Positions 1 through 64,000 are shown, counted from the first letter of the stretch. The stretch is 64,000 bases of DNA from an uncultured Verrucomicrobiae bacterium (GCA_963756875.1 CAVWPA010000003.1:288001-352000); one strand, 5' to 3'. Made by a program: numbers and translations. The notes: generated by a model from the sequence alone, not told the origin.

Positions 1-90
1 CGAAAAAATCGGCGCCAAAATTCAGATCATCCCATTTGAAGAAGGATATTCCACTTCGCGTCTGCTCGAGCAATTACACAAACTTCCGAA

Positions 91-669
91 ATGAAGCCGC
101 TTGCTCTGGGAATTCTTGGATCGGGCAAGGGATCGAACTGCCGCGCGATTCTGGAAAGCATTCGCTCGGGCGCGTTGCCGGCCGAAGTGCGCGTCGTGAT
201 CTCCGATGTGCTGGAAGCATCGATCCTGAACATCGCTCGCGAGTTCTCCGTCCCGAATGCCTATCTCCCGCCAGGACGATTTCGGACGCGGCTGGAGCCG
301 GAAGCGGAAACGGAACTCGTGCAAATGCTGCGTGACGCGGGCGTGGACCTCGTCGTTCTTGCCGGTTTCATGCGCGTGATCAAATCGCCGATGCTGGAAG
401 CGTTTCCGCGGAGAATTCTAAACATTCATCCGTCGCTGTTGCCAAAATTTCCAGGGCTGGGGGCGTGGAAACAGGCGCTGGCCGCAGGCGAAAAGACCAC
501 CGGTTGCACGGTCCATTATGTTGATGAAAAAATCGACCACGGCGATATCATCGCGCAGCGAGAAGTTGCAATCCTGCCTAACGACACTGCGGAAAGTCTG
601 CATGCGCGAATCCAGATTGCGGAACACGAACTGTATCCCGCAGTGATCGCTCAGCTCTGCCGCGGTTGA
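91..669 (+). CDS. purN: Phosphoribosylglycinamide formyltransferase
   Basis: SGKGSN N-terminal motif, LAGFMR, NIHPSLLPKFPG and TGCTVHYV motifs. Confidence 0.97.
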   Translation: MKPLALGILGSGKGSNCRAILESIRSGALPAEVRVVISDVLEASILNIAREFSVPNAYLPPGRFRTRLEPEAETELVQMLRDAGVDLVVLAGFMRVIKSPMLEAFPRRILNIHPSLLPKFPGLGAWKQALAAGEKTTGCTVHYVDEKIDHGDIIAQREVAILPNDTAESLHARIQIAEHELYPAVIAQLCRG

Positions 670-679
670 CGCCGATACT

Positions 680-1681
680 TCAAATCTGTTCGGGCTTTTG
701 GTCGCGTCCGAGCAGCGCTTCCATCGCCTGCGTCGCAGTCCTGCCTTCATAAAGCATCGCGTACACCTGATCGATAATTGGTGTGTCGACTCTCAATTTG
801 CGCGCGCATTCGTACGCGCTTTTGGCAGTTGGAATCCCTTCGGCAACCATCTGCATCGCGGACGTGATTTGATCAAGCGATTGGCCCTGGCCGAGCTCAT
901 CGCCGACGCGGCGGTTGCGGCTCTGCTTGCTAAAACAGGTGAGAATCAGGTCGCCGGCTCCACTTAGGCCATAAAATGTTCGCAACTCTCCTCCCATTGG
1001 CTGGCCGAGCCGTATCATCTCGGCAAGGGATCGAGTGACCAGTGCCGCTTTGGAATTATCGCCCAGGCCCAGGCCATCACTTGCACCGGCCGCGATGGCG
1101 AACACATTCTTTAGCGCGCCCCCAAGCTCGATGCCGGTGAGTTCTTCGCTTGTGTAAACGCGAAATCGCGGGCTGCCAAGGTAGCCCTGCAGCTCGGCGG
1201 CGTATCTCGGATCCTTGCACCCGAGGACCGTCGCCGTTGGCAAACTTCGAGAGACTTCCCGGGCGAGGTTGGGGCCGGAAAGCACCGCAATCTCGTGGCC
1301 CAAAAAAATTTCGCCGAGGATTTCGCTCATCCTCAATCCGGTCCCATGCTCAATGCCCTTCGTGCAACTGAGAAGGACCGCCTGTTCATTAGTGATGACT
1401 TCTCGCAGTCGAGTGGCAATGGCCCGCAGCTCCGTCGAAGGAGTAACGAAAACAATGAGATCCGCTCCGGCGCAGTCTTTCAGATCGCTCGTTAGGCGAA
1501 CCGAGTCTGGAATTTCTACTCCGGGTAAATAAACTTTGTTCTCGCGCGTTCGCCGGAGCTGTTCCAGTCGCGCCATGTCGTGCCCCCAGAGAAAAATATC
1601 ACGCCCGTCTTTAGCCCAAAGAACCGCCAGCGCCGTTCCCCATCCGCCCGCTCCGAGAATCGCAGTCGTCTTCACTTTCAC
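680..1681 (-). CDS. gpsA: NAD(P)H-dependent glycerol-3-phosphate dehydrogenase
   Basis: GAGGWG Rossmann motif, TKGIE, SGPNLA, GGALKN, GDLILTC..SRNRR. Start placed at GTG 1681, overlapping the plsY stop (GTGA). Confidence 0.96.
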   Translation of the reverse strand: MKVKTTAILGAGGWGTALAVLWAKDGRDIFLWGHDMARLEQLRRTRENKVYLPGVEIPDSVRLTSDLKDCAGADLIVFVTPSTELRAIATRLREVITNEQAVLLSCTKGIEHGTGLRMSEILGEIFLGHEIAVLSGPNLAREVSRSLPTATVLGCKDPRYAAELQGYLGSPRFRVYTSEELTGIELGGALKNVFAIAAGASDGLGLGDNSKAALVTRSLAEMIRLGQPMGGELRTFYGLSGAGDLILTCFSKQSRNRRVGDELGQGQSLDQITSAMQMVAEGIPTAKSAYECARKLRVDTPIIDQVYAMLYEGRTATQAMEALLGRDQKPEQI

Positions 1682-2301
1682 TTCTGGCGGAACCGTGGCT
1701 CGGTCCCTTTTGCGAGACGAGATAAATTTGAGCGGTGACGGACAATTACAATCACCGCGAGGCACAGCGAGAAGTACAGAAGCACGGGCGTCTCAAGGTA
1801 GCCCAGAAGCAGCATGGCGGCGGTTACAATTGGAAATGCGATCACGGCTGCAATCGAAGCCAGCGCAACGTAGCGGGTAAATTGAAACGTCGCGATCCAG
1901 ACGATTGCCATTGCGAGCGCAGCCAACGGGAGCAATGCAAAGATGACGCCACCGGATGTAGCAACGCCTTTGCCTCCTTTAAACCCGAGCCACACCGGAA
2001 AACTATGTCCAATTACAGAACTGGTTCCCGCGATGATGCCACACAGTTCGCGACTGATTCCCGTCGGCTGCGCCCTGTCGAAAATCAACACCGAGATTCC
2101 CACCGCAGCGACGCCTTTCAAAAAGTCGAAAGCAAAAACCGGATATCCGAAGCCCTTGCCCAACGCTCGAGTGACATTGGTCGCTCCAACATTGCCGCTC
2201 CCTACCTGGCGGATGTCAACGCCACCGATCCGACCGGCGATATAAGCGGCGGGAATCGAGCCCAGAAGATAACCGGCAAAAACTAGAAGTGCGATTGTCA
2301 T
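1678..2301 (-). CDS. plsY: Glycerol-3-phosphate acyltransferase PlsY
   Basis: YLLGSIP, GSGNVGATN, DFLKG, GHSFP..FKGGKGVAT and RHRSN motifs. Confidence 0.97.
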   Translation of the reverse strand: MTIALLVFAGYLLGSIPAAYIAGRIGGVDIRQVGSGNVGATNVTRALGKGFGYPVFAFDFLKGVAAVGISVLIFDRAQPTGISRELCGIIAGTSSVIGHSFPVWLGFKGGKGVATSGGVIFALLPLAALAMAIVWIATFQFTRYVALASIAAVIAFPIVTAAMLLLGYLETPVLLYFSLCLAVIVIVRHRSNLSRLAKGTEPRFRQK

Positions 2302-2340
2302 TACGGCAGAACCTCCCGCGCGGCAAATCAGGGATGTCCT

Positions 2341-4212
2341 TTACGCTGATGTAAGTCGCAACTCATTGCTTTTCAACCAGATAGATATAATCGCTACGTC
2401 CGTTGGAGTCACTCCACTGATTCGAGCGGCCTGCCCAAGCGAACTGGGACGAACTGCCGTAAGCTTCTGGCGCGTTTCCGAGCGGAGGCCGGCAATCTTC
2501 CCAAAATCGAGCCCATCAGGAATTCGTTGCTCCTCCCGGCTGGCCAGTCGTCGATTTTGCTCGGCCTGCCGCGCGGCATATCCCTCGTACTTGAGATCGG
2601 TTTCCACCAAATCCCAGATTTCGCGCGGCGCCAGGGTTGTCAGCTTATGCGGAAGATTCTCGAAGCGAAAATCCGGACGCTTGAGAAGCTGGCAAAGTGC
2701 TTCCCCTTGAATTCTGGTTGCGCGGGCAACTTTCCGGGTCTCATCCAGGAGGCTCATCTTATCTTGGAGGTTTCGCCAGCGGGCGGGATCAACTAGCCCC
2801 GCTTCGAATGCGCGGCCGGTTAGCCGCTGATCGGCATTGTCCTGGCGAAGTTGCAGCCGGTCCTCGGCACGACTGGTGAACATTCGATATGGCTCTTCGG
2901 TTCCCTTGGTGACCAAATCGTCGATCAACACGCCGATGTAAGCCTCGCTCCTTTCCAAGATAAGCGGCGCCTCCCCCTTGACCTTCAAGGCGGCGTTCGC
3001 TCCGGCGATTAGGCCCTGGCCGGCTGCCTCTTCATATCCGGAGGTGCCGTTGACCTGGCCGGCGAAATAGAGGCGTTGCACCAGTTTTGTTTCCAGCGTG
3101 GGCAAGAGTTGGGTCGGAGGGAAAAAGTCATATTCAACGGCATAGCCGGGGCGCATCATTTCGGCCCGCTCCAAACCGGGAACCGTCCGGAGAAATTTGA
3201 GCTGAACGTCATAAGGCAGGCTTGTCGAGATTCCATTGACATAAAACTCCTCGGTATGGCGGCCTTCGGGCTCGAGGAAAAGCTGGTGCGCAGTTTTATC
3301 GGCAAATTTGACCACTTTGTCCTCGATCGATGGGCAATATCGAGGACCGGTCCCTTGGATTCGACCGGCGTAAAGGGGAGATCGATCGAGGTTGGATCTA
3401 ATGATTTCGTGCGTCTGAGGCGTGGTGTTCGTAATCCAGCAGGGTATTTGTTCCACGTGGAACGCGCCGTCGGTCCCATGGTTCAACGTAAAAAAATCAT
3501 TAGGCCGTGCCGCCTCTCCGGCGTAAAACGCAAACCTGGGCGGGGGCTCGTCTCCGAGCTGAATCTCGCACTTGGAGAAATCAATCGATCTGGCGTTTAA
3601 TCGACATGGCGTCCCTGTCTTAAATCGCCCGACGCTGAACCCGAGTCGCCGGAGATTTTCGCTCAATCCCGAGCTGGTATCGGCCATTCGCCCGCCAGGC
3701 TTGCTATTTTCGCCAACATGCAAAAGGCCGCGCAAAAATGTGCCTGCCGTAATGATCACGCTTTGGGCGTCAATTACCAGGCCCAGATCTGTCTCCACTC
3801 CGGTTACCCGGCCATTTTTCACGATTATGCCGCTAACCGTCGCTTGTTTGAGATCCAAATTGGCCGCGCGCTCGACGATCGCTTTCATTCGAAACTGGTA
3901 CGCCTTTTTGTCGCATTGAACCCGGGGCGCCCGGACAGATGGCCCTTTCGATTTGTTTAGCATGCGAAACTGAATTCCTGTGGCATCGGTGTTCAAACCC
4001 ATCGCGCCGCCCATCGCATCGATCTCGCGAACAATATGCCCCTTGGCCAGCCCGCCGATCGCCGGATTGCACGACATCTGGCCAATCGTATCCAGGTTTT
4101 GCGTAAGCATTAACGTGCGGCACCCGAGGCGCGCCGCAGCCAATGCCGCTTCGATTCCAGCGTGACCGCTTCCAACGACCAAAACGTCGTACTCCGTTGG
4201 CAGTCTAAACAT
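2341..4212 (-). CDS. mnmG: tRNA uridine-5-carboxymethylaminomethyl(34) synthesis enzyme MnmG (GidA)
   Basis: [43 protein letters not shown] and [11 protein letters not shown] motifs. Start at ATG 4212 overlaps the end of cdd. Confidence 0.98.
3449..3464. promoter_or_regulatory. parS centromere-like site inside mnmG
   Basis: TGTTCCACGTGGAACG; perfect 14-bp palindrome GTTCCACGTGGAAC matching the known parS consensus TGTTNCACGTGNAACA. Confidence 0.8.
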
Positions 4213-4600
4213 GGCCAAGAATTCCCTTTTTCGGGCGTGGCAGCAAATCGGCAAGTGTGGACGTTTCTTCCCGGCCTCCGACTGTCGACGAAATGACCTT
4301 CATCGCGGGATTAAACTCCGCGAGCACTTGCCGGCACGCGCCGCAGGGGGCGGCTGGCTCTTTCGACTCGGTAACGATAGCCACCGCAACAAACTCCCGT
4401 TGTCCATGAGCCACCGCCGCAGCTACCGCCGCGCGCTCTGCGCAGATGGTTAGACCTAACGAGACATTCTCGACATTGCATCCGGAAAAAATCTCACCCG
4501 ACTTCGTCAACAAGGCTGCGCCCACGGCGAACTTGGAGTATGGGGCGTATGCGTTTCTTCGCGCTTGGATCGCCGCATCCACTAATTTTTTATCAGTCAT
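4205..4600 (-). CDS. cdd: Cytidine deaminase
   Basis: [22 protein letters not shown] and PCGACRQ zinc motifs. Confidence 0.96.
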
Positions 4601-4625
4601 AAATACCTAATTTAAAACCATTTAT

Positions 4626-5392
4626 CTATTTCGTAGTCTCCTCGAGGCTAGAACGACGAGCAATGTCCATCTCGTCTCCTGTTCCCGGAGGAACCCCGGC
4701 TTTTTTTATCGCCCGCAAGGCTATCCGGCTAAGCAGAAAAAACAGGAGCGCCGTTGTCACAAATGCGCCGCCCCATCGCCAATATTCAATCACCCTGGGA
4801 TGGCTCGTCCCCATGGCAACATGAACACCGTGACTGACCGAGAGATACCCAGATATGTATACAAAAACAAACCGGGCGCTCGTCCGATCGTTGTCCAAAG
4901 CATGTACACGCCGAATCGAATTTGCGTCAAGCCATATAGATAGTTCAGCAGACTTGTCGGAAAGAGCGGGTGCAACTGGCTCAGGAAGATGATCTTCCAG
5001 CCCTCCCGTTCGACTGCCGGCTCCAGGTTCTTTAGAACGGCATTGCCGGATAGCTTTCGCGTCAGCCATTGCTGCCCGATCGATCGACTGATGGCAAAGG
5101 AAATTGCCGCCGAGATCGTGTTTCCCACGAGAACAAGAATGAAGCCCCACCAAAGTCCGAAGAAAAAGCCGCTCCCGATGCTCAAGACGCCGCCGGGAAG
5201 AAGCAGGATGTTACAGAGCGCGAAAAGAAGAGGATAACAAATGGCGCTCCAGGTCCCCCAATGCATCACCCGCTGCTGTAGCGCCGCCAGGAAATCGACG
5301 ACCTGCAAAAAACGTGAGATGACAACAAACAACGCGATCACGCCCAGCAGCCCGGCCAGTTGCCATAGGAGCACTTTGCCCGTTTTCGACAT
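4626..5392 (-). CDS. TVP38/TMEM64 (DedA/VTT) membrane protein, frameshifted near 4833-4846
   Basis: LLLPGG..GFFFG, HPLFPTSLLNY..GLT motifs. Removing two extra bases restores YLGTLGQHGVHVAM and joins the C-terminal TM helix of ORF 4626..5153. Confidence 0.8.
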
Positions 5393-5410
5393 TTCGAAAT
5401 TCTGCTTGTT

Positions 5411-7228
5411 TCACAGGCTTCGCGCAAATCCCGCCAGCTCCGTGGTCATCTCATAATGCAGAAACGGAGTGATCAAGTATACCCCTGGGAAATGCTCCAG
5501 TGCGACGGTGATCATTCTCTTGGCCAGCATCATTCCGTAATCCCGCGCGCGCGACTCATCCAGCTTCGCCATTTCGGAGCGCACCGAATCGGAAACGATG
5601 ATCCCCGGCACTTCGTGATGCAGAAATTCCGCCTGTCGCGCGCTGAGCAACGGCCAGACTCCCGTGAAAATCGGAATCTGCAGATGTGCAGTCCGCCGTT
5701 TCATTTCTTTCACAAGAGCGGCGTCGAAAACCGGCTGAGTCATGGCAAATTGGGCGCCGGCCGCGACTTTGCGATCCAGCCGCTGCACCTGCGGGTCGAG
5801 GCTTTTCGCGTTCGGATTGAACGTGCACCCGATCACAAAATTCGTGGCCGCCTTGAGCGGTTTCCCCGCGTAGGTGAAACCCGCGTTGAGTTGCTTGATG
5901 ATCGAGATCAATTCGATCGAATTGACGTCGTAAACCGAAGCCGCGCCCGGATGATCGCCCACTCTTGCGGGATCTCCGGTAAGCGGCAGCACGTGACGCA
6001 TCCCAAGCGCAGCCATTCCGAGCAACTCGCTTTGCAATCCAATCACGTTGCGGTCGCGACAGCTCAAATGCAGCAGCGGCGTGATCCCGAAGCGTTCCTT
6101 TAAAATCGCACCGACCGCCAGATTGCTGACCCGCAAAATTGCCAGGGAATTGTCTGCCAGCGTAATCGCATCGCAGCCTGCGCGAACGAGAGCCTGCGCC
6201 CCGGCGAGGTACTTCTCCAGCGCCAGTGTTTTGGGCGGATCCAGCTCGCAAATAATCGCGCGTTTTCCGCTCCGGATCTTGTCGACCAGACTTTCCTCCG
6301 GTTTGTGCTCTGTTTTTACCGGGACTCTCGACGGTTCGGCGATCGTGTGGACCAATTTCGATTTTACGGGACGCAGATCGGCAATCGCCTTCGCGACGGC
6401 CGCGATGTGCGCCGGCGTTGTTCCGCAGCAACCACCGATCAAACGCGCCCCCTGGGCAGCCATCTCGCGCGCGGCATTGGCAAAATAATCCGGATCGGTC
6501 GGATAAACGTAGCGCCCTTCCGTGTAACGCGGGTAGCCGGCGTTTGGATACGCTGCCAGTAAACCGCCGGCGGGAATTTTCTCGAGCAGTTGCAGCATCG
6601 CGTGCGGGCCATTCAGGCAATTTGCCCCGACGATCGAAGCTCCCAGCTCGCGGCTGCGTTTGAATGCATCCAATAGCGATATGCCCGACTGGAGGCGTCC
6701 GTCCGGCTCGCACGCGAAAAGCGATACGATGAGACAGTCACTCTTTGGCACCGCGCGCAGCGCGATTTCCATCTCTCCGAAATTCATGAATGTCTCGAAA
6801 AAAATCAGATCGACGTTTCCATCGAGTAGCGCCGTGATCTGTTCGCGAAAGATTTCGCCGCGATCGATTCCGCGCTCCTCCGCCTCAATCCGGCTGATCC
6901 CGAGCGGGCCGACGCTACCGGCCACGCAAACGTGCTTGCCTTTCGCGGCCTGACGCGCGACCCGGGCCGCTGCCTTGTTGATCTCAGCAACGCGATTCTC
7001 AAATCCAAATCGCGCCAGGCGAATCGCGTTGGCGCCAAAGGTGTCCGTCTCGATCACTCGGGAGCCGGCCGCGATGTATTCATCGTGAATTGCGCGAACA
7101 CGATCGGAGTCGCTGACGCAGAGCTCTTCCAGGCATCGATCGACCGGCACGCCACGATCGAGCAGCAACGTGCCCATCGCGCCATCGCCGCAGACGATTC
7201 GCGACTCAAGTTCGTCGAGCAGATCCAT
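5411..7228 (-). CDS. yitJ: Bifunctional homocysteine S-methyltransferase / 5,10-methylenetetrahydrofolate reductase
   Basis: DGAMGT, GANC, GGCCGT (HMT domain) followed by ELDPPK, HLSCRDRN, TGDP, TQPVF (MTHFR domain). Confidence 0.93.
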   Translation of the reverse strand: MDLLDELESRIVCGDGAMGTLLLDRGVPVDRCLEELCVSDSDRVRAIHDEYIAAGSRVIETDTFGANAIRLARFGFENRVAEINKAAARVARQAAKGKHVCVAGSVGPLGISRIEAEERGIDRGEIFREQITALLDGNVDLIFFETFMNFGEMEIALRAVPKSDCLIVSLFACEPDGRLQSGISLLDAFKRSRELGASIVGANCLNGPHAMLQLLEKIPAGGLLAAYPNAGYPRYTEGRYVYPTDPDYFANAAREMAAQGARLIGGCCGTTPAHIAAVAKAIADLRPVKSKLVHTIAEPSRVPVKTEHKPEESLVDKIRSGKRAIICELDPPKTLALEKYLAGAQALVRAGCDAITLADNSLAILRVSNLAVGAILKERFGITPLLHLSCRDRNVIGLQSELLGMAALGMRHVLPLTGDPARVGDHPGAASVYDVNSIELISIIKQLNAGFTYAGKPLKAATNFVIGCTFNPNAKSLDPQVQRLDRKVAAGAQFAMTQPVFDAALVKEMKRRTAHLQIPIFTGVWPLLSARQAEFLHHEVPGIIVSDSVRSEMAKLDESRARDYGMMLAKRMITVALEHFPGVYLITPFLHYEMTTELAGFARSL

Positions 7229-7663
7229 CGGAACTGTTTACTCTGCCTTGGCTCGATACTAAAACGTTTATTCGCGGCTCTCGTTAAATGTTAAATGGAA
7301 TAGATCGCGCGCCCAGACTGGCCGCAAGCAAGCCCGCCAAGGCGCTAGCACAGGCGCAAAAACAGAAACTGTCGCCAGATTTCGGCGGTACATGGTCCCG
7401 TGTTAAACGAAGAGCCAGCAATTAGCCAACAAGTTCCAATAACTCCCAACAACCTTCGTCGTTTCGCAAATGTTCTAAGTTGTCTCTGTTTATTCGCACT
7501 GTTATCAACATCATCCCACCCCTGCCGTAATGCCTCTTGGCTCGACCCGGTTATTCGCATCATTAAGAAGAAGAATAGATTAAGTAATTTATTAAATCAG
7601 CAGAGTACTAACCAATAACCCTTTCGCCGCACGCGGTTCTGACGCACCTTCGCAGTTTGACTG
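7229..7663. other. Candidate chromosomal replication origin (oriC)
   Basis: AT-rich divergent gap. TTATTCGCR at 7268, 7490 and 7551; TTATCAACA at 7502; phased CCARYAA at 7415/7426/7436/7446; CAT CAT TAA GAA GAA GAA TAG run and AT tract at 7558-7600; parS, mnmG and mnmE nearby. Confidence 0.55.
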
Positions 7664-8449
7664 ATGCATCGCGTGCTTAATCCTGAGTCGGCCGATTCGT
7701 GCGCGCGAGGGCGCTGTGCGCTCGCCGTGATGACAAAAGCGCCCCGGGCCGGCAAGGTGAAGACGCGCCTGGTCCCGCCGCTAACGCACGAGGAAGCGGC
7801 GCAGTTGAACATCTGTTTTCTACGTGATACAGCTGCGGCAATTGCGCGGGTGTGTAATGGCGCTCAGGGGACACCGATTCTCGTAAGTGGTGTGGCGGTT
7901 TACACGCCGGTCGGCGCCGAAGCGGCCTACGCCGATATCTTGCCGCCCGATTTCGAGCTTGTTTCACAGCGTGGCGACGCCTTTGGCGATCGGCTTGCGT
8001 TTGCGGTCGAAGATCTTTTTAAAATCGGCTTTGCCTCAGTCTGTTTGATCGATTCGGACAGTCCAACTGTGACGGCGGCGATGTACGCCGAGGCGGTCCG
8101 TGAGCTGGCCAACGCGGGAGATCGCATCGTGCTCGGGCCGTCGGATGACGGGGGATATTATTTGATTGGCTTGAAACAGTTCCGCCGCGAAATGTTTGAA
8201 GGGATCGACTGGAGTACGGAGCGCGTGCTCAAACAGACAAAACAACGGGCGCTCGAGCTCGGTCTGGAGGTTAAATTATTGCCTGGCGGGTACGATGTGG
8301 ACGATCGCGTGACATTGCGTCGCTTATGCGAGGACGTTCTTAACAACAAATCCGAATTAGCAATCGATCGCGCTCCCAATACGACAGCATTTCTACGCGA
8401 GCTTGTCGCGCGCGGCGAAGGCGATAGGATTTGGCATGGTGACACATGA
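7664..8449 (+). CDS. DUF2064 / TIGR04282-like glycosyltransferase-fold protein
   Basis: KAPRAGKVKTRL, QRGDAFGDRL, IDSDSP, LGPSDDGGYYLIG, IDWST and DVDD motifs. Confidence 0.88.
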   Translation: MHRVLNPESADSCARGRCALAVMTKAPRAGKVKTRLVPPLTHEEAAQLNICFLRDTAAAIARVCNGAQGTPILVSGVAVYTPVGAEAAYADILPPDFELVSQRGDAFGDRLAFAVEDLFKIGFASVCLIDSDSPTVTAAMYAEAVRELANAGDRIVLGPSDDGGYYLIGLKQFRREMFEGIDWSTERVLKQTKQRALELGLEVKLLPGGYDVDDRVTLRRLCEDVLNNKSELAIDRAPNTTAFLRELVARGEGDRIWHGDT

Positions 8450-8503
8450 AGCTGGATCCCTCGCAGTAGTAGCCGCGTTAGCACTCCCTGGCCCTGGAGT
8501 TGA

Positions 8504-9625
8504 ATGAAACGAGCGCTCGTAACCGGGGGCGCCGGCCTGATTGGCTCGCACATAGCCGATCTGCTGCTCAGTGAAGGGTGGAAAGTTAGAATACTCGATA
8601 ATCTCGAACCTCAAACGCATCGGCGTGGAAAGCCGCCGTGGATTTCCGACAAGGCCGAGTTCATCCAGGGCGACATACGCGACCGCGATGCCATCGCGAT
8701 GGCGCTCGACCGGATCGACGTCGTCTTTCACCAGGCCGCTTACGGCGGCTACATGCCCGAGATCGCCAAATTCGTTCAAGTCAACTCGTTAGGCACCGCG
8801 CAAATGCTGGAAGTCATTCGGGAAAAGAATCTGCCGATTAAGAAGATCATCGTCGCCAGCTCGCAGGCGGTTTATAGCGAAGGTGCGGGTATCTGCCCCA
8901 AACACGGAATGCTTTTTCCACCAGTGCGTCCGCTCAAACAATTGCAACGAGGGGATTGGCAGGTCCATTGCCCAATCTGCGGCGCAGCGACCGAAAGCGC
9001 ACCCACGCCGGAGAATGCGCCTGTTGGCGGCGAAACAGTTTACGGTCTGACGAAGGTCGATCAGGAAAAGCTCGTGCTGCTCTGGGGAAAACAAGCAGGT
9101 ATCCCTACTGTCGCGCTTCGTTACTCCTGCACATACGGACCGCGCCAGTCGATCTTCAACCCCTATACGGGTGTGATCGCGATCTTTTGCACACGTTTGC
9201 TCAACGATTTGCCGGCTGTGCTTTACGAAGATGGCGAGCAAACGCGCGATTTTTCGTTTGTTGAAGACATCGCACGAGCGAACCTGCTCGCAGCCGGGAC
9301 GGAAAAGCTCGACGGGTTGCCGGTGAATATCGGCTCGGGCAAAGGCACGACGATTCGGGAGATCGCGGACCTGCTTTCCGACGCGCTCGAGATTAGGATT
9401 ACACCTGAAATAAACGGCGAGTTTCGCCCCGGCGAGATGCGTCATCTGACGAGCGACACGGCGAGAGCCCGGGCGGCTGGTTACCAACCGCAGGTCGGTC
9501 TTACGGAAGGAATCGGGCGCTACATCGATTGGATCCGAAAGCAATCCGACATCCGCGATTATTTCAGTGAAGCGGCCGATCTTTTGAGAAGCAAAGGGAT
9601 TGTGCATCGGGCGAAAAGCGCATGA
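8504..9625 (+). CDS. NAD-dependent epimerase/dehydratase
   Basis: TGGAGLIG, catalytic YGLTK, YGPRQ and RDF motifs; inserted CPKH...CPIC segment. Confidence 0.92.
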   Translation: MKRALVTGGAGLIGSHIADLLLSEGWKVRILDNLEPQTHRRGKPPWISDKAEFIQGDIRDRDAIAMALDRIDVVFHQAAYGGYMPEIAKFVQVNSLGTAQMLEVIREKNLPIKKIIVASSQAVYSEGAGICPKHGMLFPPVRPLKQLQRGDWQVHCPICGAATESAPTPENAPVGGETVYGLTKVDQEKLVLLWGKQAGIPTVALRYSCTYGPRQSIFNPYTGVIAIFCTRLLNDLPAVLYEDGEQTRDFSFVEDIARANLLAAGTEKLDGLPVNIGSGKGTTIREIADLLSDALEIRITPEINGEFRPGEMRHLTSDTARARAAGYQPQVGLTEGIGRYIDWIRKQSDIRDYFSEAADLLRSKGIVHRAKSA

Positions 9626-10623
9626 TTTCGACCGCGGCTCCGGATTTCAATGAGTCGATCGCAGCGTACGCCCGGAAGGATTTCCCGCTGTTACGTGTGA
9701 CGCGCACGGTTGGCGAAGCTCTGGAGACGATCCGCCGCGAAGGCGTTGGCGAGCGGGTGATTTACTTTTACGCGGTGGACGAGGCCGGCCGGTTGGCGGG
9801 CGTACTGCCAACGCGGCGTTTGCTGACTGCCGCTCCGGAGACACGACTGGAAGACATACTGGTGCGTCGCGTGGTTGCGATTCCGGCGAGCGCCAGCGTG
9901 CTCGACGCCTGCGAATTCTTCGTGCTCTACAAGTTTCTTGCCTTTCCAGTCGTGGACGCAGAGCGGCGCGTGTTAGGCGTCGTGGATGTGAGCTTGTTTG
10001 CGGAGGAGGTTTTGGAAGCGGGGGAGCGCGAAGCCGCAGCGCCCGGGCGCGAGGACATTTTCGAAGCGCTTGGTTTTAGGCTGGCACAGGTGAGGGACGC
10101 GTCGCCGTGGCGTGTGTTTCGCTATCGGTTCCCGTGGCTCCTGGCGACCGTAGCGACTGGGACGGCGTGCGCGTTTCTGGCTGGCGCATTTGAGACCACG
10201 CTCGCCAGAAGTCTTATCATCGCATTTTTTCTTACAATGGTGCTTGGCTTGAATGAAAGCGTGAGCATGCAATCGATGACCCTGACCATCCATGCATTGC
10301 GCGCGATGCCGCTGCGGAGGAACTGGTTTTTGGGCGCGCTACGGCGCGAACTGATGACAGCGTTGCTGCTCGGCGTCGCCTGCGGTCTGCTCGTGGCTGC
10401 GATCGTCTGGTTCTGGCGCGGCGAACCGCTGAGTGCCGTGGTCGTCGGTGGCGCGGTCTTCCTCTCGTTGATCACGGCCGCGATCTTTGGCCTGAGCATC
10501 CCGTCTCTTCTTCATTGGCTGAAACTCGATCCAAAAATCGCCGCCGGCCCGGTCACCCTGGCACTGACAGATTTTTGCGCCCTGCTTTTTTATTTCACCA
10601 TCGCGTGGCTGATCCTGAGATGA
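9622..10623 (+). CDS. mgtE: Magnesium transporter MgtE-like (CBS pair plus TM domain)
   Basis: CBS pair (YFYAVD, FPVVD), RFPWL and DPKIAAGPVTLALTD motifs; lacks the N-terminal helical domain. Confidence 0.85.
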   Translation: MISTAAPDFNESIAAYARKDFPLLRVTRTVGEALETIRREGVGERVIYFYAVDEAGRLAGVLPTRRLLTAAPETRLEDILVRRVVAIPASASVLDACEFFVLYKFLAFPVVDAERRVLGVVDVSLFAEEVLEAGEREAAAPGREDIFEALGFRLAQVRDASPWRVFRYRFPWLLATVATGTACAFLAGAFETTLARSLIIAFFLTMVLGLNESVSMQSMTLTIHALRAMPLRRNWFLGALRRELMTALLLGVACGLLVAAIVWFWRGEPLSAVVVGGAVFLSLITAAIFGLSIPSLLHWLKLDPKIAAGPVTLALTDFCALLFYFTIAWLILR

Positions 10624-11324
10624 ACACCGCCCAGACTACCGGCGTGTCTGTGATTATTCCGGCGCTGAACGAAGAGGAATCGATCGCGACCGTGGTGCGC
10701 GAATGTCTGGCGACCGGCTTGCCTAACGAGGTCGTCGTTGTCGATAACGGCAGTACCGATGCAACCGCGGCACGCGCGCAGGCCGCCGGAGCAAAAGTGA
10801 TGAGTGAGCCAAATCGCGGTTACGGCCATGCATGTCTTGCGGGAATTAGTGCGATTTCACCTGAATGTAAGATTGTCGTGTTCCTCGATGGCGACGGGAG
10901 CGATTGCCCTGAGTTCATGAATCAACTGATCGGGCCCATCGTATCCGGCACGCACGATTTCGTGATCGGCTCGCGCACGCGCGGGCAACGCGAACCCGGC
11001 AGCATGAATTTTCAGCAAATCTTTTCCGGACGAATGGCCGGCGCGATCTTGCGGCTGCTTTACGGGGTTCGTTACTCCGACATGGGTCCATTCCGCGCGA
11101 TCCGCCGCCCTACCCTTGAGCAGCTCGAAATGCGCGAACCGACGTATGGCTGGAACATTGAGATGCAGATGAAAGCCGCGCGCGCGGGGCTGCGCATTCT
11201 CGAGGTACCGGTGAACCATCGTTGTCGATCCGGCGGTCAATCCAAGGTCTCGGGCACGTTGCGCGGCACTTTTGTCGCCGGGACGCGCATCATCACGACG
11301 GCATTCAGAATCGCGCTCGAATAA
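10620..11324 (+). CDS. Glycosyltransferase family 2
   Basis: IIPALNEE, VDNGSTD, RGYGHA, FLDGDGS and GSR motifs; ATGA overlap with the mgtE stop. Confidence 0.92.
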   Translation: MNTAQTTGVSVIIPALNEEESIATVVRECLATGLPNEVVVVDNGSTDATAARAQAAGAKVMSEPNRGYGHACLAGISAISPECKIVVFLDGDGSDCPEFMNQLIGPIVSGTHDFVIGSRTRGQREPGSMNFQQIFSGRMAGAILRLLYGVRYSDMGPFRAIRRPTLEQLEMREPTYGWNIEMQMKAARAGLRILEVPVNHRCRSGGQSKVSGTLRGTFVAGTRIITTAFRIALE

Positions 11325-11368
11325 TCAGCGCGCTTGGCATAAGCAGTTCTACAGCGCATGTTTGCGGC

Positions 11369-12925
11369 TTGAGCATTAGCGGAACGAAAGCGATTTTGGC
11401 TGGTTTGTTCGCCGGCCTTGTCGCTGCGATCGCGATGACCCTTGTGATGCTGCTCCTTGCATGCTTTGGCGTCGCGACACCGCTCACGCTTATTGGAGAC
11501 CGGCTCACCGCGTTTATTTCGCCAGGGCCCTTCCTGTCGCTGATGGGGCGCGTCGGCGGCTACAATCATCTGAAACAACTCGGAGTGGGATCGACCATTG
11601 CCGGACAGCTTATTGTCGGCGCAAGCGGCGGCGGAATTTTCGGCTTATTGATGCGCCGCAACCCCGGGCGTCACGTCACGGGCCTTACCATATCGATTTT
11701 CGTTTTGTTGCCGATTGCTGCCTTTATTCTTGGACTTTGGCCGGTCCTGGGAACCAGTTACCGCGGCCTTCCAATTGGTCCGGCGCGATTGGTCACGCTG
11801 ATTGGATTTGCATTGAGCGTGTTCGCGTTCGAGCGAATGCTGGCCGGGGGATTTCGATATCTGATTCGGCCGCGCGTCGAAACGGACGATCGAGAATTCA
11901 CGCCGGCAATCGGCCGGCGCGCGGTAATTTTGGGCGGACTCGGCTTGCTCGCGGCCGGAGGCGCAGCCGGATTACTCCGTAAACTTTATCGCGCCGCCGC
12001 CTTCAGTTATGACGGCACACAATACAAGGGGCGCATCGTCCAGGCAATCACGCCTAACGAGTTGTTTTATTGCGTGACCAAGAATGTGATCGATCCGCGC
12101 GTGAACGTGCATCTTTGGCGTCTCGAAGTGAACGGGCTTGTGCAAAGCCCAATCACTTACGGCTTCGACGATCTGCAGGGATTTTCCATGGTCGAGCAGG
12201 AAACGACGCTGATGTGTATCAGCAACGGGCTCGACGCCGGCCTCATGAGCAATGCAGTTTGGAAAGGCATCACCATGCGCGACCTGATCGACCCGGCGTC
12301 ACCGCTCTCCGACGCTGCGCGGGTGCGAATGGTCGCCGTTGATAATTACAGCGATACGATACCGCTGGAGAAAGCGCTCGACCCGGCGACGCTGATTGCC
12401 TTCAAGATGAACGGTGTGCCCCTGCCGGATCGGCATGGTTATCCGGCGCGCGTCGTCGTTCCCGGTTACTTCGGCGAGAAACATGTGAAATGGCTGACCC
12501 GGATTGAGCTGGCGCCCGCCGATGCGAAAGGCTTCTACGAAACACAGGGCTGGGGCCCGGACTTCATTGTGCCGACCCGTTCCCGTATCGACGTGCCGGA
12601 TCACGATGCGCGGTTCTCGCTGCGTCAGGTAAAAGCGCCGATTGAAGTGAAAGGCGTCGCCTTTGGGGGCGACCGCGGCATTTCGCGCGTCGAGTTAAGC
12701 GTTAATGACGGCGACAGCTGGAACGACGCAAATATTTATTACAACGGCGGCGATCAGGCGTGGTCCCTTTGGAAATATAACTGGCAGCCTGAGGATGAGG
12801 ACGATTACACGCTTGTTGTGCGCGCGACGGACGGTGAAGGCGAGGTGCAGGAATGGGAGGAAGATCGCGGCCCTTTTTCGGGCGTGACCGGTTTCCATAA
12901 GATCGTCGTGTACGTCACGGCCTAA
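11369..12925 (+). CDS. Membrane-bound molybdopterin-dependent oxidoreductase (sulfite oxidase family)
   Basis: N-terminal TM helices, internal GRRAVILGG, Mo-ligand TLMCISN, HGYPAR..PGYFGEKHVKW. Start uncertain (TTG 11369 chosen; ORF opens at 11222). Confidence 0.88.
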   Translation: MSISGTKAILAGLFAGLVAAIAMTLVMLLLACFGVATPLTLIGDRLTAFISPGPFLSLMGRVGGYNHLKQLGVGSTIAGQLIVGASGGGIFGLLMRRNPGRHVTGLTISIFVLLPIAAFILGLWPVLGTSYRGLPIGPARLVTLIGFALSVFAFERMLAGGFRYLIRPRVETDDREFTPAIGRRAVILGGLGLLAAGGAAGLLRKLYRAAAFSYDGTQYKGRIVQAITPNELFYCVTKNVIDPRVNVHLWRLEVNGLVQSPITYGFDDLQGFSMVEQETTLMCISNGLDAGLMSNAVWKGITMRDLIDPASPLSDAARVRMVAVDNYSDTIPLEKALDPATLIAFKMNGVPLPDRHGYPARVVVPGYFGEKHVKWLTRIELAPADAKGFYETQGWGPDFIVPTRSRIDVPDHDARFSLRQVKAPIEVKGVAFGGDRGISRVELSVNDGDSWNDANIYYNGGDQAWSLWKYNWQPEDEDDYTLVVRATDGEGEVQEWEEDRGPFSGVTGFHKIVVYVTA

Positions 12926-12985
12926 GATCGAGGCGCCGATTGCCGCCAGTTGGAAACTTGCCCAGTTCCAGTTAGTCTCTTGCTC

Positions 12986-14096
12986 ATGACGTCGCTGTGG
13001 GACCAGGCAAATCCGCAGTTGCGCGATCTTGCGGTTTACGAACCGGGGAAGCCGATCGAAGAAACGGCGCGAGAGCTCGGAGTCGATCCGGCCGAAGATC
13101 ATCAAACTGGCTTCCAATGAGAACCCGTTGGGGCCGTCACCGAAAGCGGCCGCGGCAATGCGCGACGCAATTGCCTCCGCGCATCTTTACCCGGATGGCG
13201 GCGGGTTTTATTTGCGCGAGGCCCTGGCGGCCAGGCTCAATCTCGCCAGGGAAAATCTTATCCTGGGGAACGGCTCGAACGAGGTGATCGAATTTGTCGG
13301 GCACGCGTTTCTCAAACCCGGCGACGAGATCGTTGCATCGCAATACGCTTTCATCGTTTACAAGCTCGTTGCGAAACTTTTCGACGCGCGTGTTATCGAA
13401 ACGCCAAGTCCGGATTATCGGCACGATCTTGAGGCGATGTTCGCTGCGATCACCCCGAAAACGAAAGTCGTTTTTATCGCCAACCCCAATAATCCCACCG
13501 GGACATTGATTCCGCAGGCCGAGATCGACCGCTTCGTCACGCGCGTTCCGGAGCGCGTCATTGTCGTTTTCGACGAAGCGTATTTCGAATTTCTCGATCA
13601 CCCGCCGGACACGCTTCAGTACGTTCGCGAAGGCCGGAACGTTATGGTCGTGCGCACCTTTTCAAAAATTCACGGCCTGGCCGGTTTGCGAGTCGGTTAC
13701 GGAATGGCACGGGCCGAGCTGATCGAGGTACTCCAGAAAACGAGAGAACCGTTCAACGTAAACAGCATCGCACAAATCGGCGCGCTCGCGGCGCTTGACG
13801 ACGAAGACCACCAACGAAAAACGAAAAGTGTTGTCGATGCCGGTCGCGCTTATCTGGAGGAACAATTCAACAGGATGAAGGTTCGTTTCGTCCCGACGAC
13901 GGCGAACTTCATCATGGTCAACGTCGGTGATGGACCGGCGGTTTTTAAAAACATGCTCGCCCGGAAAATCATCGTGCGCCCCCTCAAAGGTTACAAATTG
14001 CAGGAGTGGGTCCGGATCACGATTGGTACAATGGAGGAAAATCGAAGGTGCGTCACGGTGCTGGAGGAAATCCTTCCGAAACATCGCGAACATTGA
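12986..14096 (+). CDS. hisC: Histidinol-phosphate aminotransferase, +1 frameshift near 13096
   Basis: ATG 12986 gives MTSLWDQANPQLRDLAVYEPGKPIEE; one extra A precedes IIKLASNENP, NPNNPTG, DEAY and RTFSKIHGLAGLRVGY. Confidence 0.92.
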
Positions 14097-15457
14097 GCTT
14101 GCCGGATCGACAACTGGTTTCTGGCGACACGATCGCCGCCATTTCCACCCCGCCGGGCGAAGGCGCCATCGCGCTCGTCCGAATTTCCGGCGCAAACGCA
14201 ATCGACGTCGCGGACAAAATTTTTCGAGGCAAAGAAAAGCCGTCGCAATTTGAGTCTCATGTCCAGCATCTTGGCGAGATTGTCGATGAAGGCGGACAGG
14301 CGGTTGATCGGGCGATGGTCTCGGTTCATCGCGCGCCGGCCAGTTATACGGGCGAGCAATTGGTCGAGGTCGGTTGCCATGGCGGTACACTGGTCAGCGC
14401 AAAAGTCATGGAGATATGCCTGCGCGCCGGAGCACGCAGTGCGCGGCCGGGTGAATTCACGGAACGCGCGTTTTTGAACGGAAAGATGGACCTCACCCAG
14501 GCCGAAGCAGTGATCGATTTGATTCGTGCCAAAACGGATCTCGCGTTGCGTTCGGCCACGGAACAACTCGAAGGGGTGCTTGGAGCGAAAATTGAGGAAA
14601 TTCGCGACGCAATCGTTGATCTTGTCGCACAGGTCGAAGCATCAATCGATTTTCCGGAGGAAGGCATTGAGCCCGAGCAGGGTAAACAATTATCCGGGCG
14701 GCTTGGTTCGATTCGCGACGAGATCGACGGCCTGCTGGCCACGGCCGACCAGGGCCGGATCCTGCGCGAGGGTGTGCGCGTGGTGATTTACGGCGCCACC
14801 AACGCCGGCAAATCGAGTTTGCTAAACCGGCTGCTCGGCTATGAACGGGTCATTGTGAGCGAAACGCACGGGACCACCCGCGACACGATCGAAGAGACGC
14901 TGAATCTCCGTGGCATACCGATCCGGTTGCTCGACACCGCCGGCTTGCGCAGGTCCAAAAGCAAACTGGAGCGCGCGGGAATCGCCCGCACTGAGAAATC
15001 GATAGAGCTTTCGGACTTGCGCCTGCACATCGCCGATCGTAGCGCCCCGAGGCCGCCGCGCTTCGGGAGCCGGAGTGAAAACGGCAGTGAAATCATGCTG
15101 CTGAACAAGTGCGACCTGCCCGAACACAGCGATTGGAAAGGTCTCGACGCACTTCGCATTTCGTGCCAAACCGGCGAAGGAATAGCGGAGCTCGAAAAGG
15201 AAATTCTCGCGCATATCACAAAACAGAACCTGCGGCCGGAGAGCGCGGTTGCGATCAACGTGCGCCATCGCGACTGCCTGCGACGGGCGCTGGAGGCTTG
15301 CGACCGCGCGCGTACCGCCATGCGCGATGGGCTCGCCCCTGAGTACGTCGCGGTCGACCTGAAAGACGCGCTGCGCGCAGTAGGCGAGGTGATCGGCGCC
15401 GTGAACGTCGAACAAATTCTCGATTCCGTTTTTGGCCAGTTTTGCATCGGCAAATGA
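14093..15457 (+). CDS. mnmE: tRNA modification GTPase MnmE (TrmE)
   Basis: DTIAAIST, GEFTERAFLNGK, GATNAGKSS, GTTRD, DTAG and C-terminal FCIGK; TTGA overlap with hisC. Confidence 0.97.
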   Translation: MSLPDRQLVSGDTIAAISTPPGEGAIALVRISGANAIDVADKIFRGKEKPSQFESHVQHLGEIVDEGGQAVDRAMVSVHRAPASYTGEQLVEVGCHGGTLVSAKVMEICLRAGARSARPGEFTERAFLNGKMDLTQAEAVIDLIRAKTDLALRSATEQLEGVLGAKIEEIRDAIVDLVAQVEASIDFPEEGIEPEQGKQLSGRLGSIRDEIDGLLATADQGRILREGVRVVIYGATNAGKSSLLNRLLGYERVIVSETHGTTRDTIEETLNLRGIPIRLLDTAGLRRSKSKLERAGIARTEKSIELSDLRLHIADRSAPRPPRFGSRSENGSEIMLLNKCDLPEHSDWKGLDALRISCQTGEGIAELEKEILAHITKQNLRPESAVAINVRHRDCLRRALEACDRARTAMRDGLAPEYVAVDLKDALRAVGEVIGAVNVEQILDSVFGQFCIGK

Positions 15458-16461
15458 ACAATGGATACGAGCGTTTCGTCAGGCCGCTCCTCTTTTCATT
15501 TGATCCGGAGACGGCCCATCATTTGGCCATCGCATGCTTGCGCGGCGCGTCAGGTGTTGATCTTGCCCTGCGCGCGCTAAAAGTTTTTCAGCCCCCCGCG
15601 AAGCCGAAAGCGCTCTTCGGTCTCCAATTCCCGAACCCAATCGGCCTGGCGGCGGGTTTTGACAAGAACGGCGTCGCTTTGCCGGCGTGGGCCGCGCTTG
15701 GTTTCGGTTTCATCGAGGTCGGCACCGTCACTGCAAGACCGCAACCTGGGAACCCGAAGCCGCGCATTTTTCGGCTGCCGGAGCAGGCGAGTTTGATCAA
15801 TCGGCTTGGATTCAACAATGACGGAGCGGACGTGGTCGCGCAGAGACTACACGAATTGCGCGAGAGCGGGCGCTGGCCGTCCGTTCCAGTCGGCATAAAC
15901 ATTGGGAAGTCGAAGGTGACGCCGCTGGAAACAGCTGCCGAGGATTACGTTTATTCGTTTCGACGGCTTCATCCGCTGGCCGACTATATTGCACTGAACA
16001 TCAGCTCGCCGAACACGCCCGGATTGCGCGCGCTCCAGGCCCGCGAGCCGCTGTCGATTTTGCTCGGGGCCCTGCGCGAAGAGAACCGCGCGGCAAAGAA
16101 ACCACTGATCGTGAAGATCGCCCCCGATCTTTTGCCTAACGAGCTGGAGGAAATTCTGGCGATCTGCGAGCAGAACGAAATCGCGGGAATTATTGCGACG
16201 AACACAACGCTCGATCACTCCTCGGTCCCACCGGCGCGCAATCAGGAAGGCGGTTTGAGCGGCCGGCTGCTTCGAGACAAAGCGACTGCGCTGGTGCGCC
16301 AGATCACGGCGCGGTCCCGTATTCCAGTAATTGCGTCGGGCGGGATTTGCGACGCAGCATCCGCGCGAGAAAAGATCGAAGCGGGGGCGCAGCTTCTTCA
16401 AATCTACACCGGCTACGTTTACCGCGGCCCAGGATTGCTGCGTGAAATACTGGCGGAATAG
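15454..16461 (+). CDS. pyrD: Quinone-dependent dihydroorotate dehydrogenase
   Basis: GLAAGFDK, QPGNPKPR, NRLGFNN, NISSPNTPGLR, KIAPD, TNTT and GGLSG motifs. Confidence 0.97.
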   Translation: MNNGYERFVRPLLFSFDPETAHHLAIACLRGASGVDLALRALKVFQPPAKPKALFGLQFPNPIGLAAGFDKNGVALPAWAALGFGFIEVGTVTARPQPGNPKPRIFRLPEQASLINRLGFNNDGADVVAQRLHELRESGRWPSVPVGINIGKSKVTPLETAAEDYVYSFRRLHPLADYIALNISSPNTPGLRALQAREPLSILLGALREENRAAKKPLIVKIAPDLLPNELEEILAICEQNEIAGIIATNTTLDHSSVPPARNQEGGLSGRLLRDKATALVRQITARSRIPVIASGGICDAASAREKIEAGAQLLQIYTGYVYRGPGLLREILAE

Positions 16462-16524
16462 CGCGCAGGCGTTTTGCGTCCGGCAACCTTGCAACCGCGT
16501 TTCGAGCGCGGCGCAGCCAGAACG

Positions 16525-16953
16525 TTATTGGGCTGAAGGCGAGGGAGATGCCTCTGGCGCAGGAGGGCGCGGTCCACGGGCGCGTCGGAACCAACGGCGG
16601 TGGCGGGCGTCGATCTTCTCCAACCTCGCGCGCTGCTCCGGCGTAAGGTCGGCCGAGATTTCCCGATGCGCCTCGGCGAAGGTTTCGTGCACGCGTTTGC
16701 CGGTCTCCGCCCGGATCTGATCGAGCTGTGCCGCGGTCTTGTCGATAATCGGTGAGATCTTTGCAAGCTGGTCGTCACTCAAAAGGAGTTCCACGCGAAG
16801 CCGGTTACGAATTCGGTCCCGCATCGCGCTGCGATACGGTCCGAAGAACAAATGGTGCGCGAAGGAGGCGCCAACAAACACGCCTGTCATTCCTCCGGCC
16901 AGGAATACAACCACGAAGCCGACTATTAATTTCCATTTGAGCGCGCGGTTCAT
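16525..16953 (-). CDS. Membrane-anchored LTXXQ (Spy/CpxP-like) protein
   Basis: N-terminal TM helix, LSDDQ and LTPEQ motifs; third gene of the ECF operon with a 4-bp overlap. Confidence 0.7.
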   Translation of the reverse strand: MNRALKWKLIVGFVVVFLAGGMTGVFVGASFAHHLFFGPYRSAMRDRIRNRLRVELLLSDDQLAKISPIIDKTAAQLDQIRAETGKRVHETFAEAHREISADLTPEQRARLEKIDARHRRWFRRARGPRPPAPEASPSPSAQ

Positions 16954-17252
16954 TGTCCAACCTCGTCTTGAATCGCTGAATCTGCGATGGCGAATTCGTT
17001 GGCGAACGGCCCGTTGACGTCGCGGCTCTCATTGATCACGCGATATGCGCCGGCGGTTGCGATCACGATTACGGCTGCGGCAATGAGCGAAACCCGACGT
17101 ACCAGCTGGCTGAGGCCTCGGGCCGTGCCGTTTCCATTCGCGCGCCAAAGCGCCACCACCCGGGTGTCGAATCCGAACGGTGCTTCAATCGGCGCATCGT
17201 CCTTCGCTCCGGCTGCGGAATGCAGTAAGCGATCCAGATCGGAATCCCTCAT
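16950..17252 (-). CDS. Putative anti-sigma factor (single TM helix)
   Basis: Directly downstream of and overlapping the ECF sigma gene; APFGFDTRV motif and one TM helix. Confidence 0.65.
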   Translation of the reverse strand: MRDSDLDRLLHSAAGAKDDAPIEAPFGFDTRVVALWRANGNGTARGLSQLVRRVSLIAAAVIVIATAGAYRVINESRDVNGPFANEFAIADSAIQDEVGQ

Positions 17253-17833
17253 AAATAATCTCCTTTGGCTGAAATTTTGTCGAAATGTCGCTTCATTTTC
17301 TGGCGGGCTCGGAACGCGCGCACTTTAATTAAAGAAGTGCTCCATCCGGTGACCTTTCGAATTTCCTCGACCGAGCGGCCTTGCAAGTAGAGCAAATCAA
17401 TCACCAGGCGTTCGACCGGTTTAAGCAAGCCAAGAAGATGTTCGACCAGCTGGCGTGACGCAAAGCTCTTGTCCGGCGCGAGTTCCTCGGCGGACGCCGC
17501 GAGGTTCTCTACCACCGCCTGTTCTTCTTCGCTTAAATCGGCGTGGCGTAACTCGGGTCGCGCCTTCTCGGCGGCGATTTGGTTGAGACAGGTATTGATG
17601 GCAATCCGTGAAACCCAGTGTTCGAGCGGCACCTTGCCGGAAAACTGAGATAACTTTTGAAATACTCGGATAAAAATCATCTGGGAGAGGTCCTCTTCAG
17701 AAGTTCGCCGCGGCCGGTGAGAGCGCACCATTTTCGTGACCAGGGGGTAAAGCTGGCGAACCAGTTTGCGAGCGGCATCGTCATCATGCGCGAGCGCAGC
17801 CTGGACCAGCGCGCGTGCATCAGAATCATCCAT
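17249..17833 (-). CDS. ECF-type RNA polymerase sigma factor
   Basis: EDLSQMIFIRVF, WVSRIAINTC (region 2); SVEEI..VKVRAFRAR-type region 4. Confidence 0.93.
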   Translation of the reverse strand: MDDSDARALVQAALAHDDDAARKLVRQLYPLVTKMVRSHRPRRTSEEDLSQMIFIRVFQKLSQFSGKVPLEHWVSRIAINTCLNQIAAEKARPELRHADLSEEEQAVVENLAASAEELAPDKSFASRQLVEHLLGLLKPVERLVIDLLYLQGRSVEEIRKVTGWSTSLIKVRAFRARQKMKRHFDKISAKGDYL

Positions 17834-17865
17834 GTAGTCGAGATCGCATCCACACTACTAGCAAA

Positions 17866-17892
17866 GACTTGTACACGTGCTTTCCGGTTACA
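17866..17892 (-). promoter_or_regulatory. Putative ECF promoter of the sigma operon (TGTAACC-N17-GTC)
   Basis: Minus strand reads TGTAACC ggaaagcacgtgtacaa GTC; same motif and spacing as at 18006-18032. Confidence 0.7.
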
Positions 17893-17918
17893 AGATTATT
17901 AGCGTCTTGGCATGAAGT

Positions 17919-17983
17919 TATAGAGGCGCTCGCCGCAGCGAGCGCCTTTTTATCGATTCGGCGTTTGACACGAACGCCCTACA
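17919..17983. repeat. REP-like palindromic doublet
   Basis: TAGAGGCGCTCGCCGCAGCGAGCGCC...GGCGTTTGACACGAACGCCCTACA; inverted relative of the doublet at 29518-29615. Confidence 0.75.
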
Positions 17984-18005
17984 GCAGCGCGGCAAAAGAA
18001 AAATT

Positions 18006-18032
18006 TGTAACCGCGCGCCACAGCGCCCGGTC
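18006..18032 (+). promoter_or_regulatory. Putative ECF promoter of the spy-like gene (TGTAACC-N17-GTC)
   Basis: TGTAACC gcgcgccacagcgcccg GTC, about 60 bp upstream of ATG 18093. Confidence 0.7.
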
Positions 18033-18092
18033 ACCAACTTTGAAACGGGCGCAATAGAGCGCTCAAACAACGAAGGGTAAAACAAACTAATT

Positions 18093-18479
18093 ATGAAACG
18101 AAACTTACTTACATTTGCCGCCGTCGGCGTAATCGCACTGGGCGGCTTCGCAATTGCTCAGGCTGAAGGCGGTCCGGGCCGGTCGCATGGCCACGGCGGC
18201 CACGGCCACGGATTTGCTACCGAGCATCTGACCAAGGCGCTGAACCTTACCTCGGATCAGCAGGCCAAGGTGCAACCGATCATCGATAAGGCGCGGCCAC
18301 AGATGGTCGCGATTCATAAGGACGCGATGCAGAAGATGCAGACGGTGATGGATAACAGCATGTCGCAAATCCGGCCGCTGCTTAATTCGGAGCAGCAGAA
18401 GAAATTCGACGCGCTGCAAAAGGCCCGCCAGGACCTGCGCAGCGCCCGGCAGGAGCTTCAGAACGCCATGGCGGAATAG
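18093..18479 (+). CDS. Spy/CpxP family periplasmic protein
   Basis: Signal peptide, His/Gly-rich segment, LTSDQQ and LNSEQQ motifs. Confidence 0.8.
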   Translation: MKRNLLTFAAVGVIALGGFAIAQAEGGPGRSHGHGGHGHGFATEHLTKALNLTSDQQAKVQPIIDKARPQMVAIHKDAMQKMQTVMDNSMSQIRPLLNSEQQKKFDALQKARQDLRSARQELQNAMAE

Positions 18480-18509
18480 CCAGACTCGTTCAGGGTAAAC
18501 AGGGTGGAG

Positions 18510-18545
18510 CGGCGGCGATTCGGAAACGGTCGCCGCCGTTTCTTT
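18510..18545 (+). terminator. Rho-independent terminator
   Basis: CGGCGGCGA..TCGCCGCCG stem followed by TTTCTTT after the spy-like gene. Confidence 0.7.
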
Positions 18546-18593
18546 CAGCGGTGGCGCTCGGTAGAGTGCCTGCAGCAGCGACCATGCGGCGCG

Positions 18594-18795
18594 CTATGCT
18601 TTCTTGAAGAACGAAACCACCAGGAAAATCACGCCGAAGGAAGGCCAGCACCGCGGCGGCAACGAAGAAGGTTGTAGAAATTTCGATGCGTCCGTGAAAA
18701 TCCGATTTCGAGTGCGCCGCAAACCCAAGCAGGGTCGATAGCAACGCCAGGCTAAACAAAATTACGCTGATCCCTTTCTGGTCGTCGGCTTTCAT
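18594..18795 (-). CDS. Small two-TM hypothetical protein, +1 frameshift near 18640
   Basis: Removing one base gives a 66-aa protein ending ...VLAFFGVIFLVVSFFKKA*, completing the second TM helix. Confidence 0.5.
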
Positions 18796-19022
18796 TTACA
18801 CAATCTTGCGCGCTATTGCATCCACGATACAGACAAAATTTCAAGCTATAAACAAGTCAACAAGGCCGTCATCGCAATCGACCTTATCGCGACCGTCCCA
18901 ACGCAGGCGCGCGAGAAAATCAGAACGCGCTTGCCGCACCATGTCTCGCGTGAACAAGAACGATCGCGAGCGCAGGAACGTCTTAACGAGGTCACGAAAC
19001 CCAATTTTTGGCACAACTCGGA

Positions 19023-20015
19023 TTAACCGCGAAACACATCAGAAAACAAACCCGCAAGAAACTGGTTGCGCTGCGCCTTCGGTTCGCTCTCAACTTTGAG
19101 CCCGAGTTCGCGTAATAATGTCAGATCGGTGTCTGCTGCCGGATTTTGCGCCGTCAGCAGTTTGTCGCCAAAGAAAATGGAATTGGCTCCGGCAAAGAAA
19201 CACAAAGCCTGGCCCTCCCGCGAAATGCGGGTGCGTCCGGCGGCCAGCCGCACGCGCGATTTCGGCAAGGCAATCCGCGCCAGGGCGATCAGCCTGACCA
19301 GCTCGAAAATATCGACCGGCGGCTGATCTTCCAACGGGGTCCCCGGCATCGCCATCAGACAATTGATCGGCACGCTTTGCGGCTGGGGATCGAATTCGCT
19401 CAAGACCTCGATCATCCGCAAACGATCGGCAACCGATTCGCCCATGCCGATGATTCCGCCCGAACAAACCGACATGCCGCTTTTCTGCACGGCAGCGATC
19501 GTGTCCAGGCGGTCCTGGAACGCATGAGTGCTTACAATCCGGGGATAAAACTCCGGCGACGTGTCGATATTGTGATTGTAAGCGGTGACACCGGCTGTTT
19601 TCAGCGCCCGCGCTTCCGCCGGTCCGATCTCACCGAGGGTGACGCACACCTCCATTCCCAAAGCGCCGACCTCGCGGACGATTTCCAGGACGCGCTCAAA
19701 TTTTTCGGTTCCTTCGCGCACCCCGCGCCAGGCTGCTCCCATGCAAAAGCGTGTTGCCCCCTGGGCGCGCGCACGTTTGGCAATCTTGAGGACCTCTGTG
19801 GTGGACAATAATTCTTCGCGCTCCAAGCCGGTATGATAACGCCCGGACTGTGCGCAGTACGTGCAATCTTCGCTGCATCCGCCGGTCTTGATGCTGAGCA
19901 AACTGCACCGCTGCACTTCTTCACCCTGCCAATGCTCGAGGTGAATCTCCCGGCTTTGCGAGATCAGGTCGAAGAGCGGTTGATGGTAAAGGCTTTTGAG
20001 TTGTTCGAACTTCAT
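19023..20015 (-). CDS. bioB: Biotin synthase
   Basis: Radical SAM CSEDCTYC, RFCMGAAWR, YNHNIDT, CSGGIIG and GANSIFFG motifs. Confidence 0.97.
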   Translation of the reverse strand: MKFEQLKSLYHQPLFDLISQSREIHLEHWQGEEVQRCSLLSIKTGGCSEDCTYCAQSGRYHTGLEREELLSTTEVLKIAKRARAQGATRFCMGAAWRGVREGTEKFERVLEIVREVGALGMEVCVTLGEIGPAEARALKTAGVTAYNHNIDTSPEFYPRIVSTHAFQDRLDTIAAVQKSGMSVCSGGIIGMGESVADRLRMIEVLSEFDPQPQSVPINCLMAMPGTPLEDQPPVDIFELVRLIALARIALPKSRVRLAAGRTRISREGQALCFFAGANSIFFGDKLLTAQNPAADTDLTLLRELGLKVESEPKAQRNQFLAGLFSDVFRG

Positions 20016-20109
20016 CGCGTATGTGATCGCGATGTTAAATCGGAAACGGGAATTCAGCTACAGATTAAGTCGATTTTTGTGTGCGGCGGATCAATCCGCA
20101 CTGTTCCGT

Positions 20110-20210
20110 CCGCGAATCACGCTAATTGACGTGAATAAAGGAAAGGGGCGTTCTCTTCAGGCACGGCATCTGGCCAGTCGTGAAACCGCGTTCATTTGCG
20201 TGATTCGCGG
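20110..20210. repeat. Intergenic inverted repeat
   Basis: CCGCGAATCACGCTAAT at 20110 pairs with ATTTGCGTGATTCGCGG ending at 20210. Confidence 0.65.
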
Positions 20211-20260
20211 GCTGAACTTCGGTTGCGGCGGAGGCGCGCCGGCTGATCCGCGGGTCGGAA

Positions 20261-20959
20261 TCAATAAACCCACTTGCCGTTCGCGGACGTGAGAATCGGC
20301 AATTCCTCCATCATGAACTGCGTCTTGCCGATTGCGCCGATCATGTGCGTGCGTGTGGCGTCATACCATTTCTTGGACATCTCTTCACCGGTATGGCAAC
20401 CCCAGCTTTTGACGTACGCGTCCCGGGAAAAATCGCGCGGCAGAATCCTGAACAAATCGTTCTCGTGCAGCCACGATTTTGACGCACTGTCGAGCACGTT
20501 GCTGTAATCGAACATGAAGCAAGCGCGGTTCGAGTGACCGAAATACTCGAACCCGATAATCTTCACCTGGTTTCGCGGACGGCCCTCGTTCAGATAATTG
20601 ATAACGTCGGATCCGCTGTGAAAATAAATCAGATTGAGATGATATTTGTCGGCCACGGAATTAATCAGGCTGATTAAATCCTGGTGCTCCTGCTGGGCAC
20701 GGTCGAGGTAGCCCTGCTTGTAAACGAGCCAGGTAATCAAAGCGTCGGGCCCCAGCTGGGCGCGGAGTTGCTCGGTGCGCAAACGCGCGGCGTGGATAAA
20801 GTTGGCCCACCAATGATCGTGCGGATAGACCTTGTACTTTTCCCATTCGTGCATGGAAGGTCCGCCCACGACGATCACCCATTCGCCCCTTTTCGCGGCG
20901 TCCACCCTTGAAACCATGGCCAGGATCGCCACCAACCAGATCAGTACCCCTCGTTTCAT
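20261..20959 (-). CDS. Secreted hypothetical protein, possible clan CD His-Cys peptidase fold
   Basis: Signal peptide MKRGVLIWLVAILAM; FEYFGHS and KSWGCHTG motifs. Confidence 0.7.
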   Translation of the reverse strand: MKRGVLIWLVAILAMVSRVDAAKRGEWVIVVGGPSMHEWEKYKVYPHDHWWANFIHAARLRTEQLRAQLGPDALITWLVYKQGYLDRAQQEHQDLISLINSVADKYHLNLIYFHSGSDVINYLNEGRPRNQVKIIGFEYFGHSNRACFMFDYSNVLDSASKSWLHENDLFRILPRDFSRDAYVKSWGCHTGEEMSKKWYDATRTHMIGAIGKTQFMMEELPILTSANGKWVY

Positions 20960-21030
20960 GAATTTTGGCAGATCTTTATTTATGCGGAACGCGAAGCTGC
21001 GCAAGTAAGGGGGCAGCGTCAGGTCCTGGC

Positions 21031-22354
21031 CTACAGCCAATTCGGCTCGATTTCGCCGCGCACCAAGTCCTCCAACGGCTGCCGTTTTCTAATCAGCGCA
21101 AACTGATCACCCTGGACGAGTACTTCCGCCGGCAGAGGTCGCGAATTGTAGTTCGACGCCATCGCAAAACCGTATGCCCCCGTGCTCATCACGCTGAGCA
21201 GATCCCCTGCGCGGAGCGGCGGCATTTCGCGATCGAGTCCAAGAAAATCGCCCGACTCGCAAACCGGCCCGACAACGTCGATTCGCTCCTTATTCTTACC
21301 GGGGCTCTCACTCCTGCGCGGTTCTTCGACCGGCACAATCTCGTGATAGCTGCGATAAAGCGCCGGACGAATCAGATCGTTCATGCCCGCGTCCACAATC
21401 GCGAATCGCTTTTCTTCAGTTTGCTTTATGTAACGAACGCGGGTGAGCAACACGCCGGCGTTGCCGACGAGGAGCCGGCCTGGTTCCAGCAAGATCCGCA
21501 GATCCAACTCGCGCAACGGGGGCAAAATCGCATCGACATATTGGTTGATCGACAAACTCCTGCTCGTGCTGGTCATCGGTACTCGCATCCCACCATTCGC
21601 GCGCTCCGCTTTCGAATGACGATTCGTAAACAATGCCGATCCCGCCGCCGATGCTGAAGAATTTGATCCCACGTTTTGCTTTCAACTCGCGGACCAGTGG
21701 CGCCACTTTTTGGATCGCGTCCACGAAAGGCTGCGCCTCGGTAATCTGCGAACCAATGTGCATCTGCGCGCCAACGATCTCCACGTGGCGCATTTTCGCG
21801 GCCCGATCGTAAACTGCGCCAGCACGTTCGAGCGCGATGCCGAACTTATTCTCGTGCGAACCGGTCGAGATGTATTCGTGCGTGTGCGGATCGACATCGG
21901 GATTCACTCGCAAAGCGATCGGCGCGCGCGCGTGTTTGTTCGCCGCGATCTGATCGATGTAATCGAGCTCGGCCTCGCTCTCGACGTTAAAACTGTAGAC
22001 CCCCATGTCGAGCGCGGTCTCGATTTCTTCGCGCGATTTACCGACACCAGCAAACGTGCATTTGGCCGGATCGCCCCCGGCGGCTCTGACACGGAGGAGC
22101 TCGCCGCCGGAAACGATATCGAACCCCGCACCGCGTTCCGCAAGCAGCTTCAGGATCGCGCGATTGGAATTCGCTTTGACCGCGTAGCAAATCAGGTGAT
22201 CCAGCGGCGCCAGCGCGGCATCAAGTCGGCGATAGTGATCGAGAATCGTCCCCGCACTGTAAACATAGAGGGGCGTTCCGAATTTTTCGGCTACTCGCGC
22301 CAGATCGACATTTTCACAACGCAGCTGGCCGTCGTGGTAATGAAAAAAATGCAC
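21031..22354 (-). CDS. lysA: Diaminopimelate decarboxylase, +1 frameshift near 21555
   Basis: YAVKAN, HIGSQI and GGG in the first frame; EPGR, GPVCESGD and GAYG..SNYNSRP in the second. Removing one base of a 3-base run joins them. Confidence 0.94.
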
Positions 22355-22378
22355 GATGAAGTGTAACCCTACACTTGG

Positions 22379-23143
22379 TTATATGAACACCCGCAAAGCG
22401 ATATTGAGAACGCCGATGAGCGCCACTCCCGCGCTGAAGCTCGTCACGATCAGTCCCTTTCCATGTTTCAACATTTCCCCGAGTACGGCATGCGCGGCGA
22501 GATAGAAAAATCCGCCCCCGACGTGTGCCATGACCAGGCCGAGCCAGAACGGCGAAGTCTTTGCCAGGAAGAAAAACCCGATCGCTCCGCCGAGGAGCGT
22601 AGTCGCTTCAACCGCGGCGACCCAGCCGAGAGCGGTCGCGCGCCGGTATCCGGCGCCAATCAAGAGACTGCCGAGCGCGAGGCCTTCTGGAATTTTGTGA
22701 ATGCAAAGGGCGGCGAAGAGCGACCATGTCGTCGCCTGCTGCGCCGAGGCTTCCTGCCCGATTCCCAGTGCCAGGCCATCCGTCGTGCTGTGGATGGCCA
22801 TTGCAAAGATCAGCGCTGTCGCGATATCGCTGAAGTGGCGCGTCGCATCCGCGTCGAAATGACTGGCTGCGCACGCGGGGCAAACGTGGTGGACGTATTT
22901 GCTGACAAAGAAAAAGAGCGCGTATCCACTGGCAAACGCCAAAGCCACGGCCCACCAGGTGCTGTCGTCGAAACTCTCGGGCAGAATTGCAAAGAGCGTG
23001 ACGCCGAGAAGTGTTCCGGCGGCAATGCTGATCAACACGCAAAGCGGTTTGTGCTCCAGGCGCAGCGATGTGCTGATCACTCCGCCGACAAGCGCCAGGG
23101 TGTAGGCCGCCACGACCTGCCATAAAGTAATTTCGCCGTTCAA
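22379..23143 (-). CDS. ZIP family metal transporter
   Basis: HSTTDGLALG and HKIPEG motifs, HHVCPACAASH loop, multiple TM helices. Confidence 0.88.
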   Translation of the reverse strand: MNGEITLWQVVAAYTLALVGGVISTSLRLEHKPLCVLISIAAGTLLGVTLFAILPESFDDSTWWAVALAFASGYALFFFVSKYVHHVCPACAASHFDADATRHFSDIATALIFAMAIHSTTDGLALGIGQEASAQQATTWSLFAALCIHKIPEGLALGSLLIGAGYRRATALGWVAAVEATTLLGGAIGFFFLAKTSPFWLGLVMAHVGGGFFYLAAHAVLGEMLKHGKGLIVTSFSAGVALIGVLNIALRVFI

Positions 23144-24105
23144 GAGGTTGCGACCGATCCGTGATGTTCGCCGCAGTGCTGGGTCTCGATGGTAACGTGA
23201 ACCAGTTCCTCATGCTCGCGAAAAAGTTCGCGGTACCAATCGGAAGTCTTTGGCTGGTGGGAAACAATCGAGACGATGGCCGCAAATTTTCCCGCGCCCA
23301 CCTGCCAGACGTGGAGATCGGTCACCATCGAATCCTCGTCGCTTTCTACCGCACGGCGAATTTCATCGGGCAAATCGGAGGTCACCGGAGTGCGATCGAG
23401 CAGGATCCCGCTGGTGTCGCGCAGGAGACCGTAAGCCCAGGAGAAGACAACGCCGCTCCCGACCAGACCAACCACGGGATCGAGCCATGCCCAGCCGAAA
23501 AATTTTCCCGAAGTGAGCGCTCCGATGGCGAGCAACGTTGTGAACGCGTCGGCCAGCACGTGCAGATACGCCGCGCGCAGATTCAGGTCATGATGGTGAG
23601 AGTGATGATGATCATGTCCGTGCTCATCGTGTGAATGTGGATGATCTTCTTTGAGCAAAAGGGCGCAGGTAAGATTCACCGCGAGCGCGACACACGCGAT
23701 GCCGATCGCTTCGTTAAAGTGAATGCTCATTGGCACAAAAAGGCGGCGAACCGATTCGCCGGCCATGAGAAGAGCGACCACCGAGAGAATGACCGCGCTG
23801 GCGAACCCGCCGAGGACGCCAATTTTTCCCGTCCCGAAACTGAACTGCGCGTTTGATGAGTGCCGTCGCGTGAAATAGTAGGCGATGGCTGTGATGAGAA
23901 ACGCGGTGACGTGCGTGCTCATGTGCCAGCCGTCGGCCAGCAATGCCATCGAGTGGGAGAGCAGACCGGCGGTAATCTCGACCACCATCATCGCGCCCGT
24001 GATTGCAATCACGATGCGTGTGCGACGCTCGCCTTTTGAGAAATCGCGCACGAAATCGTGCGAATGGCGAAAACGAGTGTGATCAGTCCGGTGCACGGGA
24101 TTCAT
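23140..24105 (-). CDS. dmeF: CDF family Co/Ni efflux transporter DmeF-like
   Basis: SMALLADGWHMSTH, His-rich loop, AAYLHVLAD and DLHVW motifs. Confidence 0.88.
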   Translation of the reverse strand: MNPVHRTDHTRFRHSHDFVRDFSKGERRTRIVIAITGAMMVVEITAGLLSHSMALLADGWHMSTHVTAFLITAIAYYFTRRHSSNAQFSFGTGKIGVLGGFASAVILSVVALLMAGESVRRLFVPMSIHFNEAIGIACVALAVNLTCALLLKEDHPHSHDEHGHDHHHSHHHDLNLRAAYLHVLADAFTTLLAIGALTSGKFFGWAWLDPVVGLVGSGVVFSWAYGLLRDTSGILLDRTPVTSDLPDEIRRAVESDEDSMVTDLHVWQVGAGKFAAIVSIVSHQPKTSDWYRELFREHEELVHVTIETQHCGEHHGSVATS

Positions 24106-24186
24106 CCGAGGATTTCAATTGCAGGACACAGTCAAATCGTCCGGTCCACTTTATAGTAACGGAATCGCCAGGCAATCCCGGGCTGC

Positions 24187-24270
24187 TGGAGCCGCTTCGC
24201 TCTGCGAAGCGCGGCGCTGATCTTTTTGGCCACCCACTCGCAACGCGTTTCACAAAAGACGCGGCTACAA
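24187..24270. repeat. REP-like doublet
   Basis: GGAGCCGCTTCGCTCTGCGAAGCG...CGCGTTTCACAAAAGACGCGGCTACA. Confidence 0.6.
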
Positions 24271-24389
24271 CGGCTCCCGCCGTAAAATTAACATAAATGG
24301 CACGTGACAAAGGCCGGCACAGGGCGTGAATTGAGTCAAAGCCCGGTTCTTTGCGCCGGGCGAAAAATTCAATTACAGGGAACCTAGTT

Positions 24390-24926
24390 ATGAAGAAATC
24401 CAATTCCAGAAAGACCGTAGAACTTCTTTACAGGCGCGACGCTCCATTGGAAACGCCGACCGATCTCACACGTTCGGCGACCAGGGATATCGCCGCGGCC
24501 ATGAATGCTGTTCTTGCCGATGTGTTCGCCCTTTACGTGAAGACCAAAAATTTTCACTGGCACATGAGCGGCCCGCACTTCCGCGATTACCATTTGCTCC
24601 TGGACGAACAGGCCGACCAGCTGTTCGCCATGACCGACCCTGTTGCGGAGCGGGTCCGAAAGATCGGTGGACTTACCCTGAGATCGATCGGGCATATTTC
24701 TCGCATGCAACGCGTGCTCGATAACGATGCAGAATACGTCGAACCCCTGGACATGATCGCGGAGCTGGCGGACGACAACAAAACCCTGGCCGCGCGCTTG
24801 CGCGAAGCGCACAACGTGTGCGACGAGCATCGCGACGTCGCCACAGCGAGTCTAATCGAAGTGTGGATCGACGAAACCGAGCGCCGAACCTGGTTCCTAT
24901 TTGAAGCGAGCCGCCAGAGGAATTGA
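24390..24926 (+). CDS. dps: DNA starvation/stationary phase protection protein Dps
   Basis: KTKNFHWHMSGPHFRDYHLLLDEQ and DPVAER ferroxidase motifs. Confidence 0.95.
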   Translation: MKKSNSRKTVELLYRRDAPLETPTDLTRSATRDIAAAMNAVLADVFALYVKTKNFHWHMSGPHFRDYHLLLDEQADQLFAMTDPVAERVRKIGGLTLRSIGHISRMQRVLDNDAEYVEPLDMIAELADDNKTLAARLREAHNVCDEHRDVATASLIEVWIDETERRTWFLFEASRQRN

Positions 24927-24968
24927 AGCGCGACTGGAAATGCGCCGTTGGCGGGAAGGAGAACTGCA

Positions 24969-25805
24969 ATGCCATATGTCACCGTCGGTAAAGAGAACGG
25001 AGCGGATATCGACATCTATTATAAAGACTGGGGCAAGGGGCAGCCCATCGTCTTCAGCCATGGTTGGCCGCTGACAGCCGATGACTGGGACGCGCAGATG
25101 CTGTTCTTCCTCAATCACGGCTATCGCGTCATCGCCCATGACCGCCGCGGCCACGGCCGCTCTACCCAAACGGCCGACGGCCATGACATGGATCACTATG
25201 CCGACGATCTTGCGGCTGTGACGGCGCATCTCGACCTGAAGAACGCTATTCACGTCGGCCATTCCACCGGCGGCGGCGAAGTGGTGCATTATCTGGGACG
25301 GCATGGCGAGAGCCGGGTGACGAAAGCGGCCATTATCAGCGCGGTGCCGCCGCTGATGCTGAAGACGCCGGCCAATCCCAATGGTCTTCCCAAAAAAGTC
25401 TTCGACGACTTTCAAGTGGCGCTCGCGGCCAATCGCTCACAGTTCTATCGCGACGTCGCGGCTGGGCCCTTCTACAACTACAACCGGCCGGGCGTGAAAT
25501 CTTCCGAGGCGACCATCCAGAACTGGTGGCGCCAGGGCATGATGGGAGGCGCCAAGGCGCATTATGACGGCATCGTCGCCTTCTCACAGACCGATTTCAC
25601 CGACGATCTTAAGAAGATCACCGTGCCGGTACTGGTGATGCACAGCGAAGACGATCAGATCGTTCCCTACGTCGCCTCCGGGCCGTTGTCGGCCAAGCTG
25701 CTAAAGAACGGGACGCTGAAGACCTACAAAGGTTTCCCGCACGGCATGCCCACCACGCAGGCGGAGACGATTAATGCCGATCTGCTGGCGTTTATCAAAG
25801 GCTAG
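24969..25805 (+). CDS. Alpha/beta hydrolase, non-heme chloroperoxidase family
   Basis: [15 protein letters not shown], nucleophile GHSTGG, DDQIVP and PHG motifs. Confidence 0.93.
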
Positions 25806-25814
25806 GAGGAACAG

Positions 25815-25925
25815 ATGCTATTGCACATCTATACAATCCTTCACGTCATCATCAGCCTTGTCGGAATTTTCACCGCTCTCGTTGCTTTACTCGGGATGCT
25901 GGTTGGAAACCGGCTCAACGGCTGA
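25815..25925 (+). pseudogene. Truncated membrane-protein remnant (36 aa)
   Basis: GGAGGA RBS, then MLLHIYTILHVIISLVGIFTALVALLGMLVGNRLNG*; looks like the first helix of a longer membrane protein. Confidence 0.45.
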
Positions 25926-25935
25926 AACGAAAACC

Positions 25936-26205
25936 ATGGCCAACAACGGTTGCTCTCATCTTAAGGCGATTTCTTCGGTCAAACATCCGATTCGTCGTGA
26001 ATGTGAGGAGTGCGTGAAGATCGGGGCGCAATGGGTCCATCTACGCACGTGTCAGGAATGCGGCGTGACGTTGTGTTGCGACAGTTCACCGAACCAGCAC
26101 GCGAGCAAACACGCGCGCGCGAGCGGACATCCGGTCATCGCATCCGCCCAGCCGGGCGAACGCTGGTTATACTGCTATCCGGACGACGCCTTCGCCGAAT
26201 ATTAG
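25936..26205 (+). CDS. Stand-alone UBP-type zinc finger protein
   Basis: CSHL, CEEC, WVHLRTCQECG..CCDSSPNQHASKH and WLYCYPD motifs. Confidence 0.9.
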   Translation: MANNGCSHLKAISSVKHPIRRECEECVKIGAQWVHLRTCQECGVTLCCDSSPNQHASKHARASGHPVIASAQPGERWLYCYPDDAFAEY

Positions 26206-26237
26206 CCGTCGCGAACGAGCCAAAGACCTACCATTCA

Positions 26238-26573
26238 TCACGGGTGGTTATTGGATACGTAGTCCCACATCCAGGAATTATATCGCCGGGCATACTCCTC
26301 GCGATTCGCGTAATGGCGGTCCTGCCAGTGGCCCTGGAGTCCGATCGGATGTCTCGGATACCGGCGGACAATGGCCACAGCTTCTGGAGGTAAACCGGGA
26401 GCGTGCGACGCAGGGCCGCCGACATAATAAAATCCGATCCTGTTCATGGCGATGTCGTGCTCCGCATCGCTAACGGCCATGTCGGGGTTCCATGGTCGTG
26501 TCAAACTGACAACAGCGCACCCGCATAACCCGACGCTAACCAGCAACGCAACGAATCCACAGCGCACAGCCAT
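26238..26573 (-). CDS. Hypothetical exported protein or lipoprotein
   Basis: Hydrophobic N-terminus ending LCGC; no family recognised. Confidence 0.5.
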   Translation of the reverse strand: MAVRCGFVALLVSVGLCGCAVVSLTRPWNPDMAVSDAEHDIAMNRIGFYYVGGPASHAPGLPPEAVAIVRRYPRHPIGLQGHWQDRHYANREEYARRYNSWMWDYVSNNHP

Positions 26574-26616
26574 CTGGTGAAATAAAATCAGCTGCGATTG
26601 CCGTAAGCGAGCCTTT

Positions 26617-27132
26617 TCAGAGGTCCGAAGCCTGACGGCGAGGATCGGATTTGGTGCCCGGCGCGGTATTTGATGGCATGTCATAGGACATCACCATGAC
26701 ATTCACACCCTGATAAATAGTGCGCTCAAGAGCCGACCAACCAAGCTTTGAATACAAACGCTCTGCGCTTGGAGTGTAAAGATAGAGCCGCGTTACGCCG
26801 AGCGTCGTCGCGCATTCGACAACTCTCCGGACCAGCGCGGAGCCGATGCCTTGCCGTCGATGATCGGGCGCGACAAACACGCCGGCCAACCATGGGGAGA
26901 GGTCCATGCGCGTATCCATGTCGTGATCAATCAACATCGCGGAACCCAGCAGTGTGCCGCCGGAGACTGCGACAAAAACCGTCGGTATCTCTTCTCGCCC
27001 ACAATCCGCACGAAGCCGTGTTATGCGCGCTTCAAGAGTATCGCCCGGTCGCAGATACGCCCACTCTTTGTGGTGCCACTGGGCGAGAGTATCGACGAAT
27101 TCTAAATGGTCTGAGAGATAGTCAATAAGCAT
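26617..27132 (-). CDS. GNAT family N-acetyltransferase
   Basis: PWLAGVFVAPDHRRQGIGSAL acetyl-CoA motif, LYSKLGW. Confidence 0.9.
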   Translation of the reverse strand: MLIDYLSDHLEFVDTLAQWHHKEWAYLRPGDTLEARITRLRADCGREEIPTVFVAVSGGTLLGSAMLIDHDMDTRMDLSPWLAGVFVAPDHRRQGIGSALVRRVVECATTLGVTRLYLYTPSAERLYSKLGWSALERTIYQGVNVMVMSYDMPSNTAPGTKSDPRRQASDL

Positions 27133-27254
27133 GAAGTCGCGCCATCTCGTCCGTGCCGGATGTGGCATAGACGCTGAAATTGGTCATATCTTCAAGTAAA
27201 GAAGAGCCGGCCGCGAACTCGACAAGGCAGCATAACCATGATGCGACGAGTTGG

Positions 27255-29432
27255 TCAGAAATCGTAGGCGACGGTGCCGTAGAAGCCGCGGCGCTGGCCG
27301 AATTGCGGAGCGCCGACTCCGATGCCGCTCCCATCGCGGAGTTCGTAGATTTCGTCGAATAGATTCACGACATCGAACCGGACTCTAAAACTCCCAATCT
27401 TGGGAACCCGGAACGAGCGTTCCAGGCTCAGGTTGAATGTTTCATAAGGATGATTCTTGAGCGTATTAGCAAAGCCGCGGCGCAAACCGTTTCCATAAAG
27501 TCCGTCGACGGATCCCTTCCAATCGTTCCAGGTATAGGAAACGCCGGCCGAACCGGTGAACCGCTGGTCGTGATCGAGGAAGACCCAGTTTCGCTTGATA
27601 TAGGCGTACTCGTCGGGATCGAAGAGGAATTCGGCGGAGCTGATATTCGTGCCGCGCGCCCATTCGTAGGCCACGTTCAAATACGCGGAGAACGGGCCGT
27701 GATCGTAGCTCGATGTGAATTCGCCGCCGTAAATTTCTCCGCGTTTGTAGTTGAACGAGGAAAGAATGAGCGCCTGCCCGAACTGGCCTTCGTCCAGCGT
27801 CGAGTGTGAGCTTTTGTAAAAACCGTCGAGGCCGGCATTCCAGTCTTTCGTGATTTTCTGAGTGACCCCCGCGTCGAAATAATGCGCGCGCTCCGAGGTC
27901 ACCGCAGAGTCCCTGGTAATTGCCGATTCGTTGGTCGTGCCGGCGAATTTGGCGATGGTGCTTTGCGGGACTGCCTCCAGGGGCGGTGGTGTAAAGTAAC
28001 GTGCGTAGCCGGCGTGAAGCGCGGTCCCTTCGAACGGTCTGTAAACGATGTTAATGCGTGGGCTGAGCTGGTTCTCGTTGGCAAACGCGTTCACAAAATC
28101 GAGCCGGCCCCCGAAATTAATAGTGAGCTGGTCGAATGGCTTCCATTCATCCTGCAAATAGAGTCCATAGAAGTAGCCGTACTTGCCGTTGTTATCGACA
28201 ATGCGGCGCGGAATATCGCTGGTTTGGTTCCCGTTGGCATCGACCGGAAAAACCAGCGTTGCGGTCTCTGTGGTCGCGTGTTGCTCGGTAAAAATGAAGC
28301 CGCCACGAATCGTATGCTGGTCGTTGAGCTTGTAGCTGGAATCCAATTCGATGCCGTTGGAGAGAATAGCGCGATCGACGCGCGAGGCGACGCCGTTGAA
28401 GATGAGATCGCCCACGTTATCAGGACGAAAAAGGATCGAGCTATAGCGATTGAAAATTGAAGCCTGAAAATCGAGATCACCCATCTTTTTCTGGTAGGTC
28501 AGGATCTCATATTCGGAATCTTCCGATTGGTTCTCGTTTAGCTTGGCGGAGTTGAATGTCGATCTTCCCATGTCCGTGAACGCAGGCGTCTGCCCCGGAC
28601 TGTTCGGAATTTCGAAATCGCTATGGTTCGCACCGACCAGGAGCGTCATCCGGCTGGTGTCATCGATAACGTCGGAAAAGTATCCGAAGAACTTGTACTG
28701 ATCGGTGTCGTCGTGGATAGGGTTGGCTGTACGAGTGGGGTTTTCGATGCCGATGCCATTGTGCAAATAACTTCCCGAGAGGTAATAGCTGAGTTTCCCG
28801 AGCACGCCGCCGTATTCGAAGCTCGGCATGACTGTATCGAAACTGCCGACCTCGAGTGAAGTTTCGCCCCCCTCGAAAACGGCGCCATTCTTGGTGTGAA
28901 TGTCGATGACGCCCGTGGTGCGAAATCCGAACTGCGCCGGAAGCGCGCCGGTGATGAGCGAGATGTTGTCGGCGAAACGGGTCGAGATCTCCTGGCCGAA
29001 TCCGGGGATGCTTTCCGGCAGAAGCACGTCATTGATGCGGTATTGCAGGTTGGCGTGTTCGCCACGGACGTGGAGCTGGCTGAACGAATCCTGCGCCACG
29101 CCGGGAAAACGCAGAATGGTTTGATTAAAGGGAGCGTCTTCGCCCTGTGCCTGCGAATTGAGCCGGTCCGGGCCAACCGTGTAGCGCGTCGCGCCGAGAC
29201 TCGGCACGATTTGCTCGCGCGAAATATCGAGCTCCTCCGACGTGACCACGACTTGCTGGGTCGTCGCCGTCGCTGGAGTTGCCGAAGCGACCGGACTCGT
29301 CGCCGGTGTTGAGGTCGGGCCTGGACTCGGGTTTTGATTTGCCCCTTTTGCCGAAGTCGAAACGGCTTCTTGCGCATGCGCCATGTGCGCAACGCAGATG
29401 ATAAAGACTGTTGCGATCAGAAATTTTTTCAC
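27255..29432 (-). CDS. TonB-dependent receptor
   Basis: Signal peptide, QVVVT TonB-box-like motif, plug PGV..HVRGEH..YRIND, beta-barrel, C-terminal Phe. Confidence 0.9.
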   Translation of the reverse strand: MKKFLIATVFIICVAHMAHAQEAVSTSAKGANQNPSPGPTSTPATSPVASATPATATTQQVVVTSEELDISREQIVPSLGATRYTVGPDRLNSQAQGEDAPFNQTILRFPGVAQDSFSQLHVRGEHANLQYRINDVLLPESIPGFGQEISTRFADNISLITGALPAQFGFRTTGVIDIHTKNGAVFEGGETSLEVGSFDTVMPSFEYGGVLGKLSYYLSGSYLHNGIGIENPTRTANPIHDDTDQYKFFGYFSDVIDDTSRMTLLVGANHSDFEIPNSPGQTPAFTDMGRSTFNSAKLNENQSEDSEYEILTYQKKMGDLDFQASIFNRYSSILFRPDNVGDLIFNGVASRVDRAILSNGIELDSSYKLNDQHTIRGGFIFTEQHATTETATLVFPVDANGNQTSDIPRRIVDNNGKYGYFYGLYLQDEWKPFDQLTINFGGRLDFVNAFANENQLSPRINIVYRPFEGTALHAGYARYFTPPPLEAVPQSTIAKFAGTTNESAITRDSAVTSERAHYFDAGVTQKITKDWNAGLDGFYKSSHSTLDEGQFGQALILSSFNYKRGEIYGGEFTSSYDHGPFSAYLNVAYEWARGTNISSAEFLFDPDEYAYIKRNWVFLDHDQRFTGSAGVSYTWNDWKGSVDGLYGNGLRRGFANTLKNHPYETFNLSLERSFRVPKIGSFRVRFDVVNLFDEIYELRDGSGIGVGAPQFGQRRGFYGTVAYDF

Positions 29433-29517
29433 TGGAGTTTTTTGGAAATGGTTTTTTCAAAGGTTGTGTGAATGGGTTGCAGCGTTCGCGATTTCGATGA
29501 ACGCCCGAATAAGCAAA

Positions 29518-29615
29518 TTGTAGGGCGTTTCTGTGAAACGCCGTTCTGACGGTGTCCGTCGCGGGCGACGCCGTTTGTGGTTGGACGGCGCTCGCCGCGG
29601 CGAGAGCCCTACAAA
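29518..29615. repeat. REP-like palindromic doublet (GTAG...CTAC)
   Basis: TTGTAGGGCGTTTCTGTGAAACGCC...GGCGCTCGCCGCGGCGAGAGCCCTACAA. Confidence 0.8.
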
Positions 29616-29939
29616 TTAGGCCAAGGCGGGCGGCGCGTGCTCGAAAATGCTCGCGCCGAGGAATGGCGATTCGACCCACTGCGGGGTCAGCACCGGAATT
29701 GCGGAAAATTGGACGACCAGAACCGGCGCGCTTACAAGGGGCGCGGGCGCGGAATGGGCGAAGCTGCCCGAGGCGACTAGCGTTACCGCGCACGTGTGCC
29801 CAGGCTGGTCCGCATCCGGGTGAATGAAGCGGTGCAGCTGTGGCGAAGCGCCGAGTGCCAGTGACCAGAGAAAAATCGCTGCGGCGAAAGTCGCAGCAGA
29901 ACTAAGTCCCCGATTTTGTGAACGCGGGATCGTGTTCAT
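29616..29939 (-). CDS. DUF2946-like leader protein upstream of the TonB receptor
   Basis: Signal/TM segment, HRFIH..GHTC metal-like motif, C-terminal EHAPPALA. Confidence 0.65.
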   Translation of the reverse strand: MNTIPRSQNRGLSSAATFAAAIFLWSLALGASPQLHRFIHPDADQPGHTCAVTLVASGSFAHSAPAPLVSAPVLVVQFSAIPVLTPQWVESPFLGASIFEHAPPALA

Positions 29940-30001
29940 TGCGCCGCGACTCTCCGGTCATTCGGAAACGCGTGCAAGCATTTTTGCTGATTCGGTCTCA
30001 A

Positions 30002-30025
30002 GCAGGCGACACGCCTGCCTCCACA
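30002..30025. repeat. Single REP-like hairpin
   Basis: GCAGGCGACACGCCTGCCTCCACA, related to the element at 49532-49588. Confidence 0.55.
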
Positions 30026-30073
30026 GTTGGACATTGGCGCGCGATTGCGTTTAAATGCCAGGCACCTTTGTCG

Positions 30074-30862
30074 ATGTTGCGCTTGTTCACTTTATTGGCG
30101 GCGTTCCTGCTTTTTGTCCCCGCGATTCGGGCGCAAACGAACGCGGCCCCGGGTCCGCCCGTCGTCGAGCTGACCGATCTCGATCTGGCTGACTGGGATT
30201 GCGCAACCAGGCTCGAAGGCAGCGCGAAAACACAGGATGGCAAGGAGCGGAACCGGCAAAAGAACCGGTCGGCGGTCGATCTGGCGAACCTGAAGATTGT
30301 TTCGCTGGATACGCCGGCGTTTCTTGCCCGCGTCGCGGATTACGATGGAAAAATTCGACTCAAGCATCGTCGTTACCTGTCACCTCCGCAGAAGCAAGAA
30401 CTCGAAACGTTCGAGAAGGATATCGTGTCTCTCACCGGGTGGCTGGTGATGGCGTATCATGGAGTGCCCGAAACGACCAACTGCGGGAGCGACCATTTTC
30501 TCGACTGGCATTTGGAGATCTCCGCCCAACCGTCCGATCACGCGCCAAGGGTTGGCGATCCGACGCCCATCCAGTGCGAGATCACCCCGAGAACGGAGCG
30601 GCTACTTTATCGCGAGAACGTTCGGCTCCAGAAGCTGGCTGCATTTATTCGGCTACCGGACAACAGTGTCCAGCCGACCGGCGAGAAAGCGCATAAAGTC
30701 CGCGTGACCGGCTATCTTCTGTGGGACGACGAGCACAATGGCACGGCCGACATTGGTTCTGCCGTCCAGTGGTTTAGCAGCAACGGATATCATCATCCGT
30801 GGCGCTCGACTGCCTGGGAAATTCATCCAGTAATGAAGATCGAGGACCTTGGGGTGAAGTGA
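30074..30862 (+). CDS. Secreted hypothetical protein
   Basis: Signal peptide MLRLFTLLAAFLLF; ETTNC, DWHLE, VRVTGYLLWDDEH and TAWEIHPV motifs. Confidence 0.75.
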   Translation: MLRLFTLLAAFLLFVPAIRAQTNAAPGPPVVELTDLDLADWDCATRLEGSAKTQDGKERNRQKNRSAVDLANLKIVSLDTPAFLARVADYDGKIRLKHRRYLSPPQKQELETFEKDIVSLTGWLVMAYHGVPETTNCGSDHFLDWHLEISAQPSDHAPRVGDPTPIQCEITPRTERLLYRENVRLQKLAAFIRLPDNSVQPTGEKAHKVRVTGYLLWDDEHNGTADIGSAVQWFSSNGYHHPWRSTAWEIHPVMKIEDLGVK

Positions 30863-30909
30863 TCGCTCAACTGGACAGTGACGGAGCGTTGGGTTACTGG
30901 ATTGCTCTG

Positions 30910-31230
30910 ATGTTCGAACCGGTAAAAACCTATTTTATCGTTTTCGGTGTTCTCACGATCGTCGGCGGCATCGTCGGTTATGTGAAAGCCGGTAGTAAGC
31001 CGTCGCTCATTGCTGGTTCGATCAGCGGGATCCTGCTTTTGATTGCCGCTTTTCTTCTGCCCCAGCAGCGCGTTGCGGGACTCGTCATTGCCTTGATTGT
31101 TTCGCTGGTTCTGGCCGCGCAGTTCATTCCCAAGCTGATCCGGACGGGACGAGCAATGCCCGCCGGCATGATGTCGATCCTGAGTGTGATCGGGATCATT
31201 GTTGCAATCTACGCCTGGGTGGCAAAATAG
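30910..31230 (+). CDS. TMEM14 family membrane protein
   Basis: GGIVGYVKAGSKPSLIAG and MPAG motifs, four hydrophobic helices. Confidence 0.88.
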   Translation: MFEPVKTYFIVFGVLTIVGGIVGYVKAGSKPSLIAGSISGILLLIAAFLLPQQRVAGLVIALIVSLVLAAQFIPKLIRTGRAMPAGMMSILSVIGIIVAIYAWVAK

Positions 31231-31238
31231 TCCGCAGC

Positions 31239-32648
31239 GTGGAAAAGATTCGTACGCGCACGTGGCGGCTGCTCGTGTTTATTCTGTTCGCCACAATTTT
31301 TGCGGCAATCGTTTATCGCTGGGTTTCGCTTGAGCGCCTGCAGCGTTTCAAGCTCGGTGAAGTGACGCCAACGCCAACGCCAACGCCACAACCGACGCCC
31401 ACGCGGCCGCCGGTGATCACCGGGAAACTCGACACGGGAAAATTATTCAACGGCATCACCCTTCATTCCACGGTGGAAACAACACCGGGTGTCGACGCGA
31501 CCACCGAGCGCGTCGACCCGGACAGTTACGTGCTCGATCTGAAACTCGAGGCGCGTTTGCCGGTGCCGAACAAAACCATCGAGGAGCTGGCTAAAGTTAA
31601 TCCGCAACTGCCGGTCATCCTGCCGGGGCTAGCCACCATGCTGACGCCCGATCCCGTCTCGCCGCTTTTTGCCGAACTTTACGATGCGAAAGTTCGAGCC
31701 CTGCGCGAACACCTTGTCCGTCTCGATCTGCTTCTGTCGCGGCACAATTTTTACGACTGCCAGACGGTGCTGCAATTGCAGCACCCGCAAAGCCATCGCA
31801 AGGCGCTCCTGCTCCAGGCCGACATGGATGTGGATGCAGACGGTTCCGATGCGGACCGGATGCCGATCGGGCCGGATGCGATCATCAACTTTAAGCCGTT
31901 CACCAGCTATCGCTGGCCAAAGAAGACGGACGCGCCCAATCCGTATCTGCCGGCGACCGAGGCCCGATTGAACCGCGCGGAGACTGAGTACGCATCGAAA
32001 ACCATCACCCCGGAGCGGAAACGCAATTTGCGAAACGCCATCACCCAACTCCGCGCGGAGGTCTTCACGCTCAAGAAATACAGCTTTCTTATAGGCGCGA
32101 CCGATCCGTACATTGTCATCCCCGGGTCGTTCACGCGCGGAAAAGACGCGGTGAAAACCGGGGATTGCGCGTTGGTTATTTTCGGGGATGGCATTTATCC
32201 CGCGATCGTGGGCGATATCGGGCCTAACAACAAAGTGGGCGAAGCCTCGTTTCGTATTGCCAAAGAAATTAATGCATCGGCCACACCGTTCAGTCGGCCG
32301 GTCAGCGACCTGAAGGTCACATACCTGATTTTCCCGGGAACAGCCGACAAGCCGTTCGGACCGCCGGATTTGGACAAACTCGACGCGCGCTGCCAGAAAC
32401 TGGTGGACGAGATCGGCGGCTCGACTGTGCCGCTGCATCACTGGGAAAATATTATTCCGCCTTCGCCGACCCCCACGCCGACGCCCACACCGAGCCCTTC
32501 GCCCTCTCCAACCCCGACCACAACCGCCTCGTCGGTGGAGACGTCGCCTGGCGTGTCTCCGTCGACAACGCCCTCGGCATCGCCGGCAGCAACGTTTGCG
32601 TTTCCGCTTGCGAGTCCAACGGCCACGCCGGCCGGCAGCCCGCCCTGA
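31239..32648 (+). CDS. Glycoside hydrolase family 75 (chitosanase-like) protein
   Basis: DMDVDADG, PYIVIP, GDIGP..GEAS and VTYLIFPG motifs; N-terminal TM helix and Pro/Thr linkers. Confidence 0.8.
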   Translation: MEKIRTRTWRLLVFILFATIFAAIVYRWVSLERLQRFKLGEVTPTPTPTPQPTPTRPPVITGKLDTGKLFNGITLHSTVETTPGVDATTERVDPDSYVLDLKLEARLPVPNKTIEELAKVNPQLPVILPGLATMLTPDPVSPLFAELYDAKVRALREHLVRLDLLLSRHNFYDCQTVLQLQHPQSHRKALLLQADMDVDADGSDADRMPIGPDAIINFKPFTSYRWPKKTDAPNPYLPATEARLNRAETEYASKTITPERKRNLRNAITQLRAEVFTLKKYSFLIGATDPYIVIPGSFTRGKDAVKTGDCALVIFGDGIYPAIVGDIGPNNKVGEASFRIAKEINASATPFSRPVSDLKVTYLIFPGTADKPFGPPDLDKLDARCQKLVDEIGGSTVPLHHWENIIPPSPTPTPTPTPSPSPSPTPTTTASSVETSPGVSPSTTPSASPAATFAFPLASPTATPAGSPP

Positions 32649-32663
32649 TCTGGACGACCCCGG

Positions 32664-33350
32664 TCAGGGCGGCCGAGTTCCGAAGCGGTAGCCGATGCCT
32701 GATTCAGTCTTGATTAACGACGGGTTTCCCGGGTCCGGTTCGATCTTTTGTCTCAAGTGCGTAACGTAAACGCGCAGGTATTGGCGATGTTCCTCGGATT
32801 TCGGCCCCCAAATCTCGCGCAAAATGTGTCGATGCGTCAAAACGCGGCCGGGATACCGCACAAATAATCGAAGTAAGGCGTACTCGGTCGCCGTCAGTTT
32901 GACTTCGTGGCCGCCGCGCGTGACCACGCGCGCCGTAAGATCGACAATGAGATCGCCGCTTTTGAAAACCGAAATCTCCTCTTCGGGTCGAGTTTTCCGT
33001 TGCGCGGCACGCAGGCGAGCGAGCAATTCCGGTGTGCTAAACGGTTTGGTAACATAATCGTCCGCGCCGGCGTCAAGCGCGGCGACTTTTTCCTGCTCGT
33101 CATCGCGCACCGTCAGCACAATCACGGGCGCTTCGCTCCATTCCCGCAATCGTTTAAGCACAGCCAGCCCTTCCATATCGGGCAGTCCAAGATCGAGAAG
33201 AATAACGTCTGGCCGGCGAGTCGCGGTTTCACTCAACCCTTGTTGACCGGTTGCGGCTTCATACACCTGATAGTTCTCGCCCTCGAGGACGACTCGGAGA
33301 AGGCGACGAATTTGGACTTCGTCGTCGACGATCAGAGCAACTGGTTTCAT
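32664..33350 (-). CDS. kdpE: Response regulator KdpE
   Basis: Receiver domain (LDLGLPD, DYVTKPF) plus OmpR-type winged helix (YLRVYV); follows kdpD. Confidence 0.93.
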   Translation of the reverse strand: MKPVALIVDDEVQIRRLLRVVLEGENYQVYEAATGQQGLSETATRRPDVILLDLGLPDMEGLAVLKRLREWSEAPVIVLTVRDDEQEKVAALDAGADDYVTKPFSTPELLARLRAAQRKTRPEEEISVFKSGDLIVDLTARVVTRGGHEVKLTATEYALLRLFVRYPGRVLTHRHILREIWGPKSEEHRQYLRVYVTHLRQKIEPDPGNPSLIKTESGIGYRFGTRPP

Positions 33351-35974
33351 GCGGTCGCCTCGTTAGGCAATCGCATTTCTTCGCCAAGCGGAAGCCGGAT
33401 GGAAAACCGCGCGCCGCCGCCTTCCCGATTTTGCGCGACGATTTGACCGGAGTGCACTTCAACAAGTTGTCGGGCGATGGAAAGTCCCAGTCCAAGTCCT
33501 CCCGCCGGCTTGCCCGGTCCGCGATAGAATTTCTCGAAAATCTTGTTTTCTTCGCCCGGTGCGAGGCCCGGGCCATGATCGGCGATTGAAAACACGAGCA
33601 GGGAATCGTCGCGGACGACGCTGGCTTCGATCGGACCAGCCCCGGCTCCATATGCCGCGGCATTTGTTAGCAGCGTGACCAGCGCTTGTTCGATAAGGCG
33701 CGCGTCCACGGAAATCATGGGCAAATCTTTGGCCACGCTTACTGTCACCGCGCCCTCTTTCAATCCGGCGTGTCCGATCGCTTCTCTCAAAAGGCTGGCT
33801 GGCTCGCACCATTCGCGCCCCGGTTTCAATAGGCCGGATTCCAGACGGGTTGCGTCGAGCAAATGGTCGACCGTGCGAGTGAGACGCCTGACAGCTTGTT
33901 GCAACTCGATGCGGTCCGGGAGCGGCTGTTGCAGGGCGACGGACATGGCGGCCAGCGGCGTTTTCAATTCATGCGAAACGGAATCGAAGAGCGCCTTCTG
34001 CAATTTTTGGGACTGACGAGCGACCTGGTTGGCCCGGCTCTCTTCCAGCGCGCGTTCTTTATTAACAAAAAGCGCGAGCTGCGCGGCAAACGCATCGAGC
34101 AACTCGCGTTGCTCGATGGTCGGCGGGTTGGAGAGACGAACGGTGAGGACCCCTTCGGCGCGGTCGCCGGTAACGAGTGGAATGTGCAACGAATCGGCAT
34201 CGGGAAGCGTATCTGTCGATCTTCCGGCGCTCTGTTTTTTTTGAAACGCCCATACGGCAACGCTCTCATCCTTGCTCGAAGGCACAAACGCGCTCGCCGC
34301 ATGGCGGGACAAGCCGCCCTCGTCACGCAGCCAGACTGCTGCATCGGCCTGGAAGGAACTTTTGATCAACGCCAACACTTTTGGCAGCGCTTCATCGAGA
34401 TCACGGCTTGCAGCGAGGGCGCGCGTCAACCGGTATAATGCCGTGGCACGTTCTTCGCGACGGCGTTCCGATTGTTCGCGCTCCCGGAGCTGGCTGGCAA
34501 GATGGCCGATGACAATGGCAATGATGAAATAGGCGCCGAACATCATGAAGTCCTGAAACTGGCTGATGTAAAAAGTGAACCGCGGCGGAATGAAGAGGAA
34601 ATTCCACAGCATGGCGCTGAGCGCGGCCAGAAAGAGTGTGGGCCAGCGGTGTAACCGTGTGGCGGCGAGAACGACAGCAAGCAGATAAAAGAGTGCCACG
34701 GCCCAGTAGCCCGTATAATCGAAGATCGACAGCGAAACCCCGGTCACGGTCGCCGCGATGAGGAGCGCAATCCCGTAGTCCCGCCATGGCACGCGCGCCA
34801 GGCGTTCGTCGATCGTTTCGCGCCGCGGTTGCGCCGACTCCTCCGCGGGGATCATGTGGATATCGATGTTACCGCTATGCTGCATCAGCCAGCGCAGCGG
34901 ATCGCGTTTCCAAAAACTGGTCCAGCGCGTCCCCAGCGGCTTGCCGATGACGATTTGGGTGACGTTATTTTGGCGCGCGACTCGGAGCAGCGCCTCGCCC
35001 ACATCGGTGCCGGGCGTGGAAATGACTTCGGCTCCCAGCTGTCGTGCCAGCGCGAGATAGCGAGTCAAGCGGACCTGTTCCGCTTGTGAAAGCGCTCGCG
35101 GCCCCTCGATGTTTGCCACGATCCACGCGGCTTCCATCGAGGAGGCGAGTCGCCGGGTATAACGAATTAGTCGTTCGGAATAGGGGCTCGCGCTCACCGC
35201 AACCAGCAAACGATCGCCACTTTTCCAGGGGCCGGCGATTTTTTCCTCGGACATGATGTCGCGCAAATCGCGATCGACATGTTCCGCGACCAGGCGCAAC
35301 GCCATTTCGCGTAAGGCGGTGAGATTGCTTTCGCGGAAAAAATTCCGGGCGGCCCATTCCGCGCGTTCGCCGAGATAAACTTTTCCTTCGGCCAGACGGG
35401 CCCGCAGTTCTTCCGGTGTGAGATCAACGAGAACAATTTCATCCGCGAGATCAATGACCGAGTCGGGCACGGTTTCACTGACTGTGACGCCGCTAATCTG
35501 GCGAACCGTATCGCTGCGACTGGCGACATGCTGAACATTGAGCGTCGTGTAGACATCAATTCCGGCATCCAGCAGTTCGAGAACATCCTGGTAACGCTTC
35601 GGATGCCGCGACCCCGGCGCATTGGTGTGCGCAAGCTCGTCGACGACAGCCAGGCCCGGATGCCATGTCAGGATAGCGTCGAGATCCATTTCTGTCAGTG
35701 TTGTCCCTCGATACTCGATCTTCATGCGCGGGATGATCGGCATTCCTTCCAGTAACGCCTCGGTCTCCTTGCGGCCGTGCGTTTCTGCAATGCCGATTAC
35801 AACTTCAGTGCCTTGCGCCTGCGCCTGGCGCGCCGCCTGCAGCATCGCGTAGGTCTTGCCCACGCCGGGCGACATTCCGAAGAAAATCTTCAGCTTGCCG
35901 CGTGCGGACTCCACCTCATCGCGCTTTAACTGCGCCAGAAGTGCATCAGGATCAGGCCGTTCGGCCTCGCTCAT
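33347..35974 (-). CDS. kdpD: Sensor histidine kinase KdpD
   Basis: GKLKIFFG..GVGKTYAML, DELAHTN..KRYQD, USP domain, four TM helices, SHELKTPL and HATPase domain. Confidence 0.97.
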   Translation of the reverse strand: MSEAERPDPDALLAQLKRDEVESARGKLKIFFGMSPGVGKTYAMLQAARQAQAQGTEVVIGIAETHGRKETEALLEGMPIIPRMKIEYRGTTLTEMDLDAILTWHPGLAVVDELAHTNAPGSRHPKRYQDVLELLDAGIDVYTTLNVQHVASRSDTVRQISGVTVSETVPDSVIDLADEIVLVDLTPEELRARLAEGKVYLGERAEWAARNFFRESNLTALREMALRLVAEHVDRDLRDIMSEEKIAGPWKSGDRLLVAVSASPYSERLIRYTRRLASSMEAAWIVANIEGPRALSQAEQVRLTRYLALARQLGAEVISTPGTDVGEALLRVARQNNVTQIVIGKPLGTRWTSFWKRDPLRWLMQHSGNIDIHMIPAEESAQPRRETIDERLARVPWRDYGIALLIAATVTGVSLSIFDYTGYWAVALFYLLAVVLAATRLHRWPTLFLAALSAMLWNFLFIPPRFTFYISQFQDFMMFGAYFIIAIVIGHLASQLREREQSERRREERATALYRLTRALAASRDLDEALPKVLALIKSSFQADAAVWLRDEGGLSRHAASAFVPSSKDESVAVWAFQKKQSAGRSTDTLPDADSLHIPLVTGDRAEGVLTVRLSNPPTIEQRELLDAFAAQLALFVNKERALEESRANQVARQSQKLQKALFDSVSHELKTPLAAMSVALQQPLPDRIELQQAVRRLTRTVDHLLDATRLESGLLKPGREWCEPASLLREAIGHAGLKEGAVTVSVAKDLPMISVDARLIEQALVTLLTNAAAYGAGAGPIEASVVRDDSLLVFSIADHGPGLAPGEENKIFEKFYRGPGKPAGGLGLGLSIARQLVEVHSGQIVAQNREGGGARFSIRLPLGEEMRLPNEATA

Positions 35975-36010
35975 TCGTGAAGTCTACTCTCTTCCCTGGC
36001 CCGGCGCACC

Positions 36011-36880
36011 TTAGAAGCGATGGCCAAAGCCGATGAAGACGTTGCAGTCGGGCGCGCTGTCGGTCAGGCCGATGTAAGAGTTGATGTCGATCGAGGAGTT
36101 GGCCCCGATTTGGTAGGTAAGCCCAAAGTCCGCGGTGCCGATCCAGGGATGATCGTGGCCGGTGCTCACGGCGTTGTAGAATTCTGCGTAGCCGCTCAAA
36201 TTCCCGACGATCGTGCGCGAAAGGCCGATCGGATTTTGCCATTGCACGCGCATGTCGCTGCTTCCCGGCTCGTCGAGGATGTCGACTCTGGTTTGGCCGA
36301 ACAAGGTGAATCCCCAGGGCAACGAGTAGTTCACCGGCAGACCAAAGCCCGGTTCCCAAACGTGGTTGGCGAAATGATCGGTGTTGGTTGGAATCTTCAG
36401 CGATGAAACTAGACCGATGACTAATTTCCCGCCGTCGTTACCAAGAAAATTGACTTTCAGACGCACCGTTGTGTCGCCAAACCCATCTTGCTCGACCGGT
36501 TTTCCGAAACCGTTGCCGCTCGTGCGCGTGTTGACGTAGAACTGCGGAAACACCTGCAAATCCATCCAGTTGGTGAGCCCGAGCTTGAAATTCGTATTGC
36601 CAATGATCCAGGTGCGGACGCGGACGCGATCGGCTACGTCAGTCGTCCAGTTGGCCACGTCGCTCTCGATTTGGAACACGCCGGCGTCGATTGTATAGGG
36701 ACTGTCGGTATGGCTCGATCGGTCGGTATTGTAGGGACGACGCAGGTCAATCGGCGTGGGATTAAACAAAGTGTATTGCGACTTATCCGGCGGCGGAGTG
36801 GCTTCGGGCGACGACTCGCCATCGGCAAACATGAGACGCGCGCTGGCAAGAATCGCTGCGGAAATCATTGCTCTTTTCAT
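36011..36880 (-). CDS. Putative outer-membrane beta-barrel protein (MetA-pathway/phenol-degradation-like transporter family)
   Basis: Signal peptide, TDR..TDSPYTIDAG, GFGDT motifs, C-terminal GHRF. Confidence 0.75.
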   Translation of the reverse strand: MKRAMISAAILASARLMFADGESSPEATPPPDKSQYTLFNPTPIDLRRPYNTDRSSHTDSPYTIDAGVFQIESDVANWTTDVADRVRVRTWIIGNTNFKLGLTNWMDLQVFPQFYVNTRTSGNGFGKPVEQDGFGDTTVRLKVNFLGNDGGKLVIGLVSSLKIPTNTDHFANHVWEPGFGLPVNYSLPWGFTLFGQTRVDILDEPGSSDMRVQWQNPIGLSRTIVGNLSGYAEFYNAVSTGHDHPWIGTADFGLTYQIGANSSIDINSYIGLTDSAPDCNVFIGFGHRF

Positions 36881-37191
36881 CGTTGTTTGGGTTTCCAGAG
36901 GGGATTGGGAAGAAACCATGTCCACATCAACTCAAAGTTGATCCCGGAGCCATCGCCGCCGCCATCATCCTCCGGCGCTTGTTCGGTTCCATCGGGTTCG
37001 GGGTGGCGAGCGGTCAGCGCCGTGGACATGCCGGCTCCTGGGCAGGGTGGTAAATCGATGGGCGCATCGATCATCCGCCTCGCGGCGATGCTTCCTGGCA
37101 CGACACCAGGCTGACACGGATCAAAGGAGGCCGAGAACCAGCTGGTCGTGGCTGCGACAAGCCCTTTTGAAGTTGGAGGGCGGAGGCTCAT
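36877..37191 (-). CDS. Hypothetical protein between kdpC and the barrel gene
   Basis: Starts 6 bp after the kdpC stop and overlaps the next ATG (ATGA); no family recognised. Confidence 0.35.
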   Translation of the reverse strand: MSLRPPTSKGLVAATTSWFSASFDPCQPGVVPGSIAARRMIDAPIDLPPCPGAGMSTALTARHPEPDGTEQAPEDDGGGDGSGINFELMWTWFLPNPLWKPKQR

Positions 37192-37196
37192 GCGTT

Positions 37197-37796
37197 TTAT
37201 GGGTTTGCCGAACTCTGAGCATTGCCGGCGCCGTTTCCCAACGCATCCAGCGCGAGGTTCAGCTCCAGGACGTTCACGAGTCGATCGGGCGTGAGGAAGC
37301 CGCCCGGTGCGAAGGCATGTTGTCTAATCAATTCTTCGATTTTTGACTGAGGAACGCCGCGCGCGTTTGCCACGCGCGCTGCCTGATACAAGGCCGCGTG
37401 CTCGGTGATGTGCGGGTCGAGTCCGCCGCCGGAAGCTGCGGCCAGCTCTGGCGGCAAAGGTTTCTCAGCGGTCGCACCGTATTGCGCGATTATCGTCTTC
37501 GCACGATCCGTCAGATCGCTACTTGTCGGAGACTTGTTGCTCGCGCCCGCACTGGATGCGTCGTAGCCGTCTTTACCTGCTGCTGATGGTCGTGGCCAGA
37601 AGTAACGCGGCTGGGTGAACTTCTGCGCAATTAAATGGCTGCCGATGATTTTTCCGTCAGCGCTCTTGATCAAGGAACCGTCGGCAGTGTCGGGGCTGAA
37701 AATCCTGGCGACCCCAAAAATCAGCGCCGCATAACCCGCCACGCAGATGAGCATCGTGACGATAACGAGGCGAATGCTGGCAATTAGTGATTTCAT
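37197..37796 (-). CDS. kdpC: K+-transporting ATPase subunit C
   Basis: GSHLIAQKF..YFWPRPSA, SGGGLDPHI and VNVLELNLALD motifs. Confidence 0.95.
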   Translation of the reverse strand: MKSLIASIRLVIVTMLICVAGYAALIFGVARIFSPDTADGSLIKSADGKIIGSHLIAQKFTQPRYFWPRPSAAGKDGYDASSAGASNKSPTSSDLTDRAKTIIAQYGATAEKPLPPELAAASGGGLDPHITEHAALYQAARVANARGVPQSKIEELIRQHAFAPGGFLTPDRLVNVLELNLALDALGNGAGNAQSSANP

Positions 37797-37800
37797 ATCT

Positions 37801-39484
37801 TTACCTCATGAATTGCAGATGCTCGGCGATGGGGCCGAGCGCAGCAGCCGGGAAAAATGTGAGCGCGCCGACAAAGAGAATGGTCCCGAACAACATGACA
37901 CCGAAGGTGCCGTCTTCGACACCCAGGGTGCCTGCCGATTCCGCGGTCCGCCGTTTCGCGGCGAGCGACCCGGCGATGGCCAGCGGCAGAATGATGGGAA
38001 TGAAGCGCGCGAGCATCATCACGATGCCAGTGCCAACATTCCACGGAATCGTGTTGTCCCCGAGTCCTTCAAAACCGGAACCGTTGTTCGCGTTCGCTGA
38101 GCTGTACCTCGTAAAGCATTTCACTGAAGCCGTGGGGTCCGGTGTTGTTCAGCGTTTTGGCGCCCCAATCGGGCGTTGCGGCAAAAAGCGCAGTTGGCGC
38201 GAGAACGAAAAGCGCGTGCGCAAAGAGCGCGATCACAGCGAGCTTGACCTCGCGCGACTCGATTCGCCGGCCGAGAAATTCCGGTGTGCGCCCGACCATC
38301 ATTCCGGCCACGAACACCGCGAGGACGATGTAGAGAAACATGTTGATCATACCCACGCCCACGCCGCCAAATGTAGTGTTCAGCCACATGCCGATCATCG
38401 GCATTAGCCCGGTCAGCGGGTTGAGGCTGTCGTGCATCGCGTTGACCGAGCCATTGCTCGTGCATGTAGTCAGCACGGCCCACAATGGACCAGCGGTCGT
38501 GCCGAACCGCAGTTCCTTGCCTTCAAGGTTGCCGACGGTTTGTTCGATCGGCAATTGAACAAAGGCTTCCGTTGGGGCTTGTTCAAACCACACGGCGCCA
38601 CTGATTTTCGCGAGAAGGAATACGAGCATCACACCGAAGACCACTGCTGCATGGCGCATGCGCCCGACAATGCGACCGAACATCCAAACGCACGCCATCG
38701 GGATCAGGATGATCGCAACTGTTGCGAGAATGTTGGTCCAGAAGGTTGGGTTCTCGAAGGGATGCGTGCAGTTGGGCCCGAAGAATCCGCCGCCGTTGGT
38801 ACCGAGTTGTTTAATCGTTAGGAATGCGGCAACCGGCCCGCGCGCAATCGTTTGTTCGATTCCCTCCAGAGTGCTTGCCTTGGCTGCGCCAAGAAATGTC
38901 ATCGGCATGCCACCGAAAACCATCAATGACGCCACGACGATTGCGATTGGCAGGAGCACGAGAAACGTTGCCCGCTGAAGATCGACAAAGAAATTGCCCA
39001 TCTGTTTGCGGCCTGCGAGACCGCGCGCCATGGCCGCAAGCGCCGCGATACCGGTTGCCGCCGAAACGAACTGCAGCCACATCAGCGCGCAAAGCTGCGA
39101 GAGATAACTCATCGTCACTTCGCCGGAGTAGTGCTGAAGGTTCGTGTTGGTAGTGAACGACGCCGCGGTGTTGAAGATGCAATCGAGATTGATCGCCCCC
39201 TTTCCGTCTGGGTTGAGAGGCAGGTGCTGTTGAAATGCCATGAACCCGAAGCTGACTGCAAACATCAGCACGTTGAACACGAGCATCGAGATGACGTATT
39301 GTTTCCAGCCCTGCTGCTCAGCGCAGAAGCGTCCGCCGAAGAAATGAAACAGCCGATCGAATTTTTTTGCGCCCAGGCTGCGAGACAAATCCGGATCCAT
39401 GGCCCATTTCATGTAGCGTCCAAGCGGCCAGGAGAGAATGGCGGTGCCGCCAACAATGACTGCGATAAAGAGAATTGCGTTCAT
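37801..39484 (-). CDS. kdpA: K+-transporting ATPase subunit A, +1 frameshift near 38108
   Basis: SFTTNTNLQHYSGE, KQLGTNGGG, EGKELRFG, SNGSVNAMHDS, GRTPE; one extra G precedes YSSANANNGSGF. Confidence 0.94.
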
Positions 39485-39494
39485 AAGATCGACA

Positions 39495-39575
39495 TCAGTC
39501 CTCCCAGCGGCCGATCGCTTCGGTCAAAGCGAACAGGAGCGCGAAAATGATGAGACCGAGAATGAAGTAAATCAT
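39495..39575 (-). CDS. Small hydrophobic peptide in the kdp operon (26 aa)
   Basis: MIYFILGLIIFALLFALTEAIGRWED*, filling the kdpB-kdpA gap. Confidence 0.65.
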   Translation of the reverse strand: MIYFILGLIIFALLFALTEAIGRWED

Positions 39576-39587
39576 GGGTTTGGTCGG

Positions 39588-41648
39588 TTAAATGAGGTGC
39601 AAAACTGTGATGATCATGTCGATGAACTTGATTCCAACGAAGGGAGCGATAACGCCGCCGACGCCATAGATGAGCAGGTTGCGACGCAAGATCGCCGCTG
39701 CACCGATTGGCCGGTAAGCGATACCGCGCAATGCGAGTGGAATCAGCGCAATAATGATTAGCGCGTTGAAGATTACCGCACTCAAAATGGCCGACTCCGG
39801 CGAATGCAGGTGCATGATGTCTAGCGCGGCGAGCGGACCTCGCTGTCCCGCCGTCGCCACGTAGGTCGCGGCGAACATCGCCGGCAGAATTGCGAAATAT
39901 TTTGCGACATCATTGGCCAGACTGAACGTGGTCAGTGCGCCGCGCGTCATGATGAGCTGCTTCCCAATCTCGACGATGTCGATCAACTTCGTTGGATTGC
40001 TGTCGAGATCGACCATGTTGCCGGCCTCGCGCGCCGCTTGCGTGCCTGTGTTCATTGCGACGCCCACGTCAGCCTGAGCAAGCGCCGGCGCGTCGTTTGT
40101 TCCGTCACCGGTCATGGCGATTAAACGACCCTCGGCTTGTTCAGCGCGAATCCGCTTGAGTTTGTCTTCCGGCGTCGCTTGCGCCATGAAATCGTCCACG
40201 CCAGATTCAGCGGCGATGGCAGCCGCCGTGAGCGGATTATCACCCGTAATCATGATGGTGCGAATGCCCATCTTGCGCAGATGCGCGAAGCGGTCCTTGA
40301 TCCCGCCTTTCACGATATCTTTTAGTTCAATCACGCCGAGCGTCATCATGTCGGATGCGACTACGAGCGGCGTCCCCCCACGTCGCGAGATTTCATCGAC
40401 AATTTTCGTAACCGCCTGCGGAAAGGCCCCGCCGCTGGATTCAACAAACGTGCGGATCGCTTCCGCCGCGCCTTTCCGAATGCGAATGGTTGGGGCCGCG
40501 CCGTTCTTGCGGAGGTCGATTCCGCTCATTCTTGTTTGCGCGGTGAACGGAATGAATGTCGCCTCCAGCTCGTGCATATCACGCGCGCGCAGTCCAAATT
40601 TTTCCTTCGCAAGCACAACAATGCTCCGGCCTTCAGGTGTTTCGTCGGCTAACGAACTGAGTTGCGCGGAAGCAGCCAGATCGGATTCGGCGGTTCCCGG
40701 CGCAATGTGAAACGCCACGGCCATGCGATTGCCAAGCGTGATTGTTCCTGTTTTGTCGAGAAGCAGGACGTCGACGTCGCCGGAGGCTTCGACAGCACGT
40801 CCGCTCATTGCCAGAACATTGCGCTGCAACACACGGTCCATCCCGGCGATACCGATGGCGCTCAGCAATCCGCCAATTGTGGTCGGAATTAAGCAGACGA
40901 GCAGCGCAACGAGAACCGGCACTGTAAAAACGGCCGAGGCATAGATGCCGAAAGGCTTCAATGTTACGCAAACAAGCAGAAAGATCAGTGTCAGCGCGGC
41001 GAGTAAAATCGTTAGCGCAATCTCGTTGGGCGTTTTCTGACGTTGGGCGCCTTCAACAAGCGCAATCATTCGCTCGAGAAAGCCCTGGCCTTTTTCCATC
41101 GTCACACGAATCACGATCCGGTCGCTCAAGACGCGCGTGCCGCCCGTGACGGCGCTGCGGTCGCCACCGCTTTCGCGGATGACTGGCGCCGATTCACCGG
41201 TGATGGCGGCTTCATCCACGCTGGCGATTCCTTCGATCACATCGCCGTCCGCCGGAATGATGTCGCCTGTTTCACAAACGACGACGTCGCCCTTCTGCAA
41301 CATCGGCGCGGGGATTTGTTGTTCACGTCCGTCCCTGAGAACGCGCGCCATCGTTTCTTTGCGCGAGCGGCGCAGAGCGGCAGCCTGCGCTTTGCCTCTT
41401 CCTTCAGCTACAGCCTCGGCAAAATTGGCAAACAACACGGTAAACCAGAGCCAAACCGCGAGATTCGCAACAAATCCGCGCTCGCCGGTTGACGTGAAAA
41501 TGCCGATCGTGGTCAAAATCGCCCCCACCATGGTGACAAACATCACCGGATTCCTAATCATCAACCGCGGATTCAATTTCTTGAATGCGTCGAAGACAGC
41601 GGGCCCAACGATTGTCCAATCGAAAAGCGAACGAGGCTTTTGGCTCAT
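39588..41648 (-). CDS. kdpB: K+-transporting ATPase subunit B
   Basis: [35 protein letters not shown] and NDVAKYFAI motifs. Confidence 0.98.
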
Positions 41649-41657
41649 ATGTGCAGG

Positions 41658-41741
41658 TCAAAATTTTTCCGGTCGGATAATCGCCACGAGCAGGTAGACA
41701 AAAAGCAACAGCGAGATGATGCCGACGATGATTGTTTCCAT
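41658..41741 (-). CDS. kdpF: K+-transporting ATPase subunit F
   Basis: METIIVGIISLLLFVYLLVAIIRPEKF*, with the typical YL..A...PEKF ending. Confidence 0.9.
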   Translation of the reverse strand: METIIVGIISLLLFVYLLVAIIRPEKF

Positions 41742-41745
41742 ACGC

Positions 41746-41829
41746 TTAAAGCTTGTCGCAGAAGCGGACGTAAAGAGCGCTGATGAGAAAAAAGGCGACG
41801 ACAATTCCGGAGAAGATCAGGTCGCTCAT
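41746..41829 (-). CDS. Small hydrophobic peptide upstream of kdpF (27 aa)
   Basis: MSDLIFSGIVVAFFLISALYVRFCDKL*, ending 4 bp before kdpF. Confidence 0.7.
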   Translation of the reverse strand: MSDLIFSGIVVAFFLISALYVRFCDKL

Positions 41830-41863
41830 GACAACCGGAAGATGACGCCCTTGCGGGAAAGGC

Positions 41864-41905
41864 GTTAATTAAATTGGCGCCTCAGGCCATTAAGAAATCG
41901 TTAAA
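41864..41905 (-). promoter_or_regulatory. Putative KdpE-binding direct repeats
   Basis: Minus-strand TTTAAC and CTTAAT 11 bp apart, plus TTTAAT 21 bp further, upstream of the kdp operon. Confidence 0.45.
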
Positions 41906-41960
41906 GTCCCTTTGCAGAGATCGCTCTTTCCCTTGTGGGTGACGACGATTGGCGCGCCCG

Positions 41961-43709
41961 TTAGTCGTAAGGATAGGGAGGCGGCGGTGGCGGGAACATC
42001 AGCGGTCGTGGGATATACATTCTCCGGTACGGCGGCACGATGGCGTCTTCTTCACTACGCCGCGGCCTCACGATGATTGTTCGCCCCGAGGGCAGAAGCA
42101 AAATCAGCCTCCCATCGGGCGTGGTGCCGACGAAGCGAGTGCGAACCCGGCCGTAGTGACGCGGCCGCCGCTCCCATGCCGATTCGTTGTGCAAAGATCG
42201 AGCACTGGTCGCATGTCTCGCAGTCGATCGACGCGACGATGTTGAAGCGGTTCTCTTTTGTTTGCTGTATGAACCGGGATGATTTTCGGTACCGTTCCGC
42301 GAGTCGGCGGCATTCGTTTGCGTCGATGGGCCGCTTTCCTCCGCTCCAGCGCTCTCGGTCACAGCCGCCGTATTAGCGGGACCTTCCGACGGTGCCGCGG
42401 GTCCAGAGGCGTTTGCAGCCGAGGCAATTTTCGCCGAAGGGCTCGCCACCGGGCTCGGCTCGTTAACAGGACTTAAAGCCGGCGTGGATTGCGCGGTTGC
42501 CGTTTGCGTCTGCTGAACGTTCGACGCCGGAGTCTGTGGCTGCGCCGGCGCAGGACTTGTTACCGGCTGTTTTACAATAACGGGCGCGCCGATGGCCTTC
42601 CCGCCTGGCGAGGCCGGCGAGGCTGGCGAGGCGTCAGGCACACCCACTTCAACGCCAATTTTTTCAGTCCGATGCCAAATCGGGATCAGGTTTGGGAGGA
42701 AATATGCGCCCAGTGCAGTAGCGGCCAGCGCAAGCGCTGCGACCACAGCGGTTCCGCGTAATACCTGAGTGAACGCTGACCTTGGTTCCTTGATTTCTCT
42801 CGGTTTTCTAGGAATTACTGTTGCAAGAGGAATTCCCATTCTGCGTCCGATAGCCTGACGTTTCTCGATCTTGGTCAGGCAACTCCGGAGTTCACCTTCG
42901 AATGCGACCGGATCCTGCGGACGCTGCTCGGGATTCTCGCGCAGCATCCGTGCAAGGAGATTTCGAACGGCGCTCGGGGCCCAGTACAACTCGGGTAAAC
43001 GGCGCGTTCCCCAGCGCACTTTTCCTTCGCCGCCGGCAAGCGGTACTATGCCAACAAGGAGAAAGCAAAGCGTGGCGCCCAGGGAATAGATCTCCGATCG
43101 AAAATCGATTTCACCATTGAGTCGTTGTTCCGGGCTGGCGAACTGCGGTGCCGTTGACGGGGCCAGTTCGCGGGCTTCGCCACTGGCCGCATGGAACTGG
43201 AGCCCGGCCAGACCGAAATTCATAAGTTTTACAAAGGGCCAGCCGCCATCCGGCGATTGGCCAGGCACGATCATCAGATTCGAGGGCTGAACGGCGCGAT
43301 GCGTTAAATTGAAGAACGCCGCCGCGGCCATTGCCCTGACTACTTGCAGCCCAATGCGCAAGACCGCGTCCACCGGCATCAGGCCATGTGCCGCGATCCA
43401 TGAATCGGCCGTTTCGCCTTCCAGGTATTCCGAAACCAAACAAAAATATTCGTCTTCAACACCGACTTCGAAGATTCTGGCAATGTTAACGTGATCCAGT
43501 TTCTGCGCCGTGCGCGCACGTTCTTCGAACTGCTCGCGTCCGGCTTGATCAACAGTCGCCAGCGGGATCAGTTGCACCAGCACCGGTTCATTCGAGCGCG
43601 TGTCGACGGCTTTGTAATTAACGGCGGCGCCGATCCGGCTCACTTCATGGGGGGAACCGTTTTCGTTCGTGCAGATTCGGTAATGGTCGAAAAAGGTCGT
43701 CTGTTTCAT
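41961..43709 (-). CDS. Membrane-anchored Ser/Thr kinase-fold protein (pseudokinase)
   Basis: Hanks-type fold (HVNIA, EYLEG, FASPEQ, IYSLG) but HRA, NFG and VLVQ replace the catalytic motifs; TM helix and Pro/Ala/Ser-rich tail. Confidence 0.82.
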   Translation of the reverse strand: MKQTTFFDHYRICTNENGSPHEVSRIGAAVNYKAVDTRSNEPVLVQLIPLATVDQAGREQFEERARTAQKLDHVNIARIFEVGVEDEYFCLVSEYLEGETADSWIAAHGLMPVDAVLRIGLQVVRAMAAAAFFNLTHRAVQPSNLMIVPGQSPDGGWPFVKLMNFGLAGLQFHAASGEARELAPSTAPQFASPEQRLNGEIDFRSEIYSLGATLCFLLVGIVPLAGGEGKVRWGTRRLPELYWAPSAVRNLLARMLRENPEQRPQDPVAFEGELRSCLTKIEKRQAIGRRMGIPLATVIPRKPREIKEPRSAFTQVLRGTAVVAALALAATALGAYFLPNLIPIWHRTEKIGVEVGVPDASPASPASPGGKAIGAPVIVKQPVTSPAPAQPQTPASNVQQTQTATAQSTPALSPVNEPSPVASPSAKIASAANASGPAAPSEGPANTAAVTESAGAEESGPSTQTNAADSRNGTENHPGSYSKQKRTASTSSRRSTARHATSARSLHNESAWERRPRHYGRVRTRFVGTTPDGRLILLLPSGRTIIVRPRRSEEDAIVPPYRRMYIPRPLMFPPPPPPYPYD

Positions 43710-43914
43710 AAGTCCCCCGGATCCATAGGATAAAGCCTCCACAGAGGCGAAATCGGATAAGAAGCGTCCCTGAATTTGATAGTGTAGTGGTTCAAAACAT
43801 TCACTCGAATCGGCTGACGTGGACTTCCCCTATTATGGTAACAATCGCCAGCGCCGCGGGTTGCGCGCGATCTTTGACTCCCAAAAATTACGTGGCCCGA
43901 TTCCGGATGGAGTC

Positions 43915-44709
43915 TTAGCAGGCCTTCGGCGACAACGGGCGTTCGCCGAGCCAGGGGAAATGCCTTCGAACGCGTGTCACGAGCTTGAGCCCGAAAGGCT
44001 TAATGGCTTTGTTGCGAATATGCGCCACTGCGTCTTCGACGGAGTCTGTGGCGTAGATCACGCTTAAATCGGAAGCGCTTATCATCCCGAGCCTGGCCAT
44101 TTTGTCGATGACGGCGATCAATTCACGCCAGTAATCGGTGCCCATGATCACGATCGGAAAATCCTTGATCTTGCCGGTTTGAATGAGGGTGAGCGCTTCA
44201 AACATTTCATCGAGCGTGCCGAAGCCGCCCGGCATGAAGACGAAGGCATAGGAATATTTTATGAGCAGCGTTTTGCGGACGAAGAAATAGTGGAGGCTGA
44301 CGCAACGATCGAGATAATCGTTTGGCCGTTGTTCGCGCGGCAGCTCAATGTTGCAACCGACAGAGCGGCCGCCAATTTCCTTCGCGCCGCGGTTGGCCGC
44401 TTCCATGATTCCGGGGCCGCCGCCGGTCATGACGGTGAAACCAAGACTGGCGATGCCGGCGCCGATTTTTCGCGCCAGTTCGTAATCTGGACTGTCGCTA
44501 TTGACGCGGGCCGACCCGAAGACAGTGACGCACGGACCGACAAAATGAAGGACGCGGAATCCGCGCAGGAAATCGGCTATCACGCGCAAAAGAGTGATAA
44601 ATTCCCCGAGCCGCGACCGGGGTCCTTCCAGAAGAATCTCGTCAGCCCGCCTCGGCGGCGCAGTCAGCGCAGACTTTTCGTTATCTGCTGTTTTCTTAGT
44701 ATGAGCCAC
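43915..44709 (-). CDS. LOG family (TIGR00730) nucleotide monophosphate nucleosidase
   Basis: VFGSAR, TGGGPGIMEAAN, YFFVRK and PGGFGTLDE motifs. Confidence 0.93.
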   Translation of the reverse strand: MAHTKKTADNEKSALTAPPRRADEILLEGPRSRLGEFITLLRVIADFLRGFRVLHFVGPCVTVFGSARVNSDSPDYELARKIGAGIASLGFTVMTGGGPGIMEAANRGAKEIGGRSVGCNIELPREQRPNDYLDRCVSLHYFFVRKTLLIKYSYAFVFMPGGFGTLDEMFEALTLIQTGKIKDFPIVIMGTDYWRELIAVIDKMARLGMISASDLSVIYATDSVEDAVAHIRNKAIKPFGLKLVTRVRRHFPWLGERPLSPKAC

Positions 44710-44724
44710 TTATCGAAACAAGAT

Positions 44725-44828
44725 CGATCATGATCAGGAGCAGGAGCATGATCAAGATGAAGAGTATTCAGCATCTCTAGATGCTTGGAGCTTGGAACTT
44801 CCCTGGTGCTTGGAGGTTGGGCTCGGTG
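44725..44828. repeat. Low-complexity hexamer and heptamer repeats
   Basis: GATCAT GATCAG GAGCAG GAGCAT GATCAA GATGAA run, then TTGGAGC TTGGAAC..TTGGAGG TTGG. Confidence 0.55.
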
Positions 44829-44830
44829 CT

Positions 44831-45304
44831 TTACTCGGCATCGTCCGTTTCGGTCGAAATCGTCGATTCGCCGCTGTTTTGCTGCAACGCCTGCTCGACT
44901 GCGCGCCAGGCCAGCATGGCGCATTTGACGCGTTGCGGGAATTTGCGAACACCCTTCATCACGCGCAGATCCCCCAGCGTTTTCGGCGCGTCGCTGGTTT
45001 TCTCCGTCACCAGATCGTGAAACGCGCGCAGGATCGACATCGTTTCCTCGCGACTCTTGCCTTTGAGTTTCGTCGTCATCAGTGACGCCGATGCCTGGCT
45101 GATCGCGCAACCATGGCCGCTGAACTTGATATCCTGCAAGCTGCCGTCGGGTCCGAATTTTACGTCGAGATGAATTTCATCGCCACAGGCCGGATTATCG
45201 CCATGCACCCGCACGGCCGCGTCGGCCAGCTCGCCAAAGTTTCGGGGACGCCGCGAGTGATCGAGAATCACTTCCTGGTAAAGCTCTTCAAGTTCCGAAG
45301 TCAT
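44831..45304 (-). CDS. sufU: SUF system sulfur-transfer/scaffold protein SufU
   Basis: LYQEVILDH, NPACGD, GCAISQAS and RVKCA motifs. Confidence 0.93.
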   Translation of the reverse strand: MTSELEELYQEVILDHSRRPRNFGELADAAVRVHGDNPACGDEIHLDVKFGPDGSLQDIKFSGHGCAISQASASLMTTKLKGKSREETMSILRAFHDLVTEKTSDAPKTLGDLRVMKGVRKFPQRVKCAMLAWRAVEQALQQNSGESTISTETDDAE

Positions 45305-46539
45305 GAAAAGAACCGGACGGCATCACGCAGGATTTCGATCATGCGATCGATTTCTTCCAGCGTGTTGTAAAAATAGAAGCTGGCCCGAGTGGTTCCCGCC
45401 AGACCGAATCGCCGCATCAACGGTTGATTGCAATGATGGCCGCCGCGCATGGCCAGCCCGTACTGATCGGCAAACGTTGTCAGATCGTGCGGGTGCGCGG
45501 TCTCCATGACGAAGCCAATGATGGCCCCGCGTGCACCGGACGGTCCGAGGACACGCGTTCCCTGCAATTCCGCGAAGCGTTTCAGCGCGTGGCAGGTCAG
45601 TTGCGAGTCATGTTCGAAAATTGCCGCGCGTCCAATCTGCTCGATGTAATCGATCGCCGCGGCGAGCCCGATCGCCCCGGCGATGTTCGGAGTGCCGGCT
45701 TCGAAACGGTGCGGTGGTTTTTTAAAGGTGCTTTTCTCCAGAGTGACGCTGACGATCATTTCGCCGCCTCCGTGCCACGGCGGCATCGCGCCGAGAACTT
45801 CTGCGCGGCCATAGAGCGCGCCAATTCCGGTCGGCGCGCACATTTTGTGACCGGAAAACGCAAGAAAATCGCAGCCTATTTCCTGGACATTGAGCGGCAA
45901 ATGCCCCGCGCTCTGCGCCGCGTCCACCAGGCTGAGCGCGCCGACCGCGCGCGCCTTTTCGCAAAGCTCGCGCACGGGATTAATGGTGCCGAGCGAGTTT
46001 GAAACGTGGGTGAAGGCGAAAAGCTTCACTTCGGGCGTAAGCAATTTCGGGAGCTGATCGAGCGCGAGCGTGCCATCGTCGCGAACTGGGACAAAGCGCA
46101 GCTGCGCGCCGGTGCGTTCGGCCAGCAATTGCCACGGAACCAGATTGCTGTGGTGCTCCATTCCGGTGAGGAGAACCACGTCGCCTTCGCGAAGAAATTT
46201 TCCGCCCCACGCCTGCGCAACCAGGTTGATGCTTTCGGTGGTCCCGCGCGTGAAAACGATTTCATCCGCGCTCGCCGCGCCGAGATAATCCGCCACGCGC
46301 TGCCGTGATTTTTCATAGGCCTCCGTCGCGCGCGAGCTTAACTCATGCAGACCGCGATGCACGTTGGCGTTATCGTGCTCGTAATAATGCCGCAGCGCGT
46401 CGATCACCGCCCGAGGCTTCTGGGTGGTCGCGGCGTTATCGAAATATATCAGGGGATGGCCATGCGCCCGTTCGCGAAGGATCGGGAAATCTTCGCGGAC
46501 GGCTTTCCAATTTGTGTTGAGACTTGCGGCCCGATGCAC
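45301..46539 (-). CDS. sufS: Cysteine desulfurase, SufS class
   Basis: DNAATTQKP, EHHSN, FSGHK, FEAGTP and RGGHHC motifs. Confidence 0.95.
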   Translation of the reverse strand: MHRAASLNTNWKAVREDFPILRERAHGHPLIYFDNAATTQKPRAVIDALRHYYEHDNANVHRGLHELSSRATEAYEKSRQRVADYLGAASADEIVFTRGTTESINLVAQAWGGKFLREGDVVLLTGMEHHSNLVPWQLLAERTGAQLRFVPVRDDGTLALDQLPKLLTPEVKLFAFTHVSNSLGTINPVRELCEKARAVGALSLVDAAQSAGHLPLNVQEIGCDFLAFSGHKMCAPTGIGALYGRAEVLGAMPPWHGGGEMIVSVTLEKSTFKKPPHRFEAGTPNIAGAIGLAAAIDYIEQIGRAAIFEHDSQLTCHALKRFAELQGTRVLGPSGARGAIIGFVMETAHPHDLTTFADQYGLAMRGGHHCNQPLMRRFGLAGTTRASFYFYNTLEEIDRMIEILRDAVRFFS

Positions 46540-46606
46540 AATCTAATTTCCTCTACATACCGCGATCCGCCACTCTAGATTAGAACGACTTTGATAGATG
46601 CCTTGG

Positions 46607-46669
46607 TTGTAGTCGCCTCGCTCGGTCGAGGCTTCGTTAGGACACGGCGACAGAGCGCCGTGGCTACAA
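46607..46669. repeat. REP-like doublet
   Basis: TTGTAGTCGCCTCGCTCGGTCGAGGC...CACGGCGACAGAGCGCCGTGGCTACAA. Confidence 0.75.
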
Positions 46670-46717
46670 GTTTTTGGCATCCTGGCTGACCGGTCACCTG
46701 TAGCGTTTACTCAACCA

Positions 46718-47896
46718 ATGAAAGAGCGGGGCTTGAAACCACCCGTCGACTTTTTCGGCGAACCTTTTCGCATATTCTTTCCGGCGGGAATTCTTCTAGG
46801 CATCGCCGGCGTCTCGCTTTGGCTTTTCTATTATGGCGGCCTTGTCACCACTTATCCCGCGACTGCCCACGCCCGCCTGATGATCGAGGGTTTTATGGCC
46901 TCGTTTATCATCGGTTTCCTTGGAACAGCCGGACCGCGCATTACATCGACATCTCCTTTTTCGCGCGGTGAAGTGCTTCTACTTTTGACGCTGGATCTGC
47001 TGGCAGCCGGCTTGCACTTTGGGAATTCACACCGCGCGGGCGATCTGCTATTCGCTCTCTGTCTCGCGGTTTTTCTTCTCTTTATCGGCAGGCGATTCTT
47101 CCGCCGCAAAGACTCGCCGCCGCCAAATTTTGCGCTGGTTGCCCTTGGCCTTTTGAATGGAATCGCCGGCGCGATTTTAGTCGGGCTATTCGAAGATAAG
47201 GTTTACGCCGTCGGGTATCGCGTTGGCGCGCTGTGTCTGGAACAGGGCTTCGTTCTTTTTCCGATTCTCGGTGTCGCGCCATTCTTGCTTCCACGTCTTC
47301 TCGGCAAGCCAGCGGCCGATCCGGCGGCTGCCGGCCCGGAATCACCAAAACTGCCGCCCGGCTGGCTCAAGCGGGCTGCGTTTGCAGCCGGAATTGGTTT
47401 GATCATTGATGGAACGTTTGTTGCAGAAGCGTTTGGGACAACTGAGGCGGCCGGATGGGTGCGATTCGGCGCGATCCTGATTTATCTCATTGCGAAAATG
47501 TCGCACAGCGGCCGCAGTTTTTTGGGCTCTTGTCTGCGTGCCGGGATTTGGGCTGTGCCGGCCGGTATCGGCGTCGAGTTGATGTGGCCGCAATACAGAA
47601 TTGGCGCGTTGCACATTCTATTCATCAGCGGATTCAGTTTCATTGTGCTGACCGTCGCCATCCGCGTTGTTTTCGGACACAGCGGCCGCGACGATCTGCT
47701 GCAAAAGCGGCTGCCATTTTTCATCGTCGCGGCGGCGCTGATTTTCCTCGCCATGCTGTCGCGCTATATTGCAGAGGTCGCACCCAGGGCGCGCACAATT
47801 CATCTGGTTGCAGCAGCAGCCTGCTGGATCATCGCGGCGATCATCTGGGTTATTCGGGTGATTCCGAAAGTGACGATTGCCGAACCGGAGGAATAG
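46718..47896 (+). CDS. nnrS: NnrS family membrane protein
   Basis: EPFRIFF, HARLMIEGF..GFLGTA.P, LHILF and RVVFGHSGR motifs. Confidence 0.88.
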   Translation: MKERGLKPPVDFFGEPFRIFFPAGILLGIAGVSLWLFYYGGLVTTYPATAHARLMIEGFMASFIIGFLGTAGPRITSTSPFSRGEVLLLLTLDLLAAGLHFGNSHRAGDLLFALCLAVFLLFIGRRFFRRKDSPPPNFALVALGLLNGIAGAILVGLFEDKVYAVGYRVGALCLEQGFVLFPILGVAPFLLPRLLGKPAADPAAAGPESPKLPPGWLKRAAFAAGIGLIIDGTFVAEAFGTTEAAGWVRFGAILIYLIAKMSHSGRSFLGSCLRAGIWAVPAGIGVELMWPQYRIGALHILFISGFSFIVLTVAIRVVFGHSGRDDLLQKRLPFFIVAAALIFLAMLSRYIAEVAPRARTIHLVAAAACWIIAAIIWVIRVIPKVTIAEPEE

Positions 47897-47922
47897 CGCC
47901 ACACATTGGCGGATCGCCGGGA

Positions 47923-48408
47923 TCAGTCGGCCGATTTGCTCAGCGGCGTGAAGCTGAACACGATGATTTCTGCGTGGCGCGGCTGCCAATGATGCACGTC
48001 CACTTTGAAACGTCCGATCTTTTTACCGCGTATTTCATGGTTACGATTGAGCGAATCAAAAAGCTCCTTCTTCTCGCTTGCGGTGAAGAACGGACTGTCG
48101 ATGAATTCGGTTACCCAATTCATCTCGTGCGCATCCGTCAGATAGAAAGTGACCTGGATATCCTGATCGGAATTTTCGGCGATGATCAGGCAGTAATCAT
48201 AAATGTTGGCGTTGTTCCATTTGCCCTCGAAAAAGACCGTGCAACGCTTTTGCACTTCGGTCGCTCGAAGATGGGTCGATCTGAAGAATGAAATCACGTT
48301 TGCATAGGTGAGCGGCTCTTCACCGTTAATCCCTGGCTTCGGTTTGGCCGCGACTGTATTGGCGGCGATGATGATGGCCGCGAGACCGATTCTGATTCCG
48401 TATTTCAT
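47923..48408 (-). CDS. Secreted hypothetical protein
   Basis: Signal peptide and protein-like composition; directly follows the USP gene. Confidence 0.65.
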   Translation of the reverse strand: MKYGIRIGLAAIIIAANTVAAKPKPGINGEEPLTYANVISFFRSTHLRATEVQKRCTVFFEGKWNNANIYDYCLIIAENSDQDIQVTFYLTDAHEMNWVTEFIDSPFFTASEKKELFDSLNRNHEIRGKKIGRFKVDVHHWQPRHAEIIVFSFTPLSKSAD

Positions 48409-48422
48409 AGTTGCGTTGCAGT

Positions 48423-49436
48423 TTAGGCAAAGGTCGGCCGTTCGCGGGAAGGCACGACGAGGACGGAACAGTGCGCATGCCGAACGACGTACTCGGCCGT
48501 GCTCCCGATGAGCACATGTTTAAAGCCGGTCTTTCCATGCGTGGAGGTAACGATCAGGTTTACTCCCAAATCCTGCGCGCGCGCGCAGATTTTTTGTCCG
48601 GGATGGCCAACCTCAAGCGCCGTTTCGATCGTAAGCCCGTTCCAATTGGTGCTGCGAACAAGGTCGCGCATCTGCTCGCCGGCCACTTTCTCCGCCTGAT
48701 TCATCAGGGCCGGAAAATCGTATCGCGCGTATTCATCGCTCGCCACGTAGTATTGAAGGTGAACGGAATGAATCAGGACTAGTTTCGATTTCAGCCGCCT
48801 GGCCAGATTCATCGCAAAAGCAAGTCCATGGGCCGAACATCGAGAGAAATCAATCGGCACCAGGATTTTCGCGAAGCCGAGCCGGGCCTGCGCAAGCTTC
48901 TTATCACGCGATTTTCGAGTTTGCGGCCGCGCCACCAGGACCGGACAGGGCGAATAACGCACGATCCGTTCGGCCGTGCTGCCGAGAAGGGCATGCTTGA
49001 ATCCGGTAGCTCCGCGCGTGGAGGTAATGATCAGATCGATTTTAAGCTTGCGTGCCAATTGGCAGATTTGCTCGAACGGCCGGCCTTTTAGCGCGTGAAT
49101 ATTTTTTCCGCGCAGCGTCACGGAGTATTTTTTGGCGACATCTTTCAAATGGCTCCGGACGTGCCGCCCGATTTCCGGTTCCGGGACGACGAGCGGCAGA
49201 CCCGCCAGACTAGCCAGCGGATAATCGGGCGGCACGACATGAACGAGGTGAAGCTCTGCGCCGAAAAACCTCAACAGCGGCAACGCAAACGCGATTGTAT
49301 CCAACGAAGGCCGTGAGAAGTCTATCGGGACAAGGACCCTGCGGATCTGCAGGGACTTTCGCGCCTTAGTGTTGGTCCTGGGCCGTTTCAACGCACGCCG
49401 CGGGGCCGGTTTTCTCTTAATGGTGCGCGACCTCAT
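48423..49436 (-). CDS. Tandem universal stress protein
   Basis: Two USP domains: LVPIDFS..GSTAE.IVR.SPCPVLV and LVPIDFS..GSTAEYVVR..CSVLV. Confidence 0.93.
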   Translation of the reverse strand: MRSRTIKRKPAPRRALKRPRTNTKARKSLQIRRVLVPIDFSRPSLDTIAFALPLLRFFGAELHLVHVVPPDYPLASLAGLPLVVPEPEIGRHVRSHLKDVAKKYSVTLRGKNIHALKGRPFEQICQLARKLKIDLIITSTRGATGFKHALLGSTAERIVRYSPCPVLVARPQTRKSRDKKLAQARLGFAKILVPIDFSRCSAHGLAFAMNLARRLKSKLVLIHSVHLQYYVASDEYARYDFPALMNQAEKVAGEQMRDLVRSTNWNGLTIETALEVGHPGQKICARAQDLGVNLIVTSTHGKTGFKHVLIGSTAEYVVRHAHCSVLVVPSRERPTFA

Positions 49437-49531
49437 TATTTATATCGTGTTTAATATCCTCTTTAAAACTGATAGTCCCGGCAAATCTTGGGTTGGGAAA
49501 AACCGGCTCTTTTTTGCGCTGAACTTCGAAC

Positions 49532-49588
49532 GCAAGGCGTGTCGCCTGCGAAGCTTTAATGACTGCAGCCGGCGCGGCTGCCTCTACA
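49532..49588. repeat. REP-like doublet
   Basis: GCAAGGCGTGTCGCCTGC...GCAGCCGGCGCGGCTGCCTCTACA. Confidence 0.6.
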
Positions 49589-49590
49589 GC

Positions 49591-50580
49591 TCAGGCGCCC
49601 AGCTGATTCTCAAGCGCCTTGCCCGATTCGAACCTGGTGATGTTATCGACCGTTGTCGCGGCGATTTTCTCCAAGGCTTCGCGCGTGAAAAAAGCCTGAT
49701 GCCCGGTGATGATTACGTTGGGGAATGTTAGAAGCCGGCTGAACACGTCGTCGCTGATAATTAAACCGGAGCGATCTTCGAAGAAGATTTGCTCCTCCTC
49801 CTCGTAAACATCGAGGCCCAGGTAGCCAACCTTGCCGCTTTTTAGCGCCTCGATCACCGCCACCGTATCAATCAACGCGCCGCGGCTGGTGTTGATCAAC
49901 ATGACGCCGCTTTTCATCTTTTGCAGCGCGCTCGCGTCGATCATGTGATGATTTTTGGGCGTCAGCGGGCAATGCAATGTAACGATATCCGATTGGGCGA
50001 GGAGTTCGTCGAAGCCAACGTAGCTGACGCCCAGCGCACGGCACACTTCATTCGGAAAGGGGTCGAAGGCCAATGTGCGGCATCCAAACCCCAGAAGGAT
50101 TTTGGCTGCGACGGTTCCGATTTTTCCGGTGCCGATGATTCCGGCCGTCTTTCCGTGGACATCGAACCCGAGCAGGCCGTCGAGGGCGAAGTTGCCCTCG
50201 CGCACACGATTGTAGGCTCGATGCAGTTTGCGATTTAAGGCGAGCATCAAACCAATCGCGTGCTCGGCCACCGCGTAAGGCGAGTATCCCGGCACGCGCA
50301 CGACCGTAATGCCGTGTTTGCCGGCTGCCCTCAGATCGACATTGTTATATCCGGCGCAACGCAACGCGATCAGTCGCACGCCGGCCGATGCAAGTTTCGC
50401 GATCACACCCGCATCGACGCGATCGTTAACGAAAACACAAACCACTTCAAACCCGTCCGCTATGGCAGCCGTTTCCTCGGCCAAAGGCGGTTCGAAAAAA
50501 TGGAATTCGTGGCGTGCCGCATTTGCAGCGGTAAGAAACTCGCGATCGTATTTCCTTGCGCTGAATACTGCGACCTTCAT
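49591..50580 (-). CDS. ldhA: D-lactate / 2-hydroxyacid dehydrogenase
   Basis: [36 protein letters not shown] and GHQAFFT motifs. Confidence 0.9.
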
Positions 50581-50638
50581 TCGGAGCGCTTCCGTCTCTC
50601 TGTAACCGGAGCCGTTGATCCCGGCCGGCGCGGGTCGC

Positions 50639-53383
50639 TCATAGCAGGATCTCCGCTCGCCATTCTTCCTCCGCGTGATCGACGTGCAGATCGAAGCCCA
50701 CCTCTTCGCTAACGCGTTTCATGGTGATGTTATCCGAGGCAATGTGGCCTACGATTCGGTGCAAACGCTCTTTGCGCCCAATTTGCACGAGCAACTTGAG
50801 GAGCTCGGTGCCGAGACCTTTTCCCTGCCACGGATCGCTGATCAAAACTGCGAACTCCGCTTCGTTCGTCCCGTGCTCCTTGATCAATCGCCCTACTCCA
50901 AGGATCTGGTGGGTTCCGTCGCCTTTTTTTAAATCGGCGACCAGCGCCATCTCGCGGTCGTAGTCAATAAAGCAAACCCGCCGCAACCGCTGATGCAGGG
51001 TTCTTTCCTGGAGGCTCAACGAACCAAGATAACGAAAGTGCACGCTCCGATCTGAAAGGGTGCGGTGAAATTCGACCATTAGTGGCTCGTCCTCCGGCCG
51101 GATCGGACGGATTGTCACTTCGATGTCGCCGACTTTGCAGGTCGTGATGTATTCGGCCGGATACGGCCGGATTGTCGATTTCGGGAGGTCGTCGTCGGAC
51201 ACGCGCGCGTCGTGCAACACGATCCTGGCGTCGAGCGCGACAATCTGTTTCGACGAAACGACAAGTGGATTGATGTCGATCTCCTTGATCCGGGGCTGTT
51301 CAATGACCAGTTGACTGAACCGCACGAGAAGTTCTTCCAATTCGGCCGGATCGACCGCGCTCCGTCCGCGAAAACCCTTGAACGCAGTGTGAATTTGCGT
51401 CCGCTCGATGAGCCGCCGCGCCAGTGTGCGGTTGAGCGGCGGAAGCCCCAGCGCGCGATCTTTGAAAACTTCGACAAAATATCCGCCGGCGCCGAAAAGA
51501 AGCACCGGTCCGAATTGTGGATCGATGCTGCTGCCCAGAATCAGCTCGTAGCCGTCATTTGCGATCATCGGCTGGACGGTCACGCCGAGAAAGGCTTTGC
51601 AGCCGCGGTCGCTGACCGCGGAACCGGGATCAGCGATCCTGGCTACAGATTTTTCAATCGTGCGGTACGCGCGGCCCACCGCCGCTGCACCCTGCAGATT
51701 CAGTTTCACACCGCCGACATCGCTCTTGTGCGTGATCGTTTTGGAATAAACCTTCAACGCGACGGGGCCGCCGATTTTCTTGGCCAGATCGACAGCTTCC
51801 TTTTCGCTCGTTGCGATTTCTGTCTGGACGATGGGAATTCCGTAAGCAGCCAAGAGTTGTTTCGATTCGACTTCAGTCAGCAGCGCCCGCCCGGTTCTTA
51901 GCGCCTCTTTGATGATTTTCTTGGCCAGGGATTTATTGAGGTCTGCGCTCGTTATCAACGCCGGCGTTTCGTAAAGCGCGTCGAGGTTTCGCGAGTAACG
52001 CCACATCATGCAGAACGCGCGGGCAGCTGCATCGGGATAATCAAACGTGGGAACGCCCGCGGCGTTCAAAACTTCGACGCCGGGACGAACTCCCGAACCA
52101 CCGATCCAGCTTGCGAGAATCGGTTTAGTGTTCAGTTTTGCAAACGGCCGCAATTTCTTGGCAGTCGCGCTCGATTCGGTTACCGCCTGTGGCGCGAGGA
52201 TCACCAGCAGCCCATCGTTATTTTGGTCGCGCGCGACAATCTCGATTGCTTTTTCATAACGCTCCGCATCAGCGTCGCCCAGGATGTCCACGGGATTATT
52301 GCGGCTCCAGTGCGGCGGCAAAAGCCTGTTCAATTCGTCGAGGGTTTTGCCGGACAACTCCGCCAGTTTTCCGCCGCACTCGATCAGTGCATCCGTGGCC
52401 AGCACGCCTAAGCCGCCGCCGTTGGTCACAATCGCCAGACGAGGACCGGACGGACGCGGTTGTTTGCCGAGGAGTTCGGTGAGATCGAACAACTCCTCGA
52501 TTGTCTCCACGCGCAGAACACCGACCCTGCGAAAGGCGGCGTCGAGCACGTCATCGCTGCCGGTCAGAGCGCCGGTGTGGGAGGCAGCGGCTTTCGCGGC
52601 GGCCTGGGTGCGGCCCACCTTGATGACAATGATCGGTTTTGTCAGTGCCACTTCGCGCGCGGCGGAAAGGAACGAACGCGCGTCGCCGACCGATTCCATG
52701 TAAAGCAGAATGCTGCGGGTATGCGGGTCGTCACCGAGCTGATAAATCAAATCGCCCCAGTTCACATCGGCCATCGAACCGATGGAAATGAACGCGCTGA
52801 ATCCGACTCGATTGGCCAGACTCCAATCGAGAATGGCCGTGCAAAGCGCGCCGCTCTGGCTGATGAACCCGATGCTCCCGGGCAGCGCCAGCGGTTTGGC
52901 AAATGTTGCGTTCAGGCCGATGTGCGGCAGCATCACGCCGACACAATTCGGACCAACGATCCGCATCCGGCCGCGCTGTGCGAGAATCTCTTTTTCCAAT
53001 TCCGCGCCGGCCGGTCCGCATTCCTTGAATCCGGCCGAAATAATGACCGCGCCCTTCACGCCGAAAGACGCGCATTCGTGAACGATCCCGGGCACCGTGG
53101 CCGCCGGCGTGGCAATCACCGCCAGATCGATCGCCTCGGGGACTTTTCTGATTGTCTGGAATGCCTTTTTCCCAAGGATCGTCGAGTGCTGCGGATTCAC
53201 CGGGAAAACGCGGCCGCCAAACGATTGAAGATTTTCCATCAATGCGCGTCCCACACTGGCGGGCTTTTCGCTTGCCCCGATCAGAGCGACCGATTTCGGC
53301 GCAAACATTGCCTCGAGAATCGAACGCCGATCAGGCAAGGCATCGCGAATGCATTTGTCTTTCGTAGCAGATGTCCTGCTCAC
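50639..53383 (-). CDS. Bifunctional acetate-CoA ligase family / GNAT protein acetyltransferase (Pat/YfiQ-like)
   Basis: CoA-binding GAS..GPNC, SQSGA, ATP-grasp [15 protein letters not shown]-terminal GNAT WQGKGLG. Confidence 0.92.
51598..51647. repeat. REP doublet inserted in frame within the Pat-like gene
   Basis: TGCAGCCGCGGTCGCTGACCGCGG-AA-CCGGGATCAGCGATCCTGGCTACA, translated as [16 protein letters not shown]. Confidence 0.7.
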
Positions 53384-53419
53384 ACAAATACAATTGTGAA
53401 CCTGGATTGCCTTGTCCAG

Positions 53420-56103
53420 TTAGTCCGTTCTTGGCTTTTGCTCTCCACCTCTTGACGGTGGCTCTGCCTTGGTTGCGGGTTTAGGTTCGGACTTTGCGCC
53501 TGGTTTGATTTCAGGTTTTGGCTCAACCTTGGCTTCGGGCTTGCGCTGAGGCCCTGGCTTCCGGTGTGGCTCCAGCTTTGGTGTGATCCAAAATCCAATA
53601 GGCGACCAGTTTCACGCGGTCATTCACGAGCGCCCAAGACAGAGCATAGATCCACACGAATACGGCCCATTTCCACGGGAGTGGTGCCATAAAAAACCCA
53701 AAAACCGCAATCAGTGTTGCCACGATTTGCGTGCCGAGCACCGCTCCCCATAAAATCTTTGCCGGGCGGATGGACCAGAACGGGCCGCGCGTTCTCGTTA
53801 GGAAAATCGTCAGATGTCCGGCCACGGACAGCTTCAGGTACATCAGCGTTTGGATGTGCGACCGGTCAAGATGAAAGACGCGCTCACCAAGATAAAACAG
53901 GCCAAACGCGGACACGACCCCGATGACACCCAGCGCCGTGGAGATCCCCAGCACCATGCGCATGTTCCAGGCCTCGGGTTTGTTCCGGTAATGAACGTTG
54001 TCATAGGCGATGGATAGGATGGCGCCGTCATTGAGCAACGCGATCATCACGATCATGACCGCGGTCACGGGGTAGAACTTAAAGACCAGGATCGCCAGCG
54101 TCATAAAGAACAGCACGCGCAGCGTCTCGGCGATGCGGTAGATCGCGTAGCTATTCATTCGCTGGAAGATTTTCCGGCTCTCCTTGATCGCGTCGATGAT
54201 CACCGACAGCCCTGGCGCCACCAGCACGATGGACGCAGCCGCGCGGGCCGCGTCGGTCGCGCCGGAAACGGCGATGCCGCAGTCGGCTTTCTTCAGTGCG
54301 GGGGCGTCATTCACCCCGTCGCCGGTCATCCCAACAATGTGCCCAAGTTTTTGCAGGACATCGACAATGTGGTACTTGTGTTCCGGGAAGACCTGGGCGA
54401 AGCCGTCCGCCTTTTCGATGGACTCGGCCACCTCCGCGGTCTCTTGCTTTTTCGAGTCGCCCAAGCTGGCCGCATCCAGGATATTGGTGCCCATATCCAG
54501 CTTCTTGGCGGTCTCCTTTGCGATGGCCAGGGCATCGCCCGTCACCATTTTGACCTTCACACCCATCTGGCGAGCCTCCGCGACGGTTGCCTTGGCATCG
54601 TCCCGCGGCGGATCGAACAGCGGCAACACACCGAGAAACTTCCACGGGCCATCCTGGTCGGATCGCGCCACGCCCAGCGAGCGAAAGCCCCGTGTGGCGA
54701 AGTCGTTGACGGCTTTATCAGCAGCGGGCTTCACCTGAGCGGCGTCGCCCGATAACTTCAGGATCACCTGCGGCGCGCCCTTGGCCACCTTGAACGTTTT
54801 TCCGTCCTTGGCTTTGACCGTGGCCTCGGTGCGTTTATGCACCGGGTCGAACGGCTGGAAATGCACCACGTCATAGCCCTTCAGCGCATCCTTGTTTTTC
54901 AGCCCGGCGAGAACGGCCAGATCAATCGTGTCGTTGTCGTCCGCGCGCGACGCCAGCGCGCCACTGAGGATAACTTGATCGGCCGATATTCCATTAACAG
55001 TAAAGGGATCGCCCAGCGTCAGCTTGTTCTGGGTCAGGGTGCCGGTCTTGTCCGCGCACAGAACGTCCACGCCCGCCAATTCCTCGATAGCCTCCAACTT
55101 GCTCACTATCGCCTGCTTTTTGGCGAGCAGGCGCGCGCCGACCGCCATCGTCACCGACAACACCGTAGGCATGGCCACGGGAATGGCCGCGACCGTGAGG
55201 ATAAGGGCGAATAAGAGGACAGGGTCCTTGGGAGCTTTCGCGTAGAGCATCGGTTCACCGCGGAAGTACCCGACCGTAATAATCACGGCCACCAGAGCCA
55301 CCGCGAGGATGATCAGGTATTTGCCGATCTTCAGGACGGCCTGTTGGAAATGGCTGACGGTGTGCGCCTCCTCCACGAGTTTTGCCGTCTTGCCAAAGTA
55401 GGTGTCGGTGCCCGTGGCATAGACCAGTGCGCCGATTTCACCGCGCTTGATGACCGACCCCGAAAAAACTGCCTCGCCCGGATTTCCGCGTGGCGGGCAA
55501 TGACTCTCCCGTCAGCGCGGACTGATCCACTGACACTTCGTCGCCGGCCAGCAAGCGTGCATCCGCCGGCACAATGTCGCCCAGGCGCAAGCGGATCACG
55601 TCTCCCGGCACCAACTCACGCGCCGCCGGGTTGACCCATTTCCCATCCCGCTTCACCCGTGCCTTGATCGCCAGTCTGGCCTTCAGGGCGTCGATGGCGT
55701 TGCCTGCCTGGCGTTCTTCCCAGAATCCGACCACGGCGTTGCAAAGAAGCAAAAAGAGGATGATGCCAAAATCCTCCCAGTGCCGGACCACGCCCGAAAG
55801 AATCACCGCCGCTTCAATCATCCACGGGATGGGACCCCAGAAGTAGCTGAGGAATTTTAGAAGCGGATTAGTCTTCTTTTCTTCAATCTCGTTAGGCCCA
55901 TATTGGGTCAGCCGTTTCTGCGCCTCGGCTTGGGTGAGGCCGTCCGGCGACGACCCCAGCTTCTTCTCCACTTCCGCCATGGGCAGGGTTTTCAGATCGT
56001 CTTTCGCGTCGGGCTTAGCGTCAGATTCAGCCTGAGGCTTAGCCCCGGACCTGGCAGCAGACTTCGACTGGGGAGCCTTGGGCTGGTCGCTACTAGCCTT
56101 CAT
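53420..56103 (-). CDS. Plasma-membrane proton-efflux P-type ATPase (P3A), frameshifts near 55478 and 53548
   Basis: FWGPIPWMIE, DQSALTGESLP, IPVAMP, DKTGTLT, KGAPQ, GDGVNDAPALK and LLNDG motifs. The corrected C-terminus gives KPEAKVEPKPE repeats ending at TAA 53420. Confidence 0.92.
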
Positions 56104-56164
56104 AATAATATCCCCTGCAACTTCCGGTTACCGAGGACGAATTTCCGGCGCATGTCCGTCTCCG

Positions 56165-56380
56165 CTACCTTGCGACGCCACCTGACTGCGGCTGGCGCGG
56201 TTGGGAGTGAGGCCGCCAGGCCAGGTCTTCGCTCATGACATAGACAATCATGGCGATAAACATCAACACCACGCCGACCCATAGGCGCCAATCGGTATGA
56301 GCGCGCTTCCAGTAAGGAACGTGACTGTGCTGACCGCCGCCGCTATCTGATGCGGGCCGATGGTGATGATGTCTGCTCAT
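56165..56380 (-). CDS. Small membrane protein with His-rich N-terminus
   Basis: MSRHHHH..PYWKRAHTDWR plus one TM helix; co-oriented between xfp and the ATPase. Confidence 0.65.
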   Translation of the reverse strand: MSRHHHHRPASDSGGGQHSHVPYWKRAHTDWRLWVGVVLMFIAMIVYVMSEDLAWRPHSQPRQPQSGGVAR

Positions 56381-56434
56381 TTGTTGTTACTTCGAGATCC
56401 TATCTCTATTGATCTCGCGACGCGTTGTTTGGAC

Positions 56435-58801
56435 TTAGCTCCGCTCCCACCTCCAGTTCCTAATCTCCGGCAAGTCCTGACCGTTTTTGTCGATGTAAAT
56501 CTTGTGCTCGATCAGCTTGTCCCGGAGTTGCTGCTTAAGGTAGAGGCCTTTTTCGCCGGTCTGCGGGACACGGTCAATCGTGTCCATGACGAGATGGAAA
56601 CGGTCCAACTCGTTGAGAACAGTCATGTCGAAGGGCGTGGTGATGGTGCCTTCTTCCTTGTAGCCGCGCACATGGATGTTGTCGTGGTTAGTGCGGCGAT
56701 AAGTCAGCCGGTGGATCAACCACGGGTAGGCGTGGAAAGCGAAGATGACCGGCCTGTCCTTGGTAAAGAGCTCGTCGAAATCGGTGTCGCTCAACCCGTG
56801 TGGATGTTCGCTCTGCGGCTGCAGTTTCATCAGATCAACGACGTTGACCACCCGGATTTTCAGGTCGGGCAGATGCTCGCGCATGATCGAGACAGCGGCG
56901 AGCGTCTCCAGGGTGGGCACGTCGCCGCAGCAGGCCATGACGACGTCAGGCGCGCCCTCCTGATCATTGCTGGCCCACGACCAGATGCCGATGCCCTCGG
57001 TGCAGTGCTTGACGGCTTCGTCCATCGTCAGCCACTGCGGCGCTTGATACTTGCCGGCGACCACGACGTTGACGTAGTGGCGGCTGCGCAAACAATGATC
57101 CCAGACCGAGAGCAGGCAGTTGGCATCCGGCGGCAAATAGACGCGCACGACGGAGGCTTTCTTGTTCACGACGTGATCGATGAAACCGGGATCCTGATGC
57201 GTGAATCCGTTGTGCATTTGCTGCCAGACATGCGAGGCGAGCAGATAGTTCAGCGACGCGATTTTTCGCCGCCACGGCAACTGCGCCGTGACCTTGAGCC
57301 ACTTGGCGTGTTGGTTGAACATCGAGTCGATGATATGGATGAACGCCTCGTAGCAATTGAAAAGCCCGTGCCGTCCAGTGAGCAGATAACCTTCGAGCCA
57401 TCCTTCGCATTGATGCTCGCTCAGCATTTCCATGACGCGGCCGTCCAGGGCGAGAAACTCATCGTTCTCCTGCGTCCGGGCGTCCCACTGCCGGTTGGTC
57501 GCCTCAAACACCGCGTTCAAGCGGTTGGAAAGCGTTTCGTCGGGACCGAAGATTCGGAAATTGCGTTGTTCCCGATTGAGCCTGGCCACGTCGCGCAGGA
57601 ACACGCCGAGTTCGTGCGTGTCCGCCGCGTGAACGGATCCCGGTGACGGCACGTTCACTGCGTATTTGCGAAAGTCCGGCATGACGAGGTCGCGGAGAAG
57701 AAGGCCGCCGTTGGCGTGGGGATTCGCGCCCATGCGGCGGTTGCCTCGGGGCGCGAGTTCGGCGAGTTCCGGTTTCAGCCGGCCTGACTCATCAAAGAGT
57801 TCCTCCGGACGGTAGCTGCGCAACCACTCCTCCAGCAGCTTGAGGTGTTCGGGATGGGCGGCATCCACCGCGAGCGGTATCTGGTGCGCGCGGAAGGTGC
57901 CTTCAATTTGCACGCCGTCCACCCACTTCGGGCCCGTCCAGCCTTTCGGAGATTTGAGGACAATCATGGGCCAGCGCGGCCGCATGGTGTTGCCGTTGAT
58001 GCGAGCTTCGTGCTGGATGCGTTTGATCTCTTCCACCGCGCGATCCAGCGTCGCCGCCATGGCCTCGTGCATCAGCGCCGGCTCGTGTCCCTCCACGTAA
58101 AGCGGCGTCCAACCGTTGGCGCGCAGGAACTGGTCCAGTTCCTCTGGCTCGATGCGGGCGAGGACGGTCGGGTTGGCGATCTTGTAACCGTTGAGGTGCA
58201 GGACGGGCAGCACGGCGCCGTCGGTGATGGGATCGAGAAACTTGTTCGACTGCCACGACGTGGCCAGCGGCCCGGTCTCCGCCTCGCCATCGCCCACACA
58301 GCAGGCCACGATGAGACTGGGATTGTCGAACACCGCACCGAAGGAATGGCTGAGTGAATAACCCAGTTCGCCGCCTTCGTGAATCGAACCCGGGCATTCC
58401 GGTGATGCGTGGCTGGGAATGCCGCCGGGAAACGAGAACTGCTTGAAGAGCTTTTGCAGCCCGGCCTCATTCTGGCTGATGTCGGGATAGATTTCGCTGT
58501 AAGTGCCCTCGAGATAAGTGTTGCTCACGACGGCCGGACCGCCGTGTCCCGGACCGGAGACATAGATCATGTCGAGGTCGTATTTCTTGATGACCCGGTT
58601 CAAGTGGACGTAGATGAAGTTCTGACCCGGCGTCGTGCCCCAGTGGCCGAGCAGCATGTGCTTGATGTCGGTGAGCGTGAGCGGCCGCTTCAGCAACGGA
58701 TTGTCGAAGAGATAAATCTGGCCAACCGACAGGTAGTTCGCGGCCCGCCAATAGGCGTCCATTTTGCGGAGCAGTTCCGGCGTGAGTGTGTTGGCATTCA
58801 T
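56435..58801 (-). CDS. xfp: Xylulose-5-phosphate/fructose-6-phosphate phosphoketolase
   Basis: [25 protein letters not shown] motif [18 protein letters not shown] and GYKEEGT motifs. Confidence 0.97.
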
Positions 58802-60000
58802 AATTTATCTTTTTTCTGTGCGCCGAGGCGGAGGACGCAGCTGACCGACCTTGCAATCATGAGTTCTTCGTCCGTGCGAATGACGCGAACCGCAACCCGG
58901 CTGGCGTCCGTGGAAATCACCCCTGAAGTCTCGGCGTTGCGCGCCTCATTCAATTCAAGGCCGAGAAAGCTCAGGCCCTGGCAGATTCGGGCGCGGACGA
59001 GCGGCGCGTTTTCGCCGATGCCGCCGGCGAAGACGAGCGTGTCCAATCCGCCGAGCGCGGCGGCAAAGGAACCGATCCACTTTTTCGCCTGATAACAGAA
59101 AAGCGCGACGGCTTCGGCGGCGCGGACATCCTTCGCTTCCCGGCGAAGCAATTCCTGCATGTCGGAGCTCGTTTCCGATACGCCGAGCAATCCCGATTCT
59201 TCGTTGACCATGTGATGGAATTGCTTTGCTGTCACATGCTCGGCCTGTGAGAGGTACCAGCCCAGGCCAGGATCCAAATCTCCGGAACGAGTGCTCATGG
59301 GGATGCCGGCTGCCGGTGTAAACGCCATGCTTGTATCGATGCTTCTACCGCCGCGCACTGCGGTAATGCTCGCGCCGTTGCCCAGGTGCGCCAGAATCAC
59401 GCGGCCATCTGCGGCCTCCGCCCCTGCCAGGCGAGCAAGCTCCTCTATAATATAAGCGCACGAAATCCCGTGAAATCCGTAGCGTCGAACTCCCTTCACA
59501 TTGTAACGCCGCGGAATCGGAAGCAGCTGCGCCACACGCGGCATGTCGTGGTGGAATGCCGTGTCGAAACAGGCAACCTGTGGAAGCTGCGGGAAGCGCC
59601 GATGGAAAGCCTCGGTCAACAAGATCTCCTCCGGCAGATGTTCCGGGTCGAACGGGCTGAGCTCGTGCAAGGTGGCGATCATTTCCGGCGTGATGCGTTG
59701 CGGCTCCCAATATTTCGGCCCGCCATGCACCACTCGATGCCCTACCGCCGTCAACGCGTCGCGCTCGATTATTTCCTGGAGCCAATCCATCAACAGGTTC
59801 ACCGCAGCCGTGTGGTCCGGCGTGGTTACAGAACGCGAAATGTTGCCGGCGTCGTTTGAACTCTTCACCGTAAAGCGACCCCGCGGAAGACCGATCCCTT
59901 CAATGTGGCCTGCGAGAATCCGACGCAGCGTCTCGTCTGCGTCGAACAACGCGAACTTAATACTCGACGAGCCGCCGTTGATCGTGAGGATTTGGTTCAT
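58798..60000 (-). CDS. ackA: Acetate/propionate kinase
   Basis: [44 protein letters not shown] and TDEE motifs. Confidence 0.96.
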
Positions 60001-60070
60001 TGACTTCTGACAACATGACCCTCCAAGGGGGACCGCGAAAGGCCGGTCGGCCGGATTTGGTAAAAACGCG

Positions 60071-60150
60071 TGTAGCCGCGCCGCTGTGCGGCGCGCGGCA
60101 TTGACTGCGTTAATCACGCGAGCGCGCGTCGCCGGCAGGGCAACGGCTAC
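60071..60150. repeat. REP-like doublet
   Basis: TGTAGCCGCGCCGCTGTGCGGCGCG...CGTCGCCGGCAGGGCAACGGCTAC. Confidence 0.65.
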
Positions 60151-60162
60151 GCCAGTTGGGTC

Positions 60163-61236
60163 TTAAGCCACCGTCACGTCGGAACAGAGATAAACATCCT
60201 GAATCGCGTTCAGGAGTTTGATGCCGTCGGCCATCGGTTTCTGGAACGCTTTGCGGCCGCTGATCACGCCCATCCCGCCCGCGCGCTTGTTGATAACCGC
60301 CGTGCGAACCGCGTCGGCAAGATCGTTTTTGCCGGACGGGCCGCCGGAGTTGATCAGACCGATGCGTCCCATGTAATTGTTGATTACCTGATAACGGGCA
60401 AGATCGATCGGATTGTCGCTGCTCAACTCTGTGTACATTCGCTCGTCGTATTTGCCATAGCCCGGTTTCTCGGCATTCAACGCTTTGTACCCGCCGTTCT
60501 GGGTGGGCAGTTTTTGTTTGATAATGTCCGCCTCGATGGTGGCGCCAAGATGATTGGCCTGCCCCGTCAGGTCGGCGCTGCTGTGATGATCTACGCCACC
60601 GACCTTGAACGCCTTATTGCGCAGGTAACACCAGAGTATTGTCGCCAGACCAAGCTCATGCGCTTGCGCGAACGCCTGGCTGATCTCGACAATTTGCCGG
60701 CCGCTTTCTTCCGAGCCGAAATAGATGGTCGCGCCTACCGCCACCGCGCCGAGATCGTACGCCTGCTTCACGCTGGCGAACAGGATCTGGTCGAATTGGT
60801 TTGGGTAGGTGAGCAACTCATTGTGATTGATCTTCACAATGAACGGGATCTTGTGCGCGTAACGGCGAGAAATGCTGCCCAGCACTCCCAGTGTGGAAGC
60901 AATCGCATTGCAACCGCCTTCCATGGCGAGGTGGACAAGGTTTTCACCGTCGAAATACTCAGGGTTGGCGGCGAATGATGCGCCGGCCGAATGTTCGATT
61001 CCCTGGTCCACCGGCAGAATGGAGACATACCCGGTGCCGGCGAGTCTTCCGTGCGACAGCAAGGCCTGCACGTTGCGCAGCACGCGCGGCGACCGGTCCA
61101 TGGGCGCAAAAATCCGGTCCACCCAGTCTGTTCCGGGCAGATGAAGTTTGTCTTTGGTCATCGTTTTGCATTTGTGTTGCAGCAACGATTCAGCTTCGTC
61201 GCCGAGCGCTTTTGTGATTTGGTCGATTGTCTTCAT
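60163..61236 (-). CDS. fbaB: Class I fructose-bisphosphate aldolase (DhnA/FbaB type)
   Basis: [16 protein letters not shown], Schiff-base ADIIKQKLP and ISGRKAFQ motifs. Confidence 0.95.
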
Positions 61237-61407
61237 CAGTGCACCTCCATCTTCGGGTAAATCATAACATCAAGGGCGCCGGTTGGCGCGGACATTGATA
61301 TGGCTTTCGTGCTTCTCATGGGTTGGGGTTCCTTTCTCTGTTTTCGTGTCGGCAGGGTCCATTACTCCTCCCATTTCGTATTAAAAATGTCCCTGGCGTC
61401 AATCCAT

Positions 61408-63057
61408 TCATAAACCCCCAGCGATCGCATCCCTCACGATTGCCCGGGCTTCCTCCAGAATCCTATGCAGATGATCGGTCCCCAGAAAACTCTCCGCGTA
61501 AATCTTGTAGATTTCTTCCGTTCCCGACGGCCGGGCTGCGAACCATCCGTTCTCGGTAATCACTTTCAACCCGCCGATGGGCGCGTCGTTGCCGGGCGCC
61601 CGGGTGAGGATCGACGCAATTTTCTCGCCGGCCAACTCGGTTTCCCGGACCTGTTTCGGCGAAAGTTTCTTTAAGATTTCCTTCTGCTCGGCAGTTGCCG
61701 GAGCTTCAACGCGATCGTAAACAGGTGCGCCAAGCTCGTTTGTTAGGCCGGAATAAATCTCGGCGGGATCGCGCCCCATTCGTGCCGTAATTTCCGCCGC
61801 AAGCAGCGCGAGGAGCATCCCGTCCTTGTCGGTCGTCCAGACGCTGCCGTCACGCCTAACGAAAACCGCGCCCGCGCTTTCTTCGCCGGCGAAGCCGAAG
61901 GAGCCGTCCAGTAAACCGTCCACGAACCATTTGAATCCGACCGGCACCTCGCAAAGGTTCCGGCCCAGCTTCGCCGCCACGCGATCGATCATCTGGCTGC
62001 TGACCAGCGTCTTGCCTACGGCCGCATCTTTGCGCCAGTTCGCTCGGTGCTGGAAAAGATAAAAAATCGCTGCAGAAAGATAATGGTTAGGCGGCAGCAG
62101 ACCCGCGCTGCGGGTGACAATTCCGTGACGGTCGTGGTCTGTGTCACAAGCAAAAGCAATTTGAAACCGGTCTTTGAGTCCGATCAGCCTTTGCATCGCG
62201 TAGGGGGACGACGGGTCCATGCGAATCTGGCCGTCCCAATCAATCGTCATGAAACGGAACGTTGGATCGACAACGTCGTTGACGATTGTCAGATTCAGTC
62301 TGTAGCGGTCGGCAATCGGTCCCCAATAATGGACTCCCGCACCGCCGAGCGGATCGACGCCGAGGCTGATCTTTGAGTCGCGAATCGTTTCCATGTCGAG
62401 CGCGTTGCCAAGATCGCCGATGTAGGCATTGAGGTAATCGTGCCGATGCGTGGTCGTGGCGTGAAGCGCCCTCTCATACGCCACTCGCTTCACGGTTTTA
62501 AGATCGGATTCAAGAAACTCGTTAGCCTTTGCCTCGATCCAGCCGGTGACGTCGGTGTCCGCAGGCCCGCCGTTCGGCGGGTTGTATTTGAAGCCGCCAT
62601 CGCGAGGTGGATTGTGCGAAGGCGTGATGACAATCCCGTCCGCCAGTCCCGTTTTGCGCCCGCGATTGTAAGTGAGGATCGCGTGGGAGATGACTGGCGT
62701 AGGAGTGTATTCATCTTTTTCCGCAAGCATCACGTCTACTTCGTTAGCAGCCAATACTTCCAGAGCACTGGTTAGTGCCGGAACTGAAAGCGCGTGCGTG
62801 TCCATCCCCAGAAACAGCGGGCCGTCGATTCGCTGCTGTTTCCGGTAGAGGCAGATCGCCTGGCTGATAGCCAGGATATGCGCCTCGTTAAAGGTCCTTT
62901 CGAATGACGAACCGCGATGACCCGAGGTGCCGAATGCGACCCGTTGCGCGGGCACCGAAGGATCGGGCGTTTCGGTATAGTAGAAAGTCACAAGTCTGGA
63001 GACGTCGACCAAATCGGACTGGTCGGCCGGTTTTCCCGCACGCGGACTTACATTCAT
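61408..63057 (-). CDS. pgm: Phosphoglucomutase (glucose-1,6-bisphosphate dependent)
   Basis: FGTSGHRG, ITPSHNP, DTDHDR, GEESAG and RPSGTE motifs. Confidence 0.96.
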   Translation of the reverse strand: MNVSPRAGKPADQSDLVDVSRLVTFYYTETPDPSVPAQRVAFGTSGHRGSSFERTFNEAHILAISQAICLYRKQQRIDGPLFLGMDTHALSVPALTSALEVLAANEVDVMLAEKDEYTPTPVISHAILTYNRGRKTGLADGIVITPSHNPPRDGGFKYNPPNGGPADTDVTGWIEAKANEFLESDLKTVKRVAYERALHATTTHRHDYLNAYIGDLGNALDMETIRDSKISLGVDPLGGAGVHYWGPIADRYRLNLTIVNDVVDPTFRFMTIDWDGQIRMDPSSPYAMQRLIGLKDRFQIAFACDTDHDRHGIVTRSAGLLPPNHYLSAAIFYLFQHRANWRKDAAVGKTLVSSQMIDRVAAKLGRNLCEVPVGFKWFVDGLLDGSFGFAGEESAGAVFVRRDGSVWTTDKDGMLLALLAAEITARMGRDPAEIYSGLTNELGAPVYDRVEAPATAEQKEILKKLSPKQVRETELAGEKIASILTRAPGNDAPIGGLKVITENGWFAARPSGTEEIYKIYAESFLGTDHLHRILEEARAIVRDAIAGGL

Positions 63058-63168
63058 GGCTTTCGTTTCAGATGGTTTGATGGCGCTTTCGAGGCTCGTG
63101 TTCGACAAGGCCCCCGCAAAGGTCGCACACTCGCGCGGTCTCCGTTGTCCCCGGTTTTCGCGAAACGG

Positions 63169-64000
63169 TCAATACATGCGAGCGCGGAACATCCATCCTG
63201 CCACAGCCAGGTTGATCAAGCCGATGATTGCCATCGGCCAAAACTGGCTGATCAGCAGATGAAACGGCGTCCCTTCCAGAAACACGCTGCGCAGGATCAC
63301 GAGAAAATAGCGCATGGGATTGATCAATGTGAGCCGCTGGACCAAATAGGGCATGTTGGCGATTGGGGTGGCGAAGCCCGAGAGAATGATCGACGGCACA
63401 ATGAAGAGAAAGGCGCCGAGCAATCCCTGTTGCTGCGTAACCGAAAGGGATGAGATCATCAGACCCACGCCTACGGTCGAGAGCAGAAAGAAGAACATCC
63501 CCACGTACAATGTGGCCACGCTGCCGCGCAACGGCACTTGAAACCACAGCGTGGCGATCAGAATGATCACCGTCGCCTCGGCAAAACCGATAATGAATCC
63601 CGGCAGCGCCTTGCCGATGAGGATTTCCACGGGACGGAAGGGCGTCACGAGCAATTGATCGAACGTCCCCTGCTCGCGTTCGCGGGCCACGGAGAGCGCG
63701 GTGACCAATGTCGTGACCACCAGCGTTAGCAATCCGACAATGCCGGGCACGATGAACCAGCGGCTGACCAGGTTCGGATTGAACCACGCGCGCGTTTCCA
63801 GGTAGGCCGGGGTCGCCACGGCGCCGGCCCGTTGTTGCCAGTCGGCGTCAAACCCGGCGATGATGGTGTTGACGTAATTGAGGAGAATCGCCGCCGTATT
63901 GGAGTTGCGTCCGTCGATGATGACCTGCACCGGCCCGGATCGATCATTGAGCAATTCGCGGCTGAACTGCGGGCTGATGTGCAGCACCAAGAGCGCTTTT
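63169..64000 (-). CDS. ABC-2 transporter permease (YbhR-like), 5' end beyond the window
   Basis: IDGRNSN, WFNPNL, AREREQGTFDQLLVTP and LSGFATPIANMP motifs. Confidence 0.9.
   Translation of the reverse strand, partial: KALLVLHISPQFSRELLNDRSGPVQVIIDGRNSNTAAILLNYVNTIIAGFDADWQQRAGAVATPAYLETRAWFNPNLVSRWFIVPGIVGLLTLVVTTLVTALSVAREREQGTFDQLLVTPFRPVEILIGKALPGFIIGFAEATVIILIATLWFQVPLRGSVATLYVGMFFFLLSTVGVGLMISSLSVTQQQGLLGAFLFIVPSIILSGFATPIANMPYLVQRLTLINPMRYFLVILRSVFLEGTPFHLLISQFWPMAIIGLINLAVAGWMFRARMY

Follow-up and report, generated by a model that had tools for sequence, protein, structure and literature searches.

The Escherichia coli origin lies in the arrangement gidA-oriC-mioC, with the DUE next to box R1. 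parS, a 16-bp palindrome close to TGTTNCACGTGAAACA, is found in sites that cluster near origins, and a G at position 3 of the box occurs in actinobacterial DnaA boxes. Chthoniobacterales are abundant soil Verrucomicrobiota that are known nearly only from metagenome-assembled genomes, and our search of the full-text literature found no published Chthoniobacterales origin. With regard to the DNA strands involved, PMC10325909 describes for E. coli that the T-rich upper strand, which is the 5' overhang beside the Left-DOR box cluster, is captured by DnaA. For the DnaA-trios, PMC8287927 gives the strand as 3'-AATAGGTGT-gap-(NAN)n-5', i.e. 5'-(NAN)n-gap-TGTGGATAA-3', and the scaffolds used there carry the trios on the 5' tail. 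According to Table S1 of the same paper, the DoriC-based trio-proximal box is TTATTAACA in two Verrucomicrobia, both of them predictions.

We analysed a stretch of 64 kb of DNA, referred to as the window, in which the first-pass annotation had proposed the gap at 7229-7663 to be an oriC with a lineage-specific DnaA box. Comparison with relatives leaves us with little doubt that the segment 7490-7618 represents a real, conserved DNA element of the protein-binding type, with DnaA-box-like sites arranged around an AT-rich core. On balance, this segment probably forms the oriC core in the chromosome of a Chthoniobacterales-type verrucomicrobium, at a site not linked to dnaA. The features of the window on which these assignments are based are compiled in Table 1.

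Table 1 Positions, strands and characteristics of the features discussed in the text.
Feature	Position in the window	Strand	Remarks
Intergenic gap	7229-7663		435 bp, 47.6% GC; between diverging yitJ and DUF2064 blocks
Homocysteine S-methyltransferase/MTHFR fusion of the yitJ type	5411-7228	-	left flank of the gap
DUF2064 protein gene	7664-8449	+	right flank of the gap
mnmG (gidA)	2341-4254	-	approximately 3 kb from the gap
mnmE (trmE)	14006-15457	+	approximately 6 kb from the gap
Box d, TTATTCGCA	7490-7498	+	tandem partner of box c, 3 nt upstream
Box c, TTATCAACA	7502-7510	+	DnaA-box-like site with the best conservation
Box b, TTATTCGCA	7551-7559	+	adjoins the purine run; TTRTT half invariant in 23/23 aligned sequences
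Purine 13-mer, TTAAGAAGAAGAA	7563-7575	+	family consensus wGAAGrwkAAGAA; fixed distance from box b
AT-rich stretch between boxes b and a	7560-7609		50 nt, 76% AT, A > T; candidate unwinding element
Box a, inverted, TTATTGGTT on the minus strand	7610-7618	-	degenerate in this genome
Imperfect duplicate of 7536-7559, CTTGGCTCGA ... GTTATTCGC	7247-7276	+	specific to the window; carries the TTATTCGC copy at 7268
Promoter/leader-like element	7401-7460	-	separately conserved; aligned in 22 loci
41-codon ORF	7270-7393	-	opened by the conserved ATG of the 7401-7460 element
parS-like palindrome, TGTTCCACGTGGAACG	3449-3464		inside mnmG; approximately 4 kb from the gap

The gap separates two diverging blocks of genes. 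All coding-size ORFs between 680 and 7228 are on the minus strand (besides yitJ, this block comprises gpsA, plsY, mnmG, cdd and a VTT-domain gene), and all those between 7664 and 16461 are on the plus strand, the right-hand block extending as far as pyrD at 16461. The flip in gene orientation on which the first-pass annotation had built its proposal is thereby confirmed. Its description of the gap as AT-rich is likewise correct relative to the window, as the GC content is 54-60% in 2-kb stretches of the window and 47.6% in the gap. It had further stated that dnaA is absent from the window, and indeed a Pfam scan of 57 of the window's ORFs, the other five being no longer than 117 aa, revealed no member of the DnaA, DnaN or ParA/ParB families. 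Nor was dnaA, dnaN or parAB found in approximately 3 kb past purN in two relatives checked, L001 and L019. Finally, gidA and mnmE, named by the annotation as frequent neighbours of origins, are both present in the window.

In the + orientation, the conserved module consists of box d, 3 nt, box c, approximately 40 unconserved nt, box b, 4 nt, the purine 13-mer, the AT-rich stretch and the inverted box a. Several of its components had been recognised in the first-pass annotation and were all recovered: the + strand carries three copies of TTATTCGC, at 7268, 7490 and 7551, TTATCAACA at 7502 starts 3 bp past the second copy, and an AT tract comes after seven NAN triplets (CAT CAT TAA GAA GAA GAA TAG) at 7558-7578. 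The purine 13-mer forms the core of this NAN run. Boxes d and c (TTATTCGCA-CTG-TTATCAACA, 7490-7510) are tandem boxes of the same orientation, no more than 3 bp apart and facing the AT-rich region; 40 nt separate this pair from box b and the AT tract, which it does not adjoin. Box a of the window has five mismatches to TTATCCACA. Within the window alone, this pattern is only modestly unusual. There are five copies of TTATTCGC on the two strands of the whole window versus 2.67 expected and, in dinucleotide shuffles with the gap's own composition, any 8-mer occurred at least three times on one strand in 78 of 5000 cases and a NAN run of at least seven triplets in 232 of 5000. As we read it, the weight of the pattern comes from its conservation in relatives.

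In order to describe this conservation, species-representative genomes were scanned with the yitJ protein, which yielded 80 loci, all of them from Verrucomicrobiota/Chthoniobacterales-type assemblies and with yitJ protein identities of 57-84%. The mnmG side of the neighbourhood is kept in 27 of the 80 loci and the DUF2064/mgtE side in 24, the neighbouring DUF2064 protein being 55-66% identical in the latter. A regular expression written before the alignment was made (TTRTT, N3-9, at least four purine-A-N triplets and an AT-rich flank) had one match in the window, at 7551-7576, and one, at the corresponding place, in each of 16 relatives, with none elsewhere in the 80 loci. A second expression, fitted to the alignment, identified exactly one site in the window and in each of 24 loci (81 sources, 1.2 Mb, both strands), among them L018 and L035, which had not been used in its building. 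The module is present in all 24 loci that keep the DUF2064/mgtE side and in none of the remaining 56. Among the long contigs bearing it are CAWDGJ010000002.1 (907 kb, module near 797.8 kb), PMTM01000006.1 (846 kb, near 58.8 kb) and CAWJUP010000001.1 (526 kb, near 19.2 kb). It is located between DUF2064 and yitJ in the window, L017, L020 and L022, between mgtE and yitJ in L021 and, in L004, between genes for a methyltransferase and a cyclase. It was not found at those yitJ loci that have other upstream neighbours and is therefore, in our judgement, not a control element of yitJ.

The alignment of the module (A1) comprises 23 sequences. The stretch between boxes b and a measures 50-52 nt in all 23 (50 nt in the window), is 59-76% AT and has more A than T on the + strand in every one of them. 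Box b has an invariant TT.TT, the run an invariant AAG..AAG and box a an invariant AA.AA; the 3' half of box b varies, so that only its TTRTT half is fixed, and the columns of the 13-mer contain invariant G as well as A positions, which goes beyond a mere NAN periodicity. At the position of box d, relatives have TTGTTGACA, TTATTTCCA or TTGTTGGTG, and the tandem of boxes d and c is kept in the eight closest sequences only. Exact TTATTCGC was detected upstream of yitJ in 0 of 74 relatives in the orientation of the window and in 5 of 74 in the opposite orientation. In our alignments it is thus a degenerate box family and a geometry that are conserved, and not the exact word. The first-pass annotation had named conservation of the motifs in the corresponding gap of relatives as a check on its proposal; this was found for the box/AT module in 24 of 24 syntenic loci, but not for exact TTATTCGC (0/74) or for the copy at 7268.

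The variation among the orthologous sites bears on the identity of the boxes. Orthologues of box c read TTATCAACA in most loci, with the variants TTATTAACA, TTATTCACA, TTGTTCACA and TTATCGACA, and a perfect TTATCCACA is found at this position in L029. Orthologues of box a read TTGTTCGCA in the near clade and TTGTTCACA or TTATTCACA further out, with a perfect TTATCCACA in L027. In L002 and L024, the orthologous box is TTATTAACA. In 16 loci, the density of TTRTYNRCA amounts to 5.28 per kb in the approximately 296 bp around the run compared to 0.218 per kb elsewhere (25 matches in 4.7 kb versus 58 in 265.5 kb, i.e. 24-fold), and the matches near the run have fixed offsets and orientations. In the window itself there are 17 matches in 64 kb, three of which lie on one strand within 70 bp (7490-7559). 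A cluster of DnaA boxes, one of the sequence criteria for oriC in Ori-Finder and DoriC, is therefore at hand. As the orthologous sites vary around TTATCCACA, TTRTYNRCA is enriched around the run and TTATTAACA is the predicted box of two other Verrucomicrobia, we take the boxes to be candidate sites of the DnaA-box type. The box family of this lineage is roughly TTRTYNRCA, and the best-kept full box is TTATCAACA at 7502. The suggestion that TTATTCGCA is the lineage-specific box does not survive this comparison, since it is one variant of TTRTYNRCA; a role of TTATTCGCA as a box agrees with the variation of these sites around TTATCCACA, but in box b only TTRTT is invariant.

Two other parts of the gap have a history of their own. 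The copy of TTATTCGC at 7268, which had been counted among the set of boxes, is not part of the conserved set; it is specific to the window because it is carried by a duplicate of roughly 35 bp that, to judge from the alignments, has replaced the site that relatives have before yitJ, a promoter-like TTGACC-N17-TAATCG ending approximately 8 nt ahead of the ATG. The promoter/leader-like element at 7401-7460 has, on the yitJ strand, three TTRTTGG at 10-bp phase and then TTGGCT-N17-TTAACA-N8-ATG. These phased TTRTTGG repeats could be weak boxes of the same family. The gene that starts at the conserved ATG in relatives, a putative cyclase (PF04199), is missing from the window. Many relatives have extra genes in the gap, namely a SAM-methyltransferase beside DUF2064 and the putative cyclase (PF04199) before yitJ, neither of which the window has; genes have thus been gained and lost repeatedly in this gap. 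When the gap was compared to the loci by blastn, this promoter-like element alone was found and the box module was missed; the latter surfaced in views that were anchored on the element.

The position of the purine run relative to the boxes differs from the published layout. The NAN run of the window is on the same strand as 5'-TTATTCGCA-3' and downstream of it, and the canonical strand reads NTN; the run is, in other words, on the non-canonical strand relative to box b. We implemented the published BUS rule as a box with at most two mismatches to TTATCCACA, a spacer of 0-16 nt and at least three NAN, on the strand 5'-(NAN)n-gap-TGTGGATAA-3' (the 5'-tail strand). This implementation gave no match in 7229-7663. 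In the relatives, 12 of 23 aligned sequences match the rule, at differing boxes, and among the controls 1 of 158 stretches does. As an origin, the architecture fails the canonical box-trio rule. The first-pass annotation had itself cautioned that its trios are on the strand of the TTAT boxes, unlike those of B. subtilis, and was right in this; the run is on the non-canonical strand, yields no BUS match in the gap and is conserved as a specific 13-mer. Two readings of the strands are open. The pyrimidine-rich complementary strand may be the 5'-overhang strand beside boxes b, c and d, or, with the inverted box a as the reference, the A-rich + strand may be the canonical trio strand, which would put the 13-mer at the distal end of an approximately 50-nt filament path.

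Further signs of an origin were looked for in the stability of the DNA, in the strand composition and in the neighbourhood. The segment 7559-7618 has a predicted stability of -66.0 kcal/mol compared to a window mean of -91.4 kcal/mol (sd 5.1) and is tied for the least stable 60-mer of the window. Together with the AT content of 59-76% in 23 of 23 aligned sequences, this predicted stability provides the AT-rich element beside a box that is another sequence criterion for oriC. A second AT tract, at 4580-4640, was considered as the second half of an origin and discarded, as this tract proved to be the intergenic gap preceding cdd, without any box matches. The skew was modelled over the 64 kb of sequence, with correction for gene orientation, as the sum of a coding-strand term and a replication term. 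When all positions were used, the best polarity switch was obtained at 6.5-8 kb, to the right of which the + strand is G-rich; when GC3 was fitted, a switch at 15-15.5 kb was marginally better (RSS 533.21 versus 533.62). The coding-strand GC skew of minus-strand genes is 0.067 on the left (n=6) versus -0.006 on the right (n=33; Mann-Whitney p=0.0017), and at third codon positions (GC3) the left and right minus-strand genes differ with p=0.02, the left side consisting of six genes. To the right of the gap, plus-strand genes exceed minus-strand genes in GC skew (p=0.03). The sole plus-strand gene on the left, purN, has a positive GC3 skew (0.122), which is the opposite of what the model predicts, and in T-over-A skew of third codon positions the left and right sides do not differ (p=0.59). 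If forks started at the gap, 33 of the 49 right-hand genes would be transcribed head-on.

A parS-like site is present in 25 of the 27 loci bearing mnmG, with one or two mismatches to the consensus in each and two in the window; the site lies in coding sequence, and constraint on the protein may explain part of its conservation. For a parS near the gap, the conserved parS-like palindrome in mnmG is thus a candidate, with two mismatches and with no parB seen in the window.

Several explanations other than an origin were weighed against these data. The module could be a conserved regulatory region of divergent promoters, in which DnaA as a transcription factor, or another protein reading GTTRTT, binds the boxes and the AT tract is promoter DNA, with the DUF2064/mgtE operon and the cyclase-yitJ unit as targets. 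Such an explanation would fit the position of the module between diverging operons and its abutting on TTGGCT-N17-TTAACA-N8-ATG with three phased TTRTTGG; the restriction of invariance in box b to its TTRTT half, the failure of the canonical BUS rule, the lack of a dnaA in the window and the 33 of 49 right-hand genes that would be head-on to replication from the gap all point the same way. We nevertheless consider it unlikely. A consensus scan gave no sigma-70-type promoter in 7100-7800, and inspection of the alignment columns showed no conserved -10-like hexamer on the one strand or the other; its spacing led us to reject TTGGCTCGA... as a sigma-54 or ECF site. Moreover, the module persists with differing first genes on both sides and is absent at yitJ loci outside this neighbourhood, where yitJ has a promoter-like site of its own, and divergent promoters would leave the skew polarity and the nearby parS-like site unexplained. 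A riboswitch or leader for yitJ was discarded as well: no Rfam family matched at the gathering score, a search of 7150-7750 up to E=10 gave Ocean-V alone, with 15.8 bits against a threshold of 75, RNAalifold predicted 0 pairs as the consensus RNA structure of alignment A1, and the module is missing where the neighbours of yitJ differ.

An origin-proximal locus for titration or recycling of DnaA, comparable to datA or DARS in E. coli or to the clusters of DnaA boxes in B. subtilis, with the true oriC elsewhere, for instance by dnaA, would also account for several DnaA-box-like sites of fixed spacing and orientation, and the parS-like site, the mnmG context and the distance from dnaA would suit it. 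To our knowledge, loci of the datA/DARS type need no strongly AT-rich, strand-skewed core between inverted boxes. Such a core, of 51 nt, is found here, and the gap coincides with the local skew switch, which together make us regard a titrating locus as improbable. Hardly any credence can be given to the idea that the pattern is a product of chance and gene decay in a gap that has lost methyltransferase and cyclase genes, the repeats being leftovers or a small insertion. It is true that the repeat count (78/5000) and the NAN run (232/5000) are only modestly unusual within the window, that the gene content of the gap differs among relatives and that the copy at 7268 arose by local duplication. 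However, tblastn of the relatives' methyltransferase and cyclase proteins against the gap alone revealed no remnants (best E-values 0.05-0.1), by which pseudogene debris of either gene was ruled out, and the geometry of the module is fixed in 24 of 24 syntenic loci at 55-66% identity of the DUF2064 protein. Decay debris is, on this comparison, contradicted for 7490-7618 and valid for the duplicate at 7247-7276 alone.

The conservation of the module in all 24 syntenic loci, the low predicted stability, the local skew polarity and the parS-like site combine to make an oriC the best reading of 7490-7618. Counting against it are the lack of a nearby dnaA, the head-on genes on the right, the skew values that do not follow the model, the absence of a BUS match in the gap, the degenerate box a, the turnover of genes in the gap and the promoter-like elements that the module abuts. 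The original proposal of an oriC is supported with respect to the conserved box/AT module, the low stability and the local skew, but has to be revised with respect to the identity of the box, the copy at 7268 and the layout of the trios. If 7490-7618 functions as an origin, DnaA would bind three boxes that point to the AT tract, namely box b (7551) and the tandem pair at 7490 (d) and 7502 (c), and likewise the inverted box a (7610) on the far side of the tract. The AT-rich DNA flanked by boxes b and a, 50 nt long here and 51±1 nt across the 23 aligned sequences, would then melt, one strand being held by DnaA or a partner protein via the fixed purine 13-mer and the A-rich run, and forks would depart in both directions, consistent with the diverging gene blocks. 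We infer DnaA as the binder, unwinding at this place and the status as sole origin from sequence comparison. A more specific and rather doubtful proposal is that the dnaA-unlinked origin of Chthoniobacterales uses two inward-facing DnaA boxes, 51±1 nt apart, as a clamp on an A-skewed AT tract, with the 13-mer opposite the expected trio strand. If this design were true, either the DnaA filament would start at the far box and extend along the A-rich strand or a lineage-specific accessory protein would read the 13-mer.

In summary, these data probably provide an oriC candidate in a lineage for which we found no published origin. A signature that marks the origin would allow metagenome-assembled genomes of Chthoniobacterales to be oriented and could anchor coverage-based estimates of growth rate (peak-to-trough ratio). 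In addition, the dnaA-unlinked state could be dated within the phylum, and a fixed 51-nt core with a purine 13-mer on the "wrong" strand would put the generality of the DnaA-trio rule to a natural test.

Compared to oriC of E. coli, the candidate has in common a cluster of DnaA boxes of which the nearest points toward an adjoining AT-rich element, a dnaA that is not adjacent and, in the window, an mnmG within a few kb. The would-be 5'-overhang strand of the window beside boxes b, c and d is also T/pyrimidine-rich. In contrast to E. coli, the window has, by inspection, neither 13-mer repeats nor TT[A/G]T(T) motifs beside box b, its boxes belong to a TTRTYNRCA family with many G/T variants, and in the module the AT tract is bounded by an inverted box at a constant distance of 51±1 nt. 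We know of no E. coli counterpart of the near-invariant purine 13-mer.

The BUS of B. subtilis incC and its predicted homologues (PMC8287927, PMC6669920) resemble the candidate in several respects: boxes d and c of the window, 3 nt apart, recall the pair of boxes 6 and 7, a box adjoins triplet-periodic, A-containing repeats that are followed by an AT-rich region, and the orientation of the box toward the AT tract is canonical in the window. The BUS differs in that the NAN run of the window is on the strand on which the adjacent box reads 5'-TTAT...-3', and in that the run of the module is a specific 13-mer and not just the middle A of each triplet. Closer in phylogeny are the predicted origins of Akkermansia muciniphila and Methylacidiphilum infernorum, for which Table S1 of PMC8287927 gives the trio-proximal box TTATTAACA, written there as 3'-AATAATTGT-5'; Chthoniobacter and Xiphinematobacter have no match among the rows listed. 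Both are predictions from distant orders and, unlike the candidate described here, have the canonical strand layout with just 3-6 trios. The box given for both of these predicted Verrucomicrobia origins, TTATTAACA, is one base from TTATCAACA of the window.

In the gap between yitJ, which encodes a homocysteine S-methyltransferase/MTHFR fusion, and the DUF2064 gene, a promoter/leader-like element is located approximately 60-130 nt 5' of the start of either a cyclase gene or yitJ in the group of related loci L001-L032. It is conserved in 22 loci, where its order is three copies of TTRTTGG at 10-bp phase, followed by TTGGCT-N17-TTAACA and, after about 8 nt, a conserved ATG. A near-leaderless transcript is suggested by this arrangement. 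The TTRTT core of the phased repeats also occurs in the origin-type boxes (the DnaA-box-like boxes a-d of the candidate oriC in the same gap), and the protein that recognises these boxes might bind the repeats weakly as well.

In relatives, a further site, TTGACC-N17-TAATCG, was found in the 40 nt upstream of yitJ, ending about 8 nt 5' of the yitJ ATG (e.g. 7955-8000 in L001), and looks like a second near-leaderless promoter. The corresponding stretch of the window (7229-7290) lacks this site and carries instead a local duplicate of the region of box b, one of the origin-type boxes.

In relatives, a putative cyclase gene (PF04199) lies 3' of the conserved ATG. This gene was lost on several occasions, and the traces at its place differ between loci (see table). 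On the other side of the origin-type boxes, many relatives (L001, L004, L012 and others) have a gene for a SAM-dependent methyltransferase of about 255 aa as the first gene of the DUF2064 operon, between these boxes and DUF2064; it is absent ahead of DUF2064 from the window, L017, L020 and L022.

Coordinates of features in the window and, where indicated, in related loci.
Feature	Position	Strand	Remark
Promoter/leader-like element	7401-7460	minus	conserved in 22 loci
41-codon ORF	7270-7393	minus	kept at the place of the putative cyclase gene
Mini-ORF, ~12 codons	L017, near 5390-5440		first and last cyclase-gene codons joined
CTCTGG-repeat remnant	L001, near 7870-7950		at lost cyclase gene
P-type ATPase, two ORFs	53523-56103	minus	N-terminal parts 55438-56103, rest 53523-55376
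Region with kdpD/kdpE two-component pair	33347-41648		pair adjoins kdpC, kdpA and kdpB-like genes
parS-like palindrome GTTCCACGTGGAAC	3449-3464		within mnmG
Second AT-rich tract	4580-4640		gap upstream of cdd; ties as least stable 60-mer

Elsewhere, the P-type ATPase looks split in two, possibly a frameshift or a pseudogene. The match to KdpA is limited to positions 4-452 of the 548-position profile. In L012, L014, L028, L044 and L056, several genes (yitJ, mnmG, the epimerase gene, mgtE) came out of tblastn in two or three pieces, a pattern that points to frameshifts, which may be assembly errors of long-read bins. No box-type matches were found in the second AT-rich tract. The parS-like palindrome is conserved in 25 of the 27 mnmG-bearing relatives even though protein identity is 60-80%, and some loci have a second copy close to the mnmG start.
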